Shown: one piece after another, positions 1 through 64,000 of the stretch
Layout of the letters: each line of letters begins with the position of its first letter
Position numbering within the stretch: the stretch's first letter is position 1
Source: Chloroflexota bacterium
GTDB taxonomy: Bacteria > Chloroflexota > Chloroflexia > DAOUBH01
DNA: 64,000 nt
Direction: 5' to 3'
Assembly (NCBI GenBank): GCA_034432775.1
Contig: DAOUBH010000022.1
Span: 27,170-91,169, forward strand
The notes under the pieces: generated by a model
Told to the model about the DNA's origin: nothing
Seen by the model: only the letters and a program-made list of their open reading frames with translations
The model's database searches: none
Translations under genes and position numbers: made by a program

Positions 1-473
1 TCTTCATTCCCTGGACTCTTGCTGGAACCCTTGGGTCCTTTATCCGGTTCCCGCCCTTAAAGCGGACCCTCCAGCACATCCTCCGCAGATATACATACAG
101 TAGCGCCAGTTCAAGGGCCCTCAGTAGCGCCTACTCCGACCCATCGCACCTCACTCCTGAAGTCATCGAACGTTACAAGCTACCGTTTAAGACACCCGGC
201 TGGGACAGCGCCACCCTCCGGCTGCTGGCACAGAGCGGTGAGAACTCCCTTGTATCGAGGCTTTCAGAGATATCGCAACCTACGTTAGCTATTTGGGGAA
301 AGGAGGACCGCGTTGTGCCGCCCTATCTAGCACAACGCCTGGCTCTCAACGTTCCCAACTGTCGGATACAATTTATAGGGCACGCTGGCCACCTGCCCCA
401 TGAAGAGCAGCCGGAGGCTGCCGCAAAGGCTATCGAAGATTTCTTGAGGTCAGAAGGTTACGATCCCCTTTGA
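1..473 (+). CDS. alpha/beta-fold hydrolase, C-terminal fragment (5' end outside window)
   Basis: Frame open from window edge to TGA 471-473; tail ...IWGKEDRVVPP...FIGHAGHLPHEEQPE resembles the C-terminal His region of alpha/beta hydrolases. Confidence 0.5.
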   Translation, partial: FIPWTLAGTLGSFIRFPPLKRTLQHILRRYTYSSASSRALSSAYSDPSHLTPEVIERYKLPFKTPGWDSATLRLLAQSGENSLVSRLSEISQPTLAIWGKEDRVVPPYLAQRLALNVPNCRIQFIGHAGHLPHEEQPEAAAKAIEDFLRSEGYDPL

Positions 474-489
474 CTTGAGGTAGAAGACC

Positions 490-1179
490 TTGCTTCCCAT
501 CAGTGACGAAATACGCGCCCGAACTTTACCCTTTGTGGAATACACCGTCATAGCCCTAAACGTACTGGTATTCCTCTATGAGGTGTCCCTCGGCCGGGGT
601 ATGCAAGCCTTCATCTACGGGTTCGGGGTAATTCCTGTCGAGATCGTCACAGGCGAACCGTTGCGCGGAGTTCCCAATCCAGTGCCTACCTACGCCACTA
701 TTTTCACCTCCATGTTTGTCCACGCAGGATGGCTGCATCTTCTGGGCAACATGCTCTACCTATGGATATTCGGCGACAACGTCGAAGACAACGTAGGCCA
801 CTTCGGATTCCTCCTCTTATACCTTTTCTCCGGCGCAGCAGGATCCTTTGCCCACATACTTCTCAACCCTGGATCCACCGTGCCAACCGTTGGAGCCAGC
901 GGCGCCATCTCTGGAGTTCTTGGCGCATACCTAGTGCTCTTTCCGTCCGGTCACATTCGATCGCTGGTGTTCATTCCGCCCGTCATAACCGTTGCCCGAA
1001 TTCCTGCCCTAATCTTCATAGGATTCTGGTTCCTAATGCAGTTCATGGGGGGCCTGTCTAGTTTGGAAAACCCTCAGGCCTCAGGCGTGGCCTTCTGGGC
1101 CCATGTTGGAGGCTTCTTGGCAGGTATATTATTGGCGAGCTTCCTACGGAAAAGGAGAAACTACGTATATTATGGGTAG
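490..1179 (+). CDS. rhomboid family intramembrane serine protease
   Basis: GASGAISGVLGAY (GxSG catalytic Ser) and AHVGGFLAG (catalytic His) motifs; several hydrophobic helices; TTG start. Confidence 0.8.
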   Translation: MLPISDEIRARTLPFVEYTVIALNVLVFLYEVSLGRGMQAFIYGFGVIPVEIVTGEPLRGVPNPVPTYATIFTSMFVHAGWLHLLGNMLYLWIFGDNVEDNVGHFGFLLLYLFSGAAGSFAHILLNPGSTVPTVGASGAISGVLGAYLVLFPSGHIRSLVFIPPVITVARIPALIFIGFWFLMQFMGGLSSLENPQASGVAFWAHVGGFLAGILLASFLRKRRNYVYYG

Positions 1180-3616
1180 GAAGCCGATAAGGCAGCTGCG
1201 AAACCACAGACGTAGGTCATCTTCTAAACCATCCAGAGGATGGCTGAGGGTCCTCTTCTTCTTGCTATTCGTCCCGTCGATGCTTGCCCTGATACTGGCC
1301 ATAGTGGCCGCAGGCACGGCCTACTCATACTACGTTGAGACCGCTTCGGCCTTGGAGAGGTTCCAGGGAGCTTCTTTTGAGACCACCAAGATCTACGACA
1401 GAAATGGCGTACTGCTCACCGAGATCTTCGATCCCAGGGCCGGAAGACGAACCCACGTGACACTAACCGAAGTGCCAAAGTACTTCATAGATGCTACAGT
1501 GGCCACCGAAGACGCCACTTTCTTCAGCAATCCGGGAGTCGACATCAGAGGCATCCTTAGAGCGGCCTGGGTGAACCTTCAGGGAGGGGAGATATCTCAG
1601 GGCGGGTCCACTATCACCCAGCAGCTAGTGCGAAACGTGATCCTGGCCGACGAGAAGTTCGAGAGAAGTCTCTCGAGGAAACTTCGGGAGACAGTGCTGG
1701 CCCTTGAGCTAACCAGAAGATACTCCAAGGAACAGATCTTAGAGATGTACGTAAACGAGGTCTACTACGGAAACTTGGCCTATGGGGTCGAAGCCGCCGC
1801 CGAAGCGTACTTTGGCAAACAGGCCAAAGACCTCACCTTAGCTGAAGCCGCCCTACTGGCAGGGCTTCCTCAGGCTCCGACCCTTTACGACCCGACCATC
1901 AACTTCGACCTGGCCAAGGAGCGCCAGAGACAGGTCCTCAACCTGATGGTCAAACAGGGCTACATTACCCAGCAACAGGCCGACGAAGCCTACCTCCAAC
2001 CCCTGAGCATCAGGAAGCGGCACGATGTTCAGATGCTAGCGCCCCATTTCGTCAACTATGTAAAGGAGATTCTAGAAGAGAGGTACGGGCCAGAGGTAGT
2101 TAACCGGGGCGGTCTTACCGTCTACACCACTCTGGATCTGCGCTTCCAAGAGTTGGCAGAACAGGCAGTACGCAGCAAACTAGAGGAGCTGCGTCAACGT
2201 AATGCCCACAATGCCGCCCTGGTCGCAATGAAGCCTGCCACTGGCGAGATACTGGCCATGGTAGGCAGCGCCGACTTCTACGACGAGAGTATCGATGGGC
2301 AGGTAAATGTGGCCAACTCTGAACGCCAGCCAGGAAGCTCCTTCAAGCCCATAGTCTATGCGGCTGCTTTCACTAAAGGATGGGGGCCTGGCACCGTTGT
2401 CTTAGATGACCGCACTGGCTTCCCTGGCGGCCCCGGCGGAACCCTCTGGTACCCCAGGAACTACGACGGGCGTTATCACGGCTACGTTACATTACGCTCG
2501 GCCCTGGCTAATAGTTTCAACATCCCGGCCGTTAAGGTGCTCCAATTTGTGGGTGTGGCGGAAGCCATCGATCTGGCACACCGTATGGGCATCACTGGCC
2601 TCAACCGCGGCCTGAGTTGGTACGGACTCTCCCTCGTGCTGGGCGGTGGAGAGGTTAAACTTGTGGATATGGTGAACGCCTACAGCGTGTTCGCCAACTA
2701 CGGCGAATTCGTTCCCAAGACAGCCATCCTCAAGGTCATCGATCGTAGCGGAAACGTTCTCGAGGAGCTTGACGCCCAAAATGTTCCAAGAACCCGCGTC
2801 CTGTCTCCTCAGGTGGCATGGCTCATCAGCGACGTCCTCTCTGACAACAGGGCGCGAACGCCGATGTTTGGGGCCAATTCGCCCCTTCGGCTCAGTCAAC
2901 CCGCAGCGGCAAAAACTGGAACCACGGAAAACTATGTGGACAGCTGGACCATCGGCTACACTCCTTACCTGACGGCTGGCGTATGGGTTGGAAATTCCAA
3001 CAGCCAGCCCATGTATGAAGTGGCGGGCGCCATCGGAGCCGCCCGGATTTGGAACGCCTTCATGGAGTCGGTATTTGCCCACCCCGAACTGAAAGCAGTG
3101 CTTGCCGACCCCAAGGGCAATCTGCAGACAACCTTTGTACGTCCTCCCGGCCTTGTCTTCGGCCGCTGTGTGAGCGTCATGGACACTCGGGATAGGCCAT
3201 CTCAGCAAGCCACTCCGGGAACCGAGACGAGCGCGCCAGTGTTCATAGCTTCCGACTGGTGGCCTGCCGATAAGCTGCCCAGGGGCCAATGCTCACCTGT
3301 TAGCCAGGGGACACCCAGCGTCCCCAGCCTGGAAGAGCCAACCCCAACCCCCACACCGGAACCCACGCCAGTACCCATCCCGCCCAACATGACCAGAGTG
3401 CCCGACGTGTTCGGGCTCCCCGAGGAAACAGCCCTGCGCATGATACGGGAAGCAGGCTTAGTAGTAGGCAGCGTAAATTACCAGACCCAGAAAGATATGC
3501 CCCCGGGGGTGAACATCAACATTGTGCCCCCAAGACACGTCCTCAGCGTAACTCCCACCTACGGAACAGTACTGCCCAGGGGCTCTGTAGTCTTTGTGGC
3601 AGTAAGGAAGGAATGA
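1172..3616 (+). CDS. class A penicillin-binding protein (transglycosylase/transpeptidase) with C-terminal PASTA-like domain
   Basis: GT51 motifs EDATFFSNPGVD and GGSTITQQL; transpeptidase SSFKP, ANSFN, KTGTT; N-terminal TM anchor; Pro/Thr linker then MTRVPDVFGLPEETALRMIREAG; ATG 1172 after AAAGGAG (longer ORF from 1103 is probably upstream extension). Confidence 0.85.
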   Translation: MGRKPIRQLRNHRRRSSSKPSRGWLRVLFFLLFVPSMLALILAIVAAGTAYSYYVETASALERFQGASFETTKIYDRNGVLLTEIFDPRAGRRTHVTLTEVPKYFIDATVATEDATFFSNPGVDIRGILRAAWVNLQGGEISQGGSTITQQLVRNVILADEKFERSLSRKLRETVLALELTRRYSKEQILEMYVNEVYYGNLAYGVEAAAEAYFGKQAKDLTLAEAALLAGLPQAPTLYDPTINFDLAKERQRQVLNLMVKQGYITQQQADEAYLQPLSIRKRHDVQMLAPHFVNYVKEILEERYGPEVVNRGGLTVYTTLDLRFQELAEQAVRSKLEELRQRNAHNAALVAMKPATGEILAMVGSADFYDESIDGQVNVANSERQPGSSFKPIVYAAAFTKGWGPGTVVLDDRTGFPGGPGGTLWYPRNYDGRYHGYVTLRSALANSFNIPAVKVLQFVGVAEAIDLAHRMGITGLNRGLSWYGLSLVLGGGEVKLVDMVNAYSVFANYGEFVPKTAILKVIDRSGNVLEELDAQNVPRTRVLSPQVAWLISDVLSDNRARTPMFGANSPLRLSQPAAAKTGTTENYVDSWTIGYTPYLTAGVWVGNSNSQPMYEVAGAIGAARIWNAFMESVFAHPELKAVLADPKGNLQTTFVRPPGLVFGRCVSVMDTRDRPSQQATPGTETSAPVFIASDWWPADKLPRGQCSPVSQGTPSVPSLEEPTPTPTPEPTPVPIPPNMTRVPDVFGLPEETALRMIREAGLVVGSVNYQTQKDMPPGVNINIVPPRHVLSVTPTYGTVLPRGSVVFVAVRKE

Positions 3617-3934
3617 AAACAGATAAAGCGCCAGCCATGCACCCCCTGTCGACCCAGCCCTTCCTGCTTACCCGTGCTGGCTGACTCCGACCAGGTTTCC
3701 CCACGGCGCCCAGGATTGCCCGCTTACCGTTGCTTCCTTCCGGACCTGGCGGGGTTCACGGGATCCTGCCGCGTAGGACCCAGCCTTCAACGTCGCCCGG
3801 CACGGGCAGTCCAACAAGAACCGGCCTCGAGGGGGACTTCGACCCCGCTACAGCGGATTGCGGGTACAGGGCACCGCTAGCTCCCCGTCTAGCATGGCTG
3901 GCATATCCATTATAACTGGACCCGCGGTCATCGG

Positions 3935-4795
3935 CTATCTTGCCGAGAGGACCGCTATGCCCGCGACCATAAGGGCCGATCCTGCCAGCTTCGAAATGGT
4001 GCGGCCCTCCTCCAGCCCCTTCGCCCCTAGTAGAACACCGAAAACTATGCCGATTTCCCTGGCTGGAGCCACATAGCTCACAGGGGCCATGGACATCGCC
4101 ATCAACACCAATATGTAGGCCAGAGGAGATAGCAAGCCAACCGCCAGAACTTCCCTCCGATGGCTACGCCACTCGCTAATTACCTTCTTCCGCGACACCA
4201 GGGCTAAGGGGGTCAACAGGAGGACCCTGCCCACATCAGCAGCGTAGTTTTGCAGGAGCGGTGGTGTGAGCAGTACACCCACTGCATATTTATCCCAAAC
4301 TGTATACGTCCCAATGAGGCAGGCAATTGCCAACCCGAATAACACACCTGGTCGGTCCACTGGATTCTGCCTGGCGGCCGACCAACCTGACACTAGCACA
4401 GCCCCGGACAGTACCATGAGAGCCCCCAGCAAGTTTTCAAATCCAGGACGCTCTCCGATAAAAGCTGTTGCCATAGCCGTCGCCATCAAAGCCCCCAACC
4501 CACGGGCTAAAGGATATACCACAGACAGGTGAGCTTCCTGGTAGCCGCGCAGCAGCGTGCAATAGTACAGGCTATGCAGCACCCCTGCCCCAGCCATAAA
4601 CAGTAGGCTGTGAGGCCAGGTACCACCGCCTACGACCCAGAGGGTAGCCAGGGCCATGGGCAGGTACGCAACAGTTGCCCACAGGCTGAAGAGCCAGACA
4701 AAACCAACAACCATGCCAGCCCTTCGCGCCAGATAATTCCAGCTGGCATGGCACAGTGCCGAAGCAAGAATCAAAAACAAAGGTCCTAGATGCAT
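3935..4795 (-). CDS. EamA/DMT-family membrane transporter
   Basis: 286-aa polytopic hydrophobic protein with two-repeat architecture typical of drug/metabolite transporters. Confidence 0.6.
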   Translation of the reverse strand: MHLGPLFLILASALCHASWNYLARRAGMVVGFVWLFSLWATVAYLPMALATLWVVGGGTWPHSLLFMAGAGVLHSLYYCTLLRGYQEAHLSVVYPLARGLGALMATAMATAFIGERPGFENLLGALMVLSGAVLVSGWSAARQNPVDRPGVLFGLAIACLIGTYTVWDKYAVGVLLTPPLLQNYAADVGRVLLLTPLALVSRKKVISEWRSHRREVLAVGLLSPLAYILVLMAMSMAPVSYVAPAREIGIVFGVLLGAKGLEEGRTISKLAGSALMVAGIAVLSAR

Positions 4796-4837
4796 CCAAC
4801 TCGCTCAAGGTAGGCTGCGGATGAGCCCAAGGCCCGC

Positions 4838-6175
4838 TCAGATCCCAGTTAAGGTCGCGAGGTCCTCAGGACGATCTACATCGACCAGTATGCCAGGATC
4901 GTTCACAGTTATCTCAACCACGGCCTCGGGCCACCGTGCTGCCACCTGCCGCCCACCAACATCCCCCTTTAAAGCAGAGAGCTCGGCGAAGAACTTCCGC
5001 GGAAAGAGCACGGGGTTACCCCGGCTGCCCTCAAACACCGGCACAATAATGCTCTCCGGATGATCCCTGTGGCTCCTCAACAGAAGGTCCACAGTGCTAG
5101 ACTGCAAAAGAGGCTGGTCTCCCAAGCAGAAAAGGACCGCTTCAACACCTGGATCGAGGGCGCCTAAACCTGCGCGCACGCTGCTGGCCAGCCCCTCGGC
5201 CCAATCACTATTCTCGACGAAGGTTATCGGTAGCCCCTGCAGCACCCGCCTGAGCTGATCGGCCTGGTACCCTCCCACTACAACGACTTCGCCCACCTCG
5301 GTGTTCAAGACGATTTTAACGCTCCTGCGAGCCATGGGCACCCCGTCTATCTCAGCCAGCTGCTTGGCACCCCCGAAACGTCTCCCCTGCCCCGCTGCCA
5401 GCAGCACAGCCGCCTTTCGACGGTCCACGGCTTCAATGCTGTCCCATGCTACAAGCAGCACCCCGAAAACCCCTGGCCGCGACAGCACCCAATGGGCGAA
5501 GTCCAGAGCCACCCGTCTATCCACAAGATTCACCTTGTTCAGCACCACCCATACGCGGGCCTGGCGTGGGACCCCCTTAAGACCGCCTTCGGGGTGGGTG
5601 ACAGCCAGCGCCACGATCTCCGGGGTGAGCTCATGGCCCTCCTTGAGACCCGTAAGGGACACGAAGGCTTCAAGGCGATGGACGACCTCGTCGGAAAGAG
5701 GCATGTTCAGAGCATCGGCGCCAACCAATACCAGTACCTTGTGGGACTTGGAAGGTATCACAGGCTCGTGCTCTGCTGGCACCTTGAGCGGCCTCCTGCG
5801 CGCCCCATCGCCCTCTACAACGGTGAGGTCCACGCCCGCTAAGCCCGCCAAAGTCTCGACTTCTTCGGGCTTTAGCCCATGAAGCTTATCATCCCTGATG
5901 CGGCTACCGACCACGGTGACATGGCCGTGACGTTGCAACCCGTCAAGTACCGTACCTTGGACGTCTTTGCTCTCATCAGCAATCACAAGAAAGGGACTTT
6001 GTGACTTGCCGGGCATCGAAATATTGGTGGTGGTAGTGGTCAATACCTTCCACCCCCTGGACGCCGCCTCGGCTGCCAGCCGAAACATCACTGTGGTCTT
6101 GCCACCCCCGCCCACCAACGTCACAATGTCGCCCCGGCGTACGTCCAGGGCCTCCATCAGAGTGGCGTAGTCCAT
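4838..6175 (-). CDS. fusion: YqeC-like selenium-dependent molybdenum hydroxylase accessory domain + MocA-like molybdenum cofactor cytidylyltransferase domain
   Basis: N-terminal half has VTLVGGGGKTT P-loop and VLTTTTT; C-terminal half has LLAAGQGRRFGGAK, NSDWAEGLASSVRAG, CLGDQPLL, SRGNPVLFP, VDVDRPEDL, matching the MocA/MobA nucleotidyltransferase fold. Confidence 0.65.
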   Translation of the reverse strand: MDYATLMEALDVRRGDIVTLVGGGGKTTVMFRLAAEAASRGWKVLTTTTTNISMPGKSQSPFLVIADESKDVQGTVLDGLQRHGHVTVVGSRIRDDKLHGLKPEEVETLAGLAGVDLTVVEGDGARRRPLKVPAEHEPVIPSKSHKVLVLVGADALNMPLSDEVVHRLEAFVSLTGLKEGHELTPEIVALAVTHPEGGLKGVPRQARVWVVLNKVNLVDRRVALDFAHWVLSRPGVFGVLLVAWDSIEAVDRRKAAVLLAAGQGRRFGGAKQLAEIDGVPMARRSVKIVLNTEVGEVVVVGGYQADQLRRVLQGLPITFVENSDWAEGLASSVRAGLGALDPGVEAVLFCLGDQPLLQSSTVDLLLRSHRDHPESIIVPVFEGSRGNPVLFPRKFFAELSALKGDVGGRQVAARWPEAVVEITVNDPGILVDVDRPEDLATLTGI

Positions 6176-6359
6176 CGGCCTACATTCCGGTATGGGTGTA
6201 CTAATTATCCAGCAGGATTATAATTCTTCAAAACCACGGGAGCAGCAAGAAGACGGAGCTTAATCAGTCTATCCCACCATGGAAGTCCGCATCGCGTCAG
6301 TTCTGCTGCTGAAACAGCCCTTAGAGCCACCCGCTGCAGCAGACAAGGTAAGCTGACCG

Positions 6360-7343
6360 TCAAGGGGTTCGTTTGCGTCGGGCCTCTGGATTTACACAAT
6401 GAGGCGGCATCTCTCCCCGAAGGCCTGCCTTTAGGTTTTCCACCGCCAGCATAGCCATCTTCAGACGCGTACCCCGACTAGCACTCCCTATATGGGGCAG
6501 CACCACCACGTTCGGAAGTCTGAGAAGGGGATCGTCGGGAGCAATAGGCTCGGGGTCCGTTACATCTAGCCCAGCGCCTCCGAGGCGGCCAGTCGCCAAG
6601 GCGTTGTAGAGGGCCTTGTGATCTACTACGGGTCCACGAGAGGTGTTCACCAGAATGGCAGTAGGCTTCATGAGGGCCAGCTCTCTTTCGCCGATCATGT
6701 GCCGTGTCTCGTCGGTCAACGGAACATGCAGGCTGACGAAATCTGCTTCTCGGAGCAAATCATCCAGCGGAGCGAAACTGACCCCGAGTTCCCTCTCTGC
6801 GTCCAGCTTTCGCGACCTGCTGAAGTAAACTATCCTCATGTCGAAGCCCTTAGCCCGCCTAGCCACCTCATACCCGATACGTCCCAGGCCAATTATGCCC
6901 AAGGTCGCATGGTGCACATCGCTCCCGAGAAAAAGGTTAGGCAACCACGTTTTCCAAAGCCCCTGCCTAACGTAATCGGCGGCTTCCACCAACCTACGGG
7001 CGACGGCCAGCATCAAGGCGAAGGCTAGATCGGCTGTGGTGTCTGTAAGCACTCCCGGTGTATTCCCGACGTAGATTCCCTTGGATGTGGCCGCAGCGAC
7101 ATCGATGTTGTCGTAGCCAACCGCCATGTTGCTGATAACCCGAAGCTTGGGGGCAGCGTCCATCACCTCAGAATCGATGCGATCGGTGAGAAGCGAGAGG
7201 ATGCCCTCAGCATCGCGAACCTTAGCCAGCAACACCTCCCGAGGAGCGGGTAGCTCGTCAGGCCAGACCTCGACACCTTCCACGGCAGCCAGAGCGTCCA
7301 TGGCGGCCTGAGGTAGCGGTCGACATATAAAGACTCGGGCCAA
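6360..7343 (-). CDS. D-isomer-specific 2-hydroxyacid dehydrogenase (glyoxylate/hydroxypyruvate reductase-like)
   Basis: NAD-binding GIIGLGRIGYEVARR; catalytic region NTSRGPVVD...LDVTDPEP...LPHIGSAS. Confidence 0.8.
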   Translation of the reverse strand: MARVFICRPLPQAAMDALAAVEGVEVWPDELPAPREVLLAKVRDAEGILSLLTDRIDSEVMDAAPKLRVISNMAVGYDNIDVAAATSKGIYVGNTPGVLTDTTADLAFALMLAVARRLVEAADYVRQGLWKTWLPNLFLGSDVHHATLGIIGLGRIGYEVARRAKGFDMRIVYFSRSRKLDAERELGVSFAPLDDLLREADFVSLHVPLTDETRHMIGERELALMKPTAILVNTSRGPVVDHKALYNALATGRLGGAGLDVTDPEPIAPDDPLLRLPNVVVLPHIGSASRGTRLKMAMLAVENLKAGLRGEMPPHCVNPEARRKRTP

Positions 7344-7345
7344 GG

Positions 7346-10023
<2,678 letters not shown>

Positions 10024-10031
10024 TTCGGCCG

Positions 10032-11612
10032 CTACTCGGGCCCAGCCGGCCGATCGATGAGGGAGGCGCAGGTCATCTCCGGGGCTGGGGGCAGAGCCAG
10101 CAACTCCAGAACAGTCAAAGTAACATCACAAAGCCGCCGAAGGGGAGGTCTCAAACGCACCTTCCGATAGGGGCTGTCCTCCGGGGCGACAAGTATAGCA
10201 GGAGCCGGGTTCATAGAGTGGGCAGTGTGAGGACCACCTGTCAGGGGATCTATCATCTGTTCGGCGTTTCCGTGGTCAGCGGTAACTACCAGTATCCCGC
10301 CCAGAGCCAGCGTGGCATCTACCACTCGACCAACGCCCTGATCCACAGCTTCGGCAGCCCTTTTAGCAGCTTCTATTACTCCTGTGTGGCCCACCATGTC
10401 ACAGTTGGCATAGTTTATGACGACGAAGTCGTACTTGCCCGAACGGATCCTCTCCACGGCCACATCGGTCACCTCGGGAGCGCTCATCTCTGGCTTCAAA
10501 TCGTAAGTGGCCACCTTGGGAGACGGAACTAACAGCCGGTCCTCTCCCGGGAAGGGCGTCTCGTAACCGCAGTTCAAGAAATACGTCACATGGGCATATT
10601 TCTCTGTCTCGGCCACGTGGAACTGGGTGAGCCCATGGTCGCTTATGATCTTTGCCAATGGGTTCTTTACCTCCAAAGATCTGAAGGCCACCAGAACGGG
10701 CAAACCCTCTTCGTACTCGGTCATCGTTACGAATAGTAGGTCCTCAAGAGGCTTCCCGCGATCGAACTCGTGGAAATCGGGCAGAACGAAGGCTTTCGTC
10801 AACTGCCTGGCCCTGTCAGCCCTGAAATTGAAATGTACCACCGCATCGCCGTCTCTCACCTGGCCTACAGGTTTCCCCGATGCGTCCAGAATGACACAGG
10901 GCACTATGAACTCGTCGGTAGTTCCTTCGCGATAAGAACGGATTATGGCCTCCTCCGCGCTCGGGGCGGTGCGACCCACACCATGAACTATAGCATCGTA
11001 AGCAAGCTTCACCCGGTCCCAACGCTTATCGCGGTCCATGGCATAGTACCGGCCAGACACCGACGCAATCCGACCTACATCGATTCTCGCCGTAGCTTCT
11101 TCCAGCTCCTTTACGAAGCCAAGGCCAGAATCCGGCGGCGTATCCCGCCCATCGGTAAAGGCATGCACGAATACCTTTCGGAGGCCAAACCTCGCCGCCA
11201 TATCGAGCAGTGCAAACAAATGACGGGAATGGCTGTGTACCCCGCCGTTGCCGATCAGGCCCATGAAGTGCAGCGCGGATTCCCTGGTACGCGCATGCTC
11301 CATGGCCTTGACCAACGCCTCGTTGGAATAGATAGTCCCGTCTTCAACAGCCCTATCTATCAGAGTGAGGTCCTGATACACGATGAAGCCGGCTCCGAGG
11401 TTCATGTGGCCGACCTCGGAATTGCCCATCTGTCCTTTGGGCAAGCCAACGGCTTCCTCGCAGGTCTTCAGCTCCGTACGAGGATACGAGGCCCAGAGGC
11501 GATCGAAATTGGGCGTGTTGGCCAGATAAATGGCATTTCCGGGCCCTGGGGCCGCCAGCCCCCAGCCATCAAGTACGACCAGCACTACCGGCCTATGTAA
11601 CCTTGCCTCCAT
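10032..11612 (-). CDS. gpmI: 2,3-bisphosphoglycerate-independent phosphoglycerate mutase
   Basis: VVLVVLDGWGL, MGNSEVGHMNLGAG, HGVGRTAPSAEEAI; 526 aa. Confidence 0.95.
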   Translation of the reverse strand: MEARLHRPVVLVVLDGWGLAAPGPGNAIYLANTPNFDRLWASYPRTELKTCEEAVGLPKGQMGNSEVGHMNLGAGFIVYQDLTLIDRAVEDGTIYSNEALVKAMEHARTRESALHFMGLIGNGGVHSHSRHLFALLDMAARFGLRKVFVHAFTDGRDTPPDSGLGFVKELEEATARIDVGRIASVSGRYYAMDRDKRWDRVKLAYDAIVHGVGRTAPSAEEAIIRSYREGTTDEFIVPCVILDASGKPVGQVRDGDAVVHFNFRADRARQLTKAFVLPDFHEFDRGKPLEDLLFVTMTEYEEGLPVLVAFRSLEVKNPLAKIISDHGLTQFHVAETEKYAHVTYFLNCGYETPFPGEDRLLVPSPKVATYDLKPEMSAPEVTDVAVERIRSGKYDFVVINYANCDMVGHTGVIEAAKRAAEAVDQGVGRVVDATLALGGILVVTADHGNAEQMIDPLTGGPHTAHSMNPAPAILVAPEDSPYRKVRLRPPLRRLCDVTLTVLELLALPPAPEMTCASLIDRPAGPE

Positions 11613-12298
11613 TCTTCGACCTCTCCTCGAAAACCCAGCCGTGCATTATACCCCACACTCACGAGAAGCCCGCCCAGCTGCCCGTGCGAATTTGGCCAGA
11701 ACCTTTGTGCAGCCGAGGCGAGCATACCTCCGGTAATACCTAGCAGAGCAAGAAGGGACAGCATTGAATCTTCCTGCTTGGGGAGATAAAACTAAACGCA
11801 AGGCTCAGTGTATGCCCCAGCCCACGTTCAAGTTCGGCCGTGCAGGCTAGAGCGACTAGCATTTTTTTCTCCAGTGGGTCCCACCCTCGGGCCTCATCGG
11901 CTGCGAGAATACCTTAAAAAATTCTAGGACGTGGCCTATCTTCCCCCAGCTAACAACTATCGTATCGGTATGTAGTTCCGCAGAATCTGAGCTCTTGGCG
12001 CGCGTACGCCCGTGTACGATTGAAGGGCAGTGCCTACTGCCAGACAAGTCAAGCACTGTCAGGGACCTGCACAGTTAACACGAGGGCAGGAAGACGAAAA
12101 CCGATGGACGTATAGGGTTCGCGGTACGGGCAGCCTCCGAGCTTCGAATGATACCTTTAACCCGTTATATACATTGGTATATTGCCGTTAAATTCTGACG
12201 CAATCTTAAAAGATGCTACGCATAATGAAACAAGTAGGCTTTTGCACTTTCAACTCTGGTACAAAGACTTATCATGCCACAGGCGGGAGTGGCGGAGC

Positions 12299-15061
12299 AT
12301 GTCCGTGGTGTTTAAACCGGAAGTGAAGTGGGTACCAAGTTACTGTTATCAATGCAACGCGGGCGGACCAGATCTATTGCGCGTTAAGGTAGTAGACGGG
12401 GTAGCAGTAGGACTAGAGGGCAACCTTGATTTTGCTAGTGTCCATCCAGGCGGGGCAAAAGTGTGCGTCAAAGCATATGGGCTAATTCAGAAACATTATA
12501 ACCCAAATCGCGTCAAGGCCCCGCTGAAACGCACGAATCCTAAAAAGGGTCTGGACGAGGACCCTGGTTTCGTAGAGATCACATGGGATGAAGCCATCGA
12601 ACTGTGGGCCCAGAAACTCCTTGAGGTCAGGAGTCGAGGCATAGTAGACGAGAACGGTTATCCACGTGTCGCCTTCGCTGAGGGGTCTGATGGTGTTTGC
12701 CCTTCGTATTATGGCACCCTGCCAGTGATTTTCGGTGGCCTCTCACAGGCTCTAGGGCTCCCTCCCGGGATCTGGGGACCTACCGAATTTACCATGGCGC
12801 AAGGGGGCGGCGTGAAGTGTTACCACACCGAGCATCTGCTTGGGGAGCTGTGGCACAAAGGCTTCACGTGTGCTCAAGATACCCCACTCTGTGATTACAT
12901 CATTGCCATTGGCAGAAGTGACGACACGTCCTTCGGCGTCACGGGAGCGAAGCGCCAGGCTGAGGCCAGAGCCAGGGGATGGAAAAGGGTCCAAGTAGAG
13001 CCACACCTATCGGTAACCGGAGCTACATCTGACCGATGGGTCCCCATAAGGCCCGAGACCGATCATGCATTTCTTTTCGCTATGATCCATGTTGTCCTTC
13101 ACGAAATGAATTGGGCTGAAGTGTGTGACATCCACTTCTTGAAAACGATGACCAATAGCTCCTATCTGGTTGCGCCCGATGGCTACTTTCTGCGAGACCC
13201 GGTGTCCGAAAAGCCGCTAGTGTGGGACACCGTGGACCGAGCCGCCAAACCCTTCGATAGGGACGTGAAGGATCCCGCACTTGAAGGTGAATACGAGGTC
13301 GCCGGGATCACCCTTGGCCCAGACTCCAAAAGAAGCAGATTCGACCGCGTTTCGGTCAAGCCAGCCTTTCAACTGCTCATAGAACACGTGAAGACGTACA
13401 CGCCGGAGTGGGCATCAGAGATCTGCGATGTTCCTCCGCAAACCATTAGGGAACTGACGCATGAGTTCATTAGCCATGCAAGAGTAGGAGCAACCATCAC
13501 CGTCGACGGCATTGAAATGCCCTATAGGCCAGTGTTCATTGCCCTCGGCAAGACCCAGAATAACGGATGGGGCTCCATGCAGTGCGTCTGGGCAGCCCAC
13601 GTTTTGCAAATGCTCGTCGGCTCGTTGGAAGTACCTGGGGGACACTTAGGGACCCGGGTTCTGTTCTCAGGCCCGCCCAGAAGAACAGCTGATGGATTTC
13701 TCGAGTATCCCTTCAACCCGACAGACAAGGAGAACTGGCGGTTTCCTCCTGGCCGTAGGGATGGTGTGCCATCCCTCTGTCCACTGACAGGACCTTTTCT
13801 GGGCCCCATGCATCTGGGGTGGAAATGGACCGTGGACCCACCTCCACACTGGCCGGCTCCGAGCGTACCCGACATATTGATCACCTACAAGGTGAACCCG
13901 GTCATCTCGCAGTTCGATACACCAACTATCGTGGAGGTACTTCGCAGGATCCCCTTCCATGTGGCGTTTGCCTATACCCTGGACGAAACAGCTTGGTTCG
14001 CGGATCTCGTGCTACCAGAAGATGGAGACCTGGAAGCACTGCAGGTTTTCCCCATCGGCGCTACAACCTTTATGGAGAACTTTTGGGAGCATGTCGGACT
14101 CGCCATAAAGCAGCCTGCAGTACCACGGGCGAATAACACGCGGAACATTACCGACATAGCGACCGACTTGGCGGAAAAACTAGGAATGCTGGCTGCCTAC
14201 AACGAGGCCCTAAACCACGGCGCCTTCCTTGGATTTGTCTTGAAGGATACCCCGCACGAATTACAGCCAGACAAGAAATACACAGCGGAAGAGATCTATG
14301 ACCGAATCTGTAAGGTAGCTACTTACAACCTCAGTAGGGGATCGGAGGAATTCGGATTGGAGTGGTTTAAGGAAAAGGGAGCCTTCTTCGTTCCTTTCCC
14401 CAAGGTCGGTCCAGGGATAAGCCTGGGCCCGATTTACATGCGTCCATGGTACCTTTACCCCTACATGCGCCAGTCTGGCATCCGCTTCGAGCTCCCCTAC
14501 CAGGAAAGGTTGAAGAGGATCGGTGAAGAGCTTCAAGCACGCATCAGCGAGGCCAAGATAGACTGGTGGCAGGCACAGGCACACGAATACCAGGCATTGC
14601 CGAAATGGCACAGTACCAGCACAATCATCGACGATGTTATTGCCAAACGTTACGGGAAAAACCCAAATGACTACCCATTTTGGCTTCTTGCTACCCGAAG
14701 CATGCAATATGCTTGGGGATCCAACATAGCAGTTCCGCAGATGCATGAAGTAGCCGAGCGCGTGTTGGGTCACACGTGGGTTCAGATGAGCACCCAAGCG
14801 GGCAGGCTTCTCGGAATTAAGGATGGGGACGAAGTGTGGATTGAGTCTGCATATGGCAAGGCGCGAGGGAGAGTTAAGCTGAGGGAGGGAATCCGAGCAG
14901 ATGTTGTGTTGACAACGCAGATGTATGGCCACGTGAAAACCCCGTTCGCTAAGGATCTCAGACTCCCAAACCTCAATCAGATAGCTCCAGCGCTAGTGGA
15001 GTTAACCGACGAAACTGGGGGTTCTAAGGATCATGTCAAAGTGAAGGTATATAAGCCCTAA
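12299..15061 (+). CDS. molybdopterin oxidoreductase catalytic subunit (DMSO reductase/MopB superfamily), no Tat signal
   Basis: ~920 aa; N-terminal C-x2-C-x3-G-x33-C (YCYQCNAGG...KVCVKAYG) at the position of the MopB FS0 cluster motif; no RRxFLK motif; ATG 12299 after GGGAG; long ORF from 12182 is likely upstream extension. Confidence 0.8.
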   Translation: MSVVFKPEVKWVPSYCYQCNAGGPDLLRVKVVDGVAVGLEGNLDFASVHPGGAKVCVKAYGLIQKHYNPNRVKAPLKRTNPKKGLDEDPGFVEITWDEAIELWAQKLLEVRSRGIVDENGYPRVAFAEGSDGVCPSYYGTLPVIFGGLSQALGLPPGIWGPTEFTMAQGGGVKCYHTEHLLGELWHKGFTCAQDTPLCDYIIAIGRSDDTSFGVTGAKRQAEARARGWKRVQVEPHLSVTGATSDRWVPIRPETDHAFLFAMIHVVLHEMNWAEVCDIHFLKTMTNSSYLVAPDGYFLRDPVSEKPLVWDTVDRAAKPFDRDVKDPALEGEYEVAGITLGPDSKRSRFDRVSVKPAFQLLIEHVKTYTPEWASEICDVPPQTIRELTHEFISHARVGATITVDGIEMPYRPVFIALGKTQNNGWGSMQCVWAAHVLQMLVGSLEVPGGHLGTRVLFSGPPRRTADGFLEYPFNPTDKENWRFPPGRRDGVPSLCPLTGPFLGPMHLGWKWTVDPPPHWPAPSVPDILITYKVNPVISQFDTPTIVEVLRRIPFHVAFAYTLDETAWFADLVLPEDGDLEALQVFPIGATTFMENFWEHVGLAIKQPAVPRANNTRNITDIATDLAEKLGMLAAYNEALNHGAFLGFVLKDTPHELQPDKKYTAEEIYDRICKVATYNLSRGSEEFGLEWFKEKGAFFVPFPKVGPGISLGPIYMRPWYLYPYMRQSGIRFELPYQERLKRIGEELQARISEAKIDWWQAQAHEYQALPKWHSTSTIIDDVIAKRYGKNPNDYPFWLLATRSMQYAWGSNIAVPQMHEVAERVLGHTWVQMSTQAGRLLGIKDGDEVWIESAYGKARGRVKLREGIRADVVLTTQMYGHVKTPFAKDLRLPNLNQIAPALVELTDETGGSKDHVKVKVYKP

Positions 15062-15082
15062 GACAAGGGGAGGGTACTTGCC

Positions 15083-15733
15083 GTGGCACGATGGGGAATG
15101 GCCATCGACCTCAGGAAATGCAACGGATGTCAGACGTGCACCGTAGCATGCAAGATCGAGAATTTCACCCCAAAGGGTTTGCTTTGGGGACAAGTTTACG
15201 ATTATGAGACCGGGCAGTATCCCACAGTCCAACGCCGCTTCCTTCCCGCCCTTTGTATGCACTGTGAAAGTCCGCCATGCAGAGACGTGTGCCCGACAGG
15301 CGCCACCAAAAAGAGAGAAGACGGAATCGTTTATGTCGATTATCAGAGGTGTACCGGTTGCCAGGCATGTGCCTTAGCCTGTCCGTACGAAGCGCGCTTC
15401 CTCTACACGGAACGGGATGGGTATTTTGACCGACGCAGAACCCCATACGAACAGTTCCCATACGAGTGGAGAGCACCATCGCAACGGTTTACGAACGGAA
15501 CCATGACGAAATGTACCTTCTGTATGCACCGGATAGATCAACACCCAAATAAGCGTCCAGGTATAGATCCGGAGGCCACACCTGCCTGCGTCGTTGCCTG
15601 TATCACCGGAGCACGGATCTTCGGTGATCTGGACGACTCAGAGAGCGAGATCAACAAGGTAATCCGGGAACGACGCGGCTTCACACTGCTGCCTGAGCTC
15701 GGGACTGGGCCTTCCGTGTATTACTTGCCCTAA
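15083..15733 (+). CDS. 4Fe-4S ferredoxin-type electron-transfer subunit of molybdopterin oxidoreductase
   Basis: Four Cys clusters: CNGCQTCTVACK, CMHCESPPCRDVCP, CTGCQACALACP, CTFCMH...CVVAC; GTG start 9 nt after GGAGG. Confidence 0.85.
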   Translation: MARWGMAIDLRKCNGCQTCTVACKIENFTPKGLLWGQVYDYETGQYPTVQRRFLPALCMHCESPPCRDVCPTGATKKREDGIVYVDYQRCTGCQACALACPYEARFLYTERDGYFDRRRTPYEQFPYEWRAPSQRFTNGTMTKCTFCMHRIDQHPNKRPGIDPEATPACVVACITGARIFGDLDDSESEINKVIRERRGFTLLPELGTGPSVYYLP

Positions 15734-15753
15734 AAGCGAAGCTCTAATAGGGT

Positions 15754-16605
15754 GTGTGGGAGGTAAAGGCAGTGATTTCCATCCATGGTCAGAGAAACTG
15801 GGGTTTCACGACAGCTCTGGCAATGTTCCTCGAGGGGAGCTGTGGCGCCACTACGGTAAGCGGAATACTTCTAGGCAATCTACCCATGGTAATACTTGGG
15901 GTAGCCCTCGGAATGGCAGCCGGCTTGATCCTTTTACTTGAGCTCGGAAATCCGAAAAATGCAATCTGGTTACTTGCAGGCATACGTCATGCTTGGATTT
16001 CGCGAGGTACTCTCCTACTACTGTTAGTCATTGTTTTTGGCCTTGCATACGCTCTCGTCGGCCTGCCAACTGTGGGCGCCCCGCCCGTCTTAAGCGTAGT
16101 CGCGGGTGTCACCGCTGGAATCGCAGGCCTCTTGCTGACACTGTACCCAGGGTTCCTGCTCGCTTCGTTCAAGCCCATACCGTTGTGGCATTCGGCCTTG
16201 TCGCCCATTCTCTCTTTCGGCATTAGCGCCCTAGGCGGTTTCGGCGTAACTTTGGTCATGTCCCCACTGGTAACTGTAAATGCAGTACAGATGACGATTC
16301 CTGCAGTGTCAGGTGCAGTGGTCTTTCAAGCCGTGGCGTGGTGGGCATTTATCGACACAGCGCTAAAAGGTAGCGTTACAGAATCCCACGGAGCTAGGGT
16401 GCTATTGGGGCTACCTGTCTTCTCAGCTGGGGCCATCGCGGTTGGCTTGGCATTACCTGGAGTAATCATGGTTTTAGCGTGGGCCGCAGGCGTTACATCA
16501 CTTCCGTTGTATGTCGTAGCAGGGGTATGTCTGCTTGCTGGAAGTCTAAGCGCTAGGTACGCCCTATTAAGGGCTGGTGTGCGATTGCGGTGGCAGCCGG
16601 CCTAG
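15754..16605 (+). CDS. integral membrane anchor subunit (NrfD/PsrC/DmsC-like) of molybdopterin oxidoreductase
   Basis: 283-aa protein with ~8 hydrophobic helices directly downstream of the catalytic and FeS subunits. Confidence 0.6.
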   Translation: MWEVKAVISIHGQRNWGFTTALAMFLEGSCGATTVSGILLGNLPMVILGVALGMAAGLILLLELGNPKNAIWLLAGIRHAWISRGTLLLLLVIVFGLAYALVGLPTVGAPPVLSVVAGVTAGIAGLLLTLYPGFLLASFKPIPLWHSALSPILSFGISALGGFGVTLVMSPLVTVNAVQMTIPAVSGAVVFQAVAWWAFIDTALKGSVTESHGARVLLGLPVFSAGAIAVGLALPGVIMVLAWAAGVTSLPLYVVAGVCLLAGSLSARYALLRAGVRLRWQPA

Positions 16606-17299
16606 CCTGGAACCGAAGGCAGCCTCAGCCTCCATTCTGCCGCGGGACACGCGAATGAGGCCAGGACTGTCCCGGGAGTTATATGGAAGCTAACGGAGGA
16701 TATCCGAGCAAATCCCCAGATCCATCAAACTAATAGATCATTAACCGGTGAGGCAAAGGGGTTCTTGCATCAGCCGGGCGCTCAGAATGGGGAGCCAGCA
16801 CCCTACTTGGCTCTGGTGCGGCTACTGATTGGTCTGAGGGGGTCTGACAGGTAGAGTATACCCTCTTCTACCCCCATCACATATCCTTCTTGCTGCTCAA
16901 TGGCCGATCTCCCCATAAACCAAGTACCGTAATCATGCATCACATCGAGACCATACCAGCCACGCCACGAGGTATCGCGATAGAGCCAAAGCCTAGGTAG
17001 CCGTCGATACACATCGGGGGAGGACTTTCCACGGGTTCTAATACGGACTCCGGTTGCTAAGGGTGAAACGGCTCACGGAGGGAGAGCCTCAGGCCAAGGC
17101 CATCCACACCAGTAGTGCAGATAGGGGTGCAGTTCACCAACCGTCGCTCAGCTCCTTCAAAGCAAGTTAAGGCGTCTCCATCGTCCTTGGCCCCGACATT
17201 GGGGCTCGAACTGAAAGGGATTGACCTCCATGATACAATCTACTGTGGAGTTCGACCCATACCTTTTCGCTAAAAACCCCAAGTCTAGGTAGATGGACT

Positions 17300-18082
17300 G
17301 TGTTGACCCACGCCTTTATCCAGATCCGCGGCCTCACTAAGGTCTATTTGTCAGACCACGGACAAGTGCTCGCCCTCGACGGCATAGACCTGGACATAGC
17401 AGAGAAGGAGTTCGCTTCCATCCTGGGACCCAGCGGCTGCGGCAAGAGCACCCTCATTATGCTCATAGCAGGCCTCATACGCCCCACATCGGGAAGCATA
17501 ACCATAAACGGCAGACAGATCGATGGTCCATACACTGATCTGGGGATAGTCTTTCAGCGGGACGTTCTCCTGGACTGGCGAAATGTACTGGACAACGTAT
17601 TGCTCCAGATCGAGATCCGCAGGCTGAAACGATCCGATTATGAGAAAGTTGCCCTTCAGCTCCTCGACAGGGTCGGTCTGGGCGAATTCACTACAGCCTA
17701 TCCCAGGGCCCTGTCGGGAGGCATGCGCCAACGGGTAGCCATCTGCAGGGCCCTTGTCCACGACCCGCCTCTCCTGCTTATGGATGAGCCCTTTGGAGCC
17801 CTCGACGCCCTCACTAGAGACCAGATGTCCCTAGATCTTATGCGCATCTGGGAACAGACCCATAAGACGGTACTCTTTGTGACCCACAGCATACCCGAGG
17901 CTATCTTCCTTTCCGACAGGATTATCGTCATGTCGCCGCGTCCAGGCCGCATCGTAGAAGACATCCGCATCGAGCTGCCCAAGCCGCGACGCTTGGCCGT
18001 GCGCGATACCCAGGACTTCGCCGACTATGATCGCCACATCCGGGAGATCTTCATGGCCCAGGGTGTGCTGGTCGAAGGATAG
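17300..18082 (+). CDS. ABC transporter ATP-binding protein (NitT/TauT family)
   Basis: Walker A GPSGCGKST, signature LSGGMRQR, Walker B LLLMDEPFGALD, H-loop VTHS. Confidence 0.85.
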   Translation: MLTHAFIQIRGLTKVYLSDHGQVLALDGIDLDIAEKEFASILGPSGCGKSTLIMLIAGLIRPTSGSITINGRQIDGPYTDLGIVFQRDVLLDWRNVLDNVLLQIEIRRLKRSDYEKVALQLLDRVGLGEFTTAYPRALSGGMRQRVAICRALVHDPPLLLMDEPFGALDALTRDQMSLDLMRIWEQTHKTVLFVTHSIPEAIFLSDRIIVMSPRPGRIVEDIRIELPKPRRLAVRDTQDFADYDRHIREIFMAQGVLVEG

Positions 18083-18102
18083 ACGTTTGGCAGGAGGAAT
18101 GT

Positions 18103-18930
18103 ATGGCTGAAGGTGTCACAGCTGTTAAGGTCGAGCAGAAACCACGGCCTCGCGCAAACCTTAAGGACTACTACTATCCCGTGGCAGCTGCGATCGCGTT
18201 CCTTCTCTTGTGGGAGGGAATTGTCCACCTGCTGAATATCAAGCCCTACCTGCTGCCAGCACCGTCAAACATCCTTCAAAAGCTGACCGGCCAGTGGGGA
18301 ACCATCTGGGACTACACGCTCGTCACCGGATTCGAGGTGTTGCTAGGCTTCCTGCTGAGCATAATCGTGGGCATACCGTTGGGCATGGTCATATTCTATG
18401 TAAAGGCCCTGGAGAGGGTTATCTATCCCTTTCTAGTGGCATCTCAGACTATCCCCAAGGTAGCCATCGCACCACTTTTGGTGATCTGGTTCGGTTTCGG
18501 TCTTACGCCCAAGGTGATCGTGGCCTTCTTGATAGCCTTCTTCCCCATAGTGGTCGATACTGTGGTAGGGCTGAAAAGCACCCCTCCAGAGATGATCTAT
18601 CTAGTAAGATCCATGGGAGCCAACAGGCTCCAGACCTTCCTGAAGATCAGTTTGCCCAATGCCCTCCCCAATATATTCGGCGGCTTGAAGGTCGCCATCA
18701 CTTTGGCGGTAGTGGGTGCTGTGGTGGGAGAGTTCATAGGTGCCGATAGGGGCCTCGGTTACCTCCTTGTGGTCGCCAACGGCTACCTCGATACCCCCCT
18801 GGTCTTCGCTGGGATCATTGTCCTCAGCCTCATGGGCATATTTCTCTTCTTCGTCATTGAGATCATCGAACGCCTCCTAATGCCTTGGAGATCCGAAGAG
18901 CAGACGGAGATAGTCAGGGGGACCATGTGA
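18103..18930 (+). CDS. ABC transporter permease (NitT/TauT family)
   Basis: Polytopic membrane protein; EAA-like region RSMGANRLQTFLKISLPNALP. Confidence 0.85.
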   Translation: MAEGVTAVKVEQKPRPRANLKDYYYPVAAAIAFLLLWEGIVHLLNIKPYLLPAPSNILQKLTGQWGTIWDYTLVTGFEVLLGFLLSIIVGIPLGMVIFYVKALERVIYPFLVASQTIPKVAIAPLLVIWFGFGLTPKVIVAFLIAFFPIVVDTVVGLKSTPPEMIYLVRSMGANRLQTFLKISLPNALPNIFGGLKVAITLAVVGAVVGEFIGADRGLGYLLVVANGYLDTPLVFAGIIVLSLMGIFLFFVIEIIERLLMPWRSEEQTEIVRGTM

Positions 18931-20321
18931 GGCAGAAACACCAGCAGGAAGCAGATCTGCTCGTCCTGGGGGAATGGATCCTCCTGTCAGCAAACGATGC
19001 CCTACAACGGGGAGCCATAGCGGTACGGGACGGCCTTATAGTCGATGTTGGTCCCCAACGAGATGTTATGGAACGGTACCGCGCCAAGAGGGTCATCGGC
19101 GGCGCCGATAGGATCGTTGCTCCCGGGCTAATAAATACCCATACCCATCTCTTTCAGACCTTCCTCCGCGGATTGGGCGAAGGGCTGCCATTGCGCACCT
19201 GGGTCGAGCGAGTAACTACCCCTGCTGCCCTTGCCATGACCTGGGAAGACGCCTACCTGTCGGCTGCCCTGGGCCTCATCGAGGCCCTTCACTCCGGAAC
19301 TACGGCTGTCTTCGAGTATGGGTACGCCTTTCCAGATCCATCCCTGCACGAGGCCACCTTGAAAGCTTTCCTCGATGTGGGAGTGCGTGGCTGGTTGGGG
19401 ATAGGTGTCAACGATGCTGGGATTGAGTTCGGCGTCCATCCGGCATTCATTCAGACCGTCGATGAGGCTCTGAAGAAGGTGGACGATTTGCGTGTCGCGA
19501 TGGCCAGGCTTGGCCAGATGCCGGTCCAGTTAGCCCTCGTCTCGGGAAGCATCAGAGGCCTATCTTCCCAGGGCGTCAGGGCCTTCCATGGGTACGCAGA
19601 GGCCAACGGTCTACTCTATTCCCTCCACCTCAAAGAGATACCCCAGGACGACGAAACAGCCCTGCTGCGTTTCGGTACCAGGGCAGTGCCGTGGCTCGCT
19701 GATTGCGGGGTCCTCAAGCCTAATCTCCTCGCTGTCCACTGCGTGTGGCTCAACCAGGAGGACATAGACCTCCTGGCTGAGGGCCGCTCCTCTGTGTCCC
19801 ACAACCCCGTCAGCAACATGTATCTAGGTGCGGGGATAGCTCCAGTGGCAGAGTTGCTGCAACGTGGGATCGCAGTAGGCTTAGGCACCGACGGGCCAGC
19901 AAGCAACAACAGCATGGACATGCTCCAGACGCTGAAGTTCTCCATACTGGGACAGCGAGCCCGAAAGGCCTCGCCCGATATCATAACCTCGAGGGACGGC
20001 TTCCGCATGGCTACGGAGGACGCTGCCCGGGCCTTGGGGGTCGAGGGTCTTCTTGGACGCATCGCTCCTGGATATGTGGCCGATATTGTTGTTTTCCGCA
20101 CCGATACCTTCCAGGGAGTCCCTTGCCATGACCCCTACGCTACGTTAGCCTTCTCAGCCGGTTGTGGCTCCGTAGAGACCGTGATGGTCGGAGGGCGGAT
20201 CGTTCTAGAGGAGGGTCTGGTCAAGACCCTCGATGAAGCCGACATCGTGGCTAGGGCATCGACAGCAGCCAAGGATCTGGTCCAGCGAGCAGGCATACCC
20301 GCAGGAGTGTTCGTGAGGTGA
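18927..20321 (+). CDS. metal-dependent amidohydrolase (cytosine/guanine deaminase or chlorohydrolase-like)
   Basis: APGLINTHTHL metal-binding HxH, later HCVW and GLGTDGPASNN; GTG start overlaps permease stop (GTGA). Confidence 0.75.
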   Translation: MRQKHQQEADLLVLGEWILLSANDALQRGAIAVRDGLIVDVGPQRDVMERYRAKRVIGGADRIVAPGLINTHTHLFQTFLRGLGEGLPLRTWVERVTTPAALAMTWEDAYLSAALGLIEALHSGTTAVFEYGYAFPDPSLHEATLKAFLDVGVRGWLGIGVNDAGIEFGVHPAFIQTVDEALKKVDDLRVAMARLGQMPVQLALVSGSIRGLSSQGVRAFHGYAEANGLLYSLHLKEIPQDDETALLRFGTRAVPWLADCGVLKPNLLAVHCVWLNQEDIDLLAEGRSSVSHNPVSNMYLGAGIAPVAELLQRGIAVGLGTDGPASNNSMDMLQTLKFSILGQRARKASPDIITSRDGFRMATEDAARALGVEGLLGRIAPGYVADIVVFRTDTFQGVPCHDPYATLAFSAGCGSVETVMVGGRIVLEEGLVKTLDEADIVARASTAAKDLVQRAGIPAGVFVR

Positions 20322-21345
20322 TCTCGGGCATCACCATGAATCCCGATGCCGATCCCCAGGTGTTGAAAGCCATAGCCCGACAGGTGGAGGAGCTCGGATT
20401 CTCCTACTGCTACGTTGCCGACCAAGGCCTGAGTCGCGACGTATATGTGACACTGTCCAACCTGGCCGCCTCCACCACAAGCCTACGGTTGGGCCCTGGA
20501 ATCACTCACCCCTATGTGCGGCACCCGGCCGCCACAGCCGTGGCCATAGCGACCCTAGATGAGCTATCCCACCACAGGGCCTTCCTGGGCATAGGAGCCG
20601 GTGGCACCCGCGCCCTCGCCCCCTCAACATCGACAGAAGAGAGCCACTCCGCGCCTGCACCGAGGCAGTGGAAATTGCGCGACGGCTCTGGACCGGCCAA
20701 CCCGTAGACTTTTCCGGCCGCTACTTTCAGCTTAGAGGCGCCCGCATCAACTTTCCTTGCCGGCACAATATAGAGGTACACTGGGCTGCCCGGGGTCCCA
20801 AGATGCTACGCCTGGGCGGTGAACTGGCTGATGTAGTTTTCCTCCATGGAAACCCCCACAGCGAGATAGCTGAAGCTGTGCGCCATGTTCGGGCGGGAGC
20901 CCTTGAGGCCCAACGGAAAGTGAGGATTCACCTGGCACTGCCAATAATCTATGATCAGGCCTCCTTCGAGAGCGGACGCTTAAGGACAGCTTGCAGGTTG
21001 GTCGATCTCACTGAGGATGCCAGGAGGAGGCTGGACATATCCACACAGCTCCATTCCAGGATCAGGGAGCTGGTGCTATCGTCGCAGCTCGAGTCCGCTG
21101 CACAGCTTGTGGAGCCTGAACTGGTCAGGCAATTTGTAGTCGACGCCACAGACCCGGAGTCGCTTCGCGATCTGGCCAGGACCATAGCTTCTCTCAACTT
21201 GGACGGCTTTATAGTGGAGATCAGTAACCCGTACCTGGCTGCAACTATACTTCCCGTGGCCCATCAGGTCATCGCCAAGACCATGCAGCTGCTCAAGGAC
21301 CAAACTACTGGTAGTCCACAAACCTATCAGGGAGGTGTCCCATGA
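20318..21345 (+). pseudogene. F420-dependent LLM-class (luciferase-like/Mer-like) oxidoreductase, reading frame broken by apparent -1 frameshift in a C5 run (20619-20623)
   Basis: N-terminal frame ...LGPGITHPYVRHPAATAVAIATLDELSHHRAFLGIGAGG (Mer-like); C-terminal part continues in another frame as PLNIDRREPLRACTEAVEIARRLWTGQPVDFSG...; one extra C would restore GAGGTRALAPLNIDRREPL. Confidence 0.6.
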
Positions 21346-22424
21346 GGCGTTTCAGAGGCTTACGGTGGTATCAGATCCTCACACTACTCGTGCTAGGGCT
21401 CTTTCTAGTTGCCTGCAGCCAGCCAACACCGGCACCCCCGGCCGGAGCCCAGGCAAGCCCAGCGCCCAGCCCAGCACAGCCTACCCCGACAGCCAAGCCG
21501 GCACCCGACAAGGTCACCCTCAGGCTCTCATGGCGGTGGAAGGCCGAGTTTGCACCCCTGGTCCTTGCTGACGACAAAGGCTTCTTCAAGGAAGAGAACA
21601 TTGAAGTGCAGCTCCTCGAAGGCAAGGGGTCTGGTGATGTAGTCCCCCTCATAGCCAACAAGACCGACACCTTCGGCTACCTTAATCTCACCACGGTGGC
21701 GATAAGCACAGCTAAAGGTCTACCCGTAAAGGTTGTGGCCGGTCTTATGGCTAAGAACCCTTCAGCTCTGGCCTTCTTCGCTGAGAAGAACATAAAGCAA
21801 CCCAAAGACCTAGAGGGCAAATCCATTGCCCTGACACCGGGTGAGGCCTTCGCCGTCATTTGGCCAGCTTTCGCTAAGAAATGGGATATCGATACCTCCA
21901 AAGTCACCACCGTCAACCTCGACCCCAGCGTTAAGAATCAGGCGTTCCTGGAAGGACGCATCGATGTACTTCCTGTCTATGTGAACAACGAGCTGCCTCA
22001 GATCCGCTACCAGGCCAAGAAGCCCATCGACATCCTCACGCCAGCCGATTGGGGCTTCAACACCATAGCCAACGGGATCATCACCCACGTGGACACCATC
22101 AAAGAAAAACCCGACCTGGTACGCAGGTTCGTCCGCGCCGTAGCTAAGGGTTACAAGTACGCAATCGACCATCCAGACGAGGCAGTAGCCGCCGTGTCCA
22201 AGCGGTCAGATGCCCTTGCCAGCCAGCCGAAGGAGGTGCTCCTCGAACAGGTCACAATGACCTTGGACTTTATGTACAGTCCCAACAACAAGGGCAAGCC
22301 CATCGGATGGATGGCCGATGAAGACTGGACCGCTACCATCGACCAACTCTTCCAGACCGGCGCCATCGATAAAAAGCTTCCCAACGACACCTTCTACACG
22401 AACGATTTCGTACCCAAGGAGTGA
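21342..22424 (+). CDS. ABC transporter substrate-binding lipoprotein (NMT1/THI5/SsuA-like)
   Basis: Signal peptide with lipobox LFLVAC-S, Pro/Ala-rich linker, periplasmic binding protein body; start overlaps LLM stop. Confidence 0.8.
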   Translation: MRRFRGLRWYQILTLLVLGLFLVACSQPTPAPPAGAQASPAPSPAQPTPTAKPAPDKVTLRLSWRWKAEFAPLVLADDKGFFKEENIEVQLLEGKGSGDVVPLIANKTDTFGYLNLTTVAISTAKGLPVKVVAGLMAKNPSALAFFAEKNIKQPKDLEGKSIALTPGEAFAVIWPAFAKKWDIDTSKVTTVNLDPSVKNQAFLEGRIDVLPVYVNNELPQIRYQAKKPIDILTPADWGFNTIANGIITHVDTIKEKPDLVRRFVRAVAKGYKYAIDHPDEAVAAVSKRSDALASQPKEVLLEQVTMTLDFMYSPNNKGKPIGWMADEDWTATIDQLFQTGAIDKKLPNDTFYTNDFVPKE

Positions 22425-22439
22425 ACTAACTAGAGGCCA

Positions 22440-22826
22440 GTGGAAAAGAGGTTCGTTAATCCAGCCGAACTGCATGCTCCCTTGGGAGCTGGCTGCCACG
22501 TAGCTGTGGCCGGCAGGACCATCTACGTGGCAGCCCAGCTTCCCTTGGACAAAGACGGTAACCTCGTCGGGCCCGGCGACCCTGTGGCTCAGGCCGAGCA
22601 GGTGTTCCGAAATCTGCAAGCAGCCCTTCGGGCCGTGGATGCCAACCTGGGGGATGTCGTCAAACTCACAACATATCTGAGAGACCTGGAGCATCGCCCC
22701 TTGGTCATGGAAGTACGTAATAGGTTCTTCGGTAGCCACCGCGCCCCGAGCACCCTGGCCCTGGTCGTAGACCTCCCGGTGCCGGGGGCTCTCCTCCAGA
22801 TCGACGCTATAGCCGTGAAGGACTGA
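22440..22826 (+). CDS. RidA/YjgF/Rid-family protein (paralog 1)
   Basis: 128 aa; RidA core (...IYVAAQLPLDKDGNLVGPGDPVAQAEQVFRNL...LLQIDAIAV). Confidence 0.85.
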   Translation: MEKRFVNPAELHAPLGAGCHVAVAGRTIYVAAQLPLDKDGNLVGPGDPVAQAEQVFRNLQAALRAVDANLGDVVKLTTYLRDLEHRPLVMEVRNRFFGSHRAPSTLALVVDLPVPGALLQIDAIAVKD

Positions 22827-22828
22827 TC

Positions 22829-23227
22829 ATGTGGGCCCGTAAAACTATTTCGCCCCCACAGAACCCGAGGCCCACCAGTTACTACTCCCATGGAGTCCTT
22901 GCAGGTCCGTGCCTCTATACTGCTGGCCAGACCTCCAGGGACCCCCACGGAAACCTTGTGGGGTCGGACAGCATAACTCTTCAGGCTGCCCAAGCTCTCC
23001 GCAACCTGAACAACGTACTGAACGAAGCAGGCATGACACCTTCCGACATCGTGTTCCTTCGTGTGTTCCTCAGGCGAGCCGAAGACTTTGAGGCTGTTTC
23101 GCAGGCCCTGAGGGCCTTCTTGGGCAGCCACACCCCTGCTATCACCGTAGCCATCGTAGAAGGGTTAGCATACCCCGAATACCTTCTGGAGATAGAGGCC
23201 ATAGCCGCAGCAGGGGACCCGCCATGA
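22829..23227 (+). CDS. RidA/YjgF/Rid-family protein (paralog 2)
   Basis: 132 aa; ...LYTAGQTSRDPHGNLVGSDSITLQAAQALRNL...LLEIEAIA. Confidence 0.85.
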   Translation: MWARKTISPPQNPRPTSYYSHGVLAGPCLYTAGQTSRDPHGNLVGSDSITLQAAQALRNLNNVLNEAGMTPSDIVFLRVFLRRAEDFEAVSQALRAFLGSHTPAITVAIVEGLAYPEYLLEIEAIAAAGDPP

Positions 23228-23607
23228 AGCAGCGGATCTCAGTACCGTCCATACATCGACCGACCACCTATTACTCTCATGCCATCGTAGTAGACGGGTG
23301 GGTGTACACGGCCGGCCAGGCTCCGCACCGTCCCGACGGAAGTGTCTGGGAGCCATCGGACCCTGAGGGCCAAATTCGCCAGGTATGGGAGAACATGCGC
23401 GAAGTCCTCGAGGCCGCTGGCTCGAATCCTGAGAATATCCTTCGCCTCGTCGTGCTGCTCAAGGACAGGGACCTCGTGCCTCTCTTCTGGAAAGTCTCCA
23501 GCGATTACTTGGGGACTTGCCGCCCGGCTACATCGCTGGCCGTGGTGAAGGGTATGGCCGATACCCGCTATCTAATAGAGATGGAGGCCATTGCGCTGTG
23601 CCGCTGA
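23224..23607 (+). CDS. RidA/YjgF/Rid-family protein (paralog 3)
   Basis: 127 aa; ...VYTAGQAPHRPDGSVWEPSDPEGQIRQVWENM...LIEMEAIA; ATGA overlap with paralog 2. Confidence 0.85.
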   Translation: MKQRISVPSIHRPTTYYSHAIVVDGWVYTAGQAPHRPDGSVWEPSDPEGQIRQVWENMREVLEAAGSNPENILRLVVLLKDRDLVPLFWKVSSDYLGTCRPATSLAVVKGMADTRYLIEMEAIALCR

Positions 23608-23622
23608 GCTTCCCAGCTCAGC
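23603..23622 (+). terminator. candidate stem-loop (gctgagc-ttccca-gctcagc) at convergent gene junction
   Basis: Perfect 7-bp inverted repeat overlapping the RidA-3 stop; weak T-tract only. Confidence 0.25.
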
Positions 23623-23702
23623 TCTTCGCACATCGCTATAAGGCTTACCCAGATCGCCGAGTGAACACAACTACGCACGGGGGAGCAGCACTGTTCTCCT
23701 CG

Positions 23703-25016
23703 CTAGTCCCCCTGGCACAGGACCTCTAGATCTTCCCAGAAGCCAGGATACGAGATATTCACGCACTGAGGGTCCGAGATCGAAGTCTCCCCGTGGGCCA
23801 CCAGACCTGCTACGGCCAGGGCCATGGCCATCCTATGATCTCCGTAGCTGTTCACAGCTGCCCCTCTGAGCTTCGCTGGTCCATAGATGCGGAGACCATC
23901 GGGCAACAGATCTATCTTAGCTCCCATGCGGCCCAGCTCCGTGGCTACAGCCAGCAGTCTATCGGTTTCCTTGTAGCGCAGTTCCTGGGCACCCCGGATG
24001 GAACTTACCCCTTCCGCAGCACACATAGCCACGGCCAGGATCGGCACCTCGTCGATTAACCGGGGGACCTCTTCAGGCACAATATCCGTTGCTCGTAACG
24101 TGCTACTAACAACGCGTAGATCTGCCAAGGGCTCCCCGCCTGTAGTCCTCAAGTTATTAGTCGTCACCTGGCCGCCCATCCTGCGCAGCACATCCACTAC
24201 ACCTGCACGAGTAGGGTTAACACCTGTGCCAAGCAGCTCAATATCTGCGTCGGAATGTATGCACCCTGCCACGAGCCAGAAGGCTGCCGATGAGATATCG
24301 TTGGGAACTACCACAGACAAAGGCTGCAAATCCTTCCCACCTCTCACGTAGATCGAGCCATCCTCGGACCGCAGGTCGGCGCCCATGGATCGGAGCATGC
24401 GCTCGGTATGGTCCCTTGAGGCTGTCTTCCCATATATCACTGTCTCGCCGGAGGCCATAAGGCCGGCCAGCAGCAGGGCAGACTTCACCTGTGCTGAGGC
24501 CACGGGCAGCTCATAGGATATAGCCTTGAGGTCGCCCCCCATTACAGCTATGGGAAGTCTTTCACCTCCCTGGCGTCCCCAGATGCGGGCACCCATAGAC
24601 CTAAGGGGAGCCACTACCCTGCCCATGGGTCGCGAACGAAGCGAGGCATCGCCAGTTAGCACCGCGAATAAGGGCTGGGCGGAGAGCATACCCAGCACCA
24701 GACGAGCCGTCGTGCCCGAATTGCGGGCGTCCAGTACGTCTTGGGGTTCCTGTAGCCCCTGCAGGCCCACCCCATGGACCCTCACAATCCAACGTCGGGA
24801 AGACTTGGCAACTACTTCGAGGGTCACCCCGAGGTGCTCTAGAATTTTCATGGTAGCCAAGCAGTCATCCCCGGGCAGAAAGTTCTCGACTAGGCTCTCA
24901 CCAACAGCCAGGGCTGGCAACAGAAGTGCCCTGTGAGATATCGATTTGTCTGGGGGCACTTCAACCCTACCTTTCAGGCCCGAGGGCGGCCGCACAACCT
25001 TGATGTCCCCACTCAT
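23703..25016 (-). CDS. aroA: 3-phosphoshikimate 1-carboxyvinyltransferase (EPSP synthase)
   Basis: N-terminus GRVEVPPDKSISHRALLL, later LGTGVNPTRAG; 437 aa. Confidence 0.95.
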   Translation of the reverse strand: MSGDIKVVRPPSGLKGRVEVPPDKSISHRALLLPALAVGESLVENFLPGDDCLATMKILEHLGVTLEVVAKSSRRWIVRVHGVGLQGLQEPQDVLDARNSGTTARLVLGMLSAQPLFAVLTGDASLRSRPMGRVVAPLRSMGARIWGRQGGERLPIAVMGGDLKAISYELPVASAQVKSALLLAGLMASGETVIYGKTASRDHTERMLRSMGADLRSEDGSIYVRGGKDLQPLSVVVPNDISSAAFWLVAGCIHSDADIELLGTGVNPTRAGVVDVLRRMGGQVTTNNLRTTGGEPLADLRVVSSTLRATDIVPEEVPRLIDEVPILAVAMCAAEGVSSIRGAQELRYKETDRLLAVATELGRMGAKIDLLPDGLRIYGPAKLRGAAVNSYGDHRMAMALAVAGLVAHGETSISDPQCVNISYPGFWEDLEVLCQGD

Positions 25017-25453
25017 ACCAGAGAGTACCTGTCTCGCTTATAGTCATCCAGAAAGACTGCGCAGCTGTCACACAAAACCACATAGCCCTTTCGCATACGG
25101 GTGCCGGCTAGGGTCTTGTGCCTGTAGGAGTATCCATAACGGGACACATGGCGCGAGCAGTAGTAGACTCTACATCTGTCACAGGAAGTCAGCGAAAGGC
25201 CACCACAACCTTCCCAACCACAAAGCCCTTTGGCGTTAAGGGAAGCGCCCACTTGCCTTCGGCGTTGTTCCAATATTTCCCCGGCCTCTCGGGCCGCATC
25301 CCGCCAGAAAGCAGGAAGGCAACCGAGGCAGACCCTCCTGTTGACATCGCCGTGGGCCACGCAGAAGTATCGGCCACAGTAGGTACAACGATCCACGGGC
25401 TCACGCCTGCAGGCAAGTACCCGAAGTCGTTTCGTCTCACACGTGAGGGCCAT
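25013..25453 (-). CDS. cysteine-rich hypothetical protein with two C-x2-C-x4-C-x2-H ... C-x2-C repeats (zinc-ribbon-like)
   Basis: 146 aa, 14 Cys; CTYCGRYFCVAH...CLGC and CDRCRVYYCSRH...CDSC; stop overlaps aroA start (ATGA); 12 bp downstream of aroC. Confidence 0.5.
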   Translation of the reverse strand: MALTCETKRLRVLACRREPVDRCTYCGRYFCVAHGDVNRRVCLGCLPAFWRDAAREAGEILEQRRRQVGASLNAKGLCGWEGCGGLSLTSCDRCRVYYCSRHVSRYGYSYRHKTLAGTRMRKGYVVLCDSCAVFLDDYKRDRYSLV

Positions 25454-25465
25454 GGCCAGCCCACT

Positions 25466-26548
25466 TTACAAACGCGCCAGACGCTGACGGAGCCAATGAT
25501 CGACTAGCACCAGTGCCATCATAGCCTCAGCCACAGGCACCACTCGTGGGCATATGTTGGGGTCATGCCGACCCTTTACCTCTACTGGTACGGCTCTACC
25601 GTACCTGTCCACGGTTGTCTGGGGCCTCGAAATAGACGAGGTAGGCTTCACAGCTATACGCACAACGATATCCGCACCGGTAGATATACCGCCCAAGATG
25701 CCTCCAGCGTTGTTGGTTCTCGGTAAAATCCGCCCACCTACGTTGGCAAACTCGTCGTTGGATTGGGAGCCCCGAAGCCTCGCTGCCTCAAAACCCGCGC
25801 CAATCTCGACACCCTTCACGGCCGGTATACTGAGCATCGCTTTTCCAAGGTCGGCATCCAGCTTGTCGAACACCGGTTCGCCGAGGCCAGGAGGAACGCC
25901 CAGCCCCCATACCTCCACAATACCTCCGAGGGAATCCCCTTCCTGGCGGGCTGCTTCGATGGCCTCGATCATCTGCTTGGCGGCTTCTAGGTCCGGTGCC
26001 CGCACCGGGTTTTCCTCTATAACGTCCAAATCCACCCGTTCAGCACGGATCTCCCCAACCTGGCGCGTGAATCCTACTATCCTTATGCCAACAGTGGCCA
26101 GCAACTTCTTTGCCACGGCACCCGCCGCCACACGGCCTACCGTCTCTCTGGCACTTGCCCTGCCCCCACCACGATAGTCGCGGATCCCGTACTTGGCCTC
26201 GTAGGTGAAATCGGCATGACCCGGTCGGTATAGGTCCTTGAGGGGTTCATACTTTGTCGAATCGACGTCTTCGTTCCAAACCAACATGGATATTGGGGTC
26301 CCCGTGGTCACCCCTTCGAAGACACCCGATAAGATCTGAACCGTGTCGCTCTCCTTGCGAGGCGTTGTTATCGAACTCTGGCCGGGGCGGCGTCGATCTA
26401 ACTCTTTCTGAACGTCGGCTTCACTCAGGGGAAGCCCTGCAGGGCAGCCATCGATCACCACCCCGACGGCCGCCCCGTGGGATTCGCCCCAGGTGGTAAT
26501 TCGGAACACACTGCCAAAGGTATTGCCCATGTCTCTGGTCAAAGCCAA
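25466..26548 (-). CDS. aroC: chorismate synthase
   Basis: [33 protein letters not shown]...; 360 aa. Confidence 0.95.
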
Positions 26549-27357
26549 AAGGCATAGAGGGTTTGCATTCCAGCCTCTCTGCGAAACCCGAAGCCTTCGT
26601 AGAGCCTGCGGGATACCACGTTTCTGTCCTGGGTGCTGAGATTTACCTGGTGCATTCTACGCAAAGCCAGTAGTTTCACCAAAAACCTCAGCATCTCGGG
26701 AGCGAGTCGGCGGCCCTGAAACTCGGGAAGGATGGCAATACGGTCCAGGTGAGCCCAGAAGCCGTAAGTCGCATAGCTGAAATAACCTATGTTCCTTCCT
26801 TCAAGGCTTACTAGATAGGCCTCGACCTCAGGCTGATTCAGATACTCTTGAAAGGCCTCGCGCTCGTTCCACCAAAGCCAGGGATATGCCGCATGGTCAA
26901 TTTCCAGTATATCATCTAACTCGGCGTTTCCTGCCCTCCGGAAGCCCAGTTGTTGAGCCGGGTCTCCTTCGTCGCCCCGAACGCGATATGTGTAGTAAAT
27001 GAGGCGTTCCCATTCCACAAATCCAAGGTCAAGCCACAGGTTACCTTCCGGTAGAATTCCGTCGACCAGCAACAGCACCACCAGGGTCCCCAGGCTACGG
27101 AAGCTCCCCACAAGCGCATCCCACAGTACAGGTATGTCTTTATCCTCCCTACGGTATTCGACCACGTGCCCTATGGCCCTCCGACGCATCCATAGGTCGC
27201 CGATGAGATAATTACCGCTGTCTGGCATCCACCAGGCCAGGCCTGGATTGGCCTGTACATGCCGAAGGATATCTTCCTCAGGAATTAGGCTGTACCAACC
27301 CATGCCGAGTGCCTTCACATCGTCGGGGCGAAGTGGCAAGGGTCCTTTGAGGCTCAC
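26539..27357 (-). CDS. GNAT-family N-acetyltransferase domain protein
   Basis: C-terminal acetyl-CoA motif region [15 protein letters not shown]; N-terminal domain of unknown function. Confidence 0.55.
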
Positions 27358-28988
27358 TGGGAAACCTTATAGGCAGAGTCGAGACGAAGAAGGCCAAGGG
27401 GAGTCAGTTTTATCCCCTTGACAGAAGGCTTCACCAAAAGGTTCTCCTTTCCGTAATAGATCGGTATCACCACGTGTTCGCTCAGGGCAAGCTCTTCGGC
27501 CCGACGCAGGGCCTCGCGTCTCTGATCGCCGGACAGAGAAGCCGATTTCTCGATCAGCTGGTCGAACTCCTTGCTTGAGAAACCCACATGGTTAGCCCCT
27601 CCCTTGGAGGCGAGCAGAGGTTCTAGGATAGCGACAGGGTCAGGATAGTCCGCGATCCAACTAGAAATGAAGGCAGGCATCTCACCCCTGTCCAGCAAAG
27701 CCAGATAATCCCTCCACTCCACTCTCCTGACCTCCACCTCCAAACCGAGGTTATCCCTCCACTGCGCTGCGATGGCTTCTGCCAGCCGACCTCCCGTAGT
27801 ATACAGGTGGATGATGGGCAAGTTTTCCGGTCCCATATATGTCGATTCCCGCAGCAGTTGCCTGGCCTTAAAGAAATCCACGTTCTGCTGCGATGACAGG
27901 CTGTATCCGGCGAGGCTTGGAGGCACCAGACCCAAAGCAGGCTCCACACTGCCGTGGTATGAAGCCTTAGCGATCTTGCCGCGGTCCACTGCCAGGTAGA
28001 GAGCTTCCCGCACTTTGGGATCCTCGAAAGGCTTTGTCCGAAGGTTGAGACCCACATAAGTTACCGAGAACTCATCCACCTCCTGAAGCTCCCGGGAGAG
28101 GTTGCTGGAAGGATCTTTCACCCGGAACAGGTCGTCGGCCCCAACCCAAGCTAGATCTACCTTACCAGCCTCGTACAGGTTGAGGGGCTGAAGGGCCTCC
28201 GGGGATAAGATCAGCCGCACCTCTTTCACTGCTGGCCGTCTCCGGGGATAGGTGTCCGCGGGCACTAGCCGCATGAGCTCCTGCCGCCTCCACTCTTCCA
28301 CCCTGAAGGGCCCAGACCCATTCGGTTTCAGGGTCCAGTCGCCCCCAGCCGAAATCTGCTTCCTGTCGACCACGAAGGCGCAGGGAAAAGCCAGCTTGTA
28401 AAGAAAAGTTGGGTCGGGTCTAGACAACGCGATCTGGAGCTTGGTGGACCCCAGAACCCGCACGCCATCCAGCCCCGAGGCTTTACCCGAAATCCTCTCC
28501 TCGAAACCTTTGATGGTCGATAGGTAAGTGGCTGCTGGTAAGGTGGAGGGTGCATCGGGATAGGCTAGACTCGGATCGCTGGCCCGGTCCAGAGAGAATT
28601 TGATGTCCTCTGCCGTTATAGGCCTTCCGTCCTGGAATCTCGCATCAGACCTCAAGGTAAAGGTGTAGACGGTTCCATCTGACGAGACCTCGGGAAGCGA
28701 CGCAGCCAAGTCAGGCTGAAGGTTCAGATCATCGTCCAAGGTAAGCAGTCCACTAAATACCTGCCTGGCGACAAAAGCTGAGTCTACATCTTTGACCAAC
28801 GCCGGATCGAGGGTAGATGGGTCATCCCCGAGCGGGATCGACAAAGTCTGATCACCGCCAAGGGTGACTTCAGGCAGCCTGTAGTTCCAGCTTAAATCGG
28901 AGCAGGCCCCAAGGAAAAAGGCGAGAAGGGCGAAAAGTACAAGGAACGTCCTGGATCTCAGCATCAAACCTGTTCTGCGAAATGACAC
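27354..28988 (-). CDS. ABC transporter substrate-binding lipoprotein, family 5 (peptide/nickel type)
   Basis: Lipoprotein signal FLGAC-S; 544 aa, size and layout of OppA/DppA-like binding proteins. Confidence 0.8.
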
Positions 28989-29989
28989 GCGCTCAGATGT
29001 TCGCCATCGATCTTCCTAAGGGGCGGCTCCACCTTGCGACAGATCTCCTGGGCCATCCAACATCTGGTATGGAACCTGCAGCCCTCCGGCGGACGGAGAG
29101 CGCTGGGCACCTCTCCTGTCAGCACGATTCGCTCTCGCCGAAGCCTAGGATTAGGTACCGGTATCGCTGACAGAAGGGCCTTCGTATAAGGATGTTTCGG
29201 CCGTGAGAACAAGGCATCCACCGGTGCTATCTCGACCATCTTGCCCAAGTACATTACCCCAACCCTGTCCGATATATGCTCCACCACGCTCAGGTTGTGG
29301 GCAATGAAAAGATAGGTGAGGTTGTACTCCCTTTGAAGGTCGCGCAGGAGGTTGAGGACCTGGGACTGGATGGACACATCCAAGGCCGAAACGGGTTCGT
29401 CGCATACGATGAACTTCGGACTCAGGGCCAGAGCACGGGCTATCCCGATCCGCTGCCTTTGGCCACCGCTGAATTCATGAGGATACCGGCGGGCGTGTTC
29501 AGGATGCAGGCCCACCCGAGCCAGTAATTCCTGTACTCTCATCTCCCTCCAGGCCCTGTCTCCAATTTTGTGGATCACCAGGCCTTCAGCTATGCTCTCG
29601 CCGACAGGCATCCTGGGGTCAAGGGAAGAATAGGGGTCTTGGAATATAATCTGCATGTTCCGCCGCAGAGCCTTCAGCTCACTTCCCTTGATCCGAAACA
29701 GGGGCTTGCCGTCGAAGAATACCTCGCCCTTAGTGGGAGGAATCAATCCGAGAATGGTGCGGCCCAGGGTAGTTTTACCACAGCCACTTTCCCCGACGAG
29801 ACCGAAAGTCTCTCCTTCCCGCACTGAGAAGCTCACGCCATCTACAGCCTTGATGTACCCTGCCACTCTTTGCAGGATCCCACGCCTGACAGGAAAGTAC
29901 TTGTGGAGATCGTTGACGATCAGCAGGTCACGGCCTCGTGAACCCGACCTATCCTGTACCGACACGGCCCCCTCAGCGTGCCCCGTCAC
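28964..29989 (-). CDS. peptide ABC transporter ATP-binding protein (OppF/DppF-like)
   Basis: Walker [10 protein letters not shown], signature FSGGQRQR, Walker [14 protein letters not shown]-terminal oligopeptide-type extension. Confidence 0.85.
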
Positions 29990-31005
29990 CCTTCCTCCCT
30001 CTGCACTGCGTGGGCTACTGCTTCGCCAGCCGCTCTGTCATGGTACAGCCAGCAACGGACCCTACGAGTTGCCTGTCCGTTATAGGGAAGGAGCTCGGGC
30101 TCGGCCTTGTCGCAGGGCTCAAACCGTTTGGCACACCGGGGATGGAACCTGCACCCGGAAGGAAGGTTCAGCATGTTGGGCACTGAACCCGGTATGACTT
30201 CCAGGCGATCCTTGTTGATCCCAAGAACAGGGATAGAGGCCAGCAGGGCCTGGGTGTACGGATGAAGGGGCTCCTCGAACAGAGAATATGCGTCGGCATA
30301 CTCCACAATCTTGCCTGCATACATAACGGCCACGTTATCGGCCATCTCGGCCACAACTCCCAGGTCATGGGTAATCAGGATTATGGCCGTTCCGTGCCGC
30401 TTGCGGAGTTCCTTCATAAGCTCCAGGATCTGGGCCTGCACCGTGACGTCAAGAGCAGTAGTGGGCTCATCGGCAATCAACAGCTCTGGCTCGTTCGCCA
30501 GGGCCATGGCTATCATCACCCTCTGGGCCATGCCCCCCGAAAGTTCGTGCGGATAGGCGTGCATACGTCTTGCTGCATCTGGCACGCCTACTTCCTCCAG
30601 GAGCATCGTGCTTCTCTGCCAGGCTTCGTCTCGGCTCATGCCCCGGTGCACCATCAGCACCTCGGCTATCTGGTCTCCCACCTTGTATACCGGATTCAAG
30701 CAACTAGTGGGCTGCTGGAAGATCATGGAGATGCGGTTGCCCCTGTACTGGAGCATCTCATGCTCGGAGAGCTTGAGCAGATCGACCCCATCGAAGGTCA
30801 CCTGTCCTTCGACAATGCGGCCAGGAGGAGCAATCAGCCGCAGTATCGAAAGGGAGGTGACGCTCTTCCCGCAGCCGCTCTCTCCCACCAACCCCAGCAC
30901 CTCGCCTTCTCTCACGACCAGGTCGACCCCGTCGACGGCCCGAACGACCCCTTCGGTGGTGTAGAAGTAGGTTTTCAGATTTTCAACCCTCAGCAGCTCC
31001 TTCAT
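29986..31005 (-). CDS. peptide ABC transporter ATP-binding protein (OppD/DppD-like)
   Basis: Walker [30 protein letters not shown]. Confidence 0.85.
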
Positions 31006-31013
31006 AGCTTACT

Positions 31014-31916
31014 TCAGACCTTCAGTCTGGGATCCAGAGAATCCCGCAGCGCATCTCCGATGAAGTTGAGGGATAGGACCGTCAGGAAGATGCAGGCGCC
31101 AGGGTATATGGCCAGCCAGGGGTTGCTCCACATGTACTGCTGAACTCCATAGAGCATGTTGCCCCAGCTGGGAACCGGCGGCTGAATCCCCAGCCCCAGG
31201 AAGCTGAGGGCAGACTCTGTGATAATGAAAGCCCCCACCGATAGCGTGGCCTGCACAATAATGGGCGCCATCGAGTTCGGCACCAGGTGACGGAACATGA
31301 TCCTAATATTGGAGGCCCCCAGGGCCCGAGCAGCCTCCACGAAGTCCTGGCCCCTCAAAGAGAGCACGGTACCCCTTACGAGCCTAGCCGCCGGCATCCA
31401 GCCAAATATGGTGAGGATTATGACCATGTTGAGCACAACTATACCAACATGGCCTGTGGTGCCCACCATCTTCGAAAAGATGATCAAAAGCGGTAGGGTG
31501 GGGAGCGAGAGCATCAAGTCCACAATGCGCATACTGACAGCATCCACCCAGCCTCCGAAGAACCCCGAAACTACCCCTACCACTGTACCTATGGCGATAG
31601 TAAGAACCATGGCAGTGAAGCTTACCAGCAGGGAGATCCTGCCCGCGTACATCAAGCGAGTGAGGGTATCGCGTCCCAACTCATCGGTTCCCAAGAGGTG
31701 GGCACTGGTCGGGCCACCGAACATATTGCTGAGGTCCTGCTGGTCATAGGTATAGGGAGATACTAAAGGCACAGCTATAACACCAAGCACGAGGAGGGCC
31801 AGAATCACAAGCCCCACCACAGCCATCCTATGGCGCCGAAAGCGCCGCCAGAGGACCACGATGAAGGATGGTTCCGGAGGGGCTAGTAGTTCGACTTCAG
31901 CTCGAGCAACAGCCAT
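31014..31916 (-). CDS. peptide ABC transporter permease (OppC/DppC-like)
   Basis: Polytopic permease with ABC EAA-type loop region. Confidence 0.85.
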   Translation of the reverse strand: MAVARAEVELLAPPEPSFIVVLWRRFRRHRMAVVGLVILALLVLGVIAVPLVSPYTYDQQDLSNMFGGPTSAHLLGTDELGRDTLTRLMYAGRISLLVSFTAMVLTIAIGTVVGVVSGFFGGWVDAVSMRIVDLMLSLPTLPLLIIFSKMVGTTGHVGIVVLNMVIILTIFGWMPAARLVRGTVLSLRGQDFVEAARALGASNIRIMFRHLVPNSMAPIIVQATLSVGAFIITESALSFLGLGIQPPVPSWGNMLYGVQQYMWSNPWLAIYPGACIFLTVLSLNFIGDALRDSLDPRLKV

Positions 31917-31929
31917 CTCGCCAGTGACC

Positions 31930-32892
31930 TCAAGAGTACCGGATCCTGGGATCTACCAGGGCATAGGCTATGTCGGCTATAAGGTTCGCTATTACCACTA
32001 GCAGCGCCGTCATCACCAAAATCCCCATGGCCACGGGCCAGTCACTGCTGAACACGGCGTCATAGTAAAGCCTGCCCATTCCCGGCCACGCAAACACCGT
32101 CTCAGTGATGATGGCGCCCGCAAAGAGGTCGGGCAGGGCGAGGGCCACTACGGTGATTACAGGAATCAGGGCATTCCGCAAGGCATGCTTGAAGATAACT
32201 GTTCCTCTGCCCAGCCCCTTGGCTAATGCCGTGCGGATGTAATCCTGCCTCAAGACCTCCAGCATGGACGAGCGAATGAAACGACTCCAGCCAGCCACGT
32301 AAAAGAGGCTCAAAACTACCATGGGCAGTATCAGATGCTTGAGCCGGTCTATTGGGTCCCACTCGTATCCCGGGGTAGCCATGCTTCCAGCTGGCAGCCA
32401 TCGGAGGGTAACAGCAAATATGATTATGAGCATGAGGCCGAACCAAAAGGTGGGCATAGATATACCCACGAAGGAAAAGGCCGTCACGAGATAATCGAGC
32501 TTAGAATATTGTTTCACGGCCGAGTAAATCCCTATGGGAAAGGCAATAAGCAACGACAACACTAGGGAAGACGTCATAAGCAAGAGCGTGTTTCCAACAC
32601 GGCTTTGGATCAGCTTGAGCACGTCTACACCACGGGCTACGCTCCACGACGTGCCCCAGTCACCCGTCACGATGCCCTTCAGCCAGTCGATGTAACGCAT
32701 ATGCACCGGCTTATCCAAGCCGAGAAGTCGATTGAGACGCTCTATATCTGCCTGGGTGATCCTGGGGCTAGACGCACGGAGGGTGCTGAAAGGTCCTCCA
32801 GGGACAAAATTGAGGATGAAAAATATGAGGGCAGATGCGAAGAAAACCACCACCAACATCTGGAGCGAACGCCGTACGAGGTAGCCTGTCAA
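31930..32892 (-). CDS. peptide ABC transporter permease (OppB/DppB-like)
   Basis: Polytopic permease, 320 aa, first permease of the pair. Confidence 0.85.
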   Translation of the reverse strand: MTGYLVRRSLQMLVVVFFASALIFFILNFVPGGPFSTLRASSPRITQADIERLNRLLGLDKPVHMRYIDWLKGIVTGDWGTSWSVARGVDVLKLIQSRVGNTLLLMTSSLVLSLLIAFPIGIYSAVKQYSKLDYLVTAFSFVGISMPTFWFGLMLIIIFAVTLRWLPAGSMATPGYEWDPIDRLKHLILPMVVLSLFYVAGWSRFIRSSMLEVLRQDYIRTALAKGLGRGTVIFKHALRNALIPVITVVALALPDLFAGAIITETVFAWPGMGRLYYDAVFSSDWPVAMGILVMTALLVVIANLIADIAYALVDPRIRYS

Positions 32893-32993
32893 CTTCAGTA
32901 TCCCTTCACATAAACCTGTGCCTATTTTACATCGCTATATACTCAGGGACGCCGGTGGGGGACGACCGGACCGGTCGTCCCCCACTTACCCCT

Positions 32994-34859
32994 CTACTTC
33001 TTGGGCAGGAACCATTCCTCGACGTTCCAGGTTGGCGGCGTCTGGGTAGGTGTAGGTTTGAAGTTTTGGAGATCGGCCCTCGCAGCGGCCACATTCAGCC
33101 TGTAGAACAGCGGCAGCACAGGGAGCTCATCGGTGAAGATCTCCTGCTGCTGCAGATAGAGTGGGAGACGTTCCTGGTCGCTAAGGGTCTGGAAGGCCTT
33201 CTGGAGAAGCTCATCGTTCTGGGAGTTGCACCAACCTGGGATGTTCTGGCCCGAGTAGTTGTTTTCAGGTTTCGGTATGTTCTTGCAGGTCCAGAGCTCA
33301 AGACCGCCTGGATCGTCGCCAGCTACCCCGAAAAACACGCCAGTCTCAAAGGTGCGTCTGTACAGTGGCCCTTCGCTACCAAAGAACTGCTGGGCAGGTG
33401 TGAATTTGAGGTTCACTTCTATGCCCACAGCCTTAAGGTTGGCCTGGATAATCTGGGTGTACTGCTCACGCATCTTGTTGCCAGCCGTGGTCTCCAGAGT
33501 GAAACTGAACCTCTGGCCATCCTTCACAAGGATGCCGTCACTACCCGGCTTCCATCCCGCTTGCTCCAACAACTGCTTGGCCTTGTTTGGATCGTAATCG
33601 TAGGTAGTGATCTTAGCCTTACCCTTGTTGGCAGGATTCTCGGCCGATGCCCAGTTAGCAGGAGGCAGCCAGGTATTGGCCACGGTAGTCTTCCCGAACA
33701 GGACTTTGTCTACGATGTCCTTGCGGTTGATAGCATGGGCAATCGCCTTCCGGACATTCTTGTCCTTGAAGAGCGGATTGTCCAAGTTGAAGTCCAGATG
33801 CTCCCACACCATGGCCGGCGTGTAGAACACCTTTACCCCAGCGCTCCCAAGCTTGTCGAGCTCTGGTGCCTGCGAAATGCTCAGCGCGTCCTCGGTGGCC
33901 ACCTGTATCTCACCGGTCCTGAGCTGGGCAAGGAGCGTGTTGGTATCGGGAATGATCTTGAAAACCACGTTCTTGATCTTCGGCTTGGTGCCCCAGTAGT
34001 TGGGGTTCTCGGTTAGAGTTATAGACGCACCCGAAACCCACTCTTTAACTACATATGGACCGGCACCCACAGGCTTGCGGGCGAAGTCGGACTTACCGAT
34101 GTCCTTGGGCGCTACATTCTTGAGCACGTGCTCCGGCCAGACCAGGAGTCTGTCACCTGTCGAAACCTTGTTGTAGAGAGGATCGACCACAGGATCCTTT
34201 TGGTCCTTGAACGCGGTGAACTGAGCCTCAGCTTCCTTGATCTTCCCAGCCTTTATGTCAGCCTGCTCCTGCTCATATTTGGCCCTGGCCTGCTTAGCAG
34301 ATAAATACTTGTACACAATGGTCTGATCATCCGGGCAGGCCACCTCAGCGATCTTGTTGGTTAGGCTGCGATCCGGAGCTTGGGTATCGGGATTCTGATA
34401 CAGCTGGTAGCCAAACTGAAAGTCCTTGCAGGTCAGAGGCGTGCCATCGGACCACTTGACCCCTGGCTTCAACTTAAAGGTAACTTCCAGATGCTTGTCA
34501 TCCCCGTCACCCACAAACTTCGCTCCGCCGTTCTCGACGGTAGGCACACTCTGGGCAAGCTCGGGAACGTACTCGTTCTTGTCGTTCCGCTCGATCAAGG
34601 CAGCTTCTAAAGCATTCAGCACCACATGGGACACATAGAGTGTGGTTTCCGCCGAATAAAGGCTGTCAGGTTCTTGAGACATGCCTATAGTGATGGTGTC
34701 TACCGCTGCTGGTGGTTGAGTTGGAGCCGGGGCAGCTGTCGGGGCAGCAGTTGTCGGGGCTGCTGTGGGTGTGGGCGTTACAGCTGGCGCACAGGCTGCC
34801 ACCACCACAAAAACCGCTGACAGGAGCCCGAGGAACCATATCAGCTTCCTTCGATTCAT
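32994..34859 (-). CDS. ABC transporter substrate-binding lipoprotein, family 5 (second copy, with Pro/Thr/Ala linker)
   Basis: Signal VVVAAC-A followed by PTPTAAPTTAAPTAAPAPTQPPA linker; 621 aa. Confidence 0.8.
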   Translation of the reverse strand: MNRRKLIWFLGLLSAVFVVVAACAPAVTPTPTAAPTTAAPTAAPAPTQPPAAVDTITIGMSQEPDSLYSAETTLYVSHVVLNALEAALIERNDKNEYVPELAQSVPTVENGGAKFVGDGDDKHLEVTFKLKPGVKWSDGTPLTCKDFQFGYQLYQNPDTQAPDRSLTNKIAEVACPDDQTIVYKYLSAKQARAKYEQEQADIKAGKIKEAEAQFTAFKDQKDPVVDPLYNKVSTGDRLLVWPEHVLKNVAPKDIGKSDFARKPVGAGPYVVKEWVSGASITLTENPNYWGTKPKIKNVVFKIIPDTNTLLAQLRTGEIQVATEDALSISQAPELDKLGSAGVKVFYTPAMVWEHLDFNLDNPLFKDKNVRKAIAHAINRKDIVDKVLFGKTTVANTWLPPANWASAENPANKGKAKITTYDYDPNKAKQLLEQAGWKPGSDGILVKDGQRFSFTLETTAGNKMREQYTQIIQANLKAVGIEVNLKFTPAQQFFGSEGPLYRRTFETGVFFGVAGDDPGGLELWTCKNIPKPENNYSGQNIPGWCNSQNDELLQKAFQTLSDQERLPLYLQQQEIFTDELPVLPLFYRLNVAAARADLQNFKPTPTQTPPTWNVEEWFLPKK

Positions 34860-35116
34860 GCTCTACACCTCCAAGAGAGAACACTGCTCCGGTCGAAATA
34901 CCTACGGGATGCTTGCTGCCTAGATACACCACCTCCTTTCAGGTCAGGAAGACTGGTGCCCCAATCGATGGGTCAAGACTTCCAGAGAAGAGTCCTGCCA
35001 ACGACGGGTGCTCATGTCCTAGCGCTCCTGTAGTGGATGGGTCCCCCTATCCCAATCCGCTCGATCGAAATCGCTTATTCACGCCTACTGCAATATAGCA
35101 CTTCCCCTTGCCCACG

Positions 35117-36508
35117 TCAATTTCTGCCGAGATACGCACCCAACCAGGAACCTCTCAGTCCCAGGAGAGCCACGCCAAACACAACCAACCCCACTAGGAG
35201 CAACGTAGCCACGATTCCGATCAGGTCAGCCAAGGTCCCGGCAATGAATATTGGGAAGATCGCCGCCGCATTGCCCAAAGTATAGAGCACCGAAAAGACA
35301 CGACCTCGCATTCGTTCAGGCGAACGCTCCTGCAGTATAGTCTGGGCAGGAATGGAGATGAAGGCGCTTTCGACCCCCAGCATAACAGCTAACAGCATTA
35401 CTGCAGGAAGTATGTCCTGGAGGCTACTGTTCCCCCTCACCATACCGTATGCCGGCGGAAGCAGGGCCAACACAAGCACTGTCACACCCACCGCCAACAG
35501 ACTATAGTGCACCGAGGCTTCTTTCCGATGCCTGCCATATCTGCTCACCAGCCCGATCCCCAAAAGGATGCCAATGCCGGCTGGGGCCATCAGAAACCCG
35601 AGGTCGTTGGAGGCTATCCCAAGGACCCTGGTCACGTATCCCGTACCGAGGGTACCTATCATCAGGAAAAGGGCCGAAGCAACTGTAAGATGCGTTATGC
35701 TAATGGCCACGGAACGGTCCGACCTTATGAAGGACAGGCCCTCACGCAAGTCGGCGATTACGGCTGCCAACCTGCCCCGCCTGCGCTCGGGGACCTGTAC
35801 CAGTATGGCCTCCCGGGAAGGTATGGTAGCCACCAATAAAGCACAGAGCACGTAGAGGACAGCTACCACTGCGAAGACTGTCCTGGTGCCTACCAGTTTC
35901 ACAACCACTGGTCCTAACACGGCAAATCCCGCCAACTGGGCCAGGGTGTAGGTGAGGTTAAAAAGGGCATTGGCCTCCACAAGCCTGTCACGGCCCACAA
36001 GCTCCGGTATCACCGCCGCCTCGGCAGGACCGAAAAACTGGCTCACGCTGGAGAACACCAGAGTAACCAGGTAGAATCCGGCCAAAAGCAGGGGAAGGGG
36101 CCAGTTTTCCCCGATGGCTAAGTAGCCACCTACAGTAAAAACCCGTAAGGCATTCGTACTCACCAGCACCACCTTCTTGTTGACACGATCGACAAGTACC
36201 CCTGCTAAAGCTGAAAAGACCACCGCTGGGACTATGAAGGAAAGCAGTACCAAGCTCACGTAAGTGCTGGAACCGGTCAGCCGCTCAATCTCGACCAAAA
36301 GTGTGAAGGTCACCGCGTTTTGGGCAGTCTGAGAGATCGCCTGAGCCGACCACAACGCCAAGAAGGGCCTATTCTTGAGAATCCACGGGCCACGAGTGAA
36401 GCTCGGGGAGACAGGTGCCTTCAACCTTCGGGCCTCTGCACTATCTCCCGAAGTCGCCTTTCGAAGTCGCTCCGTGGCAGCATCACCCTCCGGCCGCATG
36501 TCAGACAT
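35117..36508 (-). CDS. MFS transporter
   Basis: 463 aa, ~12 hydrophobic helices, cytoplasmic N-terminal extension. Confidence 0.75.
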   Translation of the reverse strand: MSDMRPEGDAATERLRKATSGDSAEARRLKAPVSPSFTRGPWILKNRPFLALWSAQAISQTAQNAVTFTLLVEIERLTGSSTYVSLVLLSFIVPAVVFSALAGVLVDRVNKKVVLVSTNALRVFTVGGYLAIGENWPLPLLLAGFYLVTLVFSSVSQFFGPAEAAVIPELVGRDRLVEANALFNLTYTLAQLAGFAVLGPVVVKLVGTRTVFAVVAVLYVLCALLVATIPSREAILVQVPERRRGRLAAVIADLREGLSFIRSDRSVAISITHLTVASALFLMIGTLGTGYVTRVLGIASNDLGFLMAPAGIGILLGIGLVSRYGRHRKEASVHYSLLAVGVTVLVLALLPPAYGMVRGNSSLQDILPAVMLLAVMLGVESAFISIPAQTILQERSPERMRGRVFSVLYTLGNAAAIFPIFIAGTLADLIGIVATLLLVGLVVFGVALLGLRGSWLGAYLGRN

Positions 36509-36723
36509 TTGAGGCCTATGTCAGCTCCTACCCTCAATATCAGCCAATTGTATCCACCGCAAGGATGCGGCTTCTTAAGCCTCACAACATATCCGGGATG
36601 CACTTCCACAGGCCCCTTCACAGAACCACCACCGCTTCCATAGTTCAAGGGGCATTATACCCAGAAGCCGCCTCTAGTCTTTTGAGACAGTCCACGCTAT
36701 AATGCCTTTAGAGGTCATGCCTC

Positions 36724-38160
36724 ATGGCCAAAATGGGCATATATCAAAGGGCCTTTCGATGGCTAGCCCTGCTACTGGGCTTTGTGTTGTTGATCCTGTC
36801 TGATCGGGTTGATGCCCAGAGTAGCAGGGTCCTTGTGGCAAGTATCCGCGGCCCAATAAATCCCATTGTAGAGTCTTACGTCAATCGGGTCATCACCGCA
36901 GCCGAATCCTCTGGCGCGCAGGCCGTCGTGATAACCATGGACACCCCTGGTGGTCTGGACTCTTCGATGAGGAGCATAATCCAACGGATCCTCTCCAGCC
37001 GTACGCCTGTTGTAGTCTACGTGTATCCCGCCGGCGCCAGAGCTGGTTCTGCAGGCACCTACATCACCTATGCAGCTCATGTGGCTGCCATGGCGCCCAA
37101 CTCCAACATCGGTTCCGCAACCCCCGTGGCCCTGGGTGAAGGCGGCGAGCAACAGATGTCACCCGAGATGAAGGCTAAGGTGACCAACGACGCTGTGGCC
37201 TTCATCCGTGGGTTGGCCCAGCAGAGAGGGCGCAACGCTGACTGGGCCGAGAAGGCCGTTCGGGAAGGTGCAAACCTTCCAGCCTCCGAAGCTGTTGCCA
37301 TGGGCGTCGTCGATCTCCTGGCACAAGACATCCCGGACCTTTTGGCCAAGTTAGATGGCCGGAAGGTCGCCACAGCGGCGGGCCATCACGTTCTCCGCAC
37401 GGCGGGGTCAGAGGTCGTCACCGAGAACATGAATCTCGGAGAGGAGTTTCTGTACGTCCTTAGCGACCCGAACATTGCCTATATCTTGCTGAGCCTCGGG
37501 ATGTTAGGGATCTTCTTCGAGCTATCCAACCCCGGAGCCATACTTCCAGGCGTCTTAGGAGGTATCTTCTTACTGATGGCCTTTTACGGCCTCGGCATGC
37601 TGCCGGTGAACTGGGTGGGAGTACTGCTGATTGCCCTGGCCTTCCTGCTCTTCGTGGCAGACCTGTTCGTAACCAGCCACGGCGTACTTACCGTGGGGGG
37701 CTTGGTCTCCTTCCTTCTCGGGTCGCTCATACTCATCAACACCGCCTCGGCTCCGTATCTCTCAGTTTCCCTCCCCGTTATAATCGCCGTGGCCGCATGC
37801 GTTGCCGGGTTCTTCTTGTTTGCTGTGGGGGCTGTTTGGAGGGCTAGGCGGCGCAAGGTGGTCACAGGTGCTGAAGGCCTCCTCGGCAGCTTAGGTGAGG
37901 CGAGGACCGTACTGGATCCCTCCGGCATGGTCTTGGTACAGGGCGAACTCTGGAAGGCCACTAGCGAGGACGGAACCATCGATGTCGGAGAGCAGGTCGT
38001 CGTCACCAGGATCGATGGTCTGAAATTGACCGTCAAACGTGCCAGGGCCCCTGAACCTCAGCCCGCTGTTTCGCCTCAGCCGGGCGAAGCCGCACGCCAT
38101 TCGGAAGAATCCAAGCCGGTTAAGATGGAACCATCGGCCACCGAGAAAGGAGCCTACTGA
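36724..38160 (+). CDS. NfeD-family membrane-bound serine protease (long form)
   Basis: Signal peptide, ClpP-like N-domain, central TM block, C-terminal OB-like domain; directly precedes SPFH gene. Confidence 0.75.
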
Positions 38161-38993
38161 TGGAGTTCCTGGGTACCGCAGGGGTAGTACTCGTCATAGT
38201 AATCTTCGCCGTCATGCTCCTCAGCTCATCTCTCAAAGTCGTTCAGGAGTACGAGCGGGGCGTAGTGTTCAGATTGGGGCGACTCATGGGAGCCCGAGGC
38301 CCGGGCCTTGTCATGATCATTCCTATCATTGAGCGCATGGTAAAGGTGGACCTGCGCATCGTAACAATGGACATCCCGGTGCAGGAGTGCATCACCAGGG
38401 ACAACGTAACCGTCAAGGTCAATGCCGTAGCCTATTTCAGAGTCGTGGACCCCAACAACGCGGTAGTGCGGGTGGCCGACTACTTCCGTGCCACAAACCA
38501 GATCGCTCAGACAACCCTTAGAGCCGTGCTGGGTCAATCAGAACTGGACGAGTTGCTGGCCCATAGAGAGCGCATTAACGAAAAGCTTCAGCGCATCATC
38601 GACGAGCAGACCGAACCCTGGGGAATTAAGGTCAGCATAGTAGAAGTGAAGGACGTAGAGCTTCCACAGACCATGCAGCGCGCCATGGCCAAGCAGGCAG
38701 AGGCAGAGAGAGAAAAGCGAGCCAAGATTATACACGCGGAAGGCGAGTACCAGGCTTCCAAGATGCTAGCCGAAGCGGCCGAAGTTATCTCCAGGAACCC
38801 TGTCACGGTGCAGCTCAGGTACCTCCAGACCCTCACAGAGATCGCATCCGAGCGGAATACAACCGTGGTATTCCCGTTGCCGATAGACTTGCTCAGACCG
38901 TTTTTGACGCACCTGGTACCCGCTGCACCCACTTCCGCTCCTGTAGCTGGGGGCAGCGACGGTGACCCCGCCGGCCCATCTCCTACCACCTAG
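38160..38993 (+). CDS. SPFH/band-7 (stomatin-like) protein
   Basis: N-terminal TM helix then [15 protein letters not shown]...[17 protein letters not shown] and coiled-coil tail. Confidence 0.85.
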
Positions 38994-39364
38994 GAGCTCT
39001 GGCCAGCAGCTATATCCCTCCCTCTAATGGACGACGGGCAACGGCCCTTTCCCAAAGGCTGGAATGCACCGTCTCCCTGGACTGCATCTCGCCAGCCTAA
39101 TCTGGCTCAACTTAAGTGGCGCCAGGGCGCCCCGCTTCGTGCAACTTGGCAGCCGGTCGCCTGTCTGCTACAGTCAGTCTTCGGATCCCGCTGCCCAATA
39201 TCTGCCATACATCTGATGGCTGGATGATGCGACGAGCTACAGCAGCTCTCAAACCTAAGCTGCCGGGGTACGGAATAGCTTCACCATGCTTTTGCCATAT
39301 AAGGTTGTCCGACCCCCCAGTGAAGGGTACAATTACCCCAGCTCCGGAGTACAATGCGACGGAA

Positions 39365-40165
39365 ATGGTGCCTATTATAGCTGTCGCCAACCAGAAGGGC
39401 GGCGTAGGCAAGACGACCACCGCTGTAAACCTAGCAGCCTGCCTTCAAGAGCAGGGCAACAGGGTGCTGCTGGTTGACCTTGATCCGCAAGGCAACGCTA
39501 CCAGCCACCTGGGCTTAGATAAGCATAGATATGGCCGAAACATCTACGACCTGCTGTTGGCCGAGCAACCCCACAGCAAACCGGTTGTGACCGTGCGCCG
39601 AGGCTTGGATATAGTTCCATCCAACGCCCACTTGGCAGGCGCCGAACTGGAGATGACCGCACTGCCCGACAGAGAATCGCGTCTCAAGGAACGCCTCTTT
39701 CCGTTGACCGAGGGCTACGATGTTGTCCTTATAGATTGCCCACCGGGTCTGGGCCTCTTAACGGTAAATGCCCTGGCGGCAGCCAGCCGCATCCTTGTAC
39801 CTCTTCAGTGCGAGTATCTAGCTCTCGAAGGCCTCACCCAGATTCAAGAAACCGTGCGATTAGTGCGCCGTAGGCTCAATCCCCAGGCCAGGCTATGGGG
39901 CATCTTGATGACCATGTACGACGGACGCACTAACCTGGCAGCGCAAGTAGTGCGCGAAGTACACTCGTACTTTTCCGACATTCTCTTCAATACCGTGATC
40001 CCGCGCAGCGTTCGCCTCAGCGAAGCCCCCAGCTATGGGATGTCCATCGTCGATTACGACCCTGGTTCCAGAGGCGCCCAGGCGTACCGTAACCTGGCCA
40101 AGGAAGTATTGGAGAGACTGAGTACAGAAGGGCTCTCCAATCTCAGGAGGATGCAACTTGCCTAA
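39365..40165 (+). CDS. parA: ParA/Soj partition ATPase
   Basis: Deviant Walker A VANQKGGVGKTTTAVNLA; LVDLDPQGNAT; ATG 39365 (track ORF from 39116 is upstream extension). Confidence 0.9.
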   Translation: MVPIIAVANQKGGVGKTTTAVNLAACLQEQGNRVLLVDLDPQGNATSHLGLDKHRYGRNIYDLLLAEQPHSKPVVTVRRGLDIVPSNAHLAGAELEMTALPDRESRLKERLFPLTEGYDVVLIDCPPGLGLLTVNALAAASRILVPLQCEYLALEGLTQIQETVRLVRRRLNPQARLWGILMTMYDGRTNLAAQVVREVHSYFSDILFNTVIPRSVRLSEAPSYGMSIVDYDPGSRGAQAYRNLAKEVLERLSTEGLSNLRRMQLA

Positions 40166-41015
40166 AGGCGGATTGGGCAGAGGACTTGACAGTCTTATTC
40201 CGGCTGGGGCTGGCGAAGTCCTGGAGGTACCTATCAATAGTATTGGCCCAAATCCTCGACAACCGCGCAAGGCAGTCGACCCAGCTAGCCTGCACGAACT
40301 GGCAGCCTCCATCTCTCGTTACGGAATCCTGCAGCCGCTGCTAGCAGTGCCTGTTTCGCCGAAGGTGGGTCCTTCGGCCATACGTTATCAACTCATTGCC
40401 GGGGAACGACGGCTGGAGGCAGCTAAGCTTGCCGGCCTGACCCGGGTACCCGTCTTGCTGCTCGAGGCTTCAGCCCAGGAGACTCTAGAGATAGCGCTCA
40501 TAGAAAACGTTCAGCGCCAAGAACTCACACCCTTGGAGGAGGCAGCCGCCTACTATCACCTTATCAACGACTTCGGCCTCACACAACAAGAAGTTGCAGC
40601 ACGCGTAGGCATAAGCAGAGCAGCTGTGGCCAACAGACTCCGCCTGCTGAACCTGCCCGAAAAGGTAAGGGATGCCCTTCAGGCCGGCCGCATCACGGAA
40701 GGGCATGCCAGGGCCCTCCTCGCCCTGGACACCGAACCTGCCCAGCTGGCCGTGCTTACACGCATTGAGCGAGAAGGTCTGAACGTCCGACAGACCGAAG
40801 AGCTTGTCCGGCGGTGGAGTACGAGGTCGGAATCCAAACCGTCTAAGCAGATACCCGACCCAGATATAGCGGCACTTGAAGCTAGGCTCAGCGAGGAGCT
40901 CGGCGCCCGTGCTACCCTCCGCCTGAACAAGCGCGGCGGTAGTCTGACCCTGCGCTTTGCATCCCATGACAGACTGTACCAGACCGTAGACCAAATCCTT
41001 CGTAACAGAGGGTGA
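40158..41015 (+). CDS. parB: ParB/Spo0J partition protein
   Basis: N-terminal GLGRGLDSLIP, ParB box LIAGERR, HTH region; TTG start overlapping parA stop. Confidence 0.9.
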   Translation: MPKGGLGRGLDSLIPAGAGEVLEVPINSIGPNPRQPRKAVDPASLHELAASISRYGILQPLLAVPVSPKVGPSAIRYQLIAGERRLEAAKLAGLTRVPVLLLEASAQETLEIALIENVQRQELTPLEEAAAYYHLINDFGLTQQEVAARVGISRAAVANRLRLLNLPEKVRDALQAGRITEGHARALLALDTEPAQLAVLTRIEREGLNVRQTEELVRRWSTRSESKPSKQIPDPDIAALEARLSEELGARATLRLNKRGGSLTLRFASHDRLYQTVDQILRNRG

Positions 41016-41019
41016 TAAT

Positions 41020-41712
41020 GTGAGCAAGGTTCGTAGACCCGTTCAGCAGCCAAAAGGCCGCGGTAGGAGCTCCATTGGTCCCTTATATGTGGCAGCAGCG
41101 GTGCTGATCGCCGTCGCCCTGGTCGGGGGCCTCATATTCTTCAGTACACCGCGCCCAACCCAGGTCCAGGACCTCACTGGCATTCCTTACCGCGGCACCG
41201 AGCTGGGCGATCCGAACGCTAAGGTCACAGTTACAGAGTATTCCGATTTTCGCTGACCATTCTGTGCCCGTTTCGCCCTAGGTGTGGGGCGGCAGATCAT
41301 AGAGGAATACGTTAGGTCAGGGAAGGTCAAATTCGTGTACCGCCAGTTTCCGGTACTGGGTCCGTCCTCGGTGGTCCTCGCCGAGGCCTCAGAATGTGCT
41401 GCTGACCAGGGAAAGTTCTGGCCCTTGCACGATGCCATCTTCGCCATAACGGCAGACGGAAGCGAGCCTCAGATACCTGCCGAAAGGATCAAACAGATTG
41501 CGTCGGGTCTGGGGCTGGTCATGACTACCTTCTCAGACTGCCTCGACAACCATAGGGCTCTGGATAGAGTCAACCAACAGTTGTCCGAAGGCCAGCAACG
41601 GGGAGTCCGCTCCACGCCCACCATATTCGTCAACGACCGTATGCTTGTGGGCCTACAAGATTACCAGACCTACAAGCAGGCTGTAGAGGAGCAGCTTGCT
41701 AAATCGAAATAG
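41020..41712 (+). CDS. DsbA-family thiol:disulfide oxidoreductase, candidate selenoprotein (in-frame UGA 41254-41256 at first position of CxxC)
   Basis: Same-frame ORFs joined by one TGA: ...EYSDFR-U-PFCARF...; downstream GKVKFVYRQFP, QGKFWPLHDAIF, GVRSTPTIFVND continue DsbA fold; N-terminal membrane anchor. Confidence 0.6.
41274..41291 (+). promoter_or_regulatory. candidate SECIS-like hairpin downstream of UGA
   Basis: cgccc-taggtgtg-gggcg stem-loop starting 18 nt after the UGA, G/U-rich loop; short stem, unverified. Confidence 0.3.
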
Positions 41713-41787
41713 CTACGTCCACCCCCCACCTAGATCTTCTACCCGTGGATCACCCGGCACCTTCGGCCTGTCGGGGCCACAGGTCAC

Positions 41788-42804
41788 CTAACCTGAAGAG
41801 ATATTACTTTCAAAGTGCCTTGTGGGTGGCATCTCAGCCATGGCGCCCACAAGGCCGCTTCTTATACCAGCGGCCGCCGCCACCAGAGCGTTCTTGATAG
41901 CCTTCACATTTGACCTTCCATGGGCTATGATGACAACGCCTTTGACCCCAAGTAGAGGTGCACCACCTACCTCGGCCCAATCCATACGTCTAGCTACGCT
42001 ATGGATCGCCGGGAGCAAGACGCTGGCCACGGACTTCCTAAGCCACGTTTTAGTAAATTCCCTCCTGAGGGTACCGGTGATCAGGGCCGCAACCCCCTCG
42101 GCTGTCTTCAGCACCACATTTCCTGTAAAACCGTCGGTCACCACTACGTCTACGCGCCCTGAAAAGAGGTCACGCCCCTCGATGGGACCCACATAATGTA
42201 TGGGCAATTGCTTCAGTCTGGATACCGTGCCCTGCACTAACTGATTGCCTTTGGACTCCTCTTCGCCTATGCTCAATATGCCAACCCTGGGATTGCGGAT
42301 ACCCATTATCCTCTCGGCATACATGGAACCCATAAGGGCAAACTGTACCAGATGTCCTGGCCTGCAGTCCGCATTGGCACCAGAGTCTATGAGCAGGATG
42401 AAACCATGCTGAGCTGGCAACGGCACCGCTATGGCTGGGCGCTCTACATTAGGCAGTCTACCCAAGTACAAGTAAGCCGCGGCCGTCACAGCACCCGTGC
42501 TGCCTGCCGAAACCAGCGCCTGTGCCTGGCCTTCGGCCACCATTTTCGTGGCCACCACCAGCGACGAGTCCTTAAGACGCCTTACCGAGGCTATGGGCGG
42601 ATCGTACATGCTGATAACGTCCCTGGCATGAACTACAGTCAAAGAGGGCGGCAGATTCCGAAGGCGCTTCAGCTCTGCCTCTAGAAGGTCCCGATGTCCT
42701 ACCAGTACTATTTCTGCTCCTGTTTCATGGGCAGCCTGAACAGCCCCTCTGACCGTGACGTTGGGGCCATAGTCGCCGCCCATGGCGTCGAAGGCAATGC
42801 GCAT
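41788..42804 (-). CDS. plsX: phosphate acyltransferase PlsX
   Basis: MRIAFDAMGGDYGP N-terminus; 338 aa. Confidence 0.9.
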   Translation of the reverse strand: MRIAFDAMGGDYGPNVTVRGAVQAAHETGAEIVLVGHRDLLEAELKRLRNLPPSLTVVHARDVISMYDPPIASVRRLKDSSLVVATKMVAEGQAQALVSAGSTGAVTAAAYLYLGRLPNVERPAIAVPLPAQHGFILLIDSGANADCRPGHLVQFALMGSMYAERIMGIRNPRVGILSIGEEESKGNQLVQGTVSRLKQLPIHYVGPIEGRDLFSGRVDVVVTDGFTGNVVLKTAEGVAALITGTLRREFTKTWLRKSVASVLLPAIHSVARRMDWAEVGGAPLLGVKGVVIIAHGRSNVKAIKNALVAAAAGIRSGLVGAMAEMPPTRHFESNISSG

Positions 42805-42812
42805 GGAGAAGT

Positions 42813-45652
<2,840 letters not shown>

Positions 45653-45741
45653 CGTGCGGGCCTCCCGACCTATTTTATCACAGCCACTTGTACCCCAATC
45701 GCGTTGTCGCTGGCCTGACAGGAGCCCGCATCTGCTTCACA

Positions 45742-46887
45742 ATGGCTGAGATATCTGTAGTTTTCAACGCCCAGCTACTCCATGGAGGGGGAAGCTACAG
45801 AAACGCCGGCATAAGCCGATACATCCGCAACCTGCTGTCATGGCTACCCCGGGTAGATCCCCAGCTCTCCATCACGGCCTTCGTGAGCCCGGCATCCGAC
45901 CTGGATGGATCGAATGGCCTGCATCCAAGGGTCAGGCCCGTCGTCGCCTCCATGCCTACCAATCATCCGCTAATACGAATCCTCTGGGAGCAGTTGGTGC
46001 TGCCTGTCCGCCTGCGCCAGCTGCAACCCGATATCCTGCACTCCCCCTTAAATGTGCTGCCACTCATCGGCGACGTTCCATCGGTGGTCACCGTCCACGA
46101 CCTCGCCTTTGAGGTCTTCCCGGGGACCTATCCTGCCCTCAAGGGGCTCTACCTCAGGGCAAGCACCCGGTGGGGTACGAGGCGGGCTAACCGGATAGTG
46201 GCAGTATCCTATGCAACAGCTTCGGACCTTCGAACGTCCTACGGCATAGGGGAAGAGAAGATCGTTGTGGTACCTAACGGGGTCGAACCGCACTTCAGGC
46301 CTGTTCCCGCAGAGCAGCAGACAGCCTACAAGTTGGCTCGCCAGCTCGACCGCTATTTCCTCTACTTGGGGACATTGCAGCCCCGCAAGAACCTCACTAC
46401 ACTCCTGTACGCCTGGGCACATTGCAATGCACGGAGACACGGCTACACCCTGGTTCTGGCTGGGGCACCAGGCTGGAACTACCGCCAGATAAGGGAGACA
46501 ACGGAGCAGCTTCATATTGCTGAAAGTGTTAGGTTCCTTGGTTGGGTGCCTGATGCCGAAGTTCCAACACTCCTCAGTGCGGCCACAGCTTTCCTATACC
46601 CATCCCTCTATGAGGGTTTCGGCCTGCCAGTGATAGAGGCAATGGCTTGCGGCACACCAGCTGCAGTGAGCGACGCGCCAGCCCTCAAGGAAGTGGCCGC
46701 CAATGCTTGCCTGGTAGTGGAAGCAAAGAATGTGGCAGCCTGGGCCCAGACCATCGACCAGCTCGCTGAAGATTCCCAACTCCGGCGTACCCTCTCCCAA
46801 CGTGGGTTAGAGCTGGCCACCACCTATTCTTGGGAGAACACAGCTCGCCTCACCAGTCAAGTCTACCGACAAGTAGCTGGATCATAG
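45742..46887 (+). CDS. glycosyltransferase family 4 (GT-B)
   Basis: C-terminal EGFGLPVIEAMACGTPAAVSD motif; ATG 45742. Confidence 0.8.
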   Translation: MAEISVVFNAQLLHGGGSYRNAGISRYIRNLLSWLPRVDPQLSITAFVSPASDLDGSNGLHPRVRPVVASMPTNHPLIRILWEQLVLPVRLRQLQPDILHSPLNVLPLIGDVPSVVTVHDLAFEVFPGTYPALKGLYLRASTRWGTRRANRIVAVSYATASDLRTSYGIGEEKIVVVPNGVEPHFRPVPAEQQTAYKLARQLDRYFLYLGTLQPRKNLTTLLYAWAHCNARRHGYTLVLAGAPGWNYRQIRETTEQLHIAESVRFLGWVPDAEVPTLLSAATAFLYPSLYEGFGLPVIEAMACGTPAAVSDAPALKEVAANACLVVEAKNVAAWAQTIDQLAEDSQLRRTLSQRGLELATTYSWENTARLTSQVYRQVAGS

Positions 46888-46898
46888 GTCACGGAAAG

Positions 46899-47417
46899 GT
46901 GAGGTTAGTAACCAAGGAGCCACAGCAGACCAAGGTCGTCGGCCAACTGATAGGCTCAATGTTGGAGAAGGGCGATGTCATTCTGCTCTGCGGCCCCCTC
47001 GGATCGGGGAAAACGGTCCTTGTGAAGGGAATTGCCCGATCCCTGGGCATTGAAGAGGAAGGAGTAACCAGCCCCACCTTCACGTTAGTCAACGAATACA
47101 AAGGACGTATCCCCCTGTACCATCTGGATCTATATCGACTCGATAGCCAGCGGCAAGTGGTGGAGATAGGCATCACAGAATATCTGCACTCAGAGCTGGG
47201 AGTTACAGTAGTAGAATGGGCAGAGAAGGTCCCTATAGGGCTGATAGACGATGCTCTGGAAGTCGAAATGCATTATTTGGACGACCATGCTCGGGCCATA
47301 ACCCTGCGTTGCACGGGACCCCGGTCGTGCAAACTCCTTCATGACCTGCAGCCGGCGCTCAGAAGGTTTGCAGAGATGCAACCCAGCAACAACAAGTCAG
47401 GAGATTCCGAGCCTTGA
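46899..47417 (+). CDS. tsaE: tRNA t6A37 biosynthesis protein TsaE
   Basis: GDVILLCGPLGSGKT P-loop, SPTFTLVNEY; GTG 46899 after GGAAAG. Confidence 0.75.
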   Translation: MRLVTKEPQQTKVVGQLIGSMLEKGDVILLCGPLGSGKTVLVKGIARSLGIEEEGVTSPTFTLVNEYKGRIPLYHLDLYRLDSQRQVVEIGITEYLHSELGVTVVEWAEKVPIGLIDDALEVEMHYLDDHARAITLRCTGPRSCKLLHDLQPALRRFAEMQPSNNKSGDSEP

Positions 47418-48079
47418 TCTTGGCTATCGATGGATCAACAGAATGGTGCTGTCTCGCCCTCGCCCGAAAGGGCACGGTCCTCGCCGAAAAGGGTTGGATA
47501 ACACATCGCGGGCACACTGCAGATCTGTCCCAGGAGATCTTTCACACCCTGAAGCAGGTCGGCGCTGACTTACAGCAGCTGGAAGCTGTAACCGTGGCTA
47601 CGGGTCCAGGCTCCTTCAGTGGCCTGCGGTCGGCTCTGGCCGTAGCCAAGGGCATCGCCTTTGCCCTGTCTGTGCCCCTCGTGGGCGTGCCTACGCTGGA
47701 CGCTATGGCGGCCATCATGCACCCTAACGACAGGCCCGTATGGTGCATGATACGCTTGGGCAGGGGCAGGGCAGCGGCCGCGCGGTATAGTGTTGGCAGC
47801 CTGCCTCCCCGAAGGTTGGGGCCCTACATAGTTGTAAGTGCAGGTGATAGCAAAATAGACTTACAGCCTGGGGAGCACCTTTTGGGGGACTGGGACGTAC
47901 TATCGGAGGGTCTCGTGCCCACCGAGAGCACTCTGCCTGGGCCCTGGAAGTCTAGGCACTGCGCGATCCTGGCCTACCTAGGGGAAATCAAACTTCGTAG
48001 CCATGGACCCGACGATCTACATGCTCTGGAGCCCATCTACCTCAGCGGTTCTACAGCGCCGGGCAGTGCAGAGCTCTGA
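47414..48079 (+). CDS. tsaB: tRNA t6A37 biosynthesis protein TsaB
   Basis: ILAIDGST...VATGPGSFSGLRSALAVAKG; TTGA overlap with tsaE. Confidence 0.85.
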   Translation: MILAIDGSTEWCCLALARKGTVLAEKGWITHRGHTADLSQEIFHTLKQVGADLQQLEAVTVATGPGSFSGLRSALAVAKGIAFALSVPLVGVPTLDAMAAIMHPNDRPVWCMIRLGRGRAAAARYSVGSLPPRRLGPYIVVSAGDSKIDLQPGEHLLGDWDVLSEGLVPTESTLPGPWKSRHCAILAYLGEIKLRSHGPDDLHALEPIYLSGSTAPGSAEL

Positions 48080-48088
48080 GGCATACAA

Positions 48089-48757
48089 ATGATCTACACC
48101 ATCGAACCTATGACCATTGACGACATACCGGCAGTTATGGCGGTGGAAAGGGAATGCTTTCCCACGCCCTGGCCAGCTTCGGCTTACAAGCGAGAGCTGA
48201 GGGACACCAGTACTGCCCGGTACATCGTGGCAAGATACCACAGCACGGCCATTAAGGATCCTATAGAGCCAGCCCCGACCCGCTCCTTAATCCGCATCAG
48301 GATACCAATACTGGGCTGGCCACCGCCTCCGCCCGCTCCGCCCAAAGCACCTATTGTAGGTTTCGCCGGGCTCTGGTTGATGCTCGATGAAGCTCACATC
48401 ACCACTATCGGGGTGAAACCCACTCACCGAGGCCGAGGCGTAGGCGAATTACTGCTCTTGGGTCTCTTCGATGCTGCCCTGGCCATGAACGCCTCTCTGG
48501 TAACCCTGGAAGTCAGGGTTACAAACATCATCGCGCAGAGACTCTACGAGAAGTACGGTTTCGAAAGGGTCGGCCTTCGGAAGCACTATTACAGCGACAA
48601 CGGTGAGGACGCATATATCATGACTGTAACCGACATTCAGTCACCTTCCTACAAAGCCATGCTGCAGGGGTACAGAGCGCAGCTCTTGCAGCGACATCGC
48701 CAGCTGGAAGCAGCAGAAGAGAAATCTGTTGGGAACCATGCTGATTCTGGGAATTGA
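48089..48757 (+). CDS. rimI: ribosomal-protein-alanine N-acetyltransferase RimI-like GNAT
   Basis: GNAT core GVKPTHRGRGVGELLL; sits between tsaB and tsaD; contains Pro-rich insertion GWPPPPPAPPKAP. Confidence 0.7.
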   Translation: MIYTIEPMTIDDIPAVMAVERECFPTPWPASAYKRELRDTSTARYIVARYHSTAIKDPIEPAPTRSLIRIRIPILGWPPPPPAPPKAPIVGFAGLWLMLDEAHITTIGVKPTHRGRGVGELLLLGLFDAALAMNASLVTLEVRVTNIIAQRLYEKYGFERVGLRKHYYSDNGEDAYIMTVTDIQSPSYKAMLQGYRAQLLQRHRQLEAAEEKSVGNHADSGN

Positions 48758-49811
48758 GACCAGCTGCGACGAGACTTCCGCAGCAGTGGTAGAGGACGGA
48801 ACCTATGTACGTAGCAACATTATCTCCTCCCAGATCGAACTCCATCGTCTACATGGTGGGGTCGTGCCTGAGCTTGCATCGCGCCAGCACATTCGGCTCA
48901 TCCCATCAGTGGTGTCACAAGCGCTGGACACGGCAGGCATCTCCCTGGCAGACTTAGAAGCAGTGGCCGTCACCCACGGACCTGGCCTGGCGGGTGCGTT
49001 GCTCGTAGGCGTGAACTTCGCCAAAGCCCTCGCTCTATCCAGGCGCCTCCCGCTGCTAGGCGTGAACCACCTGGAAGGCCACATATATTCTACCTGGCTC
49101 AACTACCCCTACGACGCCCAATGGAGCCCGCCGGAACTGCCTTGCCTCATCCTCATTGTATCTGGCGGTCACACCCAGCTCGTACTTATGAACGACCACC
49201 TCACATTTCGAACCCTGGGCCGTACGCACGACGATGCTGCCGGCGAGGCCTTCGACAAGGTAGCGCGCCTCCTGGGCTTGGGGTATCCGGGCGGCCCAGC
49301 CATACAAAGGCTTGCCGAAGAAGGAGATCCCGACGCCTATCCCATGCCCCGGGCCAACCTTTCCAACCCCTACGACTTCAGCTTCAGCGGCCTGAAGACA
49401 GCGGTGCTTCGCCTCGTCCTTTCTCTGCAAGGCAAGGACCCCAGACAGCCCGACAAGCTGGCCCGCATTACATCTTCCCCGCCTGAGCTACCTAGAAAAA
49501 TCCTTGCCGACATTGCAGCATCCTTCCAAAAAGCAGTGGTCGATATGCTGGTAGCTCCGACCTTGCAGGCGGCGAGAGTCTTCGGTGTAAAGGAGATCCA
49601 CGTGGTGGGAGGCGTGGCAGCCAATAAACTGTTGAGAAGTCAAATGCTCCAGTTGGGACACGTAGTCCGCATGCCCCATCTACAACTCTGCACCGACAAC
49701 GGGGCCATGATTGCAGCAGCTGCCTATCGACTGTGGCTAACAGGTATCACTGCTGGTTTCGACATGGATTTAGAGCCAAATCTGCCACTGCGTACTACGC
49801 CTCGGGGGTGA
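48738..49811 (+). CDS. tsaD: tRNA N6-adenosine threonylcarbamoyltransferase TsaD
   Basis: LGIETSCDETSAAVV, HLEGH metal motif, VVGGVAAN. Confidence 0.9.
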   Translation: MLILGIETSCDETSAAVVEDGTYVRSNIISSQIELHRLHGGVVPELASRQHIRLIPSVVSQALDTAGISLADLEAVAVTHGPGLAGALLVGVNFAKALALSRRLPLLGVNHLEGHIYSTWLNYPYDAQWSPPELPCLILIVSGGHTQLVLMNDHLTFRTLGRTHDDAAGEAFDKVARLLGLGYPGGPAIQRLAEEGDPDAYPMPRANLSNPYDFSFSGLKTAVLRLVLSLQGKDPRQPDKLARITSSPPELPRKILADIAASFQKAVVDMLVAPTLQAARVFGVKEIHVVGGVAANKLLRSQMLQLGHVVRMPHLQLCTDNGAMIAAAAYRLWLTGITAGFDMDLEPNLPLRTTPRG

Positions 49812-50463
49812 GGATACCCTTCCGCAGAGCGAACTTCACCAGTTCAGCCCTGCTATGCAAGCCCAATTTCTCCATGATGTGCGATCTGTGGGCATCAACA
49901 GTTTTCGGACTGAGTACCAACTTTTCGGCAATCTCGCTGCTGGTGTAGCCTTCCGCCACGAGCCGCAGTACCTCACGTTCACGGTCAGTCAAGCTGTCCA
50001 GGGCATCGCGGGCCCCTTCGCGCTTCACCCGGTGAAGGTAGTCGCTCACCAACATGGTTACGACTTCGGGATAGAGGAACGTCCCTCCCTTTGCCACCGT
50101 CTCGATGGCATCGATCAACTCGGTGTCGGCGGCCTTCTTTAGGACGTACCCCGATCCACCGGCTTGCAGCACCTGGAAGAGGTACTCCTCGTTGGCATGC
50201 ATGGTAAGCACCAGGACCTTGCAAGAGGGGCATATCTTCCTGAGGGCTCTGATGGCCTCCAACCCGCTCATGCCCGGCATAGTTATATCCAACAACACCA
50301 CGTTGGGCTGAAGTTCCTTCACTTTCCCCAAAGCCTCTTCGCCAGTGCCGGCCTCCCCAACAACCTCCATATTGGGTTGCCGGTTCAGCAGGAGGCGCAG
50401 ACCCGCTCGAAGGATACTGTGGTCATCCACTATAAGGAGAGTTATCTTACCTTCACTTGCCAT
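49795..50463 (-). CDS. two-component response regulator, NarL/FixJ (LuxR-HTH) family
   Basis: REC domain LLIVDDH...VLLDITMPGMSG; C-terminal HTH LTDREREVLRLVAEGYTSSEIAEKL. Confidence 0.85.
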   Translation of the reverse strand: MASEGKITLLIVDDHSILRAGLRLLLNRQPNMEVVGEAGTGEEALGKVKELQPNVVLLDITMPGMSGLEAIRALRKICPSCKVLVLTMHANEEYLFQVLQAGGSGYVLKKAADTELIDAIETVAKGGTFLYPEVVTMLVSDYLHRVKREGARDALDSLTDREREVLRLVAEGYTSSEIAEKLVLSPKTVDAHRSHIMEKLGLHSRAELVKFALRKGILTPEA

Positions 50464-51514
50464 CGTGTATGGGAACTCTCAACTCGACGCGTGTCCCCCT
50501 GCCAGGCTCAGACTCGACCCTCAGCGTTCCACCCACCAGCGCCATACGTTCCTGCATGCCGAAGAGCCCTAGGCTCTTAAAGGCCTGGCCATCCGTAAGC
50601 GTCGATGGATCAAACCCTATCCCATCGTCCTCAACCAGTGCCCTTAGGGCCCCGTTGGTCCTTGTTAAGGTGACTTGAACCCTACTGGCTTTACTGTGCT
50701 TGGCCACATTGGTAAGGGCTTCCTGTATAACCCTGTATACGGCAGTTTCCACATGGGCAGGCAACCTATCAGTCCATCCTTCAACAGTGAGGCTGGAGGC
50801 AATCCCCAATTTCTTAGACCACTCTCCCAAATGCCATCTCAAGGCCGGTATGAGTCCCAGGTCGTCTAGGGTCTTGGGCCGCAACTCCAGGGCCATCCTA
50901 TGAACGCCCTCAAGGGCTTGATGGGTAAGCGAAAGCAGTTCCGACACATACCTGCGGACTTCATCAGGATTCGGCTGCTCTTCCAACACCTTTAGACCCA
51001 CGGCGATGGAGGTCAGAGCCTGGCCAGTGTCGTCGTGGAGCTCGCGGGCAATTCGCTCACGCTCCTCCTCCTGTGCCTTGATGATCCTTGCCGAAAGGGT
51101 CTGCAATTGCTCCGAGTATTGGGCTATGGAACGGGCCCGTTCAGCCAGCATATCGAGCATCTGGTTCATGGTGTGGGCCAATCGTTCCGTACCAGCATCG
51201 AAAAAGGGCGAATCGGGCACTCGAGCCTCGAAGTTGCCGGATCCGATCTCCCGGGCCGTTCGTTCCATGGCCACCAACGGTAGCAGGGCAGCTTTAAGGA
51301 GTAGAAAGTTGGTGATAATGCTGACAAAGGTTCCAGCTGTGGCCACCACCAGTGTGACCTCTAAAGGCGATTTGTCGGGGTGAATCGATACATAGGTAGC
51401 AGTCACCCAGGTGCCCACCACAGCACCGGCTATAACTATAACTGAGTTGGCTATAAGCACCTTGTAAGCTAGGGGGATTCGCGCAATGGTCCTAACGAAA
51501 CGGACCATGGCCAC
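50453..51514 (-). CDS. sensor histidine kinase (HisKA_3 type)
   Basis: N-terminal TM helices; H-box EEERERIARELHDDTGQAL; HATPase region VEDDGIGFD, GLFGMQER. Confidence 0.8.
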   Translation of the reverse strand: MAMVRFVRTIARIPLAYKVLIANSVIVIAGAVVGTWVTATYVSIHPDKSPLEVTLVVATAGTFVSIITNFLLLKAALLPLVAMERTAREIGSGNFEARVPDSPFFDAGTERLAHTMNQMLDMLAERARSIAQYSEQLQTLSARIIKAQEEERERIARELHDDTGQALTSIAVGLKVLEEQPNPDEVRRYVSELLSLTHQALEGVHRMALELRPKTLDDLGLIPALRWHLGEWSKKLGIASSLTVEGWTDRLPAHVETAVYRVIQEALTNVAKHSKASRVQVTLTRTNGALRALVEDDGIGFDPSTLTDGQAFKSLGLFGMQERMALVGGTLRVESEPGRGTRVELRVPIHDGK

Positions 51515-51533
51515 ATCCTGCCGATCCCCGGGC

Positions 51534-51836
51534 TCACAGGAGACCTGGGATCTTCATACCGCCTGCGATGGAGCTCAGTTTCTTCGCAGCCAACTCCCTC
51601 GACTTTGCCAGGGCATCGTTCACGGCAGTGAGAATCAGATCTTCCAGCATCCCTGGATCCTCAGGATCCATCGCTTCCGGATCAATTTTGATGGAGACTA
51701 TGCTTTGCTGGCCATTAGCCACGACCGTAACAGCCCCTCCTCCTGAAGTAGCCTCCACCCGCTCCGAAGCCAGTTCCTCTTGTGCCTTTAGCACCCTGGC
51801 CTGCATCTGCTGCAGCAGTTTAATGTTGGGCTGCAT
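51534..51836 (-). CDS. YbaB/EbfC-family nucleoid-associated protein
   Basis: 100 aa; MQQMQARVLKAQEEL...SGGGAVTVVANGQQSIVSIKIDPE. Confidence 0.85.
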   Translation of the reverse strand: MQPNIKLLQQMQARVLKAQEELASERVEATSGGGAVTVVANGQQSIVSIKIDPEAMDPEDPGMLEDLILTAVNDALAKSRELAAKKLSSIAGGMKIPGLL

Positions 51837-51999
51837 CCCCTATCCTCCATCGCTTCTAAGGAGATTCTACTACGAGAAGGCATGCCTGATCAGAGCACCA
51901 TTCTGGAAACCGACCGGGCATGTGGGCAGAAACCCTAAGAGGGCAACACTACCCTATGTACTTAGCCAGACCTGCGCCCAGCACATCTGGGACCTATGG

Positions 52000-53007
52000 T
52001 TAGACGATCACGTCCTCCTCACTGCGGGAGATCACGATCTCCTCCGCTTCATCCAGCCGCCGCACAACGTTCACAATGCGCTGCTGGGCTTCCTCCACCG
52101 ACTTAAGCCTCACGGGCCCCGAAAGAGCAATCTCCTCCTTCAACATTTCGGCCGCGCGGCTAGACATATTGCGGAAGACCTTTTCCTTGAGGTCCTCCCC
52201 AGCCGCCTTGAGAGCCAGGGCCAGGTCCTTGCTGTCCACCTCCCTGAGCACCCTCTGAAGGGACCTATCGTCCAGTTTCACCAGGTCGTCGAAAGTGAAA
52301 AGAAGTTTCCTGACCTGTTCTGCCAGATCTGGATCTCTTTCTTCCAGGCGCATGAGGATGGCCTTCTCCGTGGCCCGGTCCACCCGGCTCAGCAATTTGG
52401 CCACCTGCTCGATCCCGCCCACCGAAGAGTACTCATCTGCTATCAACAGCGACATCTTGTCCTGCAGAACCCGCTCTACCTCCCTCACAATATCGGGAGA
52501 AGTGCGATCCATGGTAGCCATCCGTGTCACAACGTCAGCTTGAAGGTCGTGATCGAGTGCCGCCAATATGGCACTAGCAGTGGTGGGCGGAAGATGGGCC
52601 AACACCAAGGCTATGGTCTGGGGATGCTCGTTTTGCAAGAAACTTACGACGCTCGAAGGATCGGTCTTCCTCACGAAATCGAAGGGCATCGGGCGCCTGA
52701 GGTTGGTTATGCGCCCAATGAGCTCTTCGGCCCTCTCCTTTCCCACAGCTTTTTCCAGAAGTTCGCGGGCATACCCGGCGCCCCCTACGGAAAGATACTG
52801 CTGGGTTACAGACATGTGGAAGAACTCTTCCAGTACCCTCTCCCGAATCTCGTCAGGCACCTTGTCCATGCGGAATATCTCCATGGTAAGGCGTTCGATG
52901 TCTGTGTCTCGAAAATGCTTGAGCACCTGGGCCGACGCCTCGGGCCCAAGGGCTATGAGCAGTGCTGCCGCCTTCTGAATGCCCCTTAGAGACGATTGGC
53001 TAGCCAT
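52000..53007 (-). CDS. fliG: flagellar motor switch protein FliG homolog
   Basis: 336 aa from ATG 53007 (GGAGG upstream); GIQKAAALLIALGPE, EHPQTIALVLAHLPP, C-terminal MSSRAAEMLKEEI. Confidence 0.75.
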   Translation of the reverse strand: MASQSSLRGIQKAAALLIALGPEASAQVLKHFRDTDIERLTMEIFRMDKVPDEIRERVLEEFFHMSVTQQYLSVGGAGYARELLEKAVGKERAEELIGRITNLRRPMPFDFVRKTDPSSVVSFLQNEHPQTIALVLAHLPPTTASAILAALDHDLQADVVTRMATMDRTSPDIVREVERVLQDKMSLLIADEYSSVGGIEQVAKLLSRVDRATEKAILMRLEERDPDLAEQVRKLLFTFDDLVKLDDRSLQRVLREVDSKDLALALKAAGEDLKEKVFRNMSSRAAEMLKEEIALSGPVRLKSVEEAQQRIVNVVRRLDEAEEIVISRSEEDVIV

Positions 53008-53312
53008 AGCTGGTGCCTCCGCCACATACCCATTCGCCGAAGTTGATTGCAGTTCAATCCCCATGGTACCAATCGACGCACAACGTCTAAAGCACCACAG
53101 GTACTTGTGGACCGGGTACCGAGGTACCCCATTCACCGCGAGTTGCCGGCCTTCCCCACCAAAACTCAGTAAAGCGAAAACCCACGCTCCGCCTAACTTG
53201 AGAAGGCTGCTATAATGGCCGCAAAGCCGGCGGGGCTTCAGAGCTGGTTTAAAGGGAGGATGGCTAGCTGAAAACGCGGGCCATTGTACCATTCGTGGGA
53301 GTCTTCGCCGTT

Positions 53313-53858
53313 ATGACTGGTCTAATCGTCTCCACTGTAATGCCTGCCATGGCCTTCGACCCTGCTGACCCTGCGATGGAGCGCGTCTGGCAGCGCTACG
53401 ACAAACCCATCGTGGATGGCGTCGCCTCCAACCGCTCTTGGATGTGGGGCCCCAACCCGAACACCGCCGGGATCTTCGACCCCTACGCAGAAAGCCCTGG
53501 CGGTCAAAGGCTCGTCCAGTACTATGGTAAGAGCCGCATGGAAATCAACAGGACCGACATAACAGACCCCAACCACCCGTGGTACGTCACCAACGGGTTG
53601 CTCAGCGTAGAACTGATCACAGGTCGTATTCAGAAAGGGAACGCCACCTTCGAAGACAGAGGCTGCGGTGCCGCTATACCCGTAGCCGGCGATCCAACCA
53701 ACACGTGGCCGACCTACCGGGGTCTTCAGGGGCGCATCAATACGACCGGCATGGGAGCTGCAGACCGAACTGGCCAGTATGTCACAGGAGTCCTGAACCC
53801 CGATGGGAGTACCTCGCCTTATCCCGGGGGCAACGACCCAGGGGCCCAGCTAGTCTAA
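53313..53858 (+). CDS. hypothetical secreted protein (possibly 5' part of a disrupted longer gene)
   Basis: Signal peptide MTGLIVSTVMPAMA-FDP; no known motif. Confidence 0.4.
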   Translation: MTGLIVSTVMPAMAFDPADPAMERVWQRYDKPIVDGVASNRSWMWGPNPNTAGIFDPYAESPGGQRLVQYYGKSRMEINRTDITDPNHPWYVTNGLLSVELITGRIQKGNATFEDRGCGAAIPVAGDPTNTWPTYRGLQGRINTTGMGAADRTGQYVTGVLNPDGSTSPYPGGNDPGAQLV

Positions 53859-53907
53859 CTACGACACAAACCTCGGTCACAATATCCCCAAGGCCTTCTG
53901 GGACTTC

Positions 53908-54765
53908 ATGCATGCAACGGGTACTATCTTCTCCAATGGAAGCTACCTAACGGCTTCACCCTGGTTCGACTGGGTATTCGTCATGGGTCCACCCATCGGC
54001 GAACCCTACTGGGCACTGGTGAAGGTAGGCGGCGTGGACAAATGGGTACTTTTCCAGCCCTTCGAACGTCGGGTACTCACTTACACTCCATCCAACCCCG
54101 ATCCCTGGAAGGTGGAGATTGGCAACATTGGGCAGCACTACTACCGCTGGCGCTATGAAGGAGTAGGTGCCACCTGCCCTGGTCCTAGCGCAACCCCCAC
54201 ATCTTCCCCAACGCCTACGGCAACACCGTCCCCGACAACTGTCTACGACTTCGTAGCTAGGGCTGACCACGCATCATGGTCTAGCGGCACCGGAAAGACG
54301 CAGCAGCACACCCTCCCCTTCCCAGGTTCAGACGTGGACAGCCGCGGCTTTGCCCTCTGGCGGACCCCAGCCACAATGGAGAATGGCTCTTCCGTATCCA
54401 GATGCCTCGAGACTCATCCCAAGTGGGTAGACAACGGTTTCATCCTGGGAACCTATACGGAGCTCTACTCGCCCATAGGTTAGACTGTCAACCCCAAGGA
54501 CCGCTTCCAGGCTAGGGCGGGCCTGCTGCAGGGAGCGGCCGCGGGCAACGTTCGCTTCAAAGTCATGATCCGTCCCGAAGGTGGACCAAACCAATGCGTC
54601 GTAGACATAATCGATGGCTACGGTGACGGGCTGAAGACTATGGACGTGGGCCTCGCCAGTTGGTCTGGCAAGAAGGCCGACTTCATCCTGGAGGTGGAAG
54701 CCAACGGGTCCTCGGGTCAGGACTGGGCATGCTGGACATCAGCTGCAATCGTCCGATACCCCTGA
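53908..54765 (+). pseudogene. hypothetical protein, coding frame continues through in-frame TAG at 54481-54483
   Basis: ORF 53908-54483 and 54484-54765 share one frame with coding-like codon use across the amber codon; Pro/Thr/Ser linker PSATPTSSPTPTATPSPTT. Confidence 0.35.
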
Positions 54766-54812
54766 TATCAAGGCAATAGCAATACGGCCTATCTCGTGCC
54801 CAACCTTCAAAG

Positions 54813-54831
54813 CCGTTGAATCCGACAACGG
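54813..54831 (+). terminator. candidate stem-loop (ccgttg-aatccga-caacgg) at convergent junction
   Basis: 6-bp perfect stem followed by GGATATTTGG. Confidence 0.25.
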
Positions 54832-54964
54832 GGATATTTGGACCCTGCTACTATTACCCCAATGACTCCAGGTCGGTCAAGACCCGTAGCGATCCGAAGG
54901 CAAGGCACATCAACCTATTCTGTCTCCAATACCTGGCACAAGGCTTCTGACAGAAGGACGTCGC

Positions 54965-55771
54965 TCAGCCAGATACCTTCCTGTAGAAGCAGGTCCTATA
55001 AGGCACCAGGCCCAATGCCCTCGGGGTTAGCAATATCTCTGTAGAACCCACAAAGAGGAAGCCCCCTGGTTTCAGTGAGGCCACGAAGCCTCTGTACACC
55101 CGGTCCTTCGCCTCAGGCGTAAAGTAGATCACGACGTTTCGACATACTATAAGATCGTAGGGCCCCCCATAAGGATCCCTCAAGAGATCGTGTTCCTTGA
55201 ACTTAACTTTGGTGCGCAAACGATCGCTAACCCAGTATGACCCCCGTCGCACCTCGAGATAATCGGAAAGGAACCTCTGAGGCACATTTCTTATGCATGT
55301 ATAGGAATACGGTCCCCCTGCCCGGGCGATCTGAAGGACCGAAGAGTCCACATCTGTAGCGAGGATGCTGTACCTAGCTTGCGGGTTGTGAGCATCGAGG
55401 AGCATGGCCAGGCTGTAAGGTTCCGCACCTACAGAACACCCTGCCGACCACACGCCTATGGAACCCGAACCTTCCAGCAGTACTGGAATGACCTCGTCTT
55501 CTAAGATTCGGTACTTCTCAGGGTCTCGGAAGAACTCACTTACGTTGATGGTGAGGAAATCCCGAAAGGCAGCACGCTGGCCGACATCCGACGCCAATTT
55601 CGAAGCTAGCTCATCGAGCGACCTCAAACCGTTTCTCGCAAGGTAGCCTTCCAACCTTCTCACCAGCTGGGACTCTCTGTAGCCCGACAGGTCTATCCCT
55701 AGGAGTGTGAGCACATCCCGCTGGAAACGCTTCAATTCTGTGCGTGCGACAGTTACCTGGCCACTGCCCAT
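54965..55771 (-). CDS. cheR: chemotaxis protein methyltransferase CheR
   Basis: SAM-binding VWSAGCSVGAEPYSLAM; 268 aa. Confidence 0.9.
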   Translation of the reverse strand: MGSGQVTVARTELKRFQRDVLTLLGIDLSGYRESQLVRRLEGYLARNGLRSLDELASKLASDVGQRAAFRDFLTINVSEFFRDPEKYRILEDEVIPVLLEGSGSIGVWSAGCSVGAEPYSLAMLLDAHNPQARYSILATDVDSSVLQIARAGGPYSYTCIRNVPQRFLSDYLEVRRGSYWVSDRLRTKVKFKEHDLLRDPYGGPYDLIVCRNVVIYFTPEAKDRVYRGFVASLKPGGFLFVGSTEILLTPRALGLVPYRTCFYRKVSG

Positions 55772-56793
55772 GATGCAAGCTCTACAAGCCTTTCAGCAAT
55801 TCTTGGCAACGGAACGACCTCGTCGGCAGCCCCAGCCTCTATGACGCTCCTCGGCATGCCGAAGACAACGCAGGTGGATTCGTCTTCCGCCAACACCTTC
55901 CCCCCTGCTCTGTGGATGGCCCTGGCCCCCTCTGCTCCGTCATTTCCCATGCCCGTCAGTACAGCAGCTACCGTCCTTCCACCGTAGTAGGATGCCAACG
56001 ATAGGAAAGTTACATCCACCGAGGGCCGAACGCCGTGGACCTTCGGTCCGCTTTCGAGGCGAACACGTCCCCTATCCACCACTAGGTGGATATCCCCCGG
56101 CGCCACGTAAACCTGCCCAGTCCGCAGCTCCTCGCCATGGGCTGCCTCCACTACTGGCAATGAAGAGGCCGCATCCAGGCGCTGGGCCAGTGCCCGTGTA
56201 AAGCCGGATGGCATATGTTGCACCACAACAACAGCGCAAGGAAGATCTCGGGGCAAGTGCGGGATCACCTCGTACAGTGCCCTTGGACCACCTGTAGAAG
56301 CTCCAATGGCTACCACGGCTTCGGCCGCGAGTCCAAGGCCGGGCGTAGACGCAAACGGTTTGCTTTCCGCCCTACGGACCGGCGTCTTATGCAGCCTGCT
56401 TCGAGCCGCGGCCTTAACTTTGGCAATGAGATCCTCGCCTAGAGTGACAATGCCCATGGCAGAACCATTCTGCGGCTTCGCTATGAAGTCCACCGCCCCC
56501 AACTCAAGAGCCCTAAGGGTCACTTCGGCACCTTCCCTGGTGTGGGAACTCAGCATAACCACAGGGGTGGGTCTATGTTCCATGATGCGTGCCAAGGCTT
56601 CCAAGCCGTCCATCACTGGCATATCCACGTCCAGAGTGACGACATCGGGCGCAAGGCTGATCACCTTTTCGACCGCCTCGGCCCCATTGGCTGCCGTATC
56701 CACCACCTGGATCTGCCGATCAGCCCCCAGGCGCCTGGATATGGCGTAGCGGATGAACGCCGAGTCGTCCACAACTAGAACCCGTACCCCCAT
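55753..56793 (-). CDS. cheB: chemotaxis response regulator protein-glutamate methylesterase CheB
   Basis: REC domain VLVVDDSAFIR then methylesterase domain IGASTGGPRAL. Confidence 0.9.
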   Translation of the reverse strand: MGVRVLVVDDSAFIRYAISRRLGADRQIQVVDTAANGAEAVEKVISLAPDVVTLDVDMPVMDGLEALARIMEHRPTPVVMLSSHTREGAEVTLRALELGAVDFIAKPQNGSAMGIVTLGEDLIAKVKAAARSRLHKTPVRRAESKPFASTPGLGLAAEAVVAIGASTGGPRALYEVIPHLPRDLPCAVVVVQHMPSGFTRALAQRLDAASSLPVVEAAHGEELRTGQVYVAPGDIHLVVDRGRVRLESGPKVHGVRPSVDVTFLSLASYYGGRTVAAVLTGMGNDGAEGARAIHRAGGKVLAEDESTCVVFGMPRSVIEAGAADEVVPLPRIAERLVELASWAVAR

Positions 56794-56795
56794 CC

Positions 56796-57152
56796 TCAGC
56801 CCACCATTTTTTTGACCGCTGCCAACACCCGCTGAGGCTCGAAGGGCTTGAGGACAAAGTCTTTCGCACCGCGCTTGAGCGCCTCGATGACCATGGCCTG
56901 CTGACCCATGGCCGTGACCATAGCGACACGCGCGGAAGGGTCAAGCTCCCTTATCGCTTTGAGAGCCTCTAAACCGTCCATATCGGGCATGGTGATGTCC
57001 ATAAGCACGGCATCGGGACGGATCTCCTGGTAGAGCTTCACAGCCTGGAGGCCATTCTCCGCCTCCACCACTTCGTAGCCGTGCTCCTTCAAAAGCCGTG
57101 AGCAACGCATCCGCATGAAGGCAGCATCGTCGACAATCATGATCCTCGCCAT
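56796..57152 (-). CDS. cheY: chemotaxis response regulator CheY
   Basis: 118-aa stand-alone REC: IMIVDDAAFMR...VLMDITMPDMDG...KDFVLKPF. Confidence 0.9.
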   Translation of the reverse strand: MARIMIVDDAAFMRMRCSRLLKEHGYEVVEAENGLQAVKLYQEIRPDAVLMDITMPDMDGLEALKAIRELDPSARVAMVTAMGQQAMVIEALKRGAKDFVLKPFEPQRVLAAVKKMVG

Positions 57153-57167
57153 AGTCCCTCCCAGATT

Positions 57168-57668
57168 TCAGATCTCCTTCGGAATTCCGTTGGCAGTCTT
57201 CACCAACATGATGCCAGTAGACGGGTCGAAACGTACGGTACGTGCGTGCCTGCCCCCTACGTCCTTACCTAGCACAGGCACGGCATTGGCATCCAACACC
57301 CGGAGGACTGCTTCTACATTGCGTTGGCCAACTTCCATCTGTTTACCCGCCAGCGGGCCAAGGTCGAGAAGTTTGGCTCCCCCTGAGAGCTTTGCCCTGA
57401 TCCCCGATGCCGGCACGCCCAGGTCCACAAGCATCTTTTTCAGGGTTTCCACCGCCACATCCGCATATTTCCCTGGCATGGATACGGGCCCTGTCCCATT
57501 GGATGGCAACAAGATATGGGCCATCCCGGCCACACCGAGCAGGGCATGGTACATCACCAGCGCCACGCAGGAACCCAGGCCGTATGCGACCAATATCTCA
57601 CCGGGCGCCTGGGCCAGCTTGACCTCACCGATGCCAACCTCTATCTGCACCGGCCTCATAGTAGACAT
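57168..57668 (-). CDS. cheD: chemoreceptor glutamine deamidase CheD
   Basis: 166 aa; LGSCVALVMY with catalytic Cys. Confidence 0.85.
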   Translation of the reverse strand: MSTMRPVQIEVGIGEVKLAQAPGEILVAYGLGSCVALVMYHALLGVAGMAHILLPSNGTGPVSMPGKYADVAVETLKKMLVDLGVPASGIRAKLSGGAKLLDLGPLAGKQMEVGQRNVEAVLRVLDANAVPVLGKDVGGRHARTVRFDPSTGIMLVKTANGIPKEI

Positions 57669-58270
57669 CGCTCCCTCATTTTGGACATCAGGTTGGCACT
57701 GGGCACCACGAGGAACACCCCAGCCATGCTTCGCTGGCCTTCGCCGAAGAGCGATCTCGCCATCAACACCCTGTCGTTGGCAATGACACCGTGGAATACC
57801 GCCTCACCCAGCATGGCCCCACTCATGTCGCATACCACTGCCGGAGGTGCGCAGGGCATACCCAAGCCCAGCATATCCGCCATATGTCCTACAAAGCTCC
57901 CGGCCATTACATTGCCCACTTCGGCCAGGGCAGATGCTTCTAGAGGGTCGAGGGCCATCATGTCGTGGCATGGCCTATCTAACAGCAGCTCGAGCAAGCT
58001 GGAGACACTGTCTGGAGGTAGAAGTAGCACGACCAAACAACTCCCTTGCCCATAAAAGAAGACATACACCCCTAAAGCAGGAGCCTCGGGGCTGCCCAGC
58101 ATATGCGACAGGTCACTCAGCGGAAGCTCCTCGAGCTTGAACTCCACCACATCGAGGTTCTTTCCGATCATGGCCGACAAAGACCCCAGCGCCCGCTGGA
58201 AAGCCCCGGCCATAAGCCTCTCGAGACTTTCGACTTCTCTGGCACCAATGAAGCCCTCATGGATCAACAT
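57656..58270 (-). CDS. cheC: CheC-like CheY-P phosphatase
   Basis: 204 aa; CheC/FliY-type ASALAEVGNVMAGS (E-x2-N) motif. Confidence 0.65.
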   Translation of the reverse strand: MLIHEGFIGAREVESLERLMAGAFQRALGSLSAMIGKNLDVVEFKLEELPLSDLSHMLGSPEAPALGVYVFFYGQGSCLVVLLLPPDSVSSLLELLLDRPCHDMMALDPLEASALAEVGNVMAGSFVGHMADMLGLGMPCAPPAVVCDMSGAMLGEAVFHGVIANDRVLMARSLFGEGQRSMAGVFLVVPSANLMSKMRERCLL

Positions 58271-60303
58271 CTAACAACCTCCATGGCCTTCGGTTCGGCA
58301 GTCATAGCGGCGGTCCTGAGGATGCTCCCAGCATCGAGGATGAGACCAACAGTTCCATCCTCCAGGATGGTAGCTCCCGAGACGCAGCTCATGTGAGTCA
58401 ATGGCACATCCAGGCTCTTAATAACTACCTCCTGGTTCCCTATCAGGGCATCCACCTTCATGGCCAGCTGGCGTCCACCTAAGTTCATCACCACAATCCA
58501 AACCTCCCTATCGCGCAGGTGTACAGTCGGCCTGCCGTGCAAGAGATCGTCCAGATCCACCAACGGGAGTGTCGCCCCGCGGTAGTCCGTTATTAGCCTG
58601 CCACCGAAGTAATGAAGGGCATCTACGGGTATCTTCATAACTTCTCGCACAGCTGTGAGAGGAATGGCGTAAGTGGTGTCCTTGGCCGACACGAGCAAAG
58701 CGTTGACTATGGCTAGGGTCAGGGGAAGTCTGAGTTCCACCTCCGTTCCCCTACCAGGCTCCGAGTGGAGCGACACCGTGCCATTCAGCCTCTCTATGTT
58801 CGATCTGACCACATCCATGCCAACACCGCGGCCAGATACCTCGGTAACTTTCGACGCTGTGGAGAACCCAGGTCTGAAGACAAGGTCCAACAGCTCATCC
58901 CTTCCCATCCTCTGGGCCATTTCCGGATTTATCAACCCCTTGACCAGTGCCGTTTTCCTCACCTGCTCTACGTCTATCCCTCGACCATCGTCCTCAACAC
59001 GGATGACGATCTGTCCCTCCTCGTGGCAGGCGACCAGCCTTATAGTGCCCCTCTCAGGCTTTCCGGCAGCCGATCTGACTTCAGGAGGCTCGATCCCGTG
59101 ATCCACGGCATTTCTCAGAAGATGTATCAGGGGATCCCCCACTCCCTCGATCACAGTGCGGTCCAGTTCAGTCTCCTGGCCTTCAATGACCAAGTCCACC
59201 TTTTTGCCACTCTTTATGGCCAGATCCCGAACCATACGAGGAAACTTGCTGAAGACGGTCCCTATAGGCACCATGCGACTCCGGGTAACTTCGAGATGCA
59301 GTTCTTCCGTAACACGTGCCATCTGCGTCGCCGCGTCCAGAAGGTCGCCCGCGGTGCCATCAGAACCCATCTCTTCTGCTATTTGAGCCCCAATACGGCT
59401 CAACCGCGTTCTCAGGATCACCAGCTCGCCCACCAAATTCATCAGGTTATCGAGCCGCTCCAGATCGATCCTGACAGTTCGTGCCAAACGCGCGGGCCTA
59501 TCAAGGTTGTCGCCACGAGGAGATATGGGCACAGCCTCATGGCCATCCGGCGCCCCTTCTCCGGCTCCCGTGTTAGCTTCGGCAGCCTTTACAGCTTCTA
59601 TCGACAACTCGTCGATCTCGTCGACCTGCTTGAGGGCCTCCCTTAAATCCTCAGGAGCAAGGTCAGTGGCTACATACATCACCAGTGCGTGGCCAACCTT
59701 CTGGGACTCGATGTCATCAAGTGAGGGAATAGAGGCTACGAGCTCGCCTCTTGCCATGGCCTCCAGGCAGAGCTGGAGTTGGCGGGCGGCGACGAAACTG
59801 CTGTCCCGGGAGACACGGGCTGCCACCTTGTAGAGCCGTCGGCCCTCCGACAGATACACTTCGATGCTGGCTCTCTCCAGGGCCGTAAGCTGATGATCCA
59901 CCCTCTTTGGAGAGCCCAACATCCTGCGAAGCGAGGCCACCAGGTCATCTGAAGAGGGTAGGGAAGTGCCTCCGACGATGGCTTCTCTCATTTCCCTCAG
60001 TTTGTCGAGAGAAGCCAGCAGACTGCTGACCACTTCGGATGTCAGTGAGAGTTGCCCTTGCCTCAGATAGTCTAAAACCTCTTCCATGGCATGGGCCAGC
60101 TGGGCCATGGGTACAACCCCTGCCAGACCAGCCGAACCCTTTAGGGTGTGGGCAGCCCTGAAGACCCGGTTAAGCAGCTCGGGTTCAATCCCCACTTCCT
60201 CCATGCGGAGGAGGTCCTCGTCGAGGGCTTGCATATGCTCGTCCAGTTCAGCTAGAAATAGGGCTAGCTCTTCAGCAGAAAGTCCTTCCATTGATACCGC
60301 CAC
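58264..60303 (-). CDS. cheA: chemotaxis histidine kinase CheA
   Basis: Hpt HTLKGSAGLAG, dimerisation and HATPase (DDGRGID, GRGVGMD) domains, C-terminal CheW-like domain; 679 aa. Confidence 0.9.
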   Translation of the reverse strand: MAVSMEGLSAEELALFLAELDEHMQALDEDLLRMEEVGIEPELLNRVFRAAHTLKGSAGLAGVVPMAQLAHAMEEVLDYLRQGQLSLTSEVVSSLLASLDKLREMREAIVGGTSLPSSDDLVASLRRMLGSPKRVDHQLTALERASIEVYLSEGRRLYKVAARVSRDSSFVAARQLQLCLEAMARGELVASIPSLDDIESQKVGHALVMYVATDLAPEDLREALKQVDEIDELSIEAVKAAEANTGAGEGAPDGHEAVPISPRGDNLDRPARLARTVRIDLERLDNLMNLVGELVILRTRLSRIGAQIAEEMGSDGTAGDLLDAATQMARVTEELHLEVTRSRMVPIGTVFSKFPRMVRDLAIKSGKKVDLVIEGQETELDRTVIEGVGDPLIHLLRNAVDHGIEPPEVRSAAGKPERGTIRLVACHEEGQIVIRVEDDGRGIDVEQVRKTALVKGLINPEMAQRMGRDELLDLVFRPGFSTASKVTEVSGRGVGMDVVRSNIERLNGTVSLHSEPGRGTEVELRLPLTLAIVNALLVSAKDTTYAIPLTAVREVMKIPVDALHYFGGRLITDYRGATLPLVDLDDLLHGRPTVHLRDREVWIVVMNLGGRQLAMKVDALIGNQEVVIKSLDVPLTHMSCVSGATILEDGTVGLILDAGSILRTAAMTAEPKAMEVVRC

Positions 60304-60330
60304 ATCGTGTTAATCTGACGTTTCGTCCCA

Positions 60331-60789
60331 TCAAGCTACTTGGGCAACAGCCAGAACCTCATCTTTCTCCGGCTGCGATAGGATACTGTCCAGGTCGGCA
60401 AAGATCACGAGTCTTTCGTCGAGACGGATAATACCCTTTAGATACCTGGTTTCCGACGTGGCCACCAGATCGGAAGGCTTCTCCACCATATCTTCCGTGA
60501 ACCGTAACACCTCCGTCACCGCGTCCACCGCCATGCCAATGGTTCTGCCGTCGAACACAATCACCATAATGCGGCCTGATGCAGCGTCTACAGATCCGGG
60601 CAGCCCCAAACGACGTCTGAGGTCGATTACAGGAACAACCTTTCCCCGCAGGTTCAAGACCCCCATCACGAAGTCCGGGCTGCCAGGAACCTGAGTTATG
60701 CGCTGCATACGTATGATTTCCTGCACTTTTGATATCTCCACCCCGTAGTGTTCCCCAGACAATGTGAAAACTACCAGCTGACCGTCCAT
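60331..60789 (-). CDS. cheW: chemotaxis coupling protein CheW
   Basis: 152 aa; LVVFTLSGEHYGVEISKVQEI...VLNLRGKVVPVIDLR. Confidence 0.9.
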   Translation of the reverse strand: MDGQLVVFTLSGEHYGVEISKVQEIIRMQRITQVPGSPDFVMGVLNLRGKVVPVIDLRRRLGLPGSVDAASGRIMVIVFDGRTIGMAVDAVTEVLRFTEDMVEKPSDLVATSETRYLKGIIRLDERLVIFADLDSILSQPEKDEVLAVAQVA

Positions 60790-60794
60790 GACCT

Positions 60795-61259
60795 CTAAGC
60801 CTCCTGTACTGCGAGATGTATCTCGAAGGTTCCAAATTCGCCTTCCAGAGGTACTACAAGCCGCCTAGGGGCCAGCGTGGAAATGCGAGTCGGACCGTTG
60901 CCGTTGACGATGGCCGGTGGCGATATCTGAAAGGGCCAACCAGACTTGGCCAACCATGTGGCAGCCCTACCCGTAATCACATTACCCAGTTCCGCTATCC
61001 CACTGAGCCCAAGTTCGTCCAGCTCGGTGACGGTCTCCCCCGACATTGCCGACAGAACCTTCAACGCAGCCTGCTTGTCTACGGTGTAGATGGCTAGCCC
61101 CTCCAATTTGCCTGTCATGCCGACCACTACGCCAACTCCATGGGAAGCGATGGGCCCTGCCTCCACCCGCGGCATACCCATACTCACATCCGACCCTGTT
61201 TCGGCCGTCAAAACTGTCTTGGCAGCATTCAAGAAGGCGTTTACCACTTCAGCCCGCAC
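60795..61259 (-). CDS. cheX: CheX/CheC-family CheY-P phosphatase
   Basis: 154 aa; LSGIAELGNVITG (E-x2-N) motif. Confidence 0.65.
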   Translation of the reverse strand: MRAEVVNAFLNAAKTVLTAETGSDVSMGMPRVEAGPIASHGVGVVVGMTGKLEGLAIYTVDKQAALKVLSAMSGETVTELDELGLSGIAELGNVITGRAATWLAKSGWPFQISPPAIVNGNGPTRISTLAPRRLVVPLEGEFGTFEIHLAVQEA

Positions 61260-61477
61260 CCGAAAAACCTCCCTAGGTCACAAGTACTCATAAGGTCGCC
61301 CGGCTCCCTGCAGTCCCATAACGTGTAGAATGTAAAATCGAAGTCTAGAGAGATCCTCGGCAGTGGGGACATCGAACCTGAGGTACAAAGCTACCGATTC
61401 GAATCGCTGGTTTTCCTAATGCCCCTCAGTACCCGTTTTAGCAGGCTTCCATAGGCTGTGCCGCCCTCTAAGGAACA

Positions 61478-62194
61478 GTGAGGTATATGGATCGACCCTG
61501 CGCCTGGGTATACATACCCCAACCCCAGATACCCGCCGTGGTCGTGGCCCGTGTGAACCGCTTCAGGGTTGAGGTGGACCTGAACGGCCTTCTGAGCGCT
61601 TACTTACCTAACAGCGGGCGAATGAGGGAGCTCATACACCCTGGTGCGTCCGTGTTCGTGTCACCTGCTCAGAGACCAGCAGCTAAGACAAGCTACGACC
61701 TGTTACTTGTCAGGCATGGAAAGGAGTTAGTTTCGGTGGATTCCCGACTCCCCAATGTTCTCATGGATAGGGCATTGAAAGCCAGCTGCCTCCCTGAATT
61801 AGGACCACTTGCCCACGTGCGGAGAGAAGTCCGGTGGAGGAACAGTCGCTTCGACTTTTCCTTCCTGCAGGATTCTCGGCCGGCTTTCCTAGAGGTAAAA
61901 TCTGTTACCAAAGTGATGGAAGGTGTAGGGCTTTTCCCGGACGCCGTGACAGCACGGGGCGATCGCCACCTCCGGGAGCTTATGGAGGCGCACCGTCAAG
62001 GTTTTAGAGCCGTGGTATTCTTTATCGTGCAACGGTCGGATGCCCAAGCCTTCGGTCCTGACTGGGCTGCCGACCCCGTATTCAGCGCGAGCCTGGTGGA
62101 AGCCCACAGCAGAGGCATCGAGATCTACGCTAGGAAATGCGACGTCTCCCTCACAGAAGTGTGTCTGGCCGACCCTCTGCCCATTATCCTTTAG
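61478..62194 (+). CDS. sfsA: sugar fermentation stimulation protein SfsA
   Basis: VNRFRVEVDL...AYLPNSGRMRELIHPGA...VDSRLPN; 238 aa. Confidence 0.8.
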   Translation: MRYMDRPCAWVYIPQPQIPAVVVARVNRFRVEVDLNGLLSAYLPNSGRMRELIHPGASVFVSPAQRPAAKTSYDLLLVRHGKELVSVDSRLPNVLMDRALKASCLPELGPLAHVRREVRWRNSRFDFSFLQDSRPAFLEVKSVTKVMEGVGLFPDAVTARGDRHLRELMEAHRQGFRAVVFFIVQRSDAQAFGPDWAADPVFSASLVEAHSRGIEIYARKCDVSLTEVCLADPLPIIL

Positions 62195-62203
62195 GAGGAA
62201 CGT

Positions 62204-63223
62204 GTGCCTTCTGAGATACTCGCCCGGGTAACTAGAGACAGCACAGTAGAGAGTCTGCACCGGGGATCCCTGGTGATTGCCGACCCCCACGGAAATCTTT
62301 GGGGCCACCTCGGTAATCCAGACAGCGCCCTGTTTCTGAGATCGGCCACAGCGCCTTTCGTAGCTATGCTACTGGTGGAAAGCGGCGCGGCTGACGCCCT
62401 CCAACTCGATGACCGGGAGTTAGCCCTGGTAGCAGGTGCTCACAATGGGGAACCAAAGCATATCGAGACCCTGAGGGAGCTCCTCCACAAAGCTCAAGTT
62501 AGTGAGGAGATACTGGCTTGCACGCCAGCTCTACCCTTGCACGGTCCAACGGCCCTAAGGCTCGCGTGCCAGGGCGAACTACCCAGACCCTTGTACTCCC
62601 CGTGCTCCGGCAAGCACGCTGGCATGCTCGCCCTCTGTAACTTTTATGGGTGGCCCACCGCTGGCTACTTGTACCCGGAGCACCCGTTGCAACAACTCCT
62701 TCTCGCCACGTACGCACAATTGCTTGATGTGCCACCTGAGCGCTTATTTACCGCTCCTGGAAACTGCGGAGCCCCAAGTCCCTACACACCTCTGACAGCT
62801 GTTGCCGCCGCCTATGCCAAACTGGCCTCGGCGAGACCAAATCGCAGCGTAAGCCTGTACCGCATTGCCACTGCCATGCAGGCTCATCCGGACATGGTGG
62901 CAGGAAGCGGAAGATTCGACACCGATTTGATGGAGCTATCCCAGGGCCGGATCCTCAGCCGACAGGCCGGTGAAGGGCTACAATGTTTCGCCCTTGTGGA
63001 AAAGGGTCTGGGGATAGCTCTGAAGGTTGAAGACGGGTCCCACAGACCGGTAGCCCAGATTGCACGATCTGTCCTGAAGAACCTGGGGCTGATGGACGAC
63101 CAAGCCCTGACCACCCTCCTGGAGCGCCATTCTCCCCCTGGAAGCTTCTACGGAGAACGCAGCGTGAGCCATGTTACGGCCGAGATCAACCTCAAGTGGA
63201 CACCTCCCCACGAGATATCGTAA
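62204..63223 (+). CDS. asparaginase II-family (PF06089-like) protein
   Basis: 339 aa with CSGKHAGM motif; assignment from memory of the family signature. Confidence 0.5.
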   Translation: MPSEILARVTRDSTVESLHRGSLVIADPHGNLWGHLGNPDSALFLRSATAPFVAMLLVESGAADALQLDDRELALVAGAHNGEPKHIETLRELLHKAQVSEEILACTPALPLHGPTALRLACQGELPRPLYSPCSGKHAGMLALCNFYGWPTAGYLYPEHPLQQLLLATYAQLLDVPPERLFTAPGNCGAPSPYTPLTAVAAAYAKLASARPNRSVSLYRIATAMQAHPDMVAGSGRFDTDLMELSQGRILSRQAGEGLQCFALVEKGLGIALKVEDGSHRPVAQIARSVLKNLGLMDDQALTTLLERHSPPGSFYGERSVSHVTAEINLKWTPPHEIS

Positions 63224-64000
63224 TGCCCCATTGGAGCAGAGAACGGCGCTCGATGTAACCCAGTATAAATGCCCCAAAGGTGATGGCAAGGCTCACCACA
63301 GAGACGGCCACATTTACCACCGGTACCACAGAGACCACAGTCAGAACTACTACGCCCAGCAGGAGTTCGGCCAACATCCGCAGCCTTCGGCTGGACGGTC
63401 CCTCGACTCTTAGAAGCCGGAGGATGCCAGCCCCCACCGCCATACCGACCACAACGTTGCCGAGGGATAGGACAAAGGCCAACACTCCAGTAAGCGCGAC
63501 GGGCGCTACAACGCCACCTATTATCAGCGTAAGGACGAACAGGACCAGAAGCATAATTGGCGCTATCAGCAGGGCGAGTATTCCAAGCCCGAAGGCCGCC
63601 AGAAGGCGCCGAAGCGCTAACTCTGCCACACCGGTTATAGCAGCAGGAAACAGCAGCACCAGGAGAAGACCCAACAGTAACGGGCCGACCATGGACCTCA
63701 ATCTATCCAGCACTACAGCGCCGACGGTCGGCTGAGTGGCTGGCCCGCCTTCGGGCGGAGGGACCCTCTCGATACCCCCGGCCAGACGTGCTCCAGGGTC
63801 TACCCTGGCGTCGCTCTTAGCAGAGTAGGTGATCTTGCCGCCCACTTGGGCCCCAGATCCAATCTCCAGCCTTTCCACATCGGCCCGTACAGGGCCTTGA
63901 ATTCTCCCTGAGATAGCAAGGCTCTGGCCGCTAGCAAGCACGTCCCTCCCCACCATGCCGTCGATGCCCAGGGTTCCTCCAGCGACTATGACATCTCTGC
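63192..64000 (-). CDS. bactofilin-like (polymer-forming cytoskeletal repeat) membrane protein, N-terminus beyond window edge
   Basis: Frame stays open to position 64000; beta-helix repeats DVIVAGGTLGIDGMVGRDVLASGQSLAISGRIQGPVRADVERLEIGSGAQVGGKI then several TM helices. Confidence 0.45.
   Translation of the reverse strand, partial: RDVIVAGGTLGIDGMVGRDVLASGQSLAISGRIQGPVRADVERLEIGSGAQVGGKITYSAKSDARVDPGARLAGGIERVPPPEGGPATQPTVGAVVLDRLRSMVGPLLLGLLLVLLFPAAITGVAELALRRLLAAFGLGILALLIAPIMLLVLFVLTLIIGGVVAPVALTGVLAFVLSLGNVVVGMAVGAGILRLLRVEGPSSRRLRMLAELLLGVVVLTVVSVVPVVNVAVSVVSLAITFGAFILGYIERRSLLQWGITISRGEVST

Follow-up and report, generated by a model that had tools for sequence, protein, structure and literature searches.

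We find that a single gene in the 64-kb window, meaning the whole stretch of DNA analysed here, encodes a compact protein in which a YqeC domain is fused to a MocA-like nucleotidyltransferase domain. We propose, with a probability of roughly 0.6, that this protein is a bifunctional accessory factor that matures molybdenum hydroxylases of the xanthine-oxidase family, its C-terminal domain making molybdopterin cytosine dinucleotide (MCD) and its YqeC domain handing the product off. The proposal builds on the identities of the two domains, their intact motifs, their compact joint fold and a family-wide linkage of such fusions to yqeB and hydroxylase genes. The protein is a fairly divergent new member, with no known relative above 65% identity, of an architecture on record since 2008.

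The complete yqeC::mocA-like open reading frame occupies positions 4838–6175 on the minus strand, stop codon included, and translates from an ATG start into 445 residues; the plus-strand reading of the same interval is riddled with stops, as judged from the open reading frame list and its translation. The initial annotation had described a single 445-residue frame at these exact coordinates, and every peptide motif that it quoted is present in the translation: VTLVGGGGKTT (aa 18–28), VLTTTTT (aa 44–50), LLAAGQGRRFGGAK (aa 258–271), GDQPLL (aa 352–357), NSDWAEGLASSVRAG and GNPVLFP. Upstream of the ATG is a 184-nt gap that holds a weak match to a sigma-70-like promoter (TTGAAG-16-GATAAT; 6204–6231, minus). 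A consensus scan returned three sigma-70-like sites, against 1.6 expected in shuffled sequence.

Several lines of evidence identify the N-terminal half as YqeC. The domain covers aa 17–216 by TIGR03172 (5528–6127, minus) and has a SIMIBI-class P-loop NTPase fold, with the structural domain reaching to approximately aa 250 (down to 5426). It scores 171.2 bits with the NCBIfam model TIGR03172 (cutoff 73.05) and 145.7 bits with the Pfam model PF19842 (cutoff 27.6; aa 18–169, E 1.5e-42). By BLASTP it is 34% identical to Escherichia coli YqeC (E 4e-36). It can also be aligned over its whole length, at 31–33% identity, with the YqeC proteins that Peptoclostridium acidaminophilum and Haloterrigena turkmenica encode as separate polypeptides. 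With both of these it shares the Walker A sequence GGGGKT together with TTTT, E(A/G)DG, KxPxxxEP, HR, GG..K and NK motifs. Because the domain passes the YqeC model, it is not merely a generic P-loop protein, and the assignment made in the initial annotation stands.

Conservation within the NTPase is pronounced. Residues G22, G24, G25 and K26 of the Walker A or P-loop motif GGGGKTT (aa 22–28; 6092–6112, minus) are invariant both in 38 fusion homologues and in stand-alone YqeC proteins, and E121, D123, G124, K131, P133, E137 and P138 are invariant across the 38 fusion homologues. The window protein departs from its family at one position, carrying glycine at the nearly invariant A122 (EGDG for EADG). 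The SIMIBI fold class includes many NTPases that assemble cofactors and metal centres, such as UreG, HypB, CooC, NifH and ApbC. When the PDB was searched by sequence and by profile for a solved YqeC structure, the only matches were to the P-loops of FtsY and ArsA, and beyond the P-loop no homology between the YqeC domain and MobB was detected in sequence or fold. The literature, including a 2026 review of the molybdenum cofactor sulfido ligand and a 2025 preprint on dioxopurines, assigns YqeC no biochemical function.

The C-terminal half is a nucleotidyltransferase of the MobA superfamily (aa 256–440; 4856–5410, minus), matched by Pfam PF12804 (NTP_transf_3) over aa 256–414 with an E value of 4.7e-40. 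MocA is the best-scoring family: the NCBIfam MocA/YgfJ model TIGR03310 gives 155 bits, PucB 92 bits and the MobA models 29–43 bits (42.7 for TIGR02665). The description of the domain as MocA-type is thus upheld as to family, with the qualification that 155 bits falls under the equivalog cutoff of 186.45. Identity to E. coli MocA is about 26% over the alignment, and identity to the counterparts in P. acidaminophilum and H. turkmenica is 31–42%. Foldseek placed 3d5n and the MocA-related Rv0371c (2we9) as the closest solved structures, at a TM score of about 0.9 on the target, compared with 0.76–0.79 for the structure of E. coli MobA.

Motif comparisons point in the same direction. The nucleotide-binding motif LAAGxGxRFGxxK (aa 259–271; 5363–5401, minus) aligns with the equivalent motif of both E. 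coli MocA and E. coli MobA, and its residues L259, A260, G262, R266, G268 and K271 are invariant among the 38 fusion homologues. The GDQP motif (aa 352–355; 5111–5122, minus), which holds the conserved aspartate of MobA/MocA-type transferases, aligns with GDMP of E. coli MocA; D353 and P355 are invariant. A second motif, NSDWAEGLASSVRAG, aligns with NPDYAQGLLTSVKAA of E. coli MocA and not with MobA. This motif argument rests on alignment with the two E. coli proteins. On these sequence comparisons, the domain is MocA-like rather than MobA-like.

The two domains are predicted to form one structural unit. AlphaFold2 modelled the full chain with a pLDDT of 94.8 and a pTM of 0.88, and in this model β-strand 247–252 leads directly into strand 254–260, with which the transferase begins, which argues for one compact protein with no flexible tether between its domains. 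The 38 fusion homologues agree without exception at 39 positions, and judged by conserved residues both halves of the window protein look catalytically intact.

We surveyed the spread of this architecture in large sequence collections. A search of 5.8 billion proteins gave 665 matches, the relatives coming from Anaerolineae and Chloroflexi metagenome-assembled genomes; the best 120 of the 665 are all full-length, two-domain proteins, among which the nearest relatives are 64–65% identical and the others about 40%. The databases already name these relatives, JGI as ‘molybdenum cofactor cytidylyltransferase’ and NCBI as ‘selenium cofactor biosynthesis protein YqeC’. When one genome was scanned for each species, full-length fusion relatives turned up in at least 577 species, most of them Chloroflexota (Anaerolineae, Caldilineales, Ardenticatena and Promineifilaceae). 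Further carriers among the matches listed belong to Desulfatiglandales, Syntrophobacteraceae, Acidobacteriota and Bacillota, including the isolate Neomoorella stamsii, whose protein aligns over residues 6–441 at 37% identity.

The fusion has also been noted in print. Zhang et al. (BMC Genomics 9:251, 2008; PMC2432076) remarked that MobA-related proteins are ‘even fused with HP1 or HP2’, that is, with YqeB or YqeC, and their Table 1 gives the HP2::COG2068 fusion of Moorella thermoacetica as one gene (2089404–2090771), located beside HP1/YqeB, XdhC and a molybdenum hydroxylase. The same study recorded fusions of HP1 (YqeB) to MobA-related proteins in Carboxydothermus, Dorea and Ruminococcus. The Moorella protein (~455 aa) resembles ours in its two domains, their order and its length. 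In Moorella and Neomoorella, however, yqeB, XdhC and molybdenum hydroxylase genes adjoin the fusion, whereas the window gene stands alone. The novelty that the initial annotation implied for the fusion therefore does not hold, and as a genome feature the window instance adds nothing to what public annotation and the comparative work of Zhang et al. had already shown.

Elsewhere, the two halves are encoded separately. In Peptoclostridium and Haloterrigena, yqeC and mocA are adjacent and unfused, in the order seen in the fusion, and in Peptoclostridium they overlap by 4 nt; each pair yields two polypeptides where the window gene yields one. These split pairs, on plasmid or megaplasmid records of haloarchaea and Peptoclostridium, sit amid yqeB, selD, TusA/DsrE, XdhC and hydroxylase subunit genes. 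The E. coli genes yqeC (b2876) and mocA/ygfJ (b2877) are also neighbours, in contrast to the fusion being separate and divergently transcribed. Checking whether homologues are split or fused thus gave both answers, namely fused in at least 577 species and adjacent in haloarchaea and Peptoclostridium, and the adjacent pairs identify the window gene as a conserved gene pair in fused form.

We next consider genomic linkage. Proteins of the canonical clusters served as tblastn queries, and the targets were 83 fusion loci, each with up to 10 kb on either side, together with the complete window. A yqeB gene was present in 41 of the 83 loci, always on the same strand as the fusion and usually directly upstream; in 33 loci it lay within 300 nt. 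At one locus, L003, yqeB overlaps the start of the fusion by 4 nt, and its product scores 351.8 bits with the YqeB model TIGR03309 (cutoff 220). The short YqeB proteins adjoining fusions lack the extra XdhC-like N-terminal half of E. coli YqeB. Large subunits of the xanthine dehydrogenase (XDH) family occurred in 30 loci, 2Fe-2S subunits in 26, FAD subunits in 13 and XdhC in 12; SelD and MobB occurred in none of the 83. Operon order shifts by lineage and the linkage stays: at five loci from Acidobacteriota, Clostridia and Neomoorella (L031, L050, L058, L059 and L063), yqeB lies just downstream of the fusion and hydroxylase genes follow. At L058, a MoeA-like ‘molybdopterin-binding’ gene ends 13 nt ahead of the fusion, as in Peptoclostridium. 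This family-wide association with yqeB and XDH-family operons supports a role in hydroxylase maturation, the pathway to which the gene had been assigned from its sequence.

The window gene belongs to a stand-alone class. For 35 loci the flanking sequence extended 8 kb or more in each direction, and 11 of these (approximately one-third) carried neither yqeB nor a hydroxylase gene. Within the 64-kb window, tblastn found no match to any of the queries, among them the XDH large subunit, 2Fe-2S subunit, FAD subunit, XdhC, YqeB, SelD and MoeA, and a gene survey and Pfam scan of the neighbours revealed no hydroxylase gene, in agreement with the earlier statement that the window holds no hydroxylase structural gene. 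The locus of a 65%-identical relative, L002, is likewise without yqeB, selD, xdhC or an XDH-family gene by tblastn. With the fused gene apart from its partners in the window, those partners must be encoded elsewhere.

Together, these observations suggest a sequence of events for the proposed maturation step. The MocA-type domain, presumably specific for CTP, would transfer CMP from CTP onto molybdenum-bound molybdopterin, yielding MCD. The YqeC NTPase, packed on the transferase, would most likely couple NTP binding and hydrolysis to an adaptor or hand-off step. The new cofactor would then pass to proteins of the YqeB/XdhC type, which would install the terminal ligand (selenium or sulfur) and subsequently insert the cofactor into an XDH-family apo-hydroxylase encoded elsewhere. 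That YqeC is so widely and rigidly fused to the transferase hints, by Rosetta-stone reasoning, that it works at the step of dinucleotide formation or immediately afterwards. The hint bears on the route by which selenium-dependent hydroxylases acquire the labile selenium ligand of their molybdenum centre. The fused Chloroflexota protein, which is probably well behaved, could be a convenient reagent for YqeC biochemistry.

A bolder model, which we put forward tentatively as possible and on the doubtful side, would have MocA act as the physical hub of a complex dedicated to maturing MCD-dependent hydroxylases, with YqeC as the MCD-branch counterpart of MobB, gating the hand-off of MCD to YqeB/XdhC by NTP. 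The idea of a hub comes from two kinds of MocA fusion, one to YqeC, seen in at least 577 species, and one to YqeB, recorded from different lineages (Zhang et al. 2008). MobA and MobB, which are fused in some bacteria (NF011056), offer a likeness, in that a dinucleotide-forming transferase of the MobA superfamily is again coupled to a small SIMIBI-type P-loop NTPase. As roughly one-third of genomes carry the fusion unlinked from yqeB, the NTPase step could be one that is not intrinsically selenium-specific. Both NTPases, MobB and YqeC, are dispensable in laboratory assays. In Clostridioides difficile, where yqeC adjoins mocA, a ΔyqeB mutant phenocopies ΔselD on xanthine and urate, and deletion of yqeC has no growth phenotype on purines (PMC11448449). 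An NTPase step without selenium specificity would explain why deleting yqeC, unlike deleting yqeB, has no purine phenotype.

Those phenotypes also favour an explanation in which selenium has no part: the fusion would make and deliver MCD for sulfurated or CoxL-type hydroxylases, and YqeC would be a general adaptor of the MCD branch, MobB-like in role. The stand-alone position of the gene in the window and at the 11 fully flanked loci is consistent with this account, as are the fusion of YqeC to a nucleotidyltransferase rather than to a selenium-handling protein, the existence of MobA/MobB fusions as an NCBIfam family, and a literature that allows processes unrelated to selenium for YqeB or YqeC alone. 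The frequent, direct adjacency of bona fide yqeB weakens it, and we judge it unlikely without being far-fetched.

Two further explanations fare worse. The window carries a three-gene cluster at 12182–16605 (plus) encoding a 959-aa molybdopterin oxidoreductase of the DMSO-reductase family, a 216-aa 4Fe-4S subunit and a 283-aa polytopic membrane protein with no family match; the oxidoreductase matches PhsA, QrcB and ArrA models weakly (at most 136 bits, far under their cutoffs). With this enzyme (12182–15061) and its dinucleotide-binding domain only ~6 kb away, the C-terminal domain could be read as a MobA-type guanylyltransferase supplying it with bis-MGD. The shortfall against the MocA cutoff leaves room for such a reading, as does the first motif of the domain, LAAG, which reads LAGG in E. 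coli MobA and TAAG in MocA. Against this stand the far lower MobA scores, the pairing of NSDWAEGLASSVRAG with MocA, the family-wide neighbours, which are of the XDH and not the DMSO-reductase family, and the placement of the oxidoreductase on the other strand with glycolysis and glyA genes in between. A MobA-type activity is accordingly improbable; the 959-aa oxidoreductase needs bis-MGD and not MCD, so it is not the obvious client of the fusion protein. The last explanation would have two neighbouring genes joined artefactually, through misassembly or a frameshift, or as a pseudogene in decay, given that yqeC and mocA lie side by side elsewhere, sometimes with a 4-nt overlap, and that a single indel could join them. 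It is effectively refuted by an identical protein on an independent 2.2-kb Logan contig (the sole other contig carrying that protein) and by hundreds of full-length homologues of the same architecture; the retention of all invariant residues and the confident AlphaFold2 fold also speak against it. The preferred reading remains that of a bifunctional MCD-forming and hand-off protein for xanthine-oxidase-family hydroxylases. Counting against it are the MocA score under the curated cutoff and the low identity to E. coli MocA, the missing partner genes in the window, in L002 and at the 11 fully flanked loci, and the silent yqeC deletion of C. difficile.

Whether selenium is involved in this organism is a separate matter. 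YqeB, YqeC and YgfJ were proposed as accessory proteins of selenium-dependent molybdenum hydroxylases (Haft & Self 2008), and the selenium-cofactor trait was defined by SelD together with HP1 (YqeB) and HP2 (YqeC) (Zhang et al. 2008, PMC2432076). Later work marks the trait only by co-occurrence of SelD, YqeB and YqeC, YqeC alone being no marker (Peng et al. 2016, PMC5029168; 2022 review, PMC9312934). The Chloroflexota Anaerolinea thermophila and Caldilinea aerophila are positive for SelD, SelA, SelB, YqeB and YqeC (Table S1 of Peng et al. 2016).

The window offers its own evidence in a thioredoxin/DsbA-like reading frame at 41020–41712 (plus) that reads through an in-frame TGA at 41254–41256. 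The TGA falls in the context ...YSDFR-U-PFCARF..., giving UxxC (U-P-F-C) where CxxC is expected, and a GC-rich hairpin with a GGUG loop lies ~17 nt downstream, with a folding z-score of only -1.44. When U is treated as C, the product scores 157 bits with NF041057 (‘Rcas_1661 family thioredoxin-like (seleno)lipoprotein’), under the cutoff of 190. From the sequence, the frame probably represents a selenoprotein gene of known type that open reading frame callers cut short, and the organism probably uses selenocysteine. A likely selenoprotein gene implies SelD; it does not prove a selenium cofactor. The initial annotation had suggested that selenium is used both as selenocysteine and as a labile ligand of the molybdenum cofactor. 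The first use is made probable by the TGA-containing gene; the second, and with it a selenium dependence of the hydroxylase pathway in this organism, is something we infer, as no yqeB, selD or hydroxylase gene lies in the 64 kb.

We also examined the immediate surroundings of the fusion gene, which is flanked by a 2-hydroxyacid dehydrogenase gene and an EamA-family transporter gene. The latter (3935–4795, minus) begins 42 nt past the fusion stop on the same strand. L002 is syntenic with the window, sharing gpmI, eno, glyA, the 2-hydroxyacid dehydrogenase gene, the fusion and EamA; other relatives have unrelated genes beside the fusion, and the pairing with EamA is absent from the more distant ones. 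Synteny with a single 65%-identical relative makes the local context uninformative on function. Beyond the EamA gene, a bacterial large SRP RNA is encoded at 3635–3897 (minus; 195 bits, full-length Rfam match). ARAGORN called a tRNA-Ser(CGA) at 56012–56088 (minus) inside a 346-aa open reading frame on the same strand (55753–56793), the start of which resembles a response-regulator receiver domain; one of these two calls is spurious. Lastly, within 18885–21345 (plus) an amidohydrolase gene (Amidohydro_1, E 3e-51) adjoins ABC-transporter genes, and this cluster is common to the window and L002 (1–1738), where a luciferase-like monooxygenase gene is added.

Follow-up and report, generated by a model that had tools for sequence, protein, structure and literature searches.

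The molybdoenzyme cassette and its neighbours

The window, i.e. the whole 64-kb stretch of DNA analysed here, carries a cassette predicted to be a self-contained three-gene operon of the complex iron-sulfur molybdoenzyme (CISM) class (DMSO reductase superfamily). The first gene (12299-15061, plus strand) encodes a catalytic molybdopterin subunit of 920 aa, identical to database entry P0001, in which Pfam identified the Molybdopterin (PF00384, 45.4 bits) and Molydop_binding (PF01568, 36.9 bits) domains, both exceeding their gathering scores. It is followed on the same strand by a gene for a four-cluster ferredoxin-type electron-transfer subunit of 216 aa (15083-15733; Pfam PF13247, Fer4_11), with 16 Cys residues placed in cluster motifs and with TtrB/DsrO/ArrB-like NCBIfam matches, every one below the cut-off. 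The third gene (15754-16605, plus strand) encodes a polytopic membrane anchor of 283 aa, strongly hydrophobic throughout. Pfam and NCBIfam scans of this protein gave no match, and it is described as NrfD/PsrC-like through its homology to relatives: it is 42% identical to the corresponding subunit at locus L082 (see below), which is annotated as PF03916 (NrfD). In gene order, the calculated masses of the catalytic, FeS and membrane subunits are 103, 24.7 and 29 kDa.

The N-terminus of the catalytic subunit, MSVVFKPEVKWVPSYCYQC, contains neither the RR motif nor the hydrophobic h-region of a Tat signal; a comparison of N-termini revealed a Tat motif in the homologues P0005 and P0011. With the orientation suggested by the missing Tat motif, the predicted enzyme would be membrane-anchored and cytoplasm-facing. 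A four-Cys FS0 motif was not found, as the first 70 residues contain just Cys16, Cys19 and Cys56, and the same comparison indicated that this three-Cys pattern is common across the cassette's family. Many homologues of the catalytic subunit at 50-73% identity bear the JGI name phenylacetyl-CoA:acceptor oxidoreductase. The cassette appears to belong to this JGI-labelled PadBCD-like sequence family, where the label consists of the automatic names of homologues and the substrate is a presumed one.

On the left lies gpmI (10032-11612, minus strand), encoding 2,3-bisphosphoglycerate-independent phosphoglycerate mutase (Pfam iPGM_N and Metalloenzyme), and on the right an ABC-operon block (17300-23607, plus strand), in which Pfam identified an ABC ATPase, a permease, an amidohydrolase, a (split) luciferase-like monooxygenase, an NMT1 binding protein and three RidA proteins. 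The cassette is separated from gpmI by a divergent non-coding spacer of 686 bp (11613-12298, GC 0.520) and from the ABC operon by a co-directional one of 694 bp (16606-17299). These gaps are bordered by the end of the minus-strand gpmI ORF at 11612, the catalytic ATG at 12299, the membrane-subunit stop at 16605 and the ABC ATPase start at 17300, and the earlier description of non-coding flanks of ~690 bp on each side in tightly packed surroundings proved correct. They are the longest gene-free gaps of the window, in which the median gap is 13 bp and the next largest measure 629, 491 and 481 bp. Two seemingly larger gaps were rejected, since 57168-58270 is occupied by CheD/CheC-like ORFs and 22440-23227 by two RidA genes. 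In an independent Logan assembly, the right flank is covered over 694/694 bp with 100% identity.

Composition of the cassette and content of its flanks

All composition statistics refer to the 64-kb window with its 56 genes, not to the genome as a whole. The first-pass annotation regarded the cassette as compositionally atypical on the basis of spot counts, which were recovered upon re-counting (28/60 G+C at 12301-12360 and 40/60 at 9301-9360), and at the scale of the window this view holds. The GC content of the cassette is 0.541, compared with 0.572 for the rest of the window. When every 4.3-kb segment of the 64 kb is compared, none is poorer in GC than the cassette (0.540, versus 0.572±0.008 and a minimum of 0.551 elsewhere) and none has a greater tetranucleotide distance (0.2005, versus 0.140±0.0145 and a maximum of 0.175 elsewhere); together with its codon usage, this makes it the most deviant stretch of this length. 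The GC3 values of the three genes are 0.594, 0.585 and 0.532, compared with 0.645±0.040 for the 56 genes, and their amino-acid-conditioned z-scores of synonymous-codon likelihood (-4.73, -2.50 and -6.27) are the three lowest of all 56, the membrane subunit having both the lowest GC3 and the lowest codon score in the window. The amplitude of the shift is modest, about 3 GC points, and the dinucleotide delta* of the cassette is not extreme (16% of the segments are equally extreme).

The flanks had been suggested to hold regulatory elements or decayed genes, but none were detected by Rfam, folding, Pfam/NCBIfam, tBLASTn or HMMER analyses. The covariance-model scan of both flanks gave no Rfam family at gathering score, neither a Moco riboswitch nor any other known cis-regulatory RNA, and raising E up to 5 added two chance-level matches (P36 and ZNRD1-AS1). 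Fold z-scores were at background (mean 0.02, minimum -2.5 versus a background minimum of -3.6). Pfam and NCBIfam searches with the flank ORFs and with six-frame translations of both flanks revealed no family, no integrase and no transposase, and tBLASTn of the flanks against the loci of related cassettes matched no neighbour gene and no pseudogene trace. On a codon-score scale where real genes have 0.169±0.088, compared with -0.094±0.131 for shadow ORFs, the best ORF of the right flank (16803-17012, minus strand, 69 aa) has an ambiguous score of 0.067, and the ORF at 11585-11764 (minus strand) in the left flank an intermediate one, likewise 0.067. An exhaustive HMMER search with the 69-aa ORF against 1.84 billion representatives yielded two marginal matches to repeat-rich giant proteins, none of them credible, and none of the left-flank ORFs has family or homologue support.

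A consensus scan of the left flank indicated a weak terminator-like hairpin with a T-run (11846-11870, plus strand) of doubtful significance; such sites are not enriched, as seven were found in the region and 5.5±2.4 are expected by shuffling. A sigma-70-like promoter candidate, CTGAAA-17-TACAAT with TG (17211-17239, plus strand), precedes the start of the ABC ATPase by ~60 bp. It is the sole promoter-like match in 11400-17500, where shuffling predicts 3.5±2.0, and is weak evidence for a promoter. The sequence upstream of the cassette start codon is not conserved among four cassettes. In agreement with the first-pass inspection, which had noticed no repeat or integrase by eye, comparison of the flanks with each other for direct repeats returned only chance-level 15-17-mers, there is no inverted repeat pairing them, and neither flank contains an IS6 remnant, terminal inverted repeats or a tRNA gene (the sole tRNA of the window is at 56012-56088). 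Both flanks look like plain spacer DNA.

Synteny and the history of the cassette

The nearest relatives are L169 and L170 (GCA_900175145.1 and GCA_900175155.1, respectively), and L171 is a third relative. Comparison of gene order placed gpmI directly beside the ABC operon in L169 and L170 (ABC_tran, a gap of ~1.0-1.1 kb, gpmI), and the cassette is absent from the site. A single contig of the sister genome (L170, with the ABC-operon block corresponding to 8874-2609) matches window positions 1310-11656 and 17313-26131 collinearly, and 11657-17312 has no counterpart there. The anchors on both sides are conserved, gpmI with 84% identity to that of the sister genome and the proteins of the ABC-operon block with 52-91%. 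Collinearity breaks exactly at both flanks, and the left flank resembles the relatives only in ~44 bp beside gpmI (11613-11656). In L171, gpmI adjoins aroA and the ABC-RidA block is absent. Since the housekeeping blocks on its two sides adjoin directly in the closest relatives, the position of the cassette is not conserved. The uninterrupted gpmI-ABC spacer of the sister is ~1.1 kb of non-coding DNA with a GC of 0.64, in which neither a convincing ORF nor an Rfam match was found. As this spacer is already so long without the cassette, the length of the flanks is no sign of an insertion.

In the sister assembly GCA_900175155.1, the cassette lies on a different contig (L082), where it is flanked by ECF/QueT genes and by ValRS and a tRNA-Thr gene is 270 bp away. 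The catalytic subunit encoded there is the nearest homologue of the window protein among 5.8 billion proteins (77% identity), and compared with 17 other homologues the two form a clade with an NJ bootstrap of 100/100. Six concatenated core proteins of the window and the sister are 77.8% identical. Because the nearest copy is that of the sister and its divergence equals that of the core, presence of the cassette in the common ancestor fits better than a recent foreign import. The FeS and membrane subunits are less similar to their sister copies (66% and 42%, respectively), below the core median. Copies from Chloroflexota that are clearly different (P0002-P0006) also share 69-74% identity with the catalytic subunit, whereas the identity of gpmI and ValRS drops to about 60-63% outside the trio, so the cassette was exchanged laterally among Chloroflexota at some depth.

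The sister cassette is offset from its host in a similar way (GC3 0.65-0.70 versus 0.753±0.028), and therefore the deficit may be intrinsic to the cassette genes and not a remnant of foreign origin. In the window and the sister alike, the GC3 of the cassette moved in parallel with that of the host; in L083, the deficit is large (0.45-0.57 versus 0.62-0.70). The mild AT-shift and atypical codons are probably a lasting trait of the cassette genes, reflecting low expression or an old, incompletely ameliorated ancestry.

The context of the cassette family differs in every genome examined (L082, L083/84, L085, L086, L172 and L174). The identical P0002 cassette is found in two contexts, accompanied by non-coding DNA, ~0.5-0.6 kb on its upstream side and at least 0.66 kb on its downstream side, and 180-480 bp upstream of it there is an IS6-family transposase fragment (L083-L085; 45-55 residues, far under the model cut-off). 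Gene-poor upstream regions also lie beside related cassettes (596 bp in L082, about 740 bp in L085 and 600 bp in L174). Some of these loci contain accessory genes that the window cassette does not have, namely a NarJ/TorD-like chaperone and a ferredoxin in L172, and a sensor regulator, a ferredoxin and an SDR in L086.

The first-pass annotation had proposed horizontal acquisition. Its recent form, in which a lower-GC donor contributed the cassette to the gpmI-ABC spacer after the sister split and the sister gained its own copy at tRNA-Thr, accounts for the fact that the cassette is compositionally the most deviant part of the 64 kb, and for its absence from the syntenic site in relatives. The changing contexts of the family, the two settings of the P0002 cassette with its non-coding DNA and upstream IS6-family fragment, the large GC3 deficit in L083 and the closeness of the sister copy to a tRNA gene, the kind of site where islands classically lie, point the same way, and the past lateral exchange among Chloroflexota would be compatible with a transfer between the lineage of the window organism and that of the sister. 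However, two independent imports would need two donors mimicking the divergence of the hosts, as the two copies are mutually closest at core divergence, the GC3 of the cassette tracks that of the host in both genomes, and the window site has no integrase, transposase remnant, att-like repeat or tRNA. We therefore regard a recent acquisition as unlikely. The original proposal is partly supported: the deviant composition and the non-conserved synteny stand, and the nearest copy in the sister at core-level identity (77%), the similar deficit there, the long spacer without a cassette and the empty flanks weaken it. It is highly improbable, on the other hand, that the locus has no real feature and merely combines normal composition variation with two ordinary long intergenic regions around an operon. 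The small amplitude and unremarkable delta* would agree with this, as would the 1.1-kb spacer at the sister junction and the nature of the left flank, a divergent promoter region, a type that is usually longer. Yet the three genes with the most deviant codons among the 56 are adjacent (the chance for a random adjacent triple, estimated from the ranks, is about 0.002), the cassette is the extreme segment for both GC and tetranucleotides, and the exact coincidence of the synteny break with the flanks refutes the idea that nothing happened here.

Distinctly unlikely, and already largely disfavoured, are flanks that are functional or formerly coding, i.e. decayed accessory, regulator or mobility genes, or an undescribed cis-regulatory element or small RNA. 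The accessory genes of L172 and L086, the recurrence of long gene-poor upstream regions in L082, L085 and L174 and the intermediate codon scores of ORFs 11585-11764 and 16803-17012 would fit such remnants, but the six-frame, tBLASTn and HMMER searches, the Rfam and folding results and the lack of upstream conservation among the four cassettes all argue against them.

We consider it most plausible, with a probability of about 0.65, that the cassette is a lineage-resident PadBCD-like, Tat-less operon, ancestral to the window organism and its sister, which was relocated, and that the flanks are old spacer. The cassette would already have been present in the common ancestor of the window organism and its nearest sequenced relatives, and a single relocation would separate the genomes: either the cassette was inserted at this site, or the sister clade excised it and took it up again elsewhere. 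Since the window organism is the outgroup of the three relatives, as placed against L170 and L171, and a gain here or a loss there requires one event each, the direction of the move is close to an even choice. The flanks would be the two halves of a single long non-coding spacer that evolves fast, with the presumed divergent promoters of gpmI and the cassette on the left and the putative cassette termination region and ABC operon promoter on the right; this is an argument from parsimony and not from alignment, as the flanks share just 44 bp with the sister spacer. So read, the case is one of ordinary genome rearrangement. No mechanism of cassette movement is visible.

Comparison with known systems

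A classical genomic island is marked by an integrase, a target tRNA gene and direct repeats. Like such islands, the cassette is missing from the corresponding site of close relatives and, at the scale of the window, is atypical in composition and codon use, although the sister copy is likewise offset; it differs in that the window site has no integrase, tRNA target or flanking direct repeats. It also resembles small islets or relocated operons at variable intergenic junctions: it is present or absent, depending on the genome, where two conserved blocks meet, its composition is atypical, and this junction has a further indel, namely the ABC-RidA block missing in L171. The transposase fragment near the P0002 cassette in one related lineage is reminiscent of IS6/IS26-type mobilisation, whereas the window flanks have neither the IS6 remnant nor the inverted repeats of such a system or of a composite transposon. 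A more general reading, which we regard as very unlikely, is that the PadBCD-like cassette is a recurrently mobile Chloroflexota module that moves with several hundred bp of non-coding DNA on each side, mostly without a recognised mobility gene. The P0002 flanks in two contexts, the gene-poor flanks of L082, L085 and L174 and the AT-shift in three hosts are compatible with it. If true, it would imply undescribed cis-acting ends or recombination-based capture, and the window flanks would be degenerate ends.

PadBCD phenylacetyl-CoA:acceptor oxidoreductase of Thauera/Aromatoleum (Rhee and Fuchs 1999) is cited in PMC9765128 and PMC4453571, and according to PMC4453571 the pad cluster also holds padJ (CoA ligase) and padEFGHI. 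These genes are not beside the window cassette, whose immediate neighbours are gpmI and the ABC/amidohydrolase operon. The gene order of molybdopterin, Fe-S and membrane subunits is the same in both systems. Rhee and Fuchs in 1999 reportedly found PadBCD subunits of about 93, 27 and 26 kDa, compared with 103, 24.7 and 29 kDa for the cassette, and PadBCD is a membrane-bound Mo-Fe-S enzyme, as is predicted for the cassette. The cassette has no export signal, as would be expected with a CoA-ester substrate, and related cassettes adjoin acyl-CoA dehydrogenases and CoA-ester enzymes of the BcrAD/HGD-D type. The family label is nevertheless unsafe, because the Tat signals of the close members P0005 and P0011 are incompatible with a CoA-ester substrate.

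The best NCBIfam/PDB resemblances of the catalytic subunit are to PhsA (E=8.6e-40), ArrA (6cz7, E=4.6e-27) and PsrA (2vpw, E=4.9e-18). With PsrABC, PhsABC and ArrAB the cassette shares the four-cluster FeS subunit and, in its homologues, the NrfD-type anchor. However, its scores are far under the family cut-offs (136 bits versus 694 for PhsA), its N-terminal cluster motif has three Cys residues instead of four, and the residue aligned to the Mo-ligand Cys region of PsrA is not Cys, in a part where the alignment is weak. Unlike the periplasmic enzymes of the Psr/Phs/Arr type, its catalytic subunit has no Tat signal.

Layout and composition of the cassette

The molybdoenzyme cassette (12299-16605) is an operon of three genes, for a molybdopterin catalytic subunit of 920 aa (12299-15061), a four-cluster ferredoxin subunit of 216 aa with 16 cysteines (15083-15733) and a polytopic membrane subunit of 283 aa (15754-16605). 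To its left, across a gap of 686 bp (11613-12298), lies gpmI (10032-11612, minus strand), which is preceded by eno. To its right, across a gap of 694 bp (16606-17299), the ABC ATPase gene starts at 17300 and is followed by genes for a permease, an amidohydrolase, a luciferase-like monooxygenase, an NMT1-type binding protein and RidA proteins. The first-pass annotation, made from the sequence alone, had described flanks of about 690 bp in a tightly packed region. They are indeed the longest gene-free gaps in the window, where the median gap is 13 bp; the seemingly larger gaps contain genes (CheD/CheC-like genes and two RidA genes). The ATG at 12299 is the start in the public gene call (P0001, an identical 920-aa entry). 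An upstream TTG at 12182 was dropped as a candidate start: neither the database entry nor any homologue alignment starts before the ATG, and the extension carries no Tat motif. An independent Logan assembly reproduced positions 13769-17303 of the window at 99.97% identity, which rules out misassembly of the right flank. The Logan contig (L001, SRR11582145) ends at window position 17303, exactly where the right flank ends and 4 bp into the ABC ATPase gene. An assembly-graph break or strain variation at this point was considered; we treat the end point as coincidental, given that Logan contigs are short and that this one has its other end in the middle of a gene. Exact-protein look-ups with the gpmI and ABC ATPase products of the window gave no record.

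The spot counts on which the cassette had been called AT-shifted were exact (28/60 G+C at 12301-12360 and 40/60 at 9301-9360). Our composition statistics refer to the 64 kb of the window rather than to the whole genome. The GC content is 0.541 in the cassette versus 0.572 in the rest of the window. Among all 4.3-kb windows the cassette is the extreme both in GC content, about 4 standard deviations below the others (their minimum is 0.551), and in tetranucleotide distance, about 4 standard deviations above them, and its dinucleotide delta* is unremarkable. The GC3 values of its genes are 0.59, 0.59 and 0.53, compared with 0.645±0.040 for the host genes. When synonymous-codon likelihoods were conditioned on amino-acid content, the z-scores of the three genes were the lowest of 56, a ranking that a random adjacent triple would reach with an estimated chance of about 0.002. 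The compositional difference is small and consistent. A further small peculiarity was seen in the plus-strand GC skew, which is +0.05 to +0.11 over the cassette (12001-16000) and near zero or negative over the nearby plus-strand eno gene and ABC operon.

The gpmI junction in relatives and the flanking DNA

A scan for gpmI in GTDB species genomes and JGI metagenome contigs gave best identities of 57-61%, too distant for synteny, whereas a gpmI search of 5.8 billion proteins found much closer relatives, at 84% and 81%. Two near-identical NCBI assemblies, GCA_900175145.1 and GCA_900175155.1 (gpmI loci L169 and L170), carry the order chorismate synthase, aroA, three RidA genes, NMT1, luciferase-like gene, amidohydrolase, permease, ABC ATPase, gap, gpmI, eno, SHMT, which is that of the window minus the cassette. 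DNA alignment pairs window 1310-11656 with L170 20381-9953 and window 17313-26131 with L170 8874-9, and leaves the intervening 11657-17312 without a counterpart in L170. Thus, gpmI and the ABC operon adjoin in the closest relatives, as the first-pass annotation predicted for an inserted cassette. In a third relative (L171, JGI 3300042903) aroA lies directly beside gpmI (9683-10001), and the whole block from the ABC operon to the RidA genes (window 17300-23607) is missing. Since the block is present in L170 and in the window, which is the outgroup, its absence is most simply a deletion in the lineage of L171, a second and independent indel. With the cassette difference counted as well, three relatives show two separate indels at the gpmI-aroA junction, which is therefore a small hotspot. 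The only Rfam find in the whole window, a bacterial large SRP RNA (RF01854, 195 bits; 3635-3897, minus strand), is syntenic in the sister (L170 17802-18064).

Comparison with the sister also bears on two gene calls to the right of the junction. The luciferase-like monooxygenase of the window is represented by two overlapping plus-strand ORFs, 20318-20707 (129 aa) and 20668-21345 (225 aa), and the sister has a single gene of 343 aa (L170 4841-5872) that matches the two pieces with 76% and 52%. The split is a frameshift, reflecting either a pseudogene or a sequencing error. The 180-aa ORF 22589-23131 (minus strand) is a shadow of the plus-strand RidA-family genes 22440-22826 and 22829-23227, as indicated by its GC2 > GC1 pattern and by the annotation of the sister genome.

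In L170, homology to the ABC ATPase of the window begins at 8884, which leaves an uninterrupted gpmI-ABC spacer of about 1.1 kb (966 bp by the deposited gene call), and the two window flanks combined amount to 1380 bp. The sister spacer has a GC content of 0.64, contains only GC-rich, spurious-looking ORFs and gave no Rfam match. Beyond about 44 bp adjoining the start of gpmI, no similarity between the flanks and this spacer was detectable, as expected for neutral DNA where coding DNA is only 71-77% identical. With so long a spacer in a genome that has no cassette there, the length of the flanks is not an effect of insertion. In the simplest reading, a long spacer pre-existed at the gpmI-ABC junction, with the cassette sitting within it; clean removal of the cassette from a long spacer in the sister clade would be equivalent.

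The proposal that the flanks hold regulatory elements or decayed genes found no support in any of our searches. Rfam models gave nothing credible between 11400 and 17500, even at E values up to 5. Fold z-scores in sliding 120-nt segments on both strands of the flanks had a mean of 0.02 and a minimum of -2.5, and the random window background reaches -3.6. The flanks contain ORFs of 25-69 aa in all frames, with codon scores intermediate between those of shadow ORFs and real genes. Neither these ORFs nor six-frame translations of the flanks matched Pfam or NCBIfam, and the ORFs had no match in six-frame translations of all fetched loci, among them the genes next to related cassettes and the spacer of the sister. 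An exhaustive HMMER search of 1.84 billion representatives with the best of them (16803-17012, minus strand, 69 aa) returned two marginal hits, both in repeat-rich proteins (971 and 3031 aa); we take these as compositional matches and not as credible homologues. The impression by eye that repeats are missing was borne out by a comparison of the left flank with the right one, in which no direct or inverted repeat linked them. Neither flank recurs elsewhere in the window, and blastn and tBLASTn of both against every related cassette locus, the spacer of the sister and the remaining window gave chance-level matches only, except for the 44 bp beside gpmI. No conserved motif emerged when the 260 bp preceding each of four cassettes were aligned. 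A sigma-70-like site (17211-17239, about 60 bp upstream of the ABC ATPase start) and a weak hairpin with a T-run (11846-11870) belong to classes that are not enriched over shuffles. The flanks appear empty, with nothing recognisable in them. The nearest, and only, tRNA in the window is 39 kb off. The tRNA-Ser(CGA) called by ARAGORN (56012-56088, minus strand) lies inside a 347-aa ORF (55753-56793, minus strand), so that one of the two calls is wrong: the ORF is spurious or shorter, or else the tRNA is a false positive.

Origin and mobility of the cassette

The sister GCA_900175155.1 carries its cassette on another contig (L082), between ECF-transporter/QueT genes and the ValRS gene. A frameshift near residue 170 divides its catalytic gene into two pieces (5832-6449 and 6529-8595); tBLASTn needed two frames, which overlap around residues 168-173, and in the public gene call the protein is shortened to 688 aa (P0016). 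This copy may be a pseudogene or carry an assembly error. A tRNA-Thr(CGT) gene (L082 10412-10486, minus strand) lies 270 bp downstream of the sister cassette, with no integrase nearby; a tRNA neighbourhood is a classical context of island integration. A search with the sister ValRS for the equivalent locus of the window found no match near 80%. With the two parts rejoined, the catalytic subunits of window and sister are 77% identical and are mutual nearest relatives among all homologues found (100 of 100 neighbour-joining bootstrap replicates). For six concatenated core proteins, identity is 77.8% between window and sister (L170), 77.4% between window and L171, and 83.2% between L170 and L171. 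The cassette has therefore diverged as much as the core, in line with vertical inheritance from a shared ancestor and a single later move. As the window branches outside the other two genomes, an insertion beside gpmI here and a loss beside gpmI there each require one event, and the two directions are equally parsimonious.

Horizontal acquisition, as first suggested, draws on the atypical composition and on a site that is not conserved; the nearest copy, in the sister at core divergence, speaks against a recent import, and so does the GC3 of that copy. In the sister (L082/L170) the GC3 values of the cassette genes are 0.70, 0.65 and 0.68 versus 0.753±0.028 for the host genes. This deficit of about 0.05-0.10 (relative to 27 other genes) is comparable to that of 0.05-0.11 in the window, so that the GC3 of the cassette has shifted with that of the host, by about 0.1, and has kept its offset. 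A gene-intrinsic equilibrium, e.g. low-expression codon usage, would give such a pattern, and a recent import would not; an old lateral history could also have left an incompletely ameliorated composition. In a third lineage (L083) the deficit is larger (0.50, 0.45 and 0.57 versus 0.62-0.70). An 'island' signal can persist in a lineage-old cassette, so a date drawn from composition only would have been wrong. The position of the cassette is not conserved, yet the cassette is most likely native to the lineage.

Older movement is indicated by comparison outside the trio, where gpmI and ValRS show about 60-63% identity and the catalytic subunit 69-74% to its homologues P0002-P0006, so that the cassette has moved laterally among Chloroflexota at some depth. 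For the third lineage there is direct evidence of recent mobility. The same 916-aa protein (P0002) occurs in two unrelated contexts, by FtsZ/PspC (L083/L084) and by ThiG and an ECF-S gene (L085), and homology between these loci reaches about 510-615 bp past the operon on the upstream side and at least 660 bp on the downstream side, and then breaks. In the upstream stretch common to them, a small ORF at L085 4221-4517 and L084 5486-5710 codes for a fragment that matches the C-terminal third of IS6-family transposases (NF033588, E = 2.9e-5, model positions 121-169 of 195; also NF033587, E = 0.015); the 98-aa ORF of L085 went unrecognised in Pfam before NCBIfam identified the fragment. A 19-bp inverted repeat lies near the homology break (L085, about 4082-4100 and 4493-4511). 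These other lineages hint that the cassette travels together with its non-coding flanks, and this hint and the poorly characterised enzyme family are the residual novelty. The case in the window is an ordinary rearrangement on the scale of an operon, at a variable junction and without visible mobility machinery. A respiratory-type molybdoenzyme operon is positionally mobile in an uncultured lineage of Chloroflexota while the flanking genes of glycolysis and aromatic-amino-acid synthesis stay syntenic; the value of the case lies mainly in annotation and evolutionary bookkeeping, and it opens no long-standing question.

The enzyme and its relation to known systems

By its two Pfam domains the catalytic subunit belongs to the DMSO-reductase superfamily. 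It lacks a twin-arginine signal, and the motif at its N-terminus comprises three cysteines (Y-C-Y-Q-C ... K-V-C), as in most family members. Tat signals are present in the homologues P0005 and P0011 (63-70% identity), as …TRRQFIKGAG… and …TRRTFLKGTG…. The family thus seems to include periplasmic and cytoplasmic enzymes, which undermines a uniform automatic name; many homologues are named phenylacetyl-CoA:acceptor oxidoreductase in JGI. Related cassettes have as neighbours acyl-CoA dehydrogenases, SDRs, BcrAD/HGD-D proteins or a NarJ-type chaperone. We regard this as a widespread, uncharacterised family, usually Tat-less and with the three-cysteine N-terminal motif, for which the automatic name is doubtful.

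To PhsA, QrcB, ArrA and PsrA the catalytic subunit bears only a distant resemblance. PadBCD is a membrane-bound Mo-Fe-S enzyme according to Rhee & Fuchs 1999, as cited in PMC9765128, and its genes belong to the pad cluster with padJ and padEFGHI (PMC4453571), partners that do not stand beside the cassette of the window. Rather than filing it as PadBCD, we describe the product of the cassette as a PadBCD-like, probably cytoplasm-facing quinone-coupled oxidoreductase.

Follow-up and report, generated by a model that had tools for sequence, protein, structure and literature searches.

The three genes spanning positions 12299 to 16605 of the window (by which we mean the whole 64,000-nucleotide stretch of Chloroflexota DNA that was analysed) form an operon that probably encodes a complex iron–sulfur molybdoenzyme of the PadBCD family, i.e. 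that of phenylacetyl-CoA:acceptor oxidoreductase. As judged from sequence comparisons, the operon belongs to this already known family and is not a new kind of enzyme.

Organization of the operon

The initial annotation had recognized a three-subunit molybdopterin oxidoreductase with subunits of about 920, 216 and 283 residues, and the corresponding open reading frames were found in the same order and tightly packed, with gaps of 21 nt (A–B) and 20 nt (B–C).

11613..12298, no strand: upstream non-coding region, 686 nt, GC 0.52
12299..15061, + strand: catalytic subunit A, ATG start, 920 aa, 103.2 kDa; MopB protein assigned to the PadB family, without Tat signal
12344..12466, + strand: FS0 motif of A, C16-x2-C19-x3-G23-x32-C56, the glycine being followed by P24-D25
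12818..12820, + strand: Cys174 codon of A, candidate Mo ligand, motif GVKC(Y/V)H(T/S)EH
15083..15733, + strand: electron-transfer subunit B, GTG start, 216 aa, 24.7 kDa; four-cluster ferredoxin, PadC/PsrB type
15754..16605, + strand: membrane anchor C, GTG start, 283 aa, 29.0 kDa; predicted 8-helix NrfD/PsrC-like protein, PadD type
16606..17299, no strand: downstream non-coding region, 694 nt, between the operon and an unrelated ABC-transporter cluster

The operon is isolated between two non-coding stretches of about 690 nt. The upstream stretch contains no listed ORF of at least 80 aa, no match to a sigma-70-like promoter and, apart from one chance-level match, no Rfam family (e.g. a Moco riboswitch) at E<=1; the downstream stretch yielded nothing in tblastn searches with the AOR genes that relatives have downstream of C. 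Within the 64-kb window, no tblastn match (defined as E<=1e-8 over at least half of the query) was obtained with the pad-cluster queries (PaaK ligase, POR alpha and gamma, Pyr_redox_2, FlK-like thioesterase and PaaX) or with AOR, TPP decarboxylase, FdhD, XdhC, MobA-like and SCP2 queries, and an earlier pass of the window with a subset of these queries at E<=1e-3 gave none either. About 700 nt downstream of the operon lies an ABC transporter cluster of the NitT/TauT (sulfonate/taurine) type, which also codes for amidohydrolase and Rid-family proteins. No sulfur-oxidation gene (dsr, sHdr, sox, tusA/dsrE) is present among the ORFs annotated at 1.1–23.6 kb.

The catalytic subunit carries a three-cysteine FS0 motif

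Subunit A matches the Pfam families Molybdopterin (PF00384) and Molydop_binding (PF01568), and its AlphaFold model (pLDDT 88.5) resembles ArrA, PcrA and PsrA, with ArrA 6cz7 as the top PDB match. It scored far under the cut-off of every NCBIfam equivalog compared (136 versus 694 bits for PhsA, 127 versus 440 for QrcB, 123 versus 1600 for ArrA, 57 versus 1750 for TtrA, among others).

The initial annotation had noted a glycine at the place of the third FS0 cysteine, which is correct, with a spacing of x33 before the last cysteine, which is in fact x32, and had called the motif atypical. The third cysteine is missing in 164 of 176 family members (the canonical CxxCxxxC occurs in 3 and CxxCxC in 7), and its replacement by glycine is, as far as the sequences tell, a hallmark of the family and not a peculiarity of the window gene. 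In an alignment of 38 sequences, C16, C19 and C56 are invariant, and conservation reaches 90% or more at P24 and D25. Both hallmarks of the family, the three-Cys FS0 (CxxC-x(3-4)-PD…C) and C.H(S/T)EH, which were derived in this analysis and are not published definitions, are present in A. Cys174, the only invariant cysteine outside FS0 in the 38 sequences, was the candidate Mo ligand that emerged from the alignment suggested in the initial annotation: in a profile alignment, it coincides with the cysteine of the ArrA loop (…SSVCAEAH…), which we take to be the Mo ligand of ArrA, and by this analogy Cys174 is the probable Mo ligand of A. The invariance of the FS0 cysteines and of Cys174, together with the confident MopB model, suggests that A carries cofactors. 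A cofactor-less MopB homologue of the QrcB or ActB type was considered and rejected, given these four invariant cysteines and the QrcB score quoted above.

The operon groups with PadBCD

A has more than 3000 homologues, for which the JGI name is phenylacetyl-CoA:acceptor oxidoreductase (PadB). Its full-length alignment with the PadB orthologue of Thauera (P0135, representative of a Thauera cluster) shows 47% identity across 909 residues; the P0135 locus comprises XdhC, a MobA-like gene, FdhD, A (917 aa), B (215 aa), C (301 aa) and PaaX; the C subunit of that locus, like that of the window, has no Pfam match. The predicted masses of the window subunits are 103, 24.7 and 29 kDa; those of the Thauera enzyme, studied by Rhee and Fuchs in 1999, are reportedly 93, 27 and 26 kDa. 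When A was placed among MopB proteins by phylogeny and profiles, as the initial annotation had proposed, it fell into the no-Tat family with the three-Cys FS0 (bootstrap 100 in a neighbor-joining tree), the PhsA, ArrA and TtrA profiles remaining far below cut-off. The likeness to SoeABC put forward in the initial annotation holds for the architecture and probably fails for the family, the closest characterized system being PadBCD.

In the same tree, A lies outside the proteobacterial pad-context clade, itself supported by a bootstrap of 100. Of the 241 positions with 95% or higher conservation within that clade, A deviates at 53, in many cases by substitutions fixed within its own clade. Proteobacterial members of the family adjoin genes for phenylacetate-CoA ligase, phenylglyoxylate oxidoreductase-type enzymes and thioesterases: a PaaK-type ligase gene lies beside the three genes in 35 of 80 proteobacterial loci and a hotdog thioesterase gene in 42 of them, and PaaK-type ligase, POR subunits, Pyr_redox_2 and FlK-like thioesterase were confirmed by Pfam as neighbors in Paramagnetospirillum, Rhodocyclaceae, Sulfitobacter and Ramlibacter loci.

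Subunits B and C and the orientation of the complex

Subunit B contains 16 cysteines in four groups (13/16/19/23, 58/61/66/70, 90/93/96/100 and 144/147/169/173), matches Pfam Fer4_11 and related families, stays under the NCBIfam cut-offs for TtrB, DsrO and ArrB, and has no signal peptide. It is 65% identical to the B subunit of locus L003. It has the 10–12-aa insert (…PGIDPEATP) that all of the aligned non-Tat B subunits share and that both Tat-type ones lack.

Subunit C has no Pfam or NCBIfam match even at E<=10, PF03916 included, a family that is present in its relatives P0122–P0133. It has only 13 database relatives, and its identity to every other C subunit compared is only 24–28%. A custom HMM of PadD-like subunits nevertheless recognizes it (92 bits, E 2.5e-24 at Z=1e6), and its AlphaFold model (pLDDT 86.4) displays eight long helices, in line with the roughly eight helices announced in the initial annotation, its best fold matches being PsrC (2vpw_C, TMt 0.74) and ActC. 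According to this model, C is a highly divergent anchor of the NrfD/PsrC fold, made of two four-helix bundles and encoded beside a four-cluster ferredoxin.

A bears no Tat signal, whichever possible start is considered: the longest N-terminal extension (39 aa from TTG 12182, an in-frame TAA being located upstream at 12158-12160) has neither an S/T-R-R-x-F-L-K motif nor a hydrophobic region, and homologues of A begin at the same position. Neither a Tat motif in a longer N-terminus nor a firm place in a periplasmic family, which the initial annotation had named as refuting its reading, was observed for this gene. The positively charged residues of C are also distributed in a mirrored manner, with 9 K+R on the termini and even loops and 0 on the odd loops, versus 3–5 and 12, respectively, in the anchors of the Tat-bearing relatives. 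The termini of PsrC are on the P-side, and for SoeC an inverted NrfD arrangement has been proposed (PMC8076601). From its charge bias, C is predicted to be N-in/C-in, i.e. inverted relative to PsrC. Finally, 17 of 72 homologous loci encode ferredoxin and anchor as a single fusion protein. Taken together, the missing Tat signal, the mirrored bias and the B–C fusions support, at the level of sequence, the cytoplasmic orientation put forward in the initial annotation. The initial annotation had contrasted the enzyme in this respect with most Psr/Phs/Ttr/Dms enzymes; among related MopB enzymes, a missing Tat signal is not rare.

Two close relatives of A (63–70% identity) do carry Tat signals, and the NrfD anchor of these two forms is conventionally oriented. 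Both belong to the 7-member clade of A (bootstrap 100 in the neighbor-joining tree).

Substrate and alternative assignments

The genes neighboring members of the sub-clade to which A belongs encode AOR (L005, L086 and L087), acyl-CoA dehydrogenase (L092 and L093), BcrAD/HGD-D (L004), SDR proteins and small ferredoxins, and the closest homologue of A (78% identity) is fused to an SCP2 domain, all of which points to an organic or acyl-CoA-type substrate. Since the window enzyme lies outside the pad-cluster clade, phenylacetyl-CoA is only one candidate. That the operon is a functional orthologue of PadBCD, converting phenylacetyl-CoA to phenylglyoxylate in anaerobic phenylalanine/phenylacetate degradation with the other pathway genes elsewhere in the genome, is rather unlikely. 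The full-length identity to Thauera PadB and the shared FS0 and Cys-ligand motifs speak for it, as does locus L005 (55% identity), which combines a TPP decarboxylase-type enzyme, AOR and ferredoxin, the types of enzymes that supply phenylacetate in the Aromatoleum pathway. However, PaaK, POR-type and thioesterase genes were not found in the 64 kb, A departs from the pad-context clade as described above, and 45–50% identity often spans different substrates in the MopB family. The pad-cluster genes not found in the 64 kb, the place of A outside the pad-context clade and its 53 deviating positions also count against the PadBCD-family assignment itself, as does a sub-clade devoid of any characterized enzyme, and a CoA-ester substrate, if conserved across the clade, is hard to reconcile with the Tat-dependent export of two of its members. 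A hydrophobic, membrane-permeant non-CoA compound (e.g. alkyl-aromatic, isoprenoid or sterol-like) could be accessible to enzymes on both sides of the membrane, and an anaerobic hydroxylase/dehydrogenase acting on such a compound would fit the mixture of cytoplasmic, Tat-exported and SCP2 (lipid-carrier)-fused forms as well as the downstream AOR gene of L086 and L087 (78% identity relative), suggestive of a methyl-to-aldehyde-to-acid sequence. We regard this as quite improbable: SCP2 domains bind acyl-CoAs too, the acyl-CoA dehydrogenase and BcrAD/HGD-D neighbors point to CoA chemistry, and the Tat forms may simply have switched substrate.

Sulfur chemistry is less probable still. A SoeABC-type sulfite:quinone oxidoreductase, oxidizing cytoplasmic sulfite to sulfate, would have the very architecture predicted here, and the transporter cluster downstream is of the sulfonate/taurine type; this cluster, however, lies beyond an extended non-coding stretch and includes genes for an amidohydrolase and Rid-family proteins, the close named relatives of A are all PadB or generic oxidoreductases and never SoeA, proteobacterial family members sit in aromatic-acid and not sulfur-oxidation clusters, and the neighbors annotated at 1.1–23.6 kb include no gene for sulfur oxidation, making this assignment very doubtful. 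A cytoplasm-facing reductase fed by quinol, such as the sulfur/polysulfide reductase first proposed for the Aquifex 'Sre', is scarcely credible: although PhsA, PsrA and ArrA are the nearest matches in NCBIfam and the PDB, the scores are far under the family cut-offs, as illustrated by PhsA, and the characterized member of the family to which A belongs is a dehydrogenase.

By analogy with PadBCD and PsrABC, we infer a PadBCD-like mechanism in which the cytoplasmic Mo-bis-MGD subunit A, with Cys174 as probable ligand and a three-Cys FS0, would oxidize an organic substrate, most likely the activated methylene group of a compound of the acyl- or arylacetyl-CoA type, the oxygen being supplied by water. 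The four [4Fe-4S] clusters of B would relay the electrons from A to a quinone site in C, the putative upside-down NrfD fold of which would let A and B attach at the cytoplasmic side. The step would be electroneutral because substrate oxidation and quinone reduction would both take place on the N side.

Comparison with known systems

The periplasmic, Cys-ligated CISM enzymes PsrABC, PhsABC and ArrAB(C) provide the best solved-structure relatives of A (ArrA 6cz7, PsrA 2vpw) and of C (PsrC 2vpw_C), and share with the window operon the three-module electron wire. They differ by their Tat signal, four-Cys FS0 and anchor termini on the P-side, whereas the window has no Tat signal, a three-Cys FS0, an inverted charge bias and NCBIfam scores far under cut-offs. 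A periplasmic Psr/Phs/Ttr/Arr reductase was rejected, A having neither a Tat signal nor a score above a curated equivalog cut-off.

SoeABC consists of a Mo-bis-PGD and FS0 subunit, a four-cluster ferredoxin and an 8-TMH NrfD-like anchor (PMC8076601; PMC6335251), with A and B proposed to be on the N-side and the anchor inverted (PMC8076601). SoeABC of Allochromatium vinosum, Aquifex aeolicus and Ruegeria pomeroyi (SoeA: KEGG K21307; Alvin_2491, aq_1234) resembles the window operon in its three-subunit make-up, N-side A and B, inverted anchor and lack of Tat signal; it is set apart by the names of the relatives (never SoeA) and by the aromatic/organic-acid context.

PadBCD (Thauera aromatica/Aromatoleum; KEGG K18361-K18363; EC 1.17.5.1) differs from the window operon in that window A forms part of a separate Chloroflexota-type sub-clade with 53 of the 241 pad-clade-conserved positions changed, that window C is only 24–28% identical to other C subunits, and that padJ/paaK, padEFGHI-type, thioesterase, PaaX, FdhD and XdhC genes were not found within the 64 kb. 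The two systems share the A–B–C gene order, the subunit sizes, the lack of Tat signal, the three-Cys FS0 (CxxC…GPD), GVKC.H(S/T)EH, the DPEATP insert in B and an NrfD-like C subunit too divergent for Pfam, with its K and R residues on the termini and even loops.

Gene starts and composition of the operon

The three subunits of the molybdopterin oxidoreductase are encoded by closely spaced genes, which the ORF listing placed where the initial annotation had put them:

12299-15061, forward strand: A, catalytic subunit; ATG start, 920 aa, 103.2 kDa
15083-15733, forward strand: B, ferredoxin subunit; GTG start, 216 aa, 24.7 kDa
15754-16605, forward strand: C, membrane anchor; GTG start, 283 aa, 29.0 kDa

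The A/B and B/C intergenic gaps are 21 and 20 nt. A carries the Pfam domains Molybdopterin and Molydop_binding, and the folds nearest to its AlphaFold model (pLDDT 88.5, pTM 0.91) are ArrA, PcrA, EbdA and PsrA; the 16 cysteines of B are arranged as four ferredoxin-type groups. C gave no match to Pfam or NCBIfam, even at E ≤ 10. Its AlphaFold model (pLDDT 86.4) shows eight long helices, with PsrC (2vpw_C, TMt 0.74) and ActC as top PDB matches, and C scored 92 bits against a custom HMM made from PadD-like subunits. We consider the predicted start codon of A secure, because a GGGAG sequence lies 9 nt 5' of the ATG, homologues share this start and the sole possible extension (39 aa from a TTG at 12182, bounded by an in-frame TAA at 12158) contains neither a twin-arginine consensus nor a hydrophobic core.

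FS0 motif and candidate molybdenum ligand

The FS0 Fe-S cluster motif near the N-terminus of A reads C16-x2-C19-x3-G23-x32-C56. It had been described as atypical, with a spacing of x33; Gly does replace the third Cys, but the spacing is x32 and the replacement is the family norm rather than a peculiarity: the third Cys is absent in 164 of 176 family members, the Thauera protein included, which read CxxC-x3/4-PD. Other forms among the 176 are CxxCxC (seven members) and the canonical CxxCxxxC (three, P0013-15). The cysteines C16, C19 and C56 do not vary among the aligned sequences, and conservation of P24-D25 is 90% or higher. Such a site could hold either a [3Fe-4S] cluster or a [4Fe-4S] cluster ligated in part by Asp25 or solvent. 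In more distant relatives (31-37% identity), FS0 has all four cysteines of the canonical motif, some of these proteins carrying a Tat signal and some not. The PadB family as a whole is marked by a three-Cys FS0.

The only further invariant cysteine in A is Cys174. In a profile alignment it matches the Cys of the ArrA loop (…SSVCAEAH…), which we take to be the Mo ligand of ArrA; in the alignment to PsrA, it lies off the ligand Cys by five residues. On the ArrA alignment, and not on that to PsrA, we infer that Cys174 is the probable Mo ligand of A.

Membrane orientation of the complex

A missing Tat signal counts as negative evidence, so we sought positive evidence for the orientation of the complex. 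Two close relatives of A, P0005 (70% identity) and P0011 (63%), carry Tat signals, and their operons (L001:7230-13353 and L002:2341-7594; TatC adjoins the former) encode a TorD/NarJ-type chaperone and a canonical NrfD anchor (313-326 aa, 156 bits on Pfam). We aligned these two Tat-type anchors with C and 18 other non-Tat anchors, mapping transmembrane boundaries from a Tat-type protein, and counted Lys and Arg residues. The Tat-type anchors have 12 on loops 1/3/5/7 versus 3-5 on the termini and loops 2/4/6, a pattern that agrees with the PsrC structure, in which the termini lie on the P-side (PMC8076601). All 19 non-Tat anchors are reversed, with 7-19 on the termini and loops 2/4/6 versus 0-3 on loops 1/3/5/7 (9 versus 0 for C itself). 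Given the positive-inside rule, these opposite biases imply that Tat-type and non-Tat anchors are inserted in opposite senses.

Independently of the charge distribution, B and C form a single fused chain (about 520-580 aa) in 17 of 72 homologous loci (L009-L012, L014, L019, L020, L025, L031, L043, L045, L061, L068, L077, L078, L082 and L083), which places the N-terminus of C on the same side as the signal-less ferredoxin. All aligned non-Tat B subunits, including that of the window, also have an insert of 10-12 residues (…G.DPEATP) that lies between their last two pairs of Cys and is missing from both Tat-type B subunits. The cytoplasm-facing orientation first proposed from the lack of a Tat signal is thus well supported at the sequence level by the mirrored charge bias of C and the B-C fusions of its relatives.

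A possible orientation switch within one clade

In a neighbor-joining tree (100 bootstraps) rooted on four-Cys outgroups, both the no-Tat three-Cys family and the proteobacterial clade with pad-type gene context had a bootstrap value of 100. So did a 7-member clade comprising A, its homologue from locus L086, P0003, P0004, P0006 and the Tat-bearing P0005 and P0011, and, within it, both the pairing of A with the L086 protein and that of P0005 with P0011. Membrane orientation appears to have switched inside a single clade. Since everything around the Tat pair lacks a Tat signal, the simplest reading, by parsimony on a distance tree, is that this pair moved back to the periplasm secondarily. In doing so it would have acquired a Tat signal along with a TorD-like chaperone, lost the B insert and swapped its inverted anchor for a conventional NrfD. 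If the switch is real, the sub-clade lends itself to studying how topology evolves in complex iron-sulfur molybdoenzymes.

Other forms occur among the close relatives. The nearest homologue of A (78% identity; L086:3356-10047, also in L087) is a protein of 1036 aa with an SCP2 lipid-carrier domain fused at its N-terminus; a GAF-HisKA_3/LuxR two-component pair lies before its gene and an aldehyde:ferredoxin oxidoreductase (AOR) gene after it. At L092:3797-8718, a non-Tat relative (65% identity) is preceded by genes for a TorD/NarJ-like chaperone and a small ferredoxin, and its B gene is not followed by an NrfD gene; this form of the enzyme may be soluble.

The anchor of the window is unusually divergent: the operon shares 73% (A) and 65% (B) identity with that of L003, but just 25% for C, while the C subunits of L003 and L004 are 56% identical to each other. 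A collection of 5.8 billion proteins yielded only 13 relatives of C, two of them above 35% identity, both in operons of the nearest A homologues. Relaxed or lineage-specific evolution may account for this divergence of the anchor.

Surroundings of the operon

The operon is flanked by 686 nt of non-coding DNA upstream and 694 nt downstream. An Rfam search of these flanks gave no element, and no riboswitch or leader family in the upstream region. Repeats around the operon were short and at chance level, and no mobile-element genes were seen. Both the GC content of the operon (0.54) and its GC3 (0.53-0.59) are below those of its neighbors (GC3 0.63-0.70); this low GC3 fits horizontal acquisition, which is possible, without proving it. 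Two features lie further upstream:

3635-3897, reverse strand: bacterial large SRP RNA (Rfam RF01854, 195 bits)
4838-6175, reverse strand: YqeC-MocA-like fusion (YqeC, selenium-cofactor biosynthesis, 171 bits; MocA, molybdenum cofactor cytidylyltransferase, 155 bits, below the cut-off of 186; MobA 43 bits)

The fusion is the only NTP-transferase in the window. Its scores fit MocA rather than MobA, so an identification as MobA was rejected and the gene is not evidence for bis-MGD synthesis; it points instead to a putative enzyme of the MCD type (xanthine dehydrogenase family) that would be encoded elsewhere in the genome.

Downstream of the operon, a forward-strand cluster (17300-23607) encodes a NitT/TauT-type ABC transporter (ATPase, permease and SsuA-family binding protein), a TRZ/ATZ-family amidohydrolase and three tandem Rid-family (RidA/RutC-like) proteins. 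Two overlapping forward-strand ORFs in it, 20318-20707 and 20668-21345, match the N-part (profile positions 2-100) and C-part (119-305) of one LLM-class F420-dependent oxidoreductase family, and probably represent a frameshifted gene or a sequencing error.

Family placement and substrate

More than 3000 homologues of A were found, the nearest (60-78% identity) in Chloroflexota and Anaerolineae MAGs. A very large group, about 50% identical to A, carries the JGI label 'phenylacetyl-CoA:acceptor oxidoreductase'; the family is large, automatically annotated and barely studied. A scored far under the cut-off of every NCBIfam equivalog (PhsA, QrcB, ArrA, DmsA, TtrA, NarG and others), and plasmid tblastn for SoeA or PadB references returned generic names only, at ≤29% identity. 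A representative of the 50% group, P0135, stands at the head of a 90% cluster of proteins from Thauera, the genus from which PadBCD was purified (Rhee & Fuchs 1999, as cited in PMC4453571). This cluster, found via cluster names, served as a stand-in for PadB; no SoeA stand-in was found in that way. P0135 is 47% identical to A over its full length, and its locus is arranged as follows:

L089:1310-9333: XdhC, MobA-like protein, FdhD, A (917 aa), B (215 aa), C (301 aa, without Pfam match), PaaX

FdhD is also found in nine of the scanned loci and, with PAS/GAF regulators, in L090 and L091; this distribution hints that the Mo center of the family needs FdhD-type sulfuration.

A scan of species-representative genomes gave at least 80 loci, mostly proteobacterial (43-50% identity), in which neighbors and fusions were detected by HMM and tblastn. 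As judged from Pfam, a PaaK-type ligase, POR subunits, Pyr_redox_2 and an FlK-like hotdog thioesterase adjoin A-B-C in Paramagnetospirillum, Rhodocyclaceae, Sulfitobacter and Ramlibacter; among the 80 loci listed, tblastn found the ligase in 35 and the thioesterase in 42. This context matches the pad cluster layout of PMC4453571, and the name PadB of the proteobacterial relatives is supported by these pad-type neighbors. In the window's clade, neighbors are heterogeneous: small ferredoxins, AOR (L005, L086, L087), a TPP decarboxylase-type protein (L005), BcrAD/HGD-D and SDR proteins (L004), acyl-CoA dehydrogenases (L092, L093) and the FdhD and PAS/GAF regulators of L090 and L091, which point to organic-acid or acyl-CoA chemistry rather than to phenylacetate specifically. 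Within the 64-kb window, tblastn with pad-cluster, AOR, SCP2 and chaperone queries gave no match (E ≤ 1e-8, at least half of the query), nor did a subset of partner queries at E ≤ 1e-3. The proteobacterial pad-context clade has 241 positions with ≥95% conservation; A departs from it at 53 of these, in many cases through substitutions that are fixed in A's own clade.

We lean towards a dehydrogenase of the PadBCD family that faces the cytoplasm, reduces quinone and acts on an organic, probably CoA-activated, substrate. Within this reading, phenylacetyl-CoA itself strikes us as an unlikely substrate, and PadB labels outside Proteobacteria, the window's included, should not be taken as evidence of phenylacetate degradation. 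We raise more tentatively, as a rather doubtful proposal, that the Chloroflexota sub-clade represents one catalytic lineage (63-78% identity) deployed in cytoplasmic, periplasmic and SCP2-fused forms, implying a hydrophobic substrate other than phenylacetyl-CoA. If true, the chemistry would be a new water-dependent oxidation that proceeds anaerobically on a hydrophobic and membrane-permeant compound, and the sub-clade would serve as a naturally occurring model for how the membrane orientation of a respiratory molybdoenzyme is reversed.

The operon had also been called SoeABC-like, after the sulfite-oxidizing enzyme. As a description of the build of the complex this holds, since an inverted anchor topology has already been proposed for SoeC (PMC8076601); as a family assignment it does not, PadBCD being nearer, and sulfite oxidation of the SoeABC type by the window enzyme would be very surprising. 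The nearest known system is, by sequence, PadBCD and not SoeABC, with PadB judged via the Thauera proxy and SoeA via names and architecture. The NrfD review PMC8076601 makes no mention of phenylacetyl-CoA oxidoreductase; the charge bias and fusions described here provide sequence-level support, beyond a missing Tat signal, for an upside-down NrfD anchor in PadBCD-type enzymes.

Follow-up and report, generated by a model that had tools for sequence, protein, structure and literature searches.

The locus examined here raises the question of which compound is taken up and degraded by a run of eight genes, placed head to tail between 17300 and 23607 on the forward strand of the window, i.e. the whole 64-kb stretch of Chloroflexota DNA that was analysed. 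An earlier note, made from the sequence alone, had described these genes as a translationally coupled operon with a putative role in the uptake and catabolism of an N-heterocycle. The features concerned are the following:

16606..17299, forward strand: non-coding leader or promoter region upstream of the operon, 694 bp
17300..18082, forward strand: ATP-binding subunit of a NitT/TauT-type ABC transporter (PF00005, 1.7e-31)
18103..18930, forward strand: permease of a NitT/TauT-type ABC transporter (PF00528, 3.4e-32)
18927..20321, forward strand: COG0402-type (TRZ/ATZ, deaminase-like) metal amidohydrolase (PF01979, 2.7e-51)
20318..21345, forward strand: Mer-like, F420-class luciferase-like oxidoreductase (LLM), frameshifted, probable pseudogene (PF00296)
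20619..20623, forward strand: C5 homopolymer in which the LLM gene has lost 1 nt
21342..22424, forward strand: NMT1/THI5/ThiY-like substrate-binding lipoprotein (PF09084, 7e-53)
22440..22826, forward strand: Rid-fold protein 1, orthogroup R1 (PF01042, 2e-22)
22829..23227, forward strand: Rid-fold protein 2, orthogroup R2 (PF01042, 6e-26)
23224..23607, forward strand: Rid-fold protein 3, orthogroup R3 (PF01042, 7e-21)

Translational coupling is borne out by the gene junctions, all of which are 4-nt overlaps or short gaps: 20 nt between ATPase and permease, with GGAGG ahead of the permease ATG; a GTGA overlap of permease stop and amidohydrolase start, where the GTG at 18927 agrees with the N-termini of orthologues; a further GTGA overlap at 20318 between amidohydrolase and LLM; an ATGA overlap between LLM and binding protein; gaps of 15 nt before Rid-1 and 2 nt between Rid-1 and Rid-2; and a 4-nt overlap between Rid-2 and Rid-3. 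The reading frames and junctions reported earlier match the ORF calls except for the LLM gene, and the domain labels agree with Pfam. No ORF in the leader reaches 70 aa, Rfam yields nothing there at E values up to 1, and the leader shows no sequence conservation with the regions upstream of orthologous loci; one promoter-like site is present at 17211-17239, the number of such sites being at chance level.

This gene set is kept in about a dozen contigs of Anaerolineae (Chloroflexota). All eight genes stand in the same order in six other loci, whose flanks are unrelated (L001, L002, L004, L005, L006 and L171), and partial or variant forms are present in five (L003, L089, L090, L091 and L093), with amidohydrolase identities of 45 to 66%; L172 retains only the amidohydrolase-LLM pair. 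Because the order recurs among entirely different flanks, the arrangement is far beyond chance, and the failure to find it elsewhere, which the earlier note had regarded as a possible objection to its proposal, did not materialize.

Within the cassette, conservation is highest in the transporter proteins, with 67-87% identity for the ATPase and 57-93% for the binding protein; beyond these orthologues, the closest binding proteins in metagenomes do not exceed 35% identity. The identification of a NitT/TauT-type importer with a ThiY/THI5-like binding protein is upheld by Pfam and PDB matches. It could be supposed that such an importer serves the uptake and desulfonation of organosulfonates such as taurine or alkanesulfonates, as in Ssu/Tau systems, given that TauB, TauC and the SsuA family are the best NCBIfam matches of ATPase, permease and binding protein, and that SsuD is among the matches of the LLM. 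However, these scores fall far below the cut-offs (TauB 238 bits against 357, TauC 129 against 342, SsuA family 69 against 163.5), and the matches of the ATPase to SaoA and of the permease to SaoP and SsuC are below cut-off as well; the LLM reaches 4e-38 with Mer against 1e-15 with SsuD, SsuE is absent, and neither the amidohydrolase nor the Rid genes have a role in Ssu/Tau systems. The locus is therefore not a plain sulfonate operon, and we give this idea hardly any credence.

The binding protein carries the lipobox LVAC followed by a Pro/Ala/Thr-rich linker, and its best PDB matches are 4NMY (7e-23) and ThiY (3IX1, 1e-18, 70.7 bits), TauA and SsuA matching far more weakly. ThiY, the binding protein of ThiXYZ, recognises a heterocyclic base in the salvage of formylaminopyrimidine. 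In line with the pyrimidine/HMP idea of the earlier note, salvage or catabolism of HMP, FAMP or AmMP, the thiamin pyrimidines, or of some other simple aminopyrimidine, imported in a ThiY-like manner and deaminated or deformylated by the amidohydrolase, would fit with ThiY and THI5 as the nearest characterised relatives, with the deaminase-type chemistry of the amidohydrolase, and with the dihydropyrimidinase-like genes that adjoin many binding proteins about 30% identical to that of the window. On the other hand, the ThiY match is a distant one, the cassette has no TPP or HMP-PP riboswitch nor any other Rfam match, the thiamin genes tenA, thiD and ylmB are absent from all loci examined, the associated enzymes differ from those of ThiXYZ, and the extended loci carry purine-type genes (XDH, SsnA and YgeY), making a pyrimidine substrate of this kind unlikely. 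A warning has also been given that transporters of this sort are misleadingly annotated as NMT1/THI5 (PMC7373994).

The amidohydrolase is, as proposed earlier, a deaminase-type metal enzyme: H72xH74, H234xxE237, H271 and D322 are invariant across 27 family members, and the enzyme has a complete single-metal deaminase site. It reaches no NCBIfam equivalog cut-off (best match 286 bits, cut-off 609). Its best full-length PDB and NCBIfam matches, together with automatic (JGI) annotation, point to MTA/SAH and 5'-deoxyadenosine deaminases, which would make it a salvage enzyme for nucleoside by-products and the rest of the operon unrelated baggage. Yet the scores are about half of the family cut-offs, the family-invariant HxHxxQ is that of the base-type enzymes 2PAJ and AtzA whereas solved MTA/SAH/adenosine deaminases have HxHxxM, and none of 80 generic relatives (at most 40% identity) is accompanied by the cassette. 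A single pathway is also suggested by how tightly translation is coupled along the operon and by the synteny that the amidohydrolase gene maintains with those for the LLM, the binding protein and the Rid proteins; the by-product salvage role is thus very unlikely.

The LLM gene of the window consists of two ORFs in different frames, 20318-20707 (129 aa) and 20668-21345 (225 aa), covering PF00296 profile positions 21-110 and 132-308, respectively. Addition of one C to the C5 run restores a 342-aa protein (...GAGGTRALAPLNIDRREPL... at the site of insertion) that is colinear with six orthologues, intact orthologues being 322-344 aa long. Thus the earlier assignment to the Mer-like F420 class holds, but not the single uninterrupted ORF, the frameshift having been overlooked. 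The LLM is nearest to F420-dependent methylene-H4MPT reductase (Mer; the 4e-38 match above is the best of the repaired protein in the PDB), from which F420 dependence is predicted; the 64-kb window shows no genes for F420 biosynthesis.

The earlier note had further likened the operon to the Rut pathway and had named the last three genes RidA proteins that quench imines or enamines. It has been shown that Arg105 is essential for imine hydrolysis and is the only residue known to be necessary for Rid catalysis, and Arg-less subfamilies Rid4-7 have been termed 'mysterious' (Niehaus et al. 2015, PMC4433059). In the cassette the PF01042 fold and, mostly, the Tyr17 and Glu120 equivalents are kept, but Arg105 is absent from all 17 Rid sequences covering that position. 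Rid-1 has Ser (or Pro) in its place and Ala for Gly31 in all orthologues; Rid-2, missing from L089, has Ile, Val or Leu; Rid-3 has Thr, Val, Ala or Ile, and its Asn88 position is always occupied by Trp. All three score below the RidA and RutC model cut-offs (TIGR00004 66 bits against 106 for Rid-1; RutC 40-51 against 169). Since both the arginine and the family scores are lacking, these paralogs are unlikely to be RidA-type imine deaminases, and a literature search on Rid heterotrimers yielded no description of three distinct paralogs in fixed tandem order.

The same data bear on a Rut-like oxidative cleavage of a pyrimidine ring, in which the LLM would be a flavin monooxygenase like RutA and the Rid proteins would deaminate aminoacrylate like RutC. 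An LLM-fold enzyme and Rid-fold proteins do co-occur in one N-heterocycle operon, as in RutA-G, and RutC weakly matches all three Rid proteins. The likeness is nevertheless superficial: the LLM belongs to the Mer-like reductase class with RutA not among its matches, the Rid proteins are Arg-less with RutC scores far under the cut-off, the transporter is of another type, and equivalents of RutB, D, E, F and G and a flavin reductase are absent from all loci examined. Such a pathway is highly improbable, and the reductive uric-acid pathway, with its YgfK/SsnA step, is the better analogue.

That pathway, in which urate has been shown to be broken down by way of 2,8-dioxopurine through the action of XdhD, YgfK, SsnA, HyuA, YgeY, YgeW and YgeX (Li et al., bioRxiv 10.1101/2025.05.19.654654), is the closest known system; its clusters comprise XdhD-YgfM, YgfK or UacX, SsnA, HyuA, YgeY, YgeW/UacY and YgeX (Li et al. 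2025; Liu et al. 2025, bioRxiv), and in Chloroflexota a putative F420-dependent LLM, of the same PF00296 class as that of the cassette, replaces YgfK/UacX (Li et al. 2025). The reductase gene of the cassette adjoins a COG0402 amidohydrolase, as YgfK adjoins SsnA. The genes flanking the cassette in L089 encode a dihydropyrimidinase/D-hydantoinase of HyuA type (TIGR02033, 476 bits, cut-off 393), an SsnA-like amidohydrolase, YgeY (NF009555, 394 bits, cut-off 321), an XDH FAD subunit and XdhD/XdhA-like Mo subunits, and in L172 an XDH-family Mo subunit adjoins the amidohydrolase-LLM pair. These neighbours lend support to the earlier idea of N-heterocycle uptake and catabolism. The cassette differs in that its amidohydrolase is not SsnA (183 bits, cut-off 455), coexisting with a separate SsnA-like paralog in L089, and in having an ABC importer of its own together with two or three Rid-fold proteins; no mention of 'RidA' or 'transporter' was found in the cited text of Li et al. 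A purine-type substrate is also favoured by the dihydropyrimidinase-like genes beside many of the roughly 30% identical binding proteins, and by a parallel from another group: xanthine riboswitches (NMT1 motif) control NMT1/THI5-like and TauA-type transporter genes and COG0402 amidohydrolases in Proteobacteria (PMC7373994), but those operons belong to another phylum and have dioxygenases and no LLM or Rid genes, and the cassette lacks the NMT1 motif or any other riboswitch.

Taken together, we suggest, with a probability of about 45%, that this Anaerolineae operon imports a free N-heterocyclic base, most probably of purine type, and begins to degrade it; the likeliest candidates are oxidised or aminated purines, among them 2,8-dioxopurine, urate, 8-oxoguanine and their relatives. 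Counting against a purine are ThiY, a binder of thiamin pyrimidine, as nearest characterised relative of the binding protein, and the presence of the XDH/SsnA/HyuA/YgeY link in only 2 of about 12 loci; most loci lack nearby XdhD, SsnA, HyuA, YgeY and YgeX, and no XDH, SsnA, HyuA or YgeY genes were found in the 64-kb window. YqeC is a maturation factor for selenium-dependent Mo hydroxylases, and a fusion of YqeC (above cut-off) with a MocA-like protein lies 11 kb upstream of the operon, which is weakly supportive of a purine.

In the proposed scheme the lipoprotein would capture the base, and the permease and ATPase, whose domains are clear, would import it. The amidohydrolase would then act at an amidine carbon, so as either to release an exocyclic amino group or, like SsnA, to open the ring. 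Homology, the gene context of L089 and the proposal of Li et al. 2025 suggest that the LLM, with F420H2, would next reduce (dearomatise) the ring as the counterpart of YgfK/UacX. More speculatively, the three Rid-fold paralogs without Arg105, perhaps assembled into a mixed trimer, might act on a ring-opened intermediate further down the pathway.

In the window genome itself the reductive step is probably lost or impaired by the 1-nt deletion. The C5 run is identical in the independently assembled Logan contig SRR11582145_294 (100% identity over 2848 nt), although the Logan and GenBank assemblies could share a homopolymer sequencing error if built from the same reads. Compared with an outgroup, the LLM of the window has not diverged further than its intact orthologues (55% against 54% and 53%), so the lesion, apparently genuine, is recent. 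It could be argued that the operon is here a decaying remnant whose pathway no longer works, the LLM being a pseudogene broken in both assemblies and a second, independent disruption being present in L171. Every other gene of the cassette is, however, intact and keeps its family-invariant residues, and the ordinary divergence of the LLM speaks for a recent event; decay is accordingly a serious possibility, if somewhat short of an even chance, and it is compatible with uptake and breakdown of a purine-type base. The LLM gene of the cassette is broken independently in the window and in L171, so that the other genes can evidently be retained without the reductive step, which counts against the proposed scheme.

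The earlier note had described a string of eight genes on one strand between 17300 and 23607, which an ORF scan bears out, and the Pfam assignments match the domain labels it had given. The genes of this cassette are translationally coupled, and their ORFs and junctions are as claimed, but the gene for the luciferase-like oxidoreductase (LLM) is split over two frames and is not a single ORF.

Features of the cassette and its surroundings (window coordinates)
3635-3897, minus strand: large-type bacterial SRP RNA (RF01854, 195 bits)
4838-6175, minus strand: YqeC-MocA/YgfJ-like fusion, 11 kb upstream of the operon
12182-16605, plus strand: three-gene molybdopterin oxidoreductase operon, between glycolysis genes and the cassette
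16606-17299: non-coding leader of 694 bp, an unusually long gap 5' of the operon
17300-18082, plus strand: ABC ATPase (PF00005, above the gathering cut-off)
18103-18930, plus strand: permease (PF00528, BPD_transp_1, above the gathering cut-off)
from GTG at 18927, plus strand: amidohydrolase, its start (indicated by orthologue N-termini) overlapping the permease stop at GTGA
from 20318, plus strand: LLM gene, beginning within a GTGA overlap with the amidohydrolase
from 21342, plus strand: NMT1-type binding protein, beginning within an ATGA overlap (PF09084, above the gathering cut-off)
from 22440, 22829 and 23224, plus strand: three Rid-fold genes (PF01042), preceded, in order, by a spacer of 15 nt, a spacer of 2 nt and an overlap of 4 nt
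25013-25453, minus strand: 146-aa ORF between aroA and aroC, without a family match

Besides a 4Fe-4S subunit, the molybdopterin oxidoreductase operon encodes a PhsA/QrcB/ArrA-like catalytic subunit (959 aa) and a polytopic membrane subunit without a Pfam or NCBIfam match, and is missing from L001, a locus with the full eight-gene order that is otherwise syntenic with the window; at the position equivalent to the 146-aa ORF, L001 carries an ORF of 135 aa that likewise has no Pfam match. The leader gaps of L001 and of a second full-order locus, L002, are also long (~740-970 bp), and comparison of the window leader with the orthologous loci revealed no conserved sequence and no conserved small ORF. 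Searches of the window and five orthologous loci returned no Rfam match to a TPP, HMP-PP, xanthine/NMT1 or purine riboswitch at gathering thresholds, a search of 16550-17350 gave zero Rfam matches even at E<=1, and promoter and terminator scans found sites in numbers at chance level. Thiamin-pyrimidine salvage, as an account of what the operon is for, is contradicted by the lack of a riboswitch and by its missing partner genes.

Since one operon encodes the ATPase, the BPD_transp_1 permease and a binding protein of the NMT1/SsuA fold, the proposed NitT/TauT-type importer (TC 3.A.1.17) is confirmed. Among NCBIfam models, the components of this importer are closest to TauB/SaoA, TauC/SaoP and the SsuA family, and all Tau/Ssu equivalog scores lie under their cut-offs (TauB 238 against 357, TauC 129 against 342, TauA 50 against 304, SsuA family 69 against 163.5, SsuC 95 against 347), with the Sao and nitrate equivalog scores also far under theirs. 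A sulfonate (Ssu/Tau) function is rejected by model cut-offs, motifs and context, and the plain sulfonate Ssu operon that the earlier note gave as a refuting case does not apply. The binding protein is a lipoprotein (lipobox LVAC, followed by a Pro/Ala/Thr-rich linker) that, among solved proteins, resembles 4NMY and ThiY/THI5 more closely than TauA or SsuA; 4NMY is a generic structural neighbour, for which ligand information was not found in the literature. NMT1-type binding proteins ~28-34% identical to that of the cassette occur in nine metagenome loci (L097, L099, L102, L104, L119, L122, L126, L128 and L138) with the gene order binding protein, dihydropyrimidinase/hydantoinase-like, ATPase, permease, which is a distinct and commoner transporter-hydrolase module.

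The conservation search that the earlier note had called for shows that the cassette order recurs on contigs with unrelated flanks. Among 5.8 billion proteins, amidohydrolase homologues of at least 45% identity form only ~28 clusters, and the order ATPase-permease-amidohydrolase-LLM-binding protein-Rid was present on all seven contigs inspected for such homologues (P0002, P0003, P0007, P0008, P0009, P0017 and P0025), flanked variously by genes of P450/beta-oxidation or of glycolysis, by DnaA and a two-component system, or by sugar genes. Partial copies occur on three shorter metagenome contigs, and a further locus, L172, has kept only the amidohydrolase-LLM pair. The cassette is missing from L087 and L088, which carry amidohydrolase homologues of 43% identity, and from all 80 generic amidohydrolase relatives of <=40% identity that a genome-contig search with the family alignment, its patterns being too generic, supplied as a negative control; a search of genome contigs with the single amidohydrolase gave no relatives. 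Searching metagenome contigs with the binding-protein alignment returned four close loci, all others being <=35% identical, and the relatives that bear a name are Anaerolineae or Chloroflexota. Identities across the window, L001 and L002 are 83-95% for the transporter proteins (ATPase, permease, binding protein) and 54-83% for the enzymes and Rid proteins, the former being far better conserved. The binding-protein orthogroup is sharply bounded, with 57-93% identity within the cassette and <=35% for the next nearest proteins, and this boundary, together with the strong conservation of the transporter, argues for a fixed, specific ligand. To know the ligand of the binding protein would be to know what the whole pathway acts on, and this well-conserved protein is a convenient starting point for ligand screening.

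As to genomic position, dnaA lies directly upstream of the cassette in one full-order locus (L006:3162-4499) or of the amidohydrolase-LLM pair (L172:8526-9863), and in the window parA/parB (39116-41015) and gyrB (42813-44759) are found 16-20 kb downstream, so that the cassette tends to lie close to the replication origin.

The amidohydrolase possesses a complete COG0402 deaminase-type single-metal site, for which an HxH on strand 1, the His of an HxxE on strand 5, a His on strand 6 and an Asp on strand 8 were sought; the residues (H72xH74, H234xxE237, H271 and D322) are invariant in 27 of 27 sequences and align with the matching motifs of 4F0R, so that the assignment to the deaminase-type metal amidohydrolases holds. 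Full-length matches are best to the deaminases of MTA/SAH, deoxyadenosine and 8-oxoguanine and to AtzA, with scores around half the family cut-offs, and no equivalog cut-off is reached (MTA/SAH deaminase 286 against 609, 5'-deoxyadenosine deaminase 273 against 522, 8-oxoguanine deaminase 241 against 532, guanine deaminase 124 against 375); it also stays below both SsnA models (183 against 455.5 for TIGR03314, 189 against 444 for NF005540). Right behind the HxH of the cassette family there is an invariant Gln (HTHLFQT, that is HxHxxQ), which is also present in 2PAJ (HHHLFQS), which we take to be an isoxanthopterin deaminase, and in AtzA (HTHVNQI), whereas the solved MTA/SAH/adenosine deaminases read HxHxxM. 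In guanine deaminase the equivalent Gln touches the base. The HxHxxQ motif in place of HxHxxM speaks for a free heterocyclic base rather than a nucleoside, and an MTA/SAH deaminase is rejected by model cut-offs, this motif and context. In L088 (3956-10404) an amidohydrolase paralog (43% identical) lies directly 3' of a PF02289 methenyl-H4MPT cyclohydrolase homologue, together with 2-oxoacid dehydrogenase E1/E2 genes and a GntR regulator and with a Bmp-type (nucleoside) ABC transporter nearby, so that here another H4MPT-pathway enzyme fold stands beside the cassette-type amidohydrolase family.

The nearest solved structure to the LLM is the F420-dependent methylene-H4MPT reductase Mer (4e-38; SsuD 1e-15), and its NCBIfam matches are mostly F420-class families, several FMN-dependent families (e.g. 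SsuD) scoring weakly. As its fragments reach 87 and 42 bits against a Mer cut-off of 348.7 (TIGR03555/NF002619), the protein is, judging by its sequence, Mer-like and not Mer. The earlier description as an F420-type LLM is consistent with this homology, which makes F420 the putative cofactor, but the gene is broken by a frameshift; no F420 biosynthesis genes are found within the 64-kb window. The 5' piece (20318-20707, frame 2) covers Pfam profile positions 21-110 and the 3' piece (20668-21345, frame 1) positions 132-308, and they meet at a C5 run (20619-20623) where a one-base deletion yields ORFs of 129 aa and 225 aa. Adding one C to this run restores an LLM of 342 aa reading ...GIGAGGTRALAPLNIDRREPL..., which aligns without gaps across the junction with six intact orthologues (322-344 aa). 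The fragments are annotated as proteins both in NCBI and in the Logan assembly of SRR11582145, whose contig matches the window with 100% identity across 2848 nt, C5 run included, which indicates that the lesion is present in the reads and is not an artefact of one assembler; a systematic homopolymer error is a possible explanation should both assemblies use the same reads. Relative to the outgroup locus L005, the repaired protein is 55% identical and the intact LLMs of L001 and L002 54% and 53%, so the lesion is recent, the repaired protein having diverged no further than intact orthologues. Programmed frameshifting is unlikely, since the orthologues read through in one frame, a slippery heptamer (X XXY YYZ) is lacking and the site shows no conservation. 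Because the LLM is frameshifted, the reductive step is probably inactive in this genome. A second, independent disruption was detected in the full-order locus L171 (9184-10120), where the conserved IELHWAARGPK segment is lost, and the frame shifted, through a ~32-nt deletion that apparently took place between short direct GGCCCGAT repeats; the rest of the cassette genes are intact there.

The "three RidA proteins" of the earlier description cannot be maintained as such. The Rid proteins form three orthogroups in fixed order (R1, R2 and R3; orthologues 44-73% identical, paralogs ~30-40%), in which Arg105 (E. coli numbering; references from E. coli and B. subtilis) is replaced in 17 of 17 covering sequences, by Ser/Pro in R1, Ile/Val/Leu in R2 and Thr/Val/Ala/Ile in R3; Gly31 is also substituted in R1, and position 88 of R3 is invariably Trp. 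They score 58-70 against a cut-off of 106 for the RidA model TIGR00004. In the RidA subfamily the conserved Arg105 binds the substrate carboxylate. Imine hydrolysis has been shown to require this Arg, and Rid subfamilies that lack it are reported to have no known function (Niehaus et al., PMC4433059). With the RutC model TIGR03610 they reach only 40-51 bits against 169, and besides these weak matches no rut genes were detected by Pfam among the window ORFs; a Rut-like oxidative cleavage is rejected by model cut-offs, motifs and context.

It has been demonstrated by reconstitution in 2025 that, in the reductive uric-acid pathway, XdhD reduces urate to 2,8-dioxopurine and YgfK or UacX dearomatises the product, after which the rings are opened by SsnA and next by HyuA, the ureido groups are taken off by YgeY and YgeW/UacY, and YgeX leads to pyruvate; the unfavourable reduction needs the pull of SsnA hydrolysis, both genes being co-located, and Chloroflexota clusters are stated, in one sentence, to have a putative F420-dependent LLM in place of YgfK/UacX (Li et al., 10.1101/2025.05.19.654654). 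In the cassette the amidohydrolase and LLM genes overlap by 4 nt; its amidohydrolase is not SsnA. A reductive uric-acid cluster, taken as co-located XdhD, dearomatising reductase, SsnA, HyuA, YgeY, YgeW/UacY and YgeX, is present in part in L089, a variant cassette locus that has R1 and R3 only. Upstream of its cassette lie an HTH-cupin regulator and a dihydropyrimidinase/D-hydantoinase of HyuA type (TIGR02033, above cut-off), and downstream an SsnA-like amidohydrolase for which SsnA is the best match, yet under cut-off (245 bits), the hydrolase YgeY (above the NF009555 cut-off) and two XDH-type subunits, one for FAD and one XdhD/XdhA-like for Fe-S/Mo. Another LLM paralog, P0148 (346 aa), shares 50% identity with the repaired window LLM and lies outside L089; as it is recorded on a contig of equal length (37,218 bp), it probably belongs to the L089 contig, Ga0643530_0001263. 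In L172 an XDH-family Mo subunit gene is convergent with the amidohydrolase-LLM pair. Most cassette loci stand alone, without purine-pathway neighbours, and the window does not contain the uric-acid cluster: no XDH, HyuA, YgeY, YgeX, YgeW or PydA-type genes occur in it, tblastn with the XdhD-like, HyuA-like, YgeY and SsnA-like proteins of L089 matched solely the cassette amidohydrolase, and a Pfam search of nearly all window ORFs of at least 90 aa found no PF01315, PF00291, PF00185 or PF01180.

Further, in Proteobacteria xanthine riboswitches control NMT1/THI5-like and TauA-type transporter genes together with COG0402 amidohydrolases (PMC7373994). Dihydropyrimidinase-like genes adjoin many binding proteins ~30% identical to that of the cassette, and the fusion at 4838-6175 scores 171 bits for YqeC (TIGR03172, cut-off 73) and 155 against 186 for the MocA/YgfJ-like molybdenum-cofactor cytidylyltransferase, which suggests a selenium-dependent Mo hydroxylase somewhere in the genome. 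In E. coli, yqeC/mocA-type accessory genes are part of the xdhD/ssnA cluster. The riboswitch-controlled transporters, the hydantoinase-adjoining binding proteins and the YqeC-MocA-like fusion are independent hints toward a purine-type substrate.

While ABC importers combined with catabolic enzymes for an N-heterocycle are already known as a type of system, the compact, sharply bounded cassette that combines a dedicated ThiY-like importer, a non-SsnA COG0402 enzyme, a fixed Arg-less Rid triad and recurrent LLM loss is newly defined here. We infer the ligand class, the use of F420 and an order of steps in which a purine-like heterocyclic base would be imported, the amidohydrolase would hydrolyse it at an amidine carbon (by exocyclic deamination feeding the dioxopurine route, or by ring opening), the LLM would reduce the ring with F420H2 and the Rid proteins would process a downstream intermediate; what the latter do, and whether R1, R2 and R3 form a heterotrimer, is a matter of speculation. 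In its boldest form, this would be an undescribed F420-dependent degradation of purine-type rings in Anaerolineae, with the LLM as dearomatising (isoxanthine-type) reductase and the Arg-less Rid proteins as an obligate heterotrimer performing new catalysis on the ring-opened product, a long shot to which we assign a probability of roughly 15%. If true, it would provide the Arg-less Rid proteins with their first assigned function and represent the first heteromeric Rid enzyme. If the purine-type reading is right, the cassette would be a compact candidate for the F420-dependent reductive purine degradation that in Chloroflexota was no more than an inference of Li et al. 2025, with a dedicated high-affinity importer of that route, and would place Arg-less Rid proteins in a defined genomic setting. 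Since digesters, sediments and wastewater are rich in Anaerolineae, the cassette would bear on the turnover of nitrogen heterocycles in these environments.

Follow-up and report, generated by a model that had tools for sequence, protein, structure and literature searches.

Three adjacent Rid-fold paralogues without the catalytic arginine are inherited with a transporter, amidohydrolase and oxidoreductase cassette in Chloroflexi and may form a mixed trimer

Few small proteins are as widespread as those of the Rid/YjgF family, yet activity is known only for the branches that contain the catalytic arginine (Arg105 in E. coli numbering, within the P-A-R-S motif of RidA). Both RidA with this residue changed to Ala and natural Arg-less Rids lack the deaminase activity in experiments (PMC4433059, PMC7221256). 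The Arg-less proteins show no imine deaminase activity (PMC4433059, PMC7221256), one that adjoins a RidA being a case in point (PMC7221256), and their subfamilies have been labelled 'mysterious' (PMC4433059). The residues of a Rid active site are contributed by two neighbouring subunits (PMC4960622). The family also includes fusions: 3x-RidA proteins, such as EF_0115 of Enterococcus faecalis, have been interpreted as trimers whose modules are covalently linked (Niehaus et al. 2015, PMC4433059), and the Toblerone-fold amidases (the cyanuric acid hydrolase AtzD and barbiturase; PMC3758960) as well as the chorismatases FkbO/Hyg5 are believed to have arisen by concatenation of three YjgF-type units into a pseudo-threefold protein.

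Here we describe a locus of a Chloroflexota bacterium in which three Arg-less Rid genes stand side by side. It lies in a window of 64,000 nucleotides, by which we mean the whole stretch of DNA that was analysed. The three genes are the following:

22440..22826, plus strand: RidX1 (X1), Rid-fold protein of 128 aa with a GTG start; motif HRAPSTL at the Arg105 region
22829..23227, plus strand: RidX2 (X2), Rid-fold protein of 132 aa; motif TPAIT at the Arg105 region
23224..23607, plus strand: RidX3 (X3), Rid-fold protein of 127 aa; motif RPATS at the Arg105 region

The open reading frames, Pfam PF01042 and PDB matches all agree with the original prediction of three consecutive Rid genes of 127–132 aa at 22440–23607. 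Two nucleotides separate the X1 stop from the X2 start and the X2 stop overlaps the X3 start by 4 nt (ATGA); each gene has a reading frame and a stop codon of its own, all three frames being different, and no single-polypeptide three-domain Rid is encoded here. No internal stops or frameshifts interrupt X1, X2 or X3 in the window. Each protein matches nearly the full PF01042 (Ribonuc_L-PSP) profile, from position 3–13 to 120 of 121, with E-values of 2.1e-22, 6e-26 and 6.7e-21 and scores of 79.8, 91.3 and 75.0 bits for X1, X2 and X3 respectively (cutoff 27.3 bits). This full-length match places all three in the Rid/YjgF/YER057c/UK114 superfamily, leaving no non-Rid copy among them, as had been expected; PF01042 is the sole Pfam family that they match at E up to 0.01. 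Each also matches 42–50 solved Rid chains in the PDB at E < 1e-3, the best E-values going down to 1e-15. Pairwise identity is only 34% (X1/X2), 30% (X1/X3) and 35% (X2/X3), so the genes are diverged paralogues and not recent copies, and the prediction of divergent rather than near-identical sequences holds. The core motifs that it took to be shared by all three are roughly right: the C-terminal motif recurs as IEAIA, MEAIA and IDAIA across the trio, but LYTAGQ/VYTAGQ of X2/X3 is IYVAAQ in X1, and GNLVG is present in X1 and X2 only.

The trio closes an eight-gene cassette ordered ABC ATPase, permease, amidohydrolase, LLM oxidoreductase, binding protein, X1, X2, X3. The five genes that precede it are:

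17300..18082, plus strand: ATP-binding subunit of a NitT/TauT-type ABC transporter, first gene of the cassette (Pfam PF00005, E 1.7e-31; NCBIfam TauB/SaoA/NtrCD-like, below cutoff)
18103..18930, plus strand: NitT/TauT-type ABC transporter permease (Pfam PF00528, E 3.4e-32; NCBIfam SaoP/TauC-like, below cutoff)
18885..20321, plus strand: amidohydrolase of the TRZ/ATZ / nucleobase-deaminase branch (Pfam PF01979, E 2.7e-51)
20318..21345, plus strand: luciferase-like (LLM) oxidoreductase, F420-dependent and Mer-like (Pfam PF00296 on the downstream fragment)
21342..22424, plus strand: NMT1/THI5-type periplasmic substrate-binding lipoprotein of the cassette ABC transporter (Pfam PF09084, E 7e-53)

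The amidohydrolase carries HxH at residues 86–88 and HxxE at 248–251, and its translation probably starts further downstream than the listed TTG. Its PDB relatives are the MTA/SAH deaminase 4f0r (5.6e-54), AtzA, 8-oxoguanine deaminase and TrzN. F420-dependent methylene-H4MPT reductases are the best NCBIfam and PDB matches of the LLM protein. The LLM gene is frameshifted in the window by a 1-nt deficit in the C5 run at 20619–20623, and the intact orthologue from locus L004 maps to two frames in a tblastn comparison; the cassette may thus not be fully functional in this genome. The binding protein matches 4nmy (7e-23) and 3ix1 (1e-18), and ThiY, which binds formylaminopyrimidine, is among its nearest solved relatives. 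It shares 94% amino-acid identity with its L004 orthologue; recent transfer of the gene, suspected from this figure, was rejected because identity of the DNA is only ∼77%. All NCBIfam matches of the neighbouring cassette enzymes fall below their equivalog cutoffs.

A collinear cassette ending in the trio is found at every long locus (L004, L009, L013/L019, L014, L015 and L016), which supports the earlier suggestion that the trio belongs with the operon upstream of it. Since the flanking genes vary between lineages, the cassette appears to travel as a block. It is found in Anaerolineae and other Chloroflexi, and the trio is co-inherited with it. No riboswitch or other RNA leader was found 5' of the cassette, the sole Rfam match in the window being SRP RNA, and the gap at 16606–17299 holds no convincing ORF. 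A scan of 16400–23900 for promoters and terminators gave counts no higher than in shuffled sequence, so the boundaries of the operon are set by spacing and synteny only.

One-to-one orthologues of X1, X2 and X3 exist in ∼15 lineages, the named carriers all being MAGs of Anaerolineae or other Chloroflexi. The order X1-X2-X3 is fixed at every trio locus, with intergenic gaps of –4 to +13 bp and –25 to +22 bp. Orthologues score at least 195 bits with the HMM of their own family versus 55–127 bits for anything else, and X1 orthologues are 59–78% identical. With omega of 0.04–0.17 for each gene in unsaturated pairs, X1, X2 and X3 are each under purifying selection. They are three ancient Rid-fold paralogues, long diverged and each individually conserved. 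Recent local duplicates or decaying copies that have no separate function, a reading to which only the frameshift in the adjacent LLM gene lends anything, are refuted by the 30–35% identity, the orthologues in ∼15 lineages, the low omega and the intact ORFs.

The trio seems not to have arisen by simple local triplication. X1 is ∼50% identical to solitary Ser-type Rids versus 30–34% to X2 and X3, and a bootstrapped NJ tree joins it with those solitary proteins and weakly pairs X2 and X3 as sisters, the deep nodes being poorly supported. Of the original proposal of duplication followed by specialisation, the old divergence is borne out by the separate orthologues and selection of each gene, whereas 'tandem triplication' is too simple a description. 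The rarity of tandem Rid arrays is supported for related loci: the X2 profile retrieved 80 metagenome loci, in which every true X2 orthologue lay in an array and all other Rid relatives were solitary. The sole partial set found, L012, has two Rid genes only (X1 and X3-like) and stands outside the cassette; X2 is thus dispensable somewhere. The link between Rid and LLM genes is retained in this two-gene variant.

The catalytic Arg of RidA, the residue for imine hydrolysis that was originally proposed as a check, is absent from all three proteins and from every orthologue examined. Its column was located with HMMER alignments to PDB 2b33 (X1), 2dyy and 5v4f (X2), and 5yu2 and 1xrg (X3) together with family alignments, and was tabulated for 43 sequences (13 for X1, 15 for X2 and 15 for X3; the X3 alignment, A1, holds 16 orthologues). 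It is Ser in 13 of 13 X1 orthologues, hydrophobic (Leu, Ile, Met or Val) in 15 of 15 of the X2 family, with Ile in the window, and Val, Ile, Thr or Ala in 15 of 15 of the X3 family, with Thr in the window. We take the X1 Ser as the equivalent of Arg105 because the wider family aligns P-A-S-T to P-A-R-S. The possibility that the Arg of 'HRAPS' in X1 is the catalytic one, displaced along the same face of the strand, was considered and rejected: this Arg lies at –3, on the opposite face. The same upstream Arg is also present in T. maritima TM0215 (PDB 2b33, HRPARS).

Other positions of the pocket are well kept and differ between the families. His at the column of RidA Gln19 is a derived state shared by all three. 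X1 is marked by Ser105, Met88 and Ala31; X2 by a hydrophobic residue 105 and Thr33/Arg35, with a conserved YYSH motif, Glu120 and Glu122; X3 by Trp88 (the column of RidA Asn88) and Ala33/Pro34/His35, this Trp, Glu120 and the motifs PTTYYSH and AGQAPH being invariant or nearly so. X1 of the window clade has Gly for Tyr17 and Gln for Glu120. As a hint only, the X1 changes Y17G, S30A and E120Q, on the Glu120/Tyr17 face, coincide in this clade with R to F/A on the Lys73 face of X2; this co-change is a single evolutionary event.

Profile searches do not assign the proteins to a known Rid function. The RidA model TIGR00004 is the best profile match, yet its scores of 65.7 (X1), 70.4 (X2) and 57.6 bits (X3) lie below the cutoff of 106.25; those of the RutC model TIGR03610 (47.0, 50.8 and 39.6 bits) lie below 169.1, and the chorismatase FkbO/Hyg5 model TIGR04444 matches X2 only, at 17.5 bits (E 0.002) versus a cutoff of 325. 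Nor do X1–X3 look, at the profile level, like the ring-opening amidases AtzD and barbiturase. Trp at the Arg105 column, the mark of Rid4/Rid7, occurs in 0 of 43 sequences. Traits like those of Rid5/Rid6, subfamilies delimited by the CDD models YjgF_YER057c_UK114_like_5/6, namely a variable non-Arg residue with Glu120 and Tyr17 kept, are seen in X2, X3 and most X1, and sequence similarity (profiles and PDB) places X1–X3 nearest the RidA branch. Public records call the orthologues 'RidA family protein' or 'reactive intermediate/imine deaminase', labels that are probably wrong functionally, which is a practical warning. The gene context is equally unlike that of a typical RidA, which includes PLP-dependent dehydratases/transaminases or FAD amine oxidases: no gene for a PLP enzyme or amine oxidase is present in the cassette of any lineage examined. 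It is also not that of a RutA/RutB rut operon: no RutA model is among the matches of the LLM protein, only F420 Mer-type ones.

How could three such proteins work? Because Rids are trimers with ligand pockets between subunits, we infer a mixed, pseudo-symmetric X1/X2/X3 trimer that acts on an intermediate, other than a 2-iminoacid, of an N-heterocycle pathway, and we give this reading a probability of about one half. The three proteins would be made together and assembled as one trimer, with three non-equivalent inter-subunit pockets. From its gene content the cassette would import an amino-substituted N-heterocycle (pyrimidine-, purine-, pterin- or triazine-like), which the amidohydrolase would deaminate and the F420-dependent LLM enzyme reduce, the trimer acting on the resulting intermediate. 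Lacking the Arg that clamps the carboxylate, the trimer should not act on 2-aminoacrylate or on a 2-iminoacid, and its likelier substrate would be a neutral enamine, imine or amide, either cyclic or with its ring opened. The genes are strictly co-inherited, tightly coupled and constant in order, which in our judgement suits a single protein of several subunits better than three independent enzymes.

Fused Rids give this arrangement a natural counterpart. Fused Rids of three domains, most of them without the Arg, make up about 111 of the best 150 representatives matching the X3 profile, and many have domains that are only 29–50% identical to one another, comparable to the divergence of X1, X2 and X3. 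Their domains score 40–120 bits with the HMMs of the trio, where true orthologues reach at least 195, and show no X1-X2-X3 domain order; no orthologous X1-X2-X3 fusion was found among the 1.84 billion representatives searched with the X3 profile. Two fused proteins on short contigs have unrelated neighbours (a TPP enzyme, an MFS transporter and a HEAT-repeat protein). No solved structure of a fused 3x-Rid was found by sequence, all PDB matches being single-domain chains.

The trio could alternatively be three independent homotrimeric enzymes, each specialised for its own intermediate or step in the cassette pathway. This reading, which apart from the RidA chemistry is the one originally proposed, is possible, though we lean away from it. 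Each family keeps its own strongly conserved pocket residues, all solved Rid chains that were matched are single-domain and are described as homotrimers (PMC4960622, PMC4433059), and L012 works with two of the three. The inter-subunit salt-bridge columns Lys73/Glu122 would permit self-assembly, being compatible with homo- and hetero-assembly alike. However, separate pathway enzymes are more often shuffled, lost or replaced, whereas here all ∼15 cassette lineages keep the three genes at 1:1:1, in unchanged order and either overlapping or spaced by close to zero. The equally diverged fused three-domain Rids further argue that the family commonly resorts to mixed trimers.

We consider it unlikely that the trio, mixed or not, is non-catalytic and serves to bind, sequester or channel a metabolite or cofactor of the pathway, or to chaperone or regulate the amidohydrolase or the LLM enzyme. 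The loss of the catalytic Arg from all three would suit such a role, as would the lack of an assigned activity for Arg-less Rids (PMC4433059, PMC7221256) and the chaperone-like and ligand-binding behaviour reported for members of the family (PMC4433059). Against it stand low omega and the invariant polar residues of the pocket: His19 in all, Glu120 in X2/X3, YYSH, and His35 and Trp88 of X3. A precise chemical role fits these features, but the same signal would be expected from a role in specific binding.

The public annotation of the orthologues and the best profile match (TIGR00004) would suggest ordinary enamine/imine deaminases of the RidA type that protect PLP enzymes from reactive intermediates and are either redundant or differ slightly in their 2-iminoacid preferences. 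This is very improbable given that Arg105 is missing from all three and their orthologues, that scores are 58–70 bits versus 106 for TIGR00004 and 40–51 versus 169 for RutC, that the cassette lacks a PLP enzyme or amine oxidase, and that Arg-to-Ala RidA and natural Arg-less Rids lack such activity (PMC4433059, PMC7221256). The same points (no Arg, scores below cutoff, no imine deaminase activity of Arg-less Rids in the literature) make the originally proposed 'three distinct reactive-intermediate handling steps' unlikely in the RidA sense.

The mixed trimer can be taken further, to a version that we regard as doubtful: it would be the first natural heterotrimeric Rid, whose Arg-less pockets or central barrel catalyse a new reaction in an undescribed Anaerolineae pathway for the F420-dependent catabolism or salvage of amino-substituted N-heterocycles. 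As candidate reactions, a reduced intermediate of the pyrimidine, purine, pterin or triazine type would be hydrolysed or have its ring opened. In the literature searched we found no report of a heteromeric Rid assembly or of this gene cluster. If the mixed trimer is true, it would be the first documented heteromeric Rid assembly and would show in living bacteria how duplicated genes pass into fused domains, a transition suggested for cyanuric acid hydrolase and observed in 3x-Rid proteins; if the novel reaction is true, it would give an Arg-less Rid clade its first function. The trio offers a rare handle on Arg-less Rids through its tightly conserved genomic partners (the ThiY-like binding protein, the amidohydrolase of TRZ/ATZ/deaminase type and the Mer-like F420 reductase), and this context narrows the candidates to a small set of testable substrates.

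Several described systems share part of this picture. Like Rid4–Rid7 (Niehaus et al. 2015), the trio has the Rid fold and lacks Arg105, and Glu120 and Tyr/Phe17 are largely kept there, as in X2, X3 and most X1; Rid4/Rid7, however, carry Trp at the Arg column and X1–X3 do not. X1 matches the minority of RidA-like proteins in which Ser replaces Arg. Y3550 of Y. pestis, a Rid5/6-like protein, also adjoins another Rid gene (PMC7221256). RutC, the 3-aminoacrylate deaminase of the E. coli rut operon for pyrimidine utilisation, resembles the trio in the combination of a Rid with an LLM enzyme, a hydrolase and a transporter in N-heterocycle catabolism (PMC8113886). It differs in being one Rid instead of three Arg-less ones, and in the cassette the LLM enzyme is F420 Mer-like. 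The hydrolase of the cassette is a member of the amidohydrolase superfamily, whereas RutB falls in the isochorismatase family. AtzD acts after TRZ/ATZ-type amidohydrolases in the breakdown of s-triazines, and the cassette holds a TRZ/ATZ-like amidohydrolase; the active site of AtzD is located in its central barrel and employs Ser-Lys dyads, and its likeness to the trio is architectural and contextual only. The 3x-RidA proteins are fused where the trio consists of separate genes and have no orthology to X1-X2-X3, while sharing with it three Rid modules per functional unit (as proposed for the trio), diverged domains and the missing catalytic Arg. The trio would be the unfused counterpart of these common three-domain proteins, and, in the more far-reaching version, its heterotrimer an unfused intermediate between homotrimeric YjgF/RidA and the fused pseudo-trimers represented by 3x-Rid, the chorismatases and the Toblerone-fold amidases.

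Three neighbouring Rid (YjgF/RidA) genes, here called X1, X2 and X3, lie intact in the window:

22440-22826, plus strand: X1, 128 aa, GTG start; PF01042 (Ribonuc_L-PSP), E 2e-22
22829-23227, plus strand: X2, 132 aa; PF01042, E 6e-26
23224-23607, plus strand: X3, 127 aa; PF01042, E 7e-21

The X1 stop and the X2 start are 2 nt apart; X2 and X3 overlap by 4 nt at the X2 stop. Pfam places the Rid/YjgF fold of PF01042 almost end to end on all three proteins, each of which matched 42–50 solved Rid chains in a PDB sequence search; none of the three has another fold. Given these matches and pairwise identities of 34%, 30% and 35%, we regard X1–X3 as real, clearly diverged Rid-fold genes. The original prediction of three consecutive, divergent Rid ORFs is thereby confirmed, and its interpretation is partly supported.

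Exact-sequence look-ups, one genome scan and one metagenome scan found the same three genes in about 15 distinct lineages, the named carriers all being Chloroflexota MAGs (Anaerolineae Bin_81R and Ch132, an Anaerolineaceae MAG and Chloroflexi DBS2-1.bin152). Every trio found has the order X1–X2–X3, with spacings of –4 to +13 bp between X1 and X2 and –25 to +22 bp between X2 and X3. With the HMM of its own family every gene reaches 195 bits or more; cross-family and outside matches lie at 55–127 bits. True X2 orthologues all stand in arrays, while about 70 other Rid relatives from the same scan are solitary; dN/dS per gene is 0.04–0.17 in pairs with unsaturated dS. The one exception is a locus (L012) where X2 is missing and an X3-like gene comes straight after a true X1:

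9001-9781 and 9830-10792 of L012, a 790-kb ENA contig: two-gene variant

Genes for a Rieske/VanA-type oxygenase and an MR_MLE enzyme lie upstream of this pair, and directly downstream of it comes a convergent orthologue of the LLM oxidoreductase (48% identical); the neighbourhood also includes a divergent NMT1-type ABC transporter, an Amidohydro_2 enzyme and a second LLM. In another locus (L014, ENA contig_63948) several genes are split, among them those for the amidohydrolase, BtpA and the X2 orthologue; the contig seems to come from a noisy long-read assembly, and the broken X2 was therefore not counted as a gene loss.

Rid proteins form trimers, and their ligands bind in pockets between adjacent subunits (PMC4960622). 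In AtRidA one subunit gives Arg105, Ser106, residue 107 and Lys73, and its neighbour gives Glu120/Glu122, the Tyr17/Ser18 loop and Ser30 (PMC4960622; E. coli RidA numbering is used for residues here). X1, X2 and X3 could accordingly make up a single mixed trimer, each of its three pockets being different. We consider this the simplest and likeliest reading, since these are co-inherited, tightly coupled and equally retained paralogues of a family with inter-subunit pockets, and put its probability at about 0.5. Three separate homotrimers are a weaker though serious possibility, and a Rid heteromer of any kind was not described in the literature searched. A weak hint for the mixed trimer comes from the clade of the window, where X1 is altered on the Glu120/Tyr17 face (Y17G, S30A, E120Q) and X2 on the opposite Lys73 face (Arg to Phe or Ala), a coincidence that counts as a single event. 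Only if the trimer were mixed would the two sets of changes meet at a shared interface.

The Arg required for imine hydrolysis (Arg105), which the original prediction proposed to check, is absent from all three proteins. When aligned by HMMER with solved RidA-type proteins, X1 has A-P-S-T at the P-A-R-S motif, X2 has P-A-I-T and X3 has P-A-T-S, and across 13–15 orthologues per family the Arg105 column is all Ser in X1, all Leu/Ile/Met/Val in X2 and all Val/Ile/Thr/Ala in X3. The X1 Ser is taken as the equivalent of Arg105 because wider X1 relatives read P-A-S-T. The orthologue alignment has E. coli RidA as its reference; residue numbers read from it are consistent with where PARS, Tyr17 and Glu120 fall and with the alignments to PDB chains. 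The Arg in 'HRAPS' of X1 was ruled out as a displaced catalytic residue, as this upstream Arg is also found in T. maritima TM0215 ('HRPARS'). A non-catalytic binding role of the trio is improbable in our estimate. Canonical RidA activity is very hard to credit: Niehaus et al. do not count Arg-less subfamilies among the imine hydrolases (PMC4433059), an Arg-less protein adjoining an active RidA, Y. pestis Y3550, is without deaminase function (PMC7221256), and X1–X3 score 58–70 bits with the RidA subfamily model (curated cutoff 106) and 40–51 bits with the RutC model (cutoff 169).

Duplication followed by specialisation had been proposed for the trio. The divergence is indeed old; triplication in place is too simple, because X1 groups with solitary Ser-type proteins and X2 and X3 are only weakly sister. 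X1 is about 50% identical to those solitary proteins, many with signal peptides, and only 30–34% to X2 and X3. In a bootstrapped NJ tree whose deep nodes are weak, X1 (93), X2 (76) and X3 (63) are each monophyletic, X2+X3 has 56, and X1 clusters with the solitary proteins and domains of a fused protein. A derived His at the RidA Gln19 column is common to X1, X2 and X3. The three and these relatives all fall in one Arg-less radiation apart from canonical RidA. The closest relatives of X1 and X2 outside these gene blocks (P0052, P0060, P0072, P0090, P0003 and P0024, from soil metagenomes and a Luteimonas genome) are Ser-type (P-A-S-T) proteins of 146–167 aa with signal-peptide-like N-terminal extensions, and may be exported.

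Wherever the contig extends, the trio closes a collinear cassette (17300–23607 in the window) of ABC ATPase, permease, Amidohydro_1, LLM, NMT1 binding protein and X1–X2–X3. It is flanked by iPGM upstream and aroA downstream in the window and in L013, and in other lineages by a PAS-kinase/OmpR pair upstream and trpF with psuG/psuK downstream. As the flanking genes vary among lineages, the cassette travels as a block. In one Anaerolineae lineage (L009, L010, L014) the flanks are:

upstream, 1138-3475: PAS-HisKA sensor kinase and OmpR-type response regulator
downstream, about 10376-13050: trpF on the opposite strand; pseudouridine catabolism (psuG-like Indigoidine_A, PfkB kinase)

These flanks may be a clue to regulation and to a link with nucleosides or pyrimidines. 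The amidohydrolase, with HxH and HxxE motifs, is nearest MTA/SAH deaminase, atrazine chlorohydrolase, 8-oxoguanine deaminase and TrzN, the LLM nearest F420-dependent methylene-H4MPT reductases and the binding protein nearest ThiY, a formylaminopyrimidine binder, all below equivalog cutoffs. The most economical reading of these similarities is a putative pathway that would import an amino-substituted N-heterocycle, then deaminate and reduce it. The LLM gene (20318–21345) is one nucleotide short in the C5 run at 20619–20623 and so falls into two frames; with one C added, the ORF is again whole at 342 aa and has 60% identity to the intact orthologue (344 aa) in locus L004. The break could be either an assembly error at the homopolymer or the mark of a genuine pseudogene of very recent origin. 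A literature search found no publications on this cluster.

The binding protein (21342–22424, NMT1/ThiY-like) shares 94% protein but only ~77% DNA identity with its L004 orthologue, a constraint unusual for a binding protein; the ABC ATPase shares 86%, the enzymes 60–66%, X2 and X3 54–56%. A rearranged variant is suggested by L025 (1517–2761, a short metagenome contig), where the gene after the trio encodes a different amidohydrolase, with 27% identity to the one in the cassette. No RNA element, promoter or terminator signal stood out for the cassette. The ~700-bp gap upstream (16606–17299) has no convincing ORF or Rfam match, and its DNA is not conserved with L004 or L013; it contains one sigma-70-like site, at 17211–17239, but sites of this kind are no commoner there than in shuffled sequence. 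Further upstream on the same strand (12182–16605) are genes for what looks like a three-subunit molybdoenzyme complex: a PhsA/QrcB-like molybdopterin oxidoreductase of 959 aa, a 216-aa 4Fe-4S protein, and a polytopic membrane protein of 283 aa that matched neither Pfam nor NCBIfam. L013, though syntenic in other respects, lacks them. Across the whole window Rfam matches one family only:

3635-3897, minus strand: bacterial large SRP RNA (RF01854, 195 bits)

Fused three-domain Rid proteins make up ~111 of the best 150 X3-profile matches among 1.84 billion representatives. They are a large, uncharacterised class, mostly Arg-less and many with strongly diverged internal domains, the inter-domain identity of several being only 29–50%. 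Those of ~380–410 aa (P0165–P0313) are joined among the top matches by two-domain forms and one five-domain form. Sequence search gave no solved structure of a fused Rid protein and no orthologue of the trio among them, so they serve as an analogy for the mixed trimer, not as Rosetta-stone proof. Such a three-unit architecture is common in nature: Niehaus et al. read 3x-Rid fusions as covalent trimers (PMC4433059), and Peat et al. trace the cyanuric acid hydrolase fold to the concatenation of three YjgF-type genes (PMC3758960). What is new beside these systems is an operonic, ordered set of three Arg-less Rid paralogues that belongs to an F420/amidohydrolase/ThiY-like cassette in Chloroflexi.
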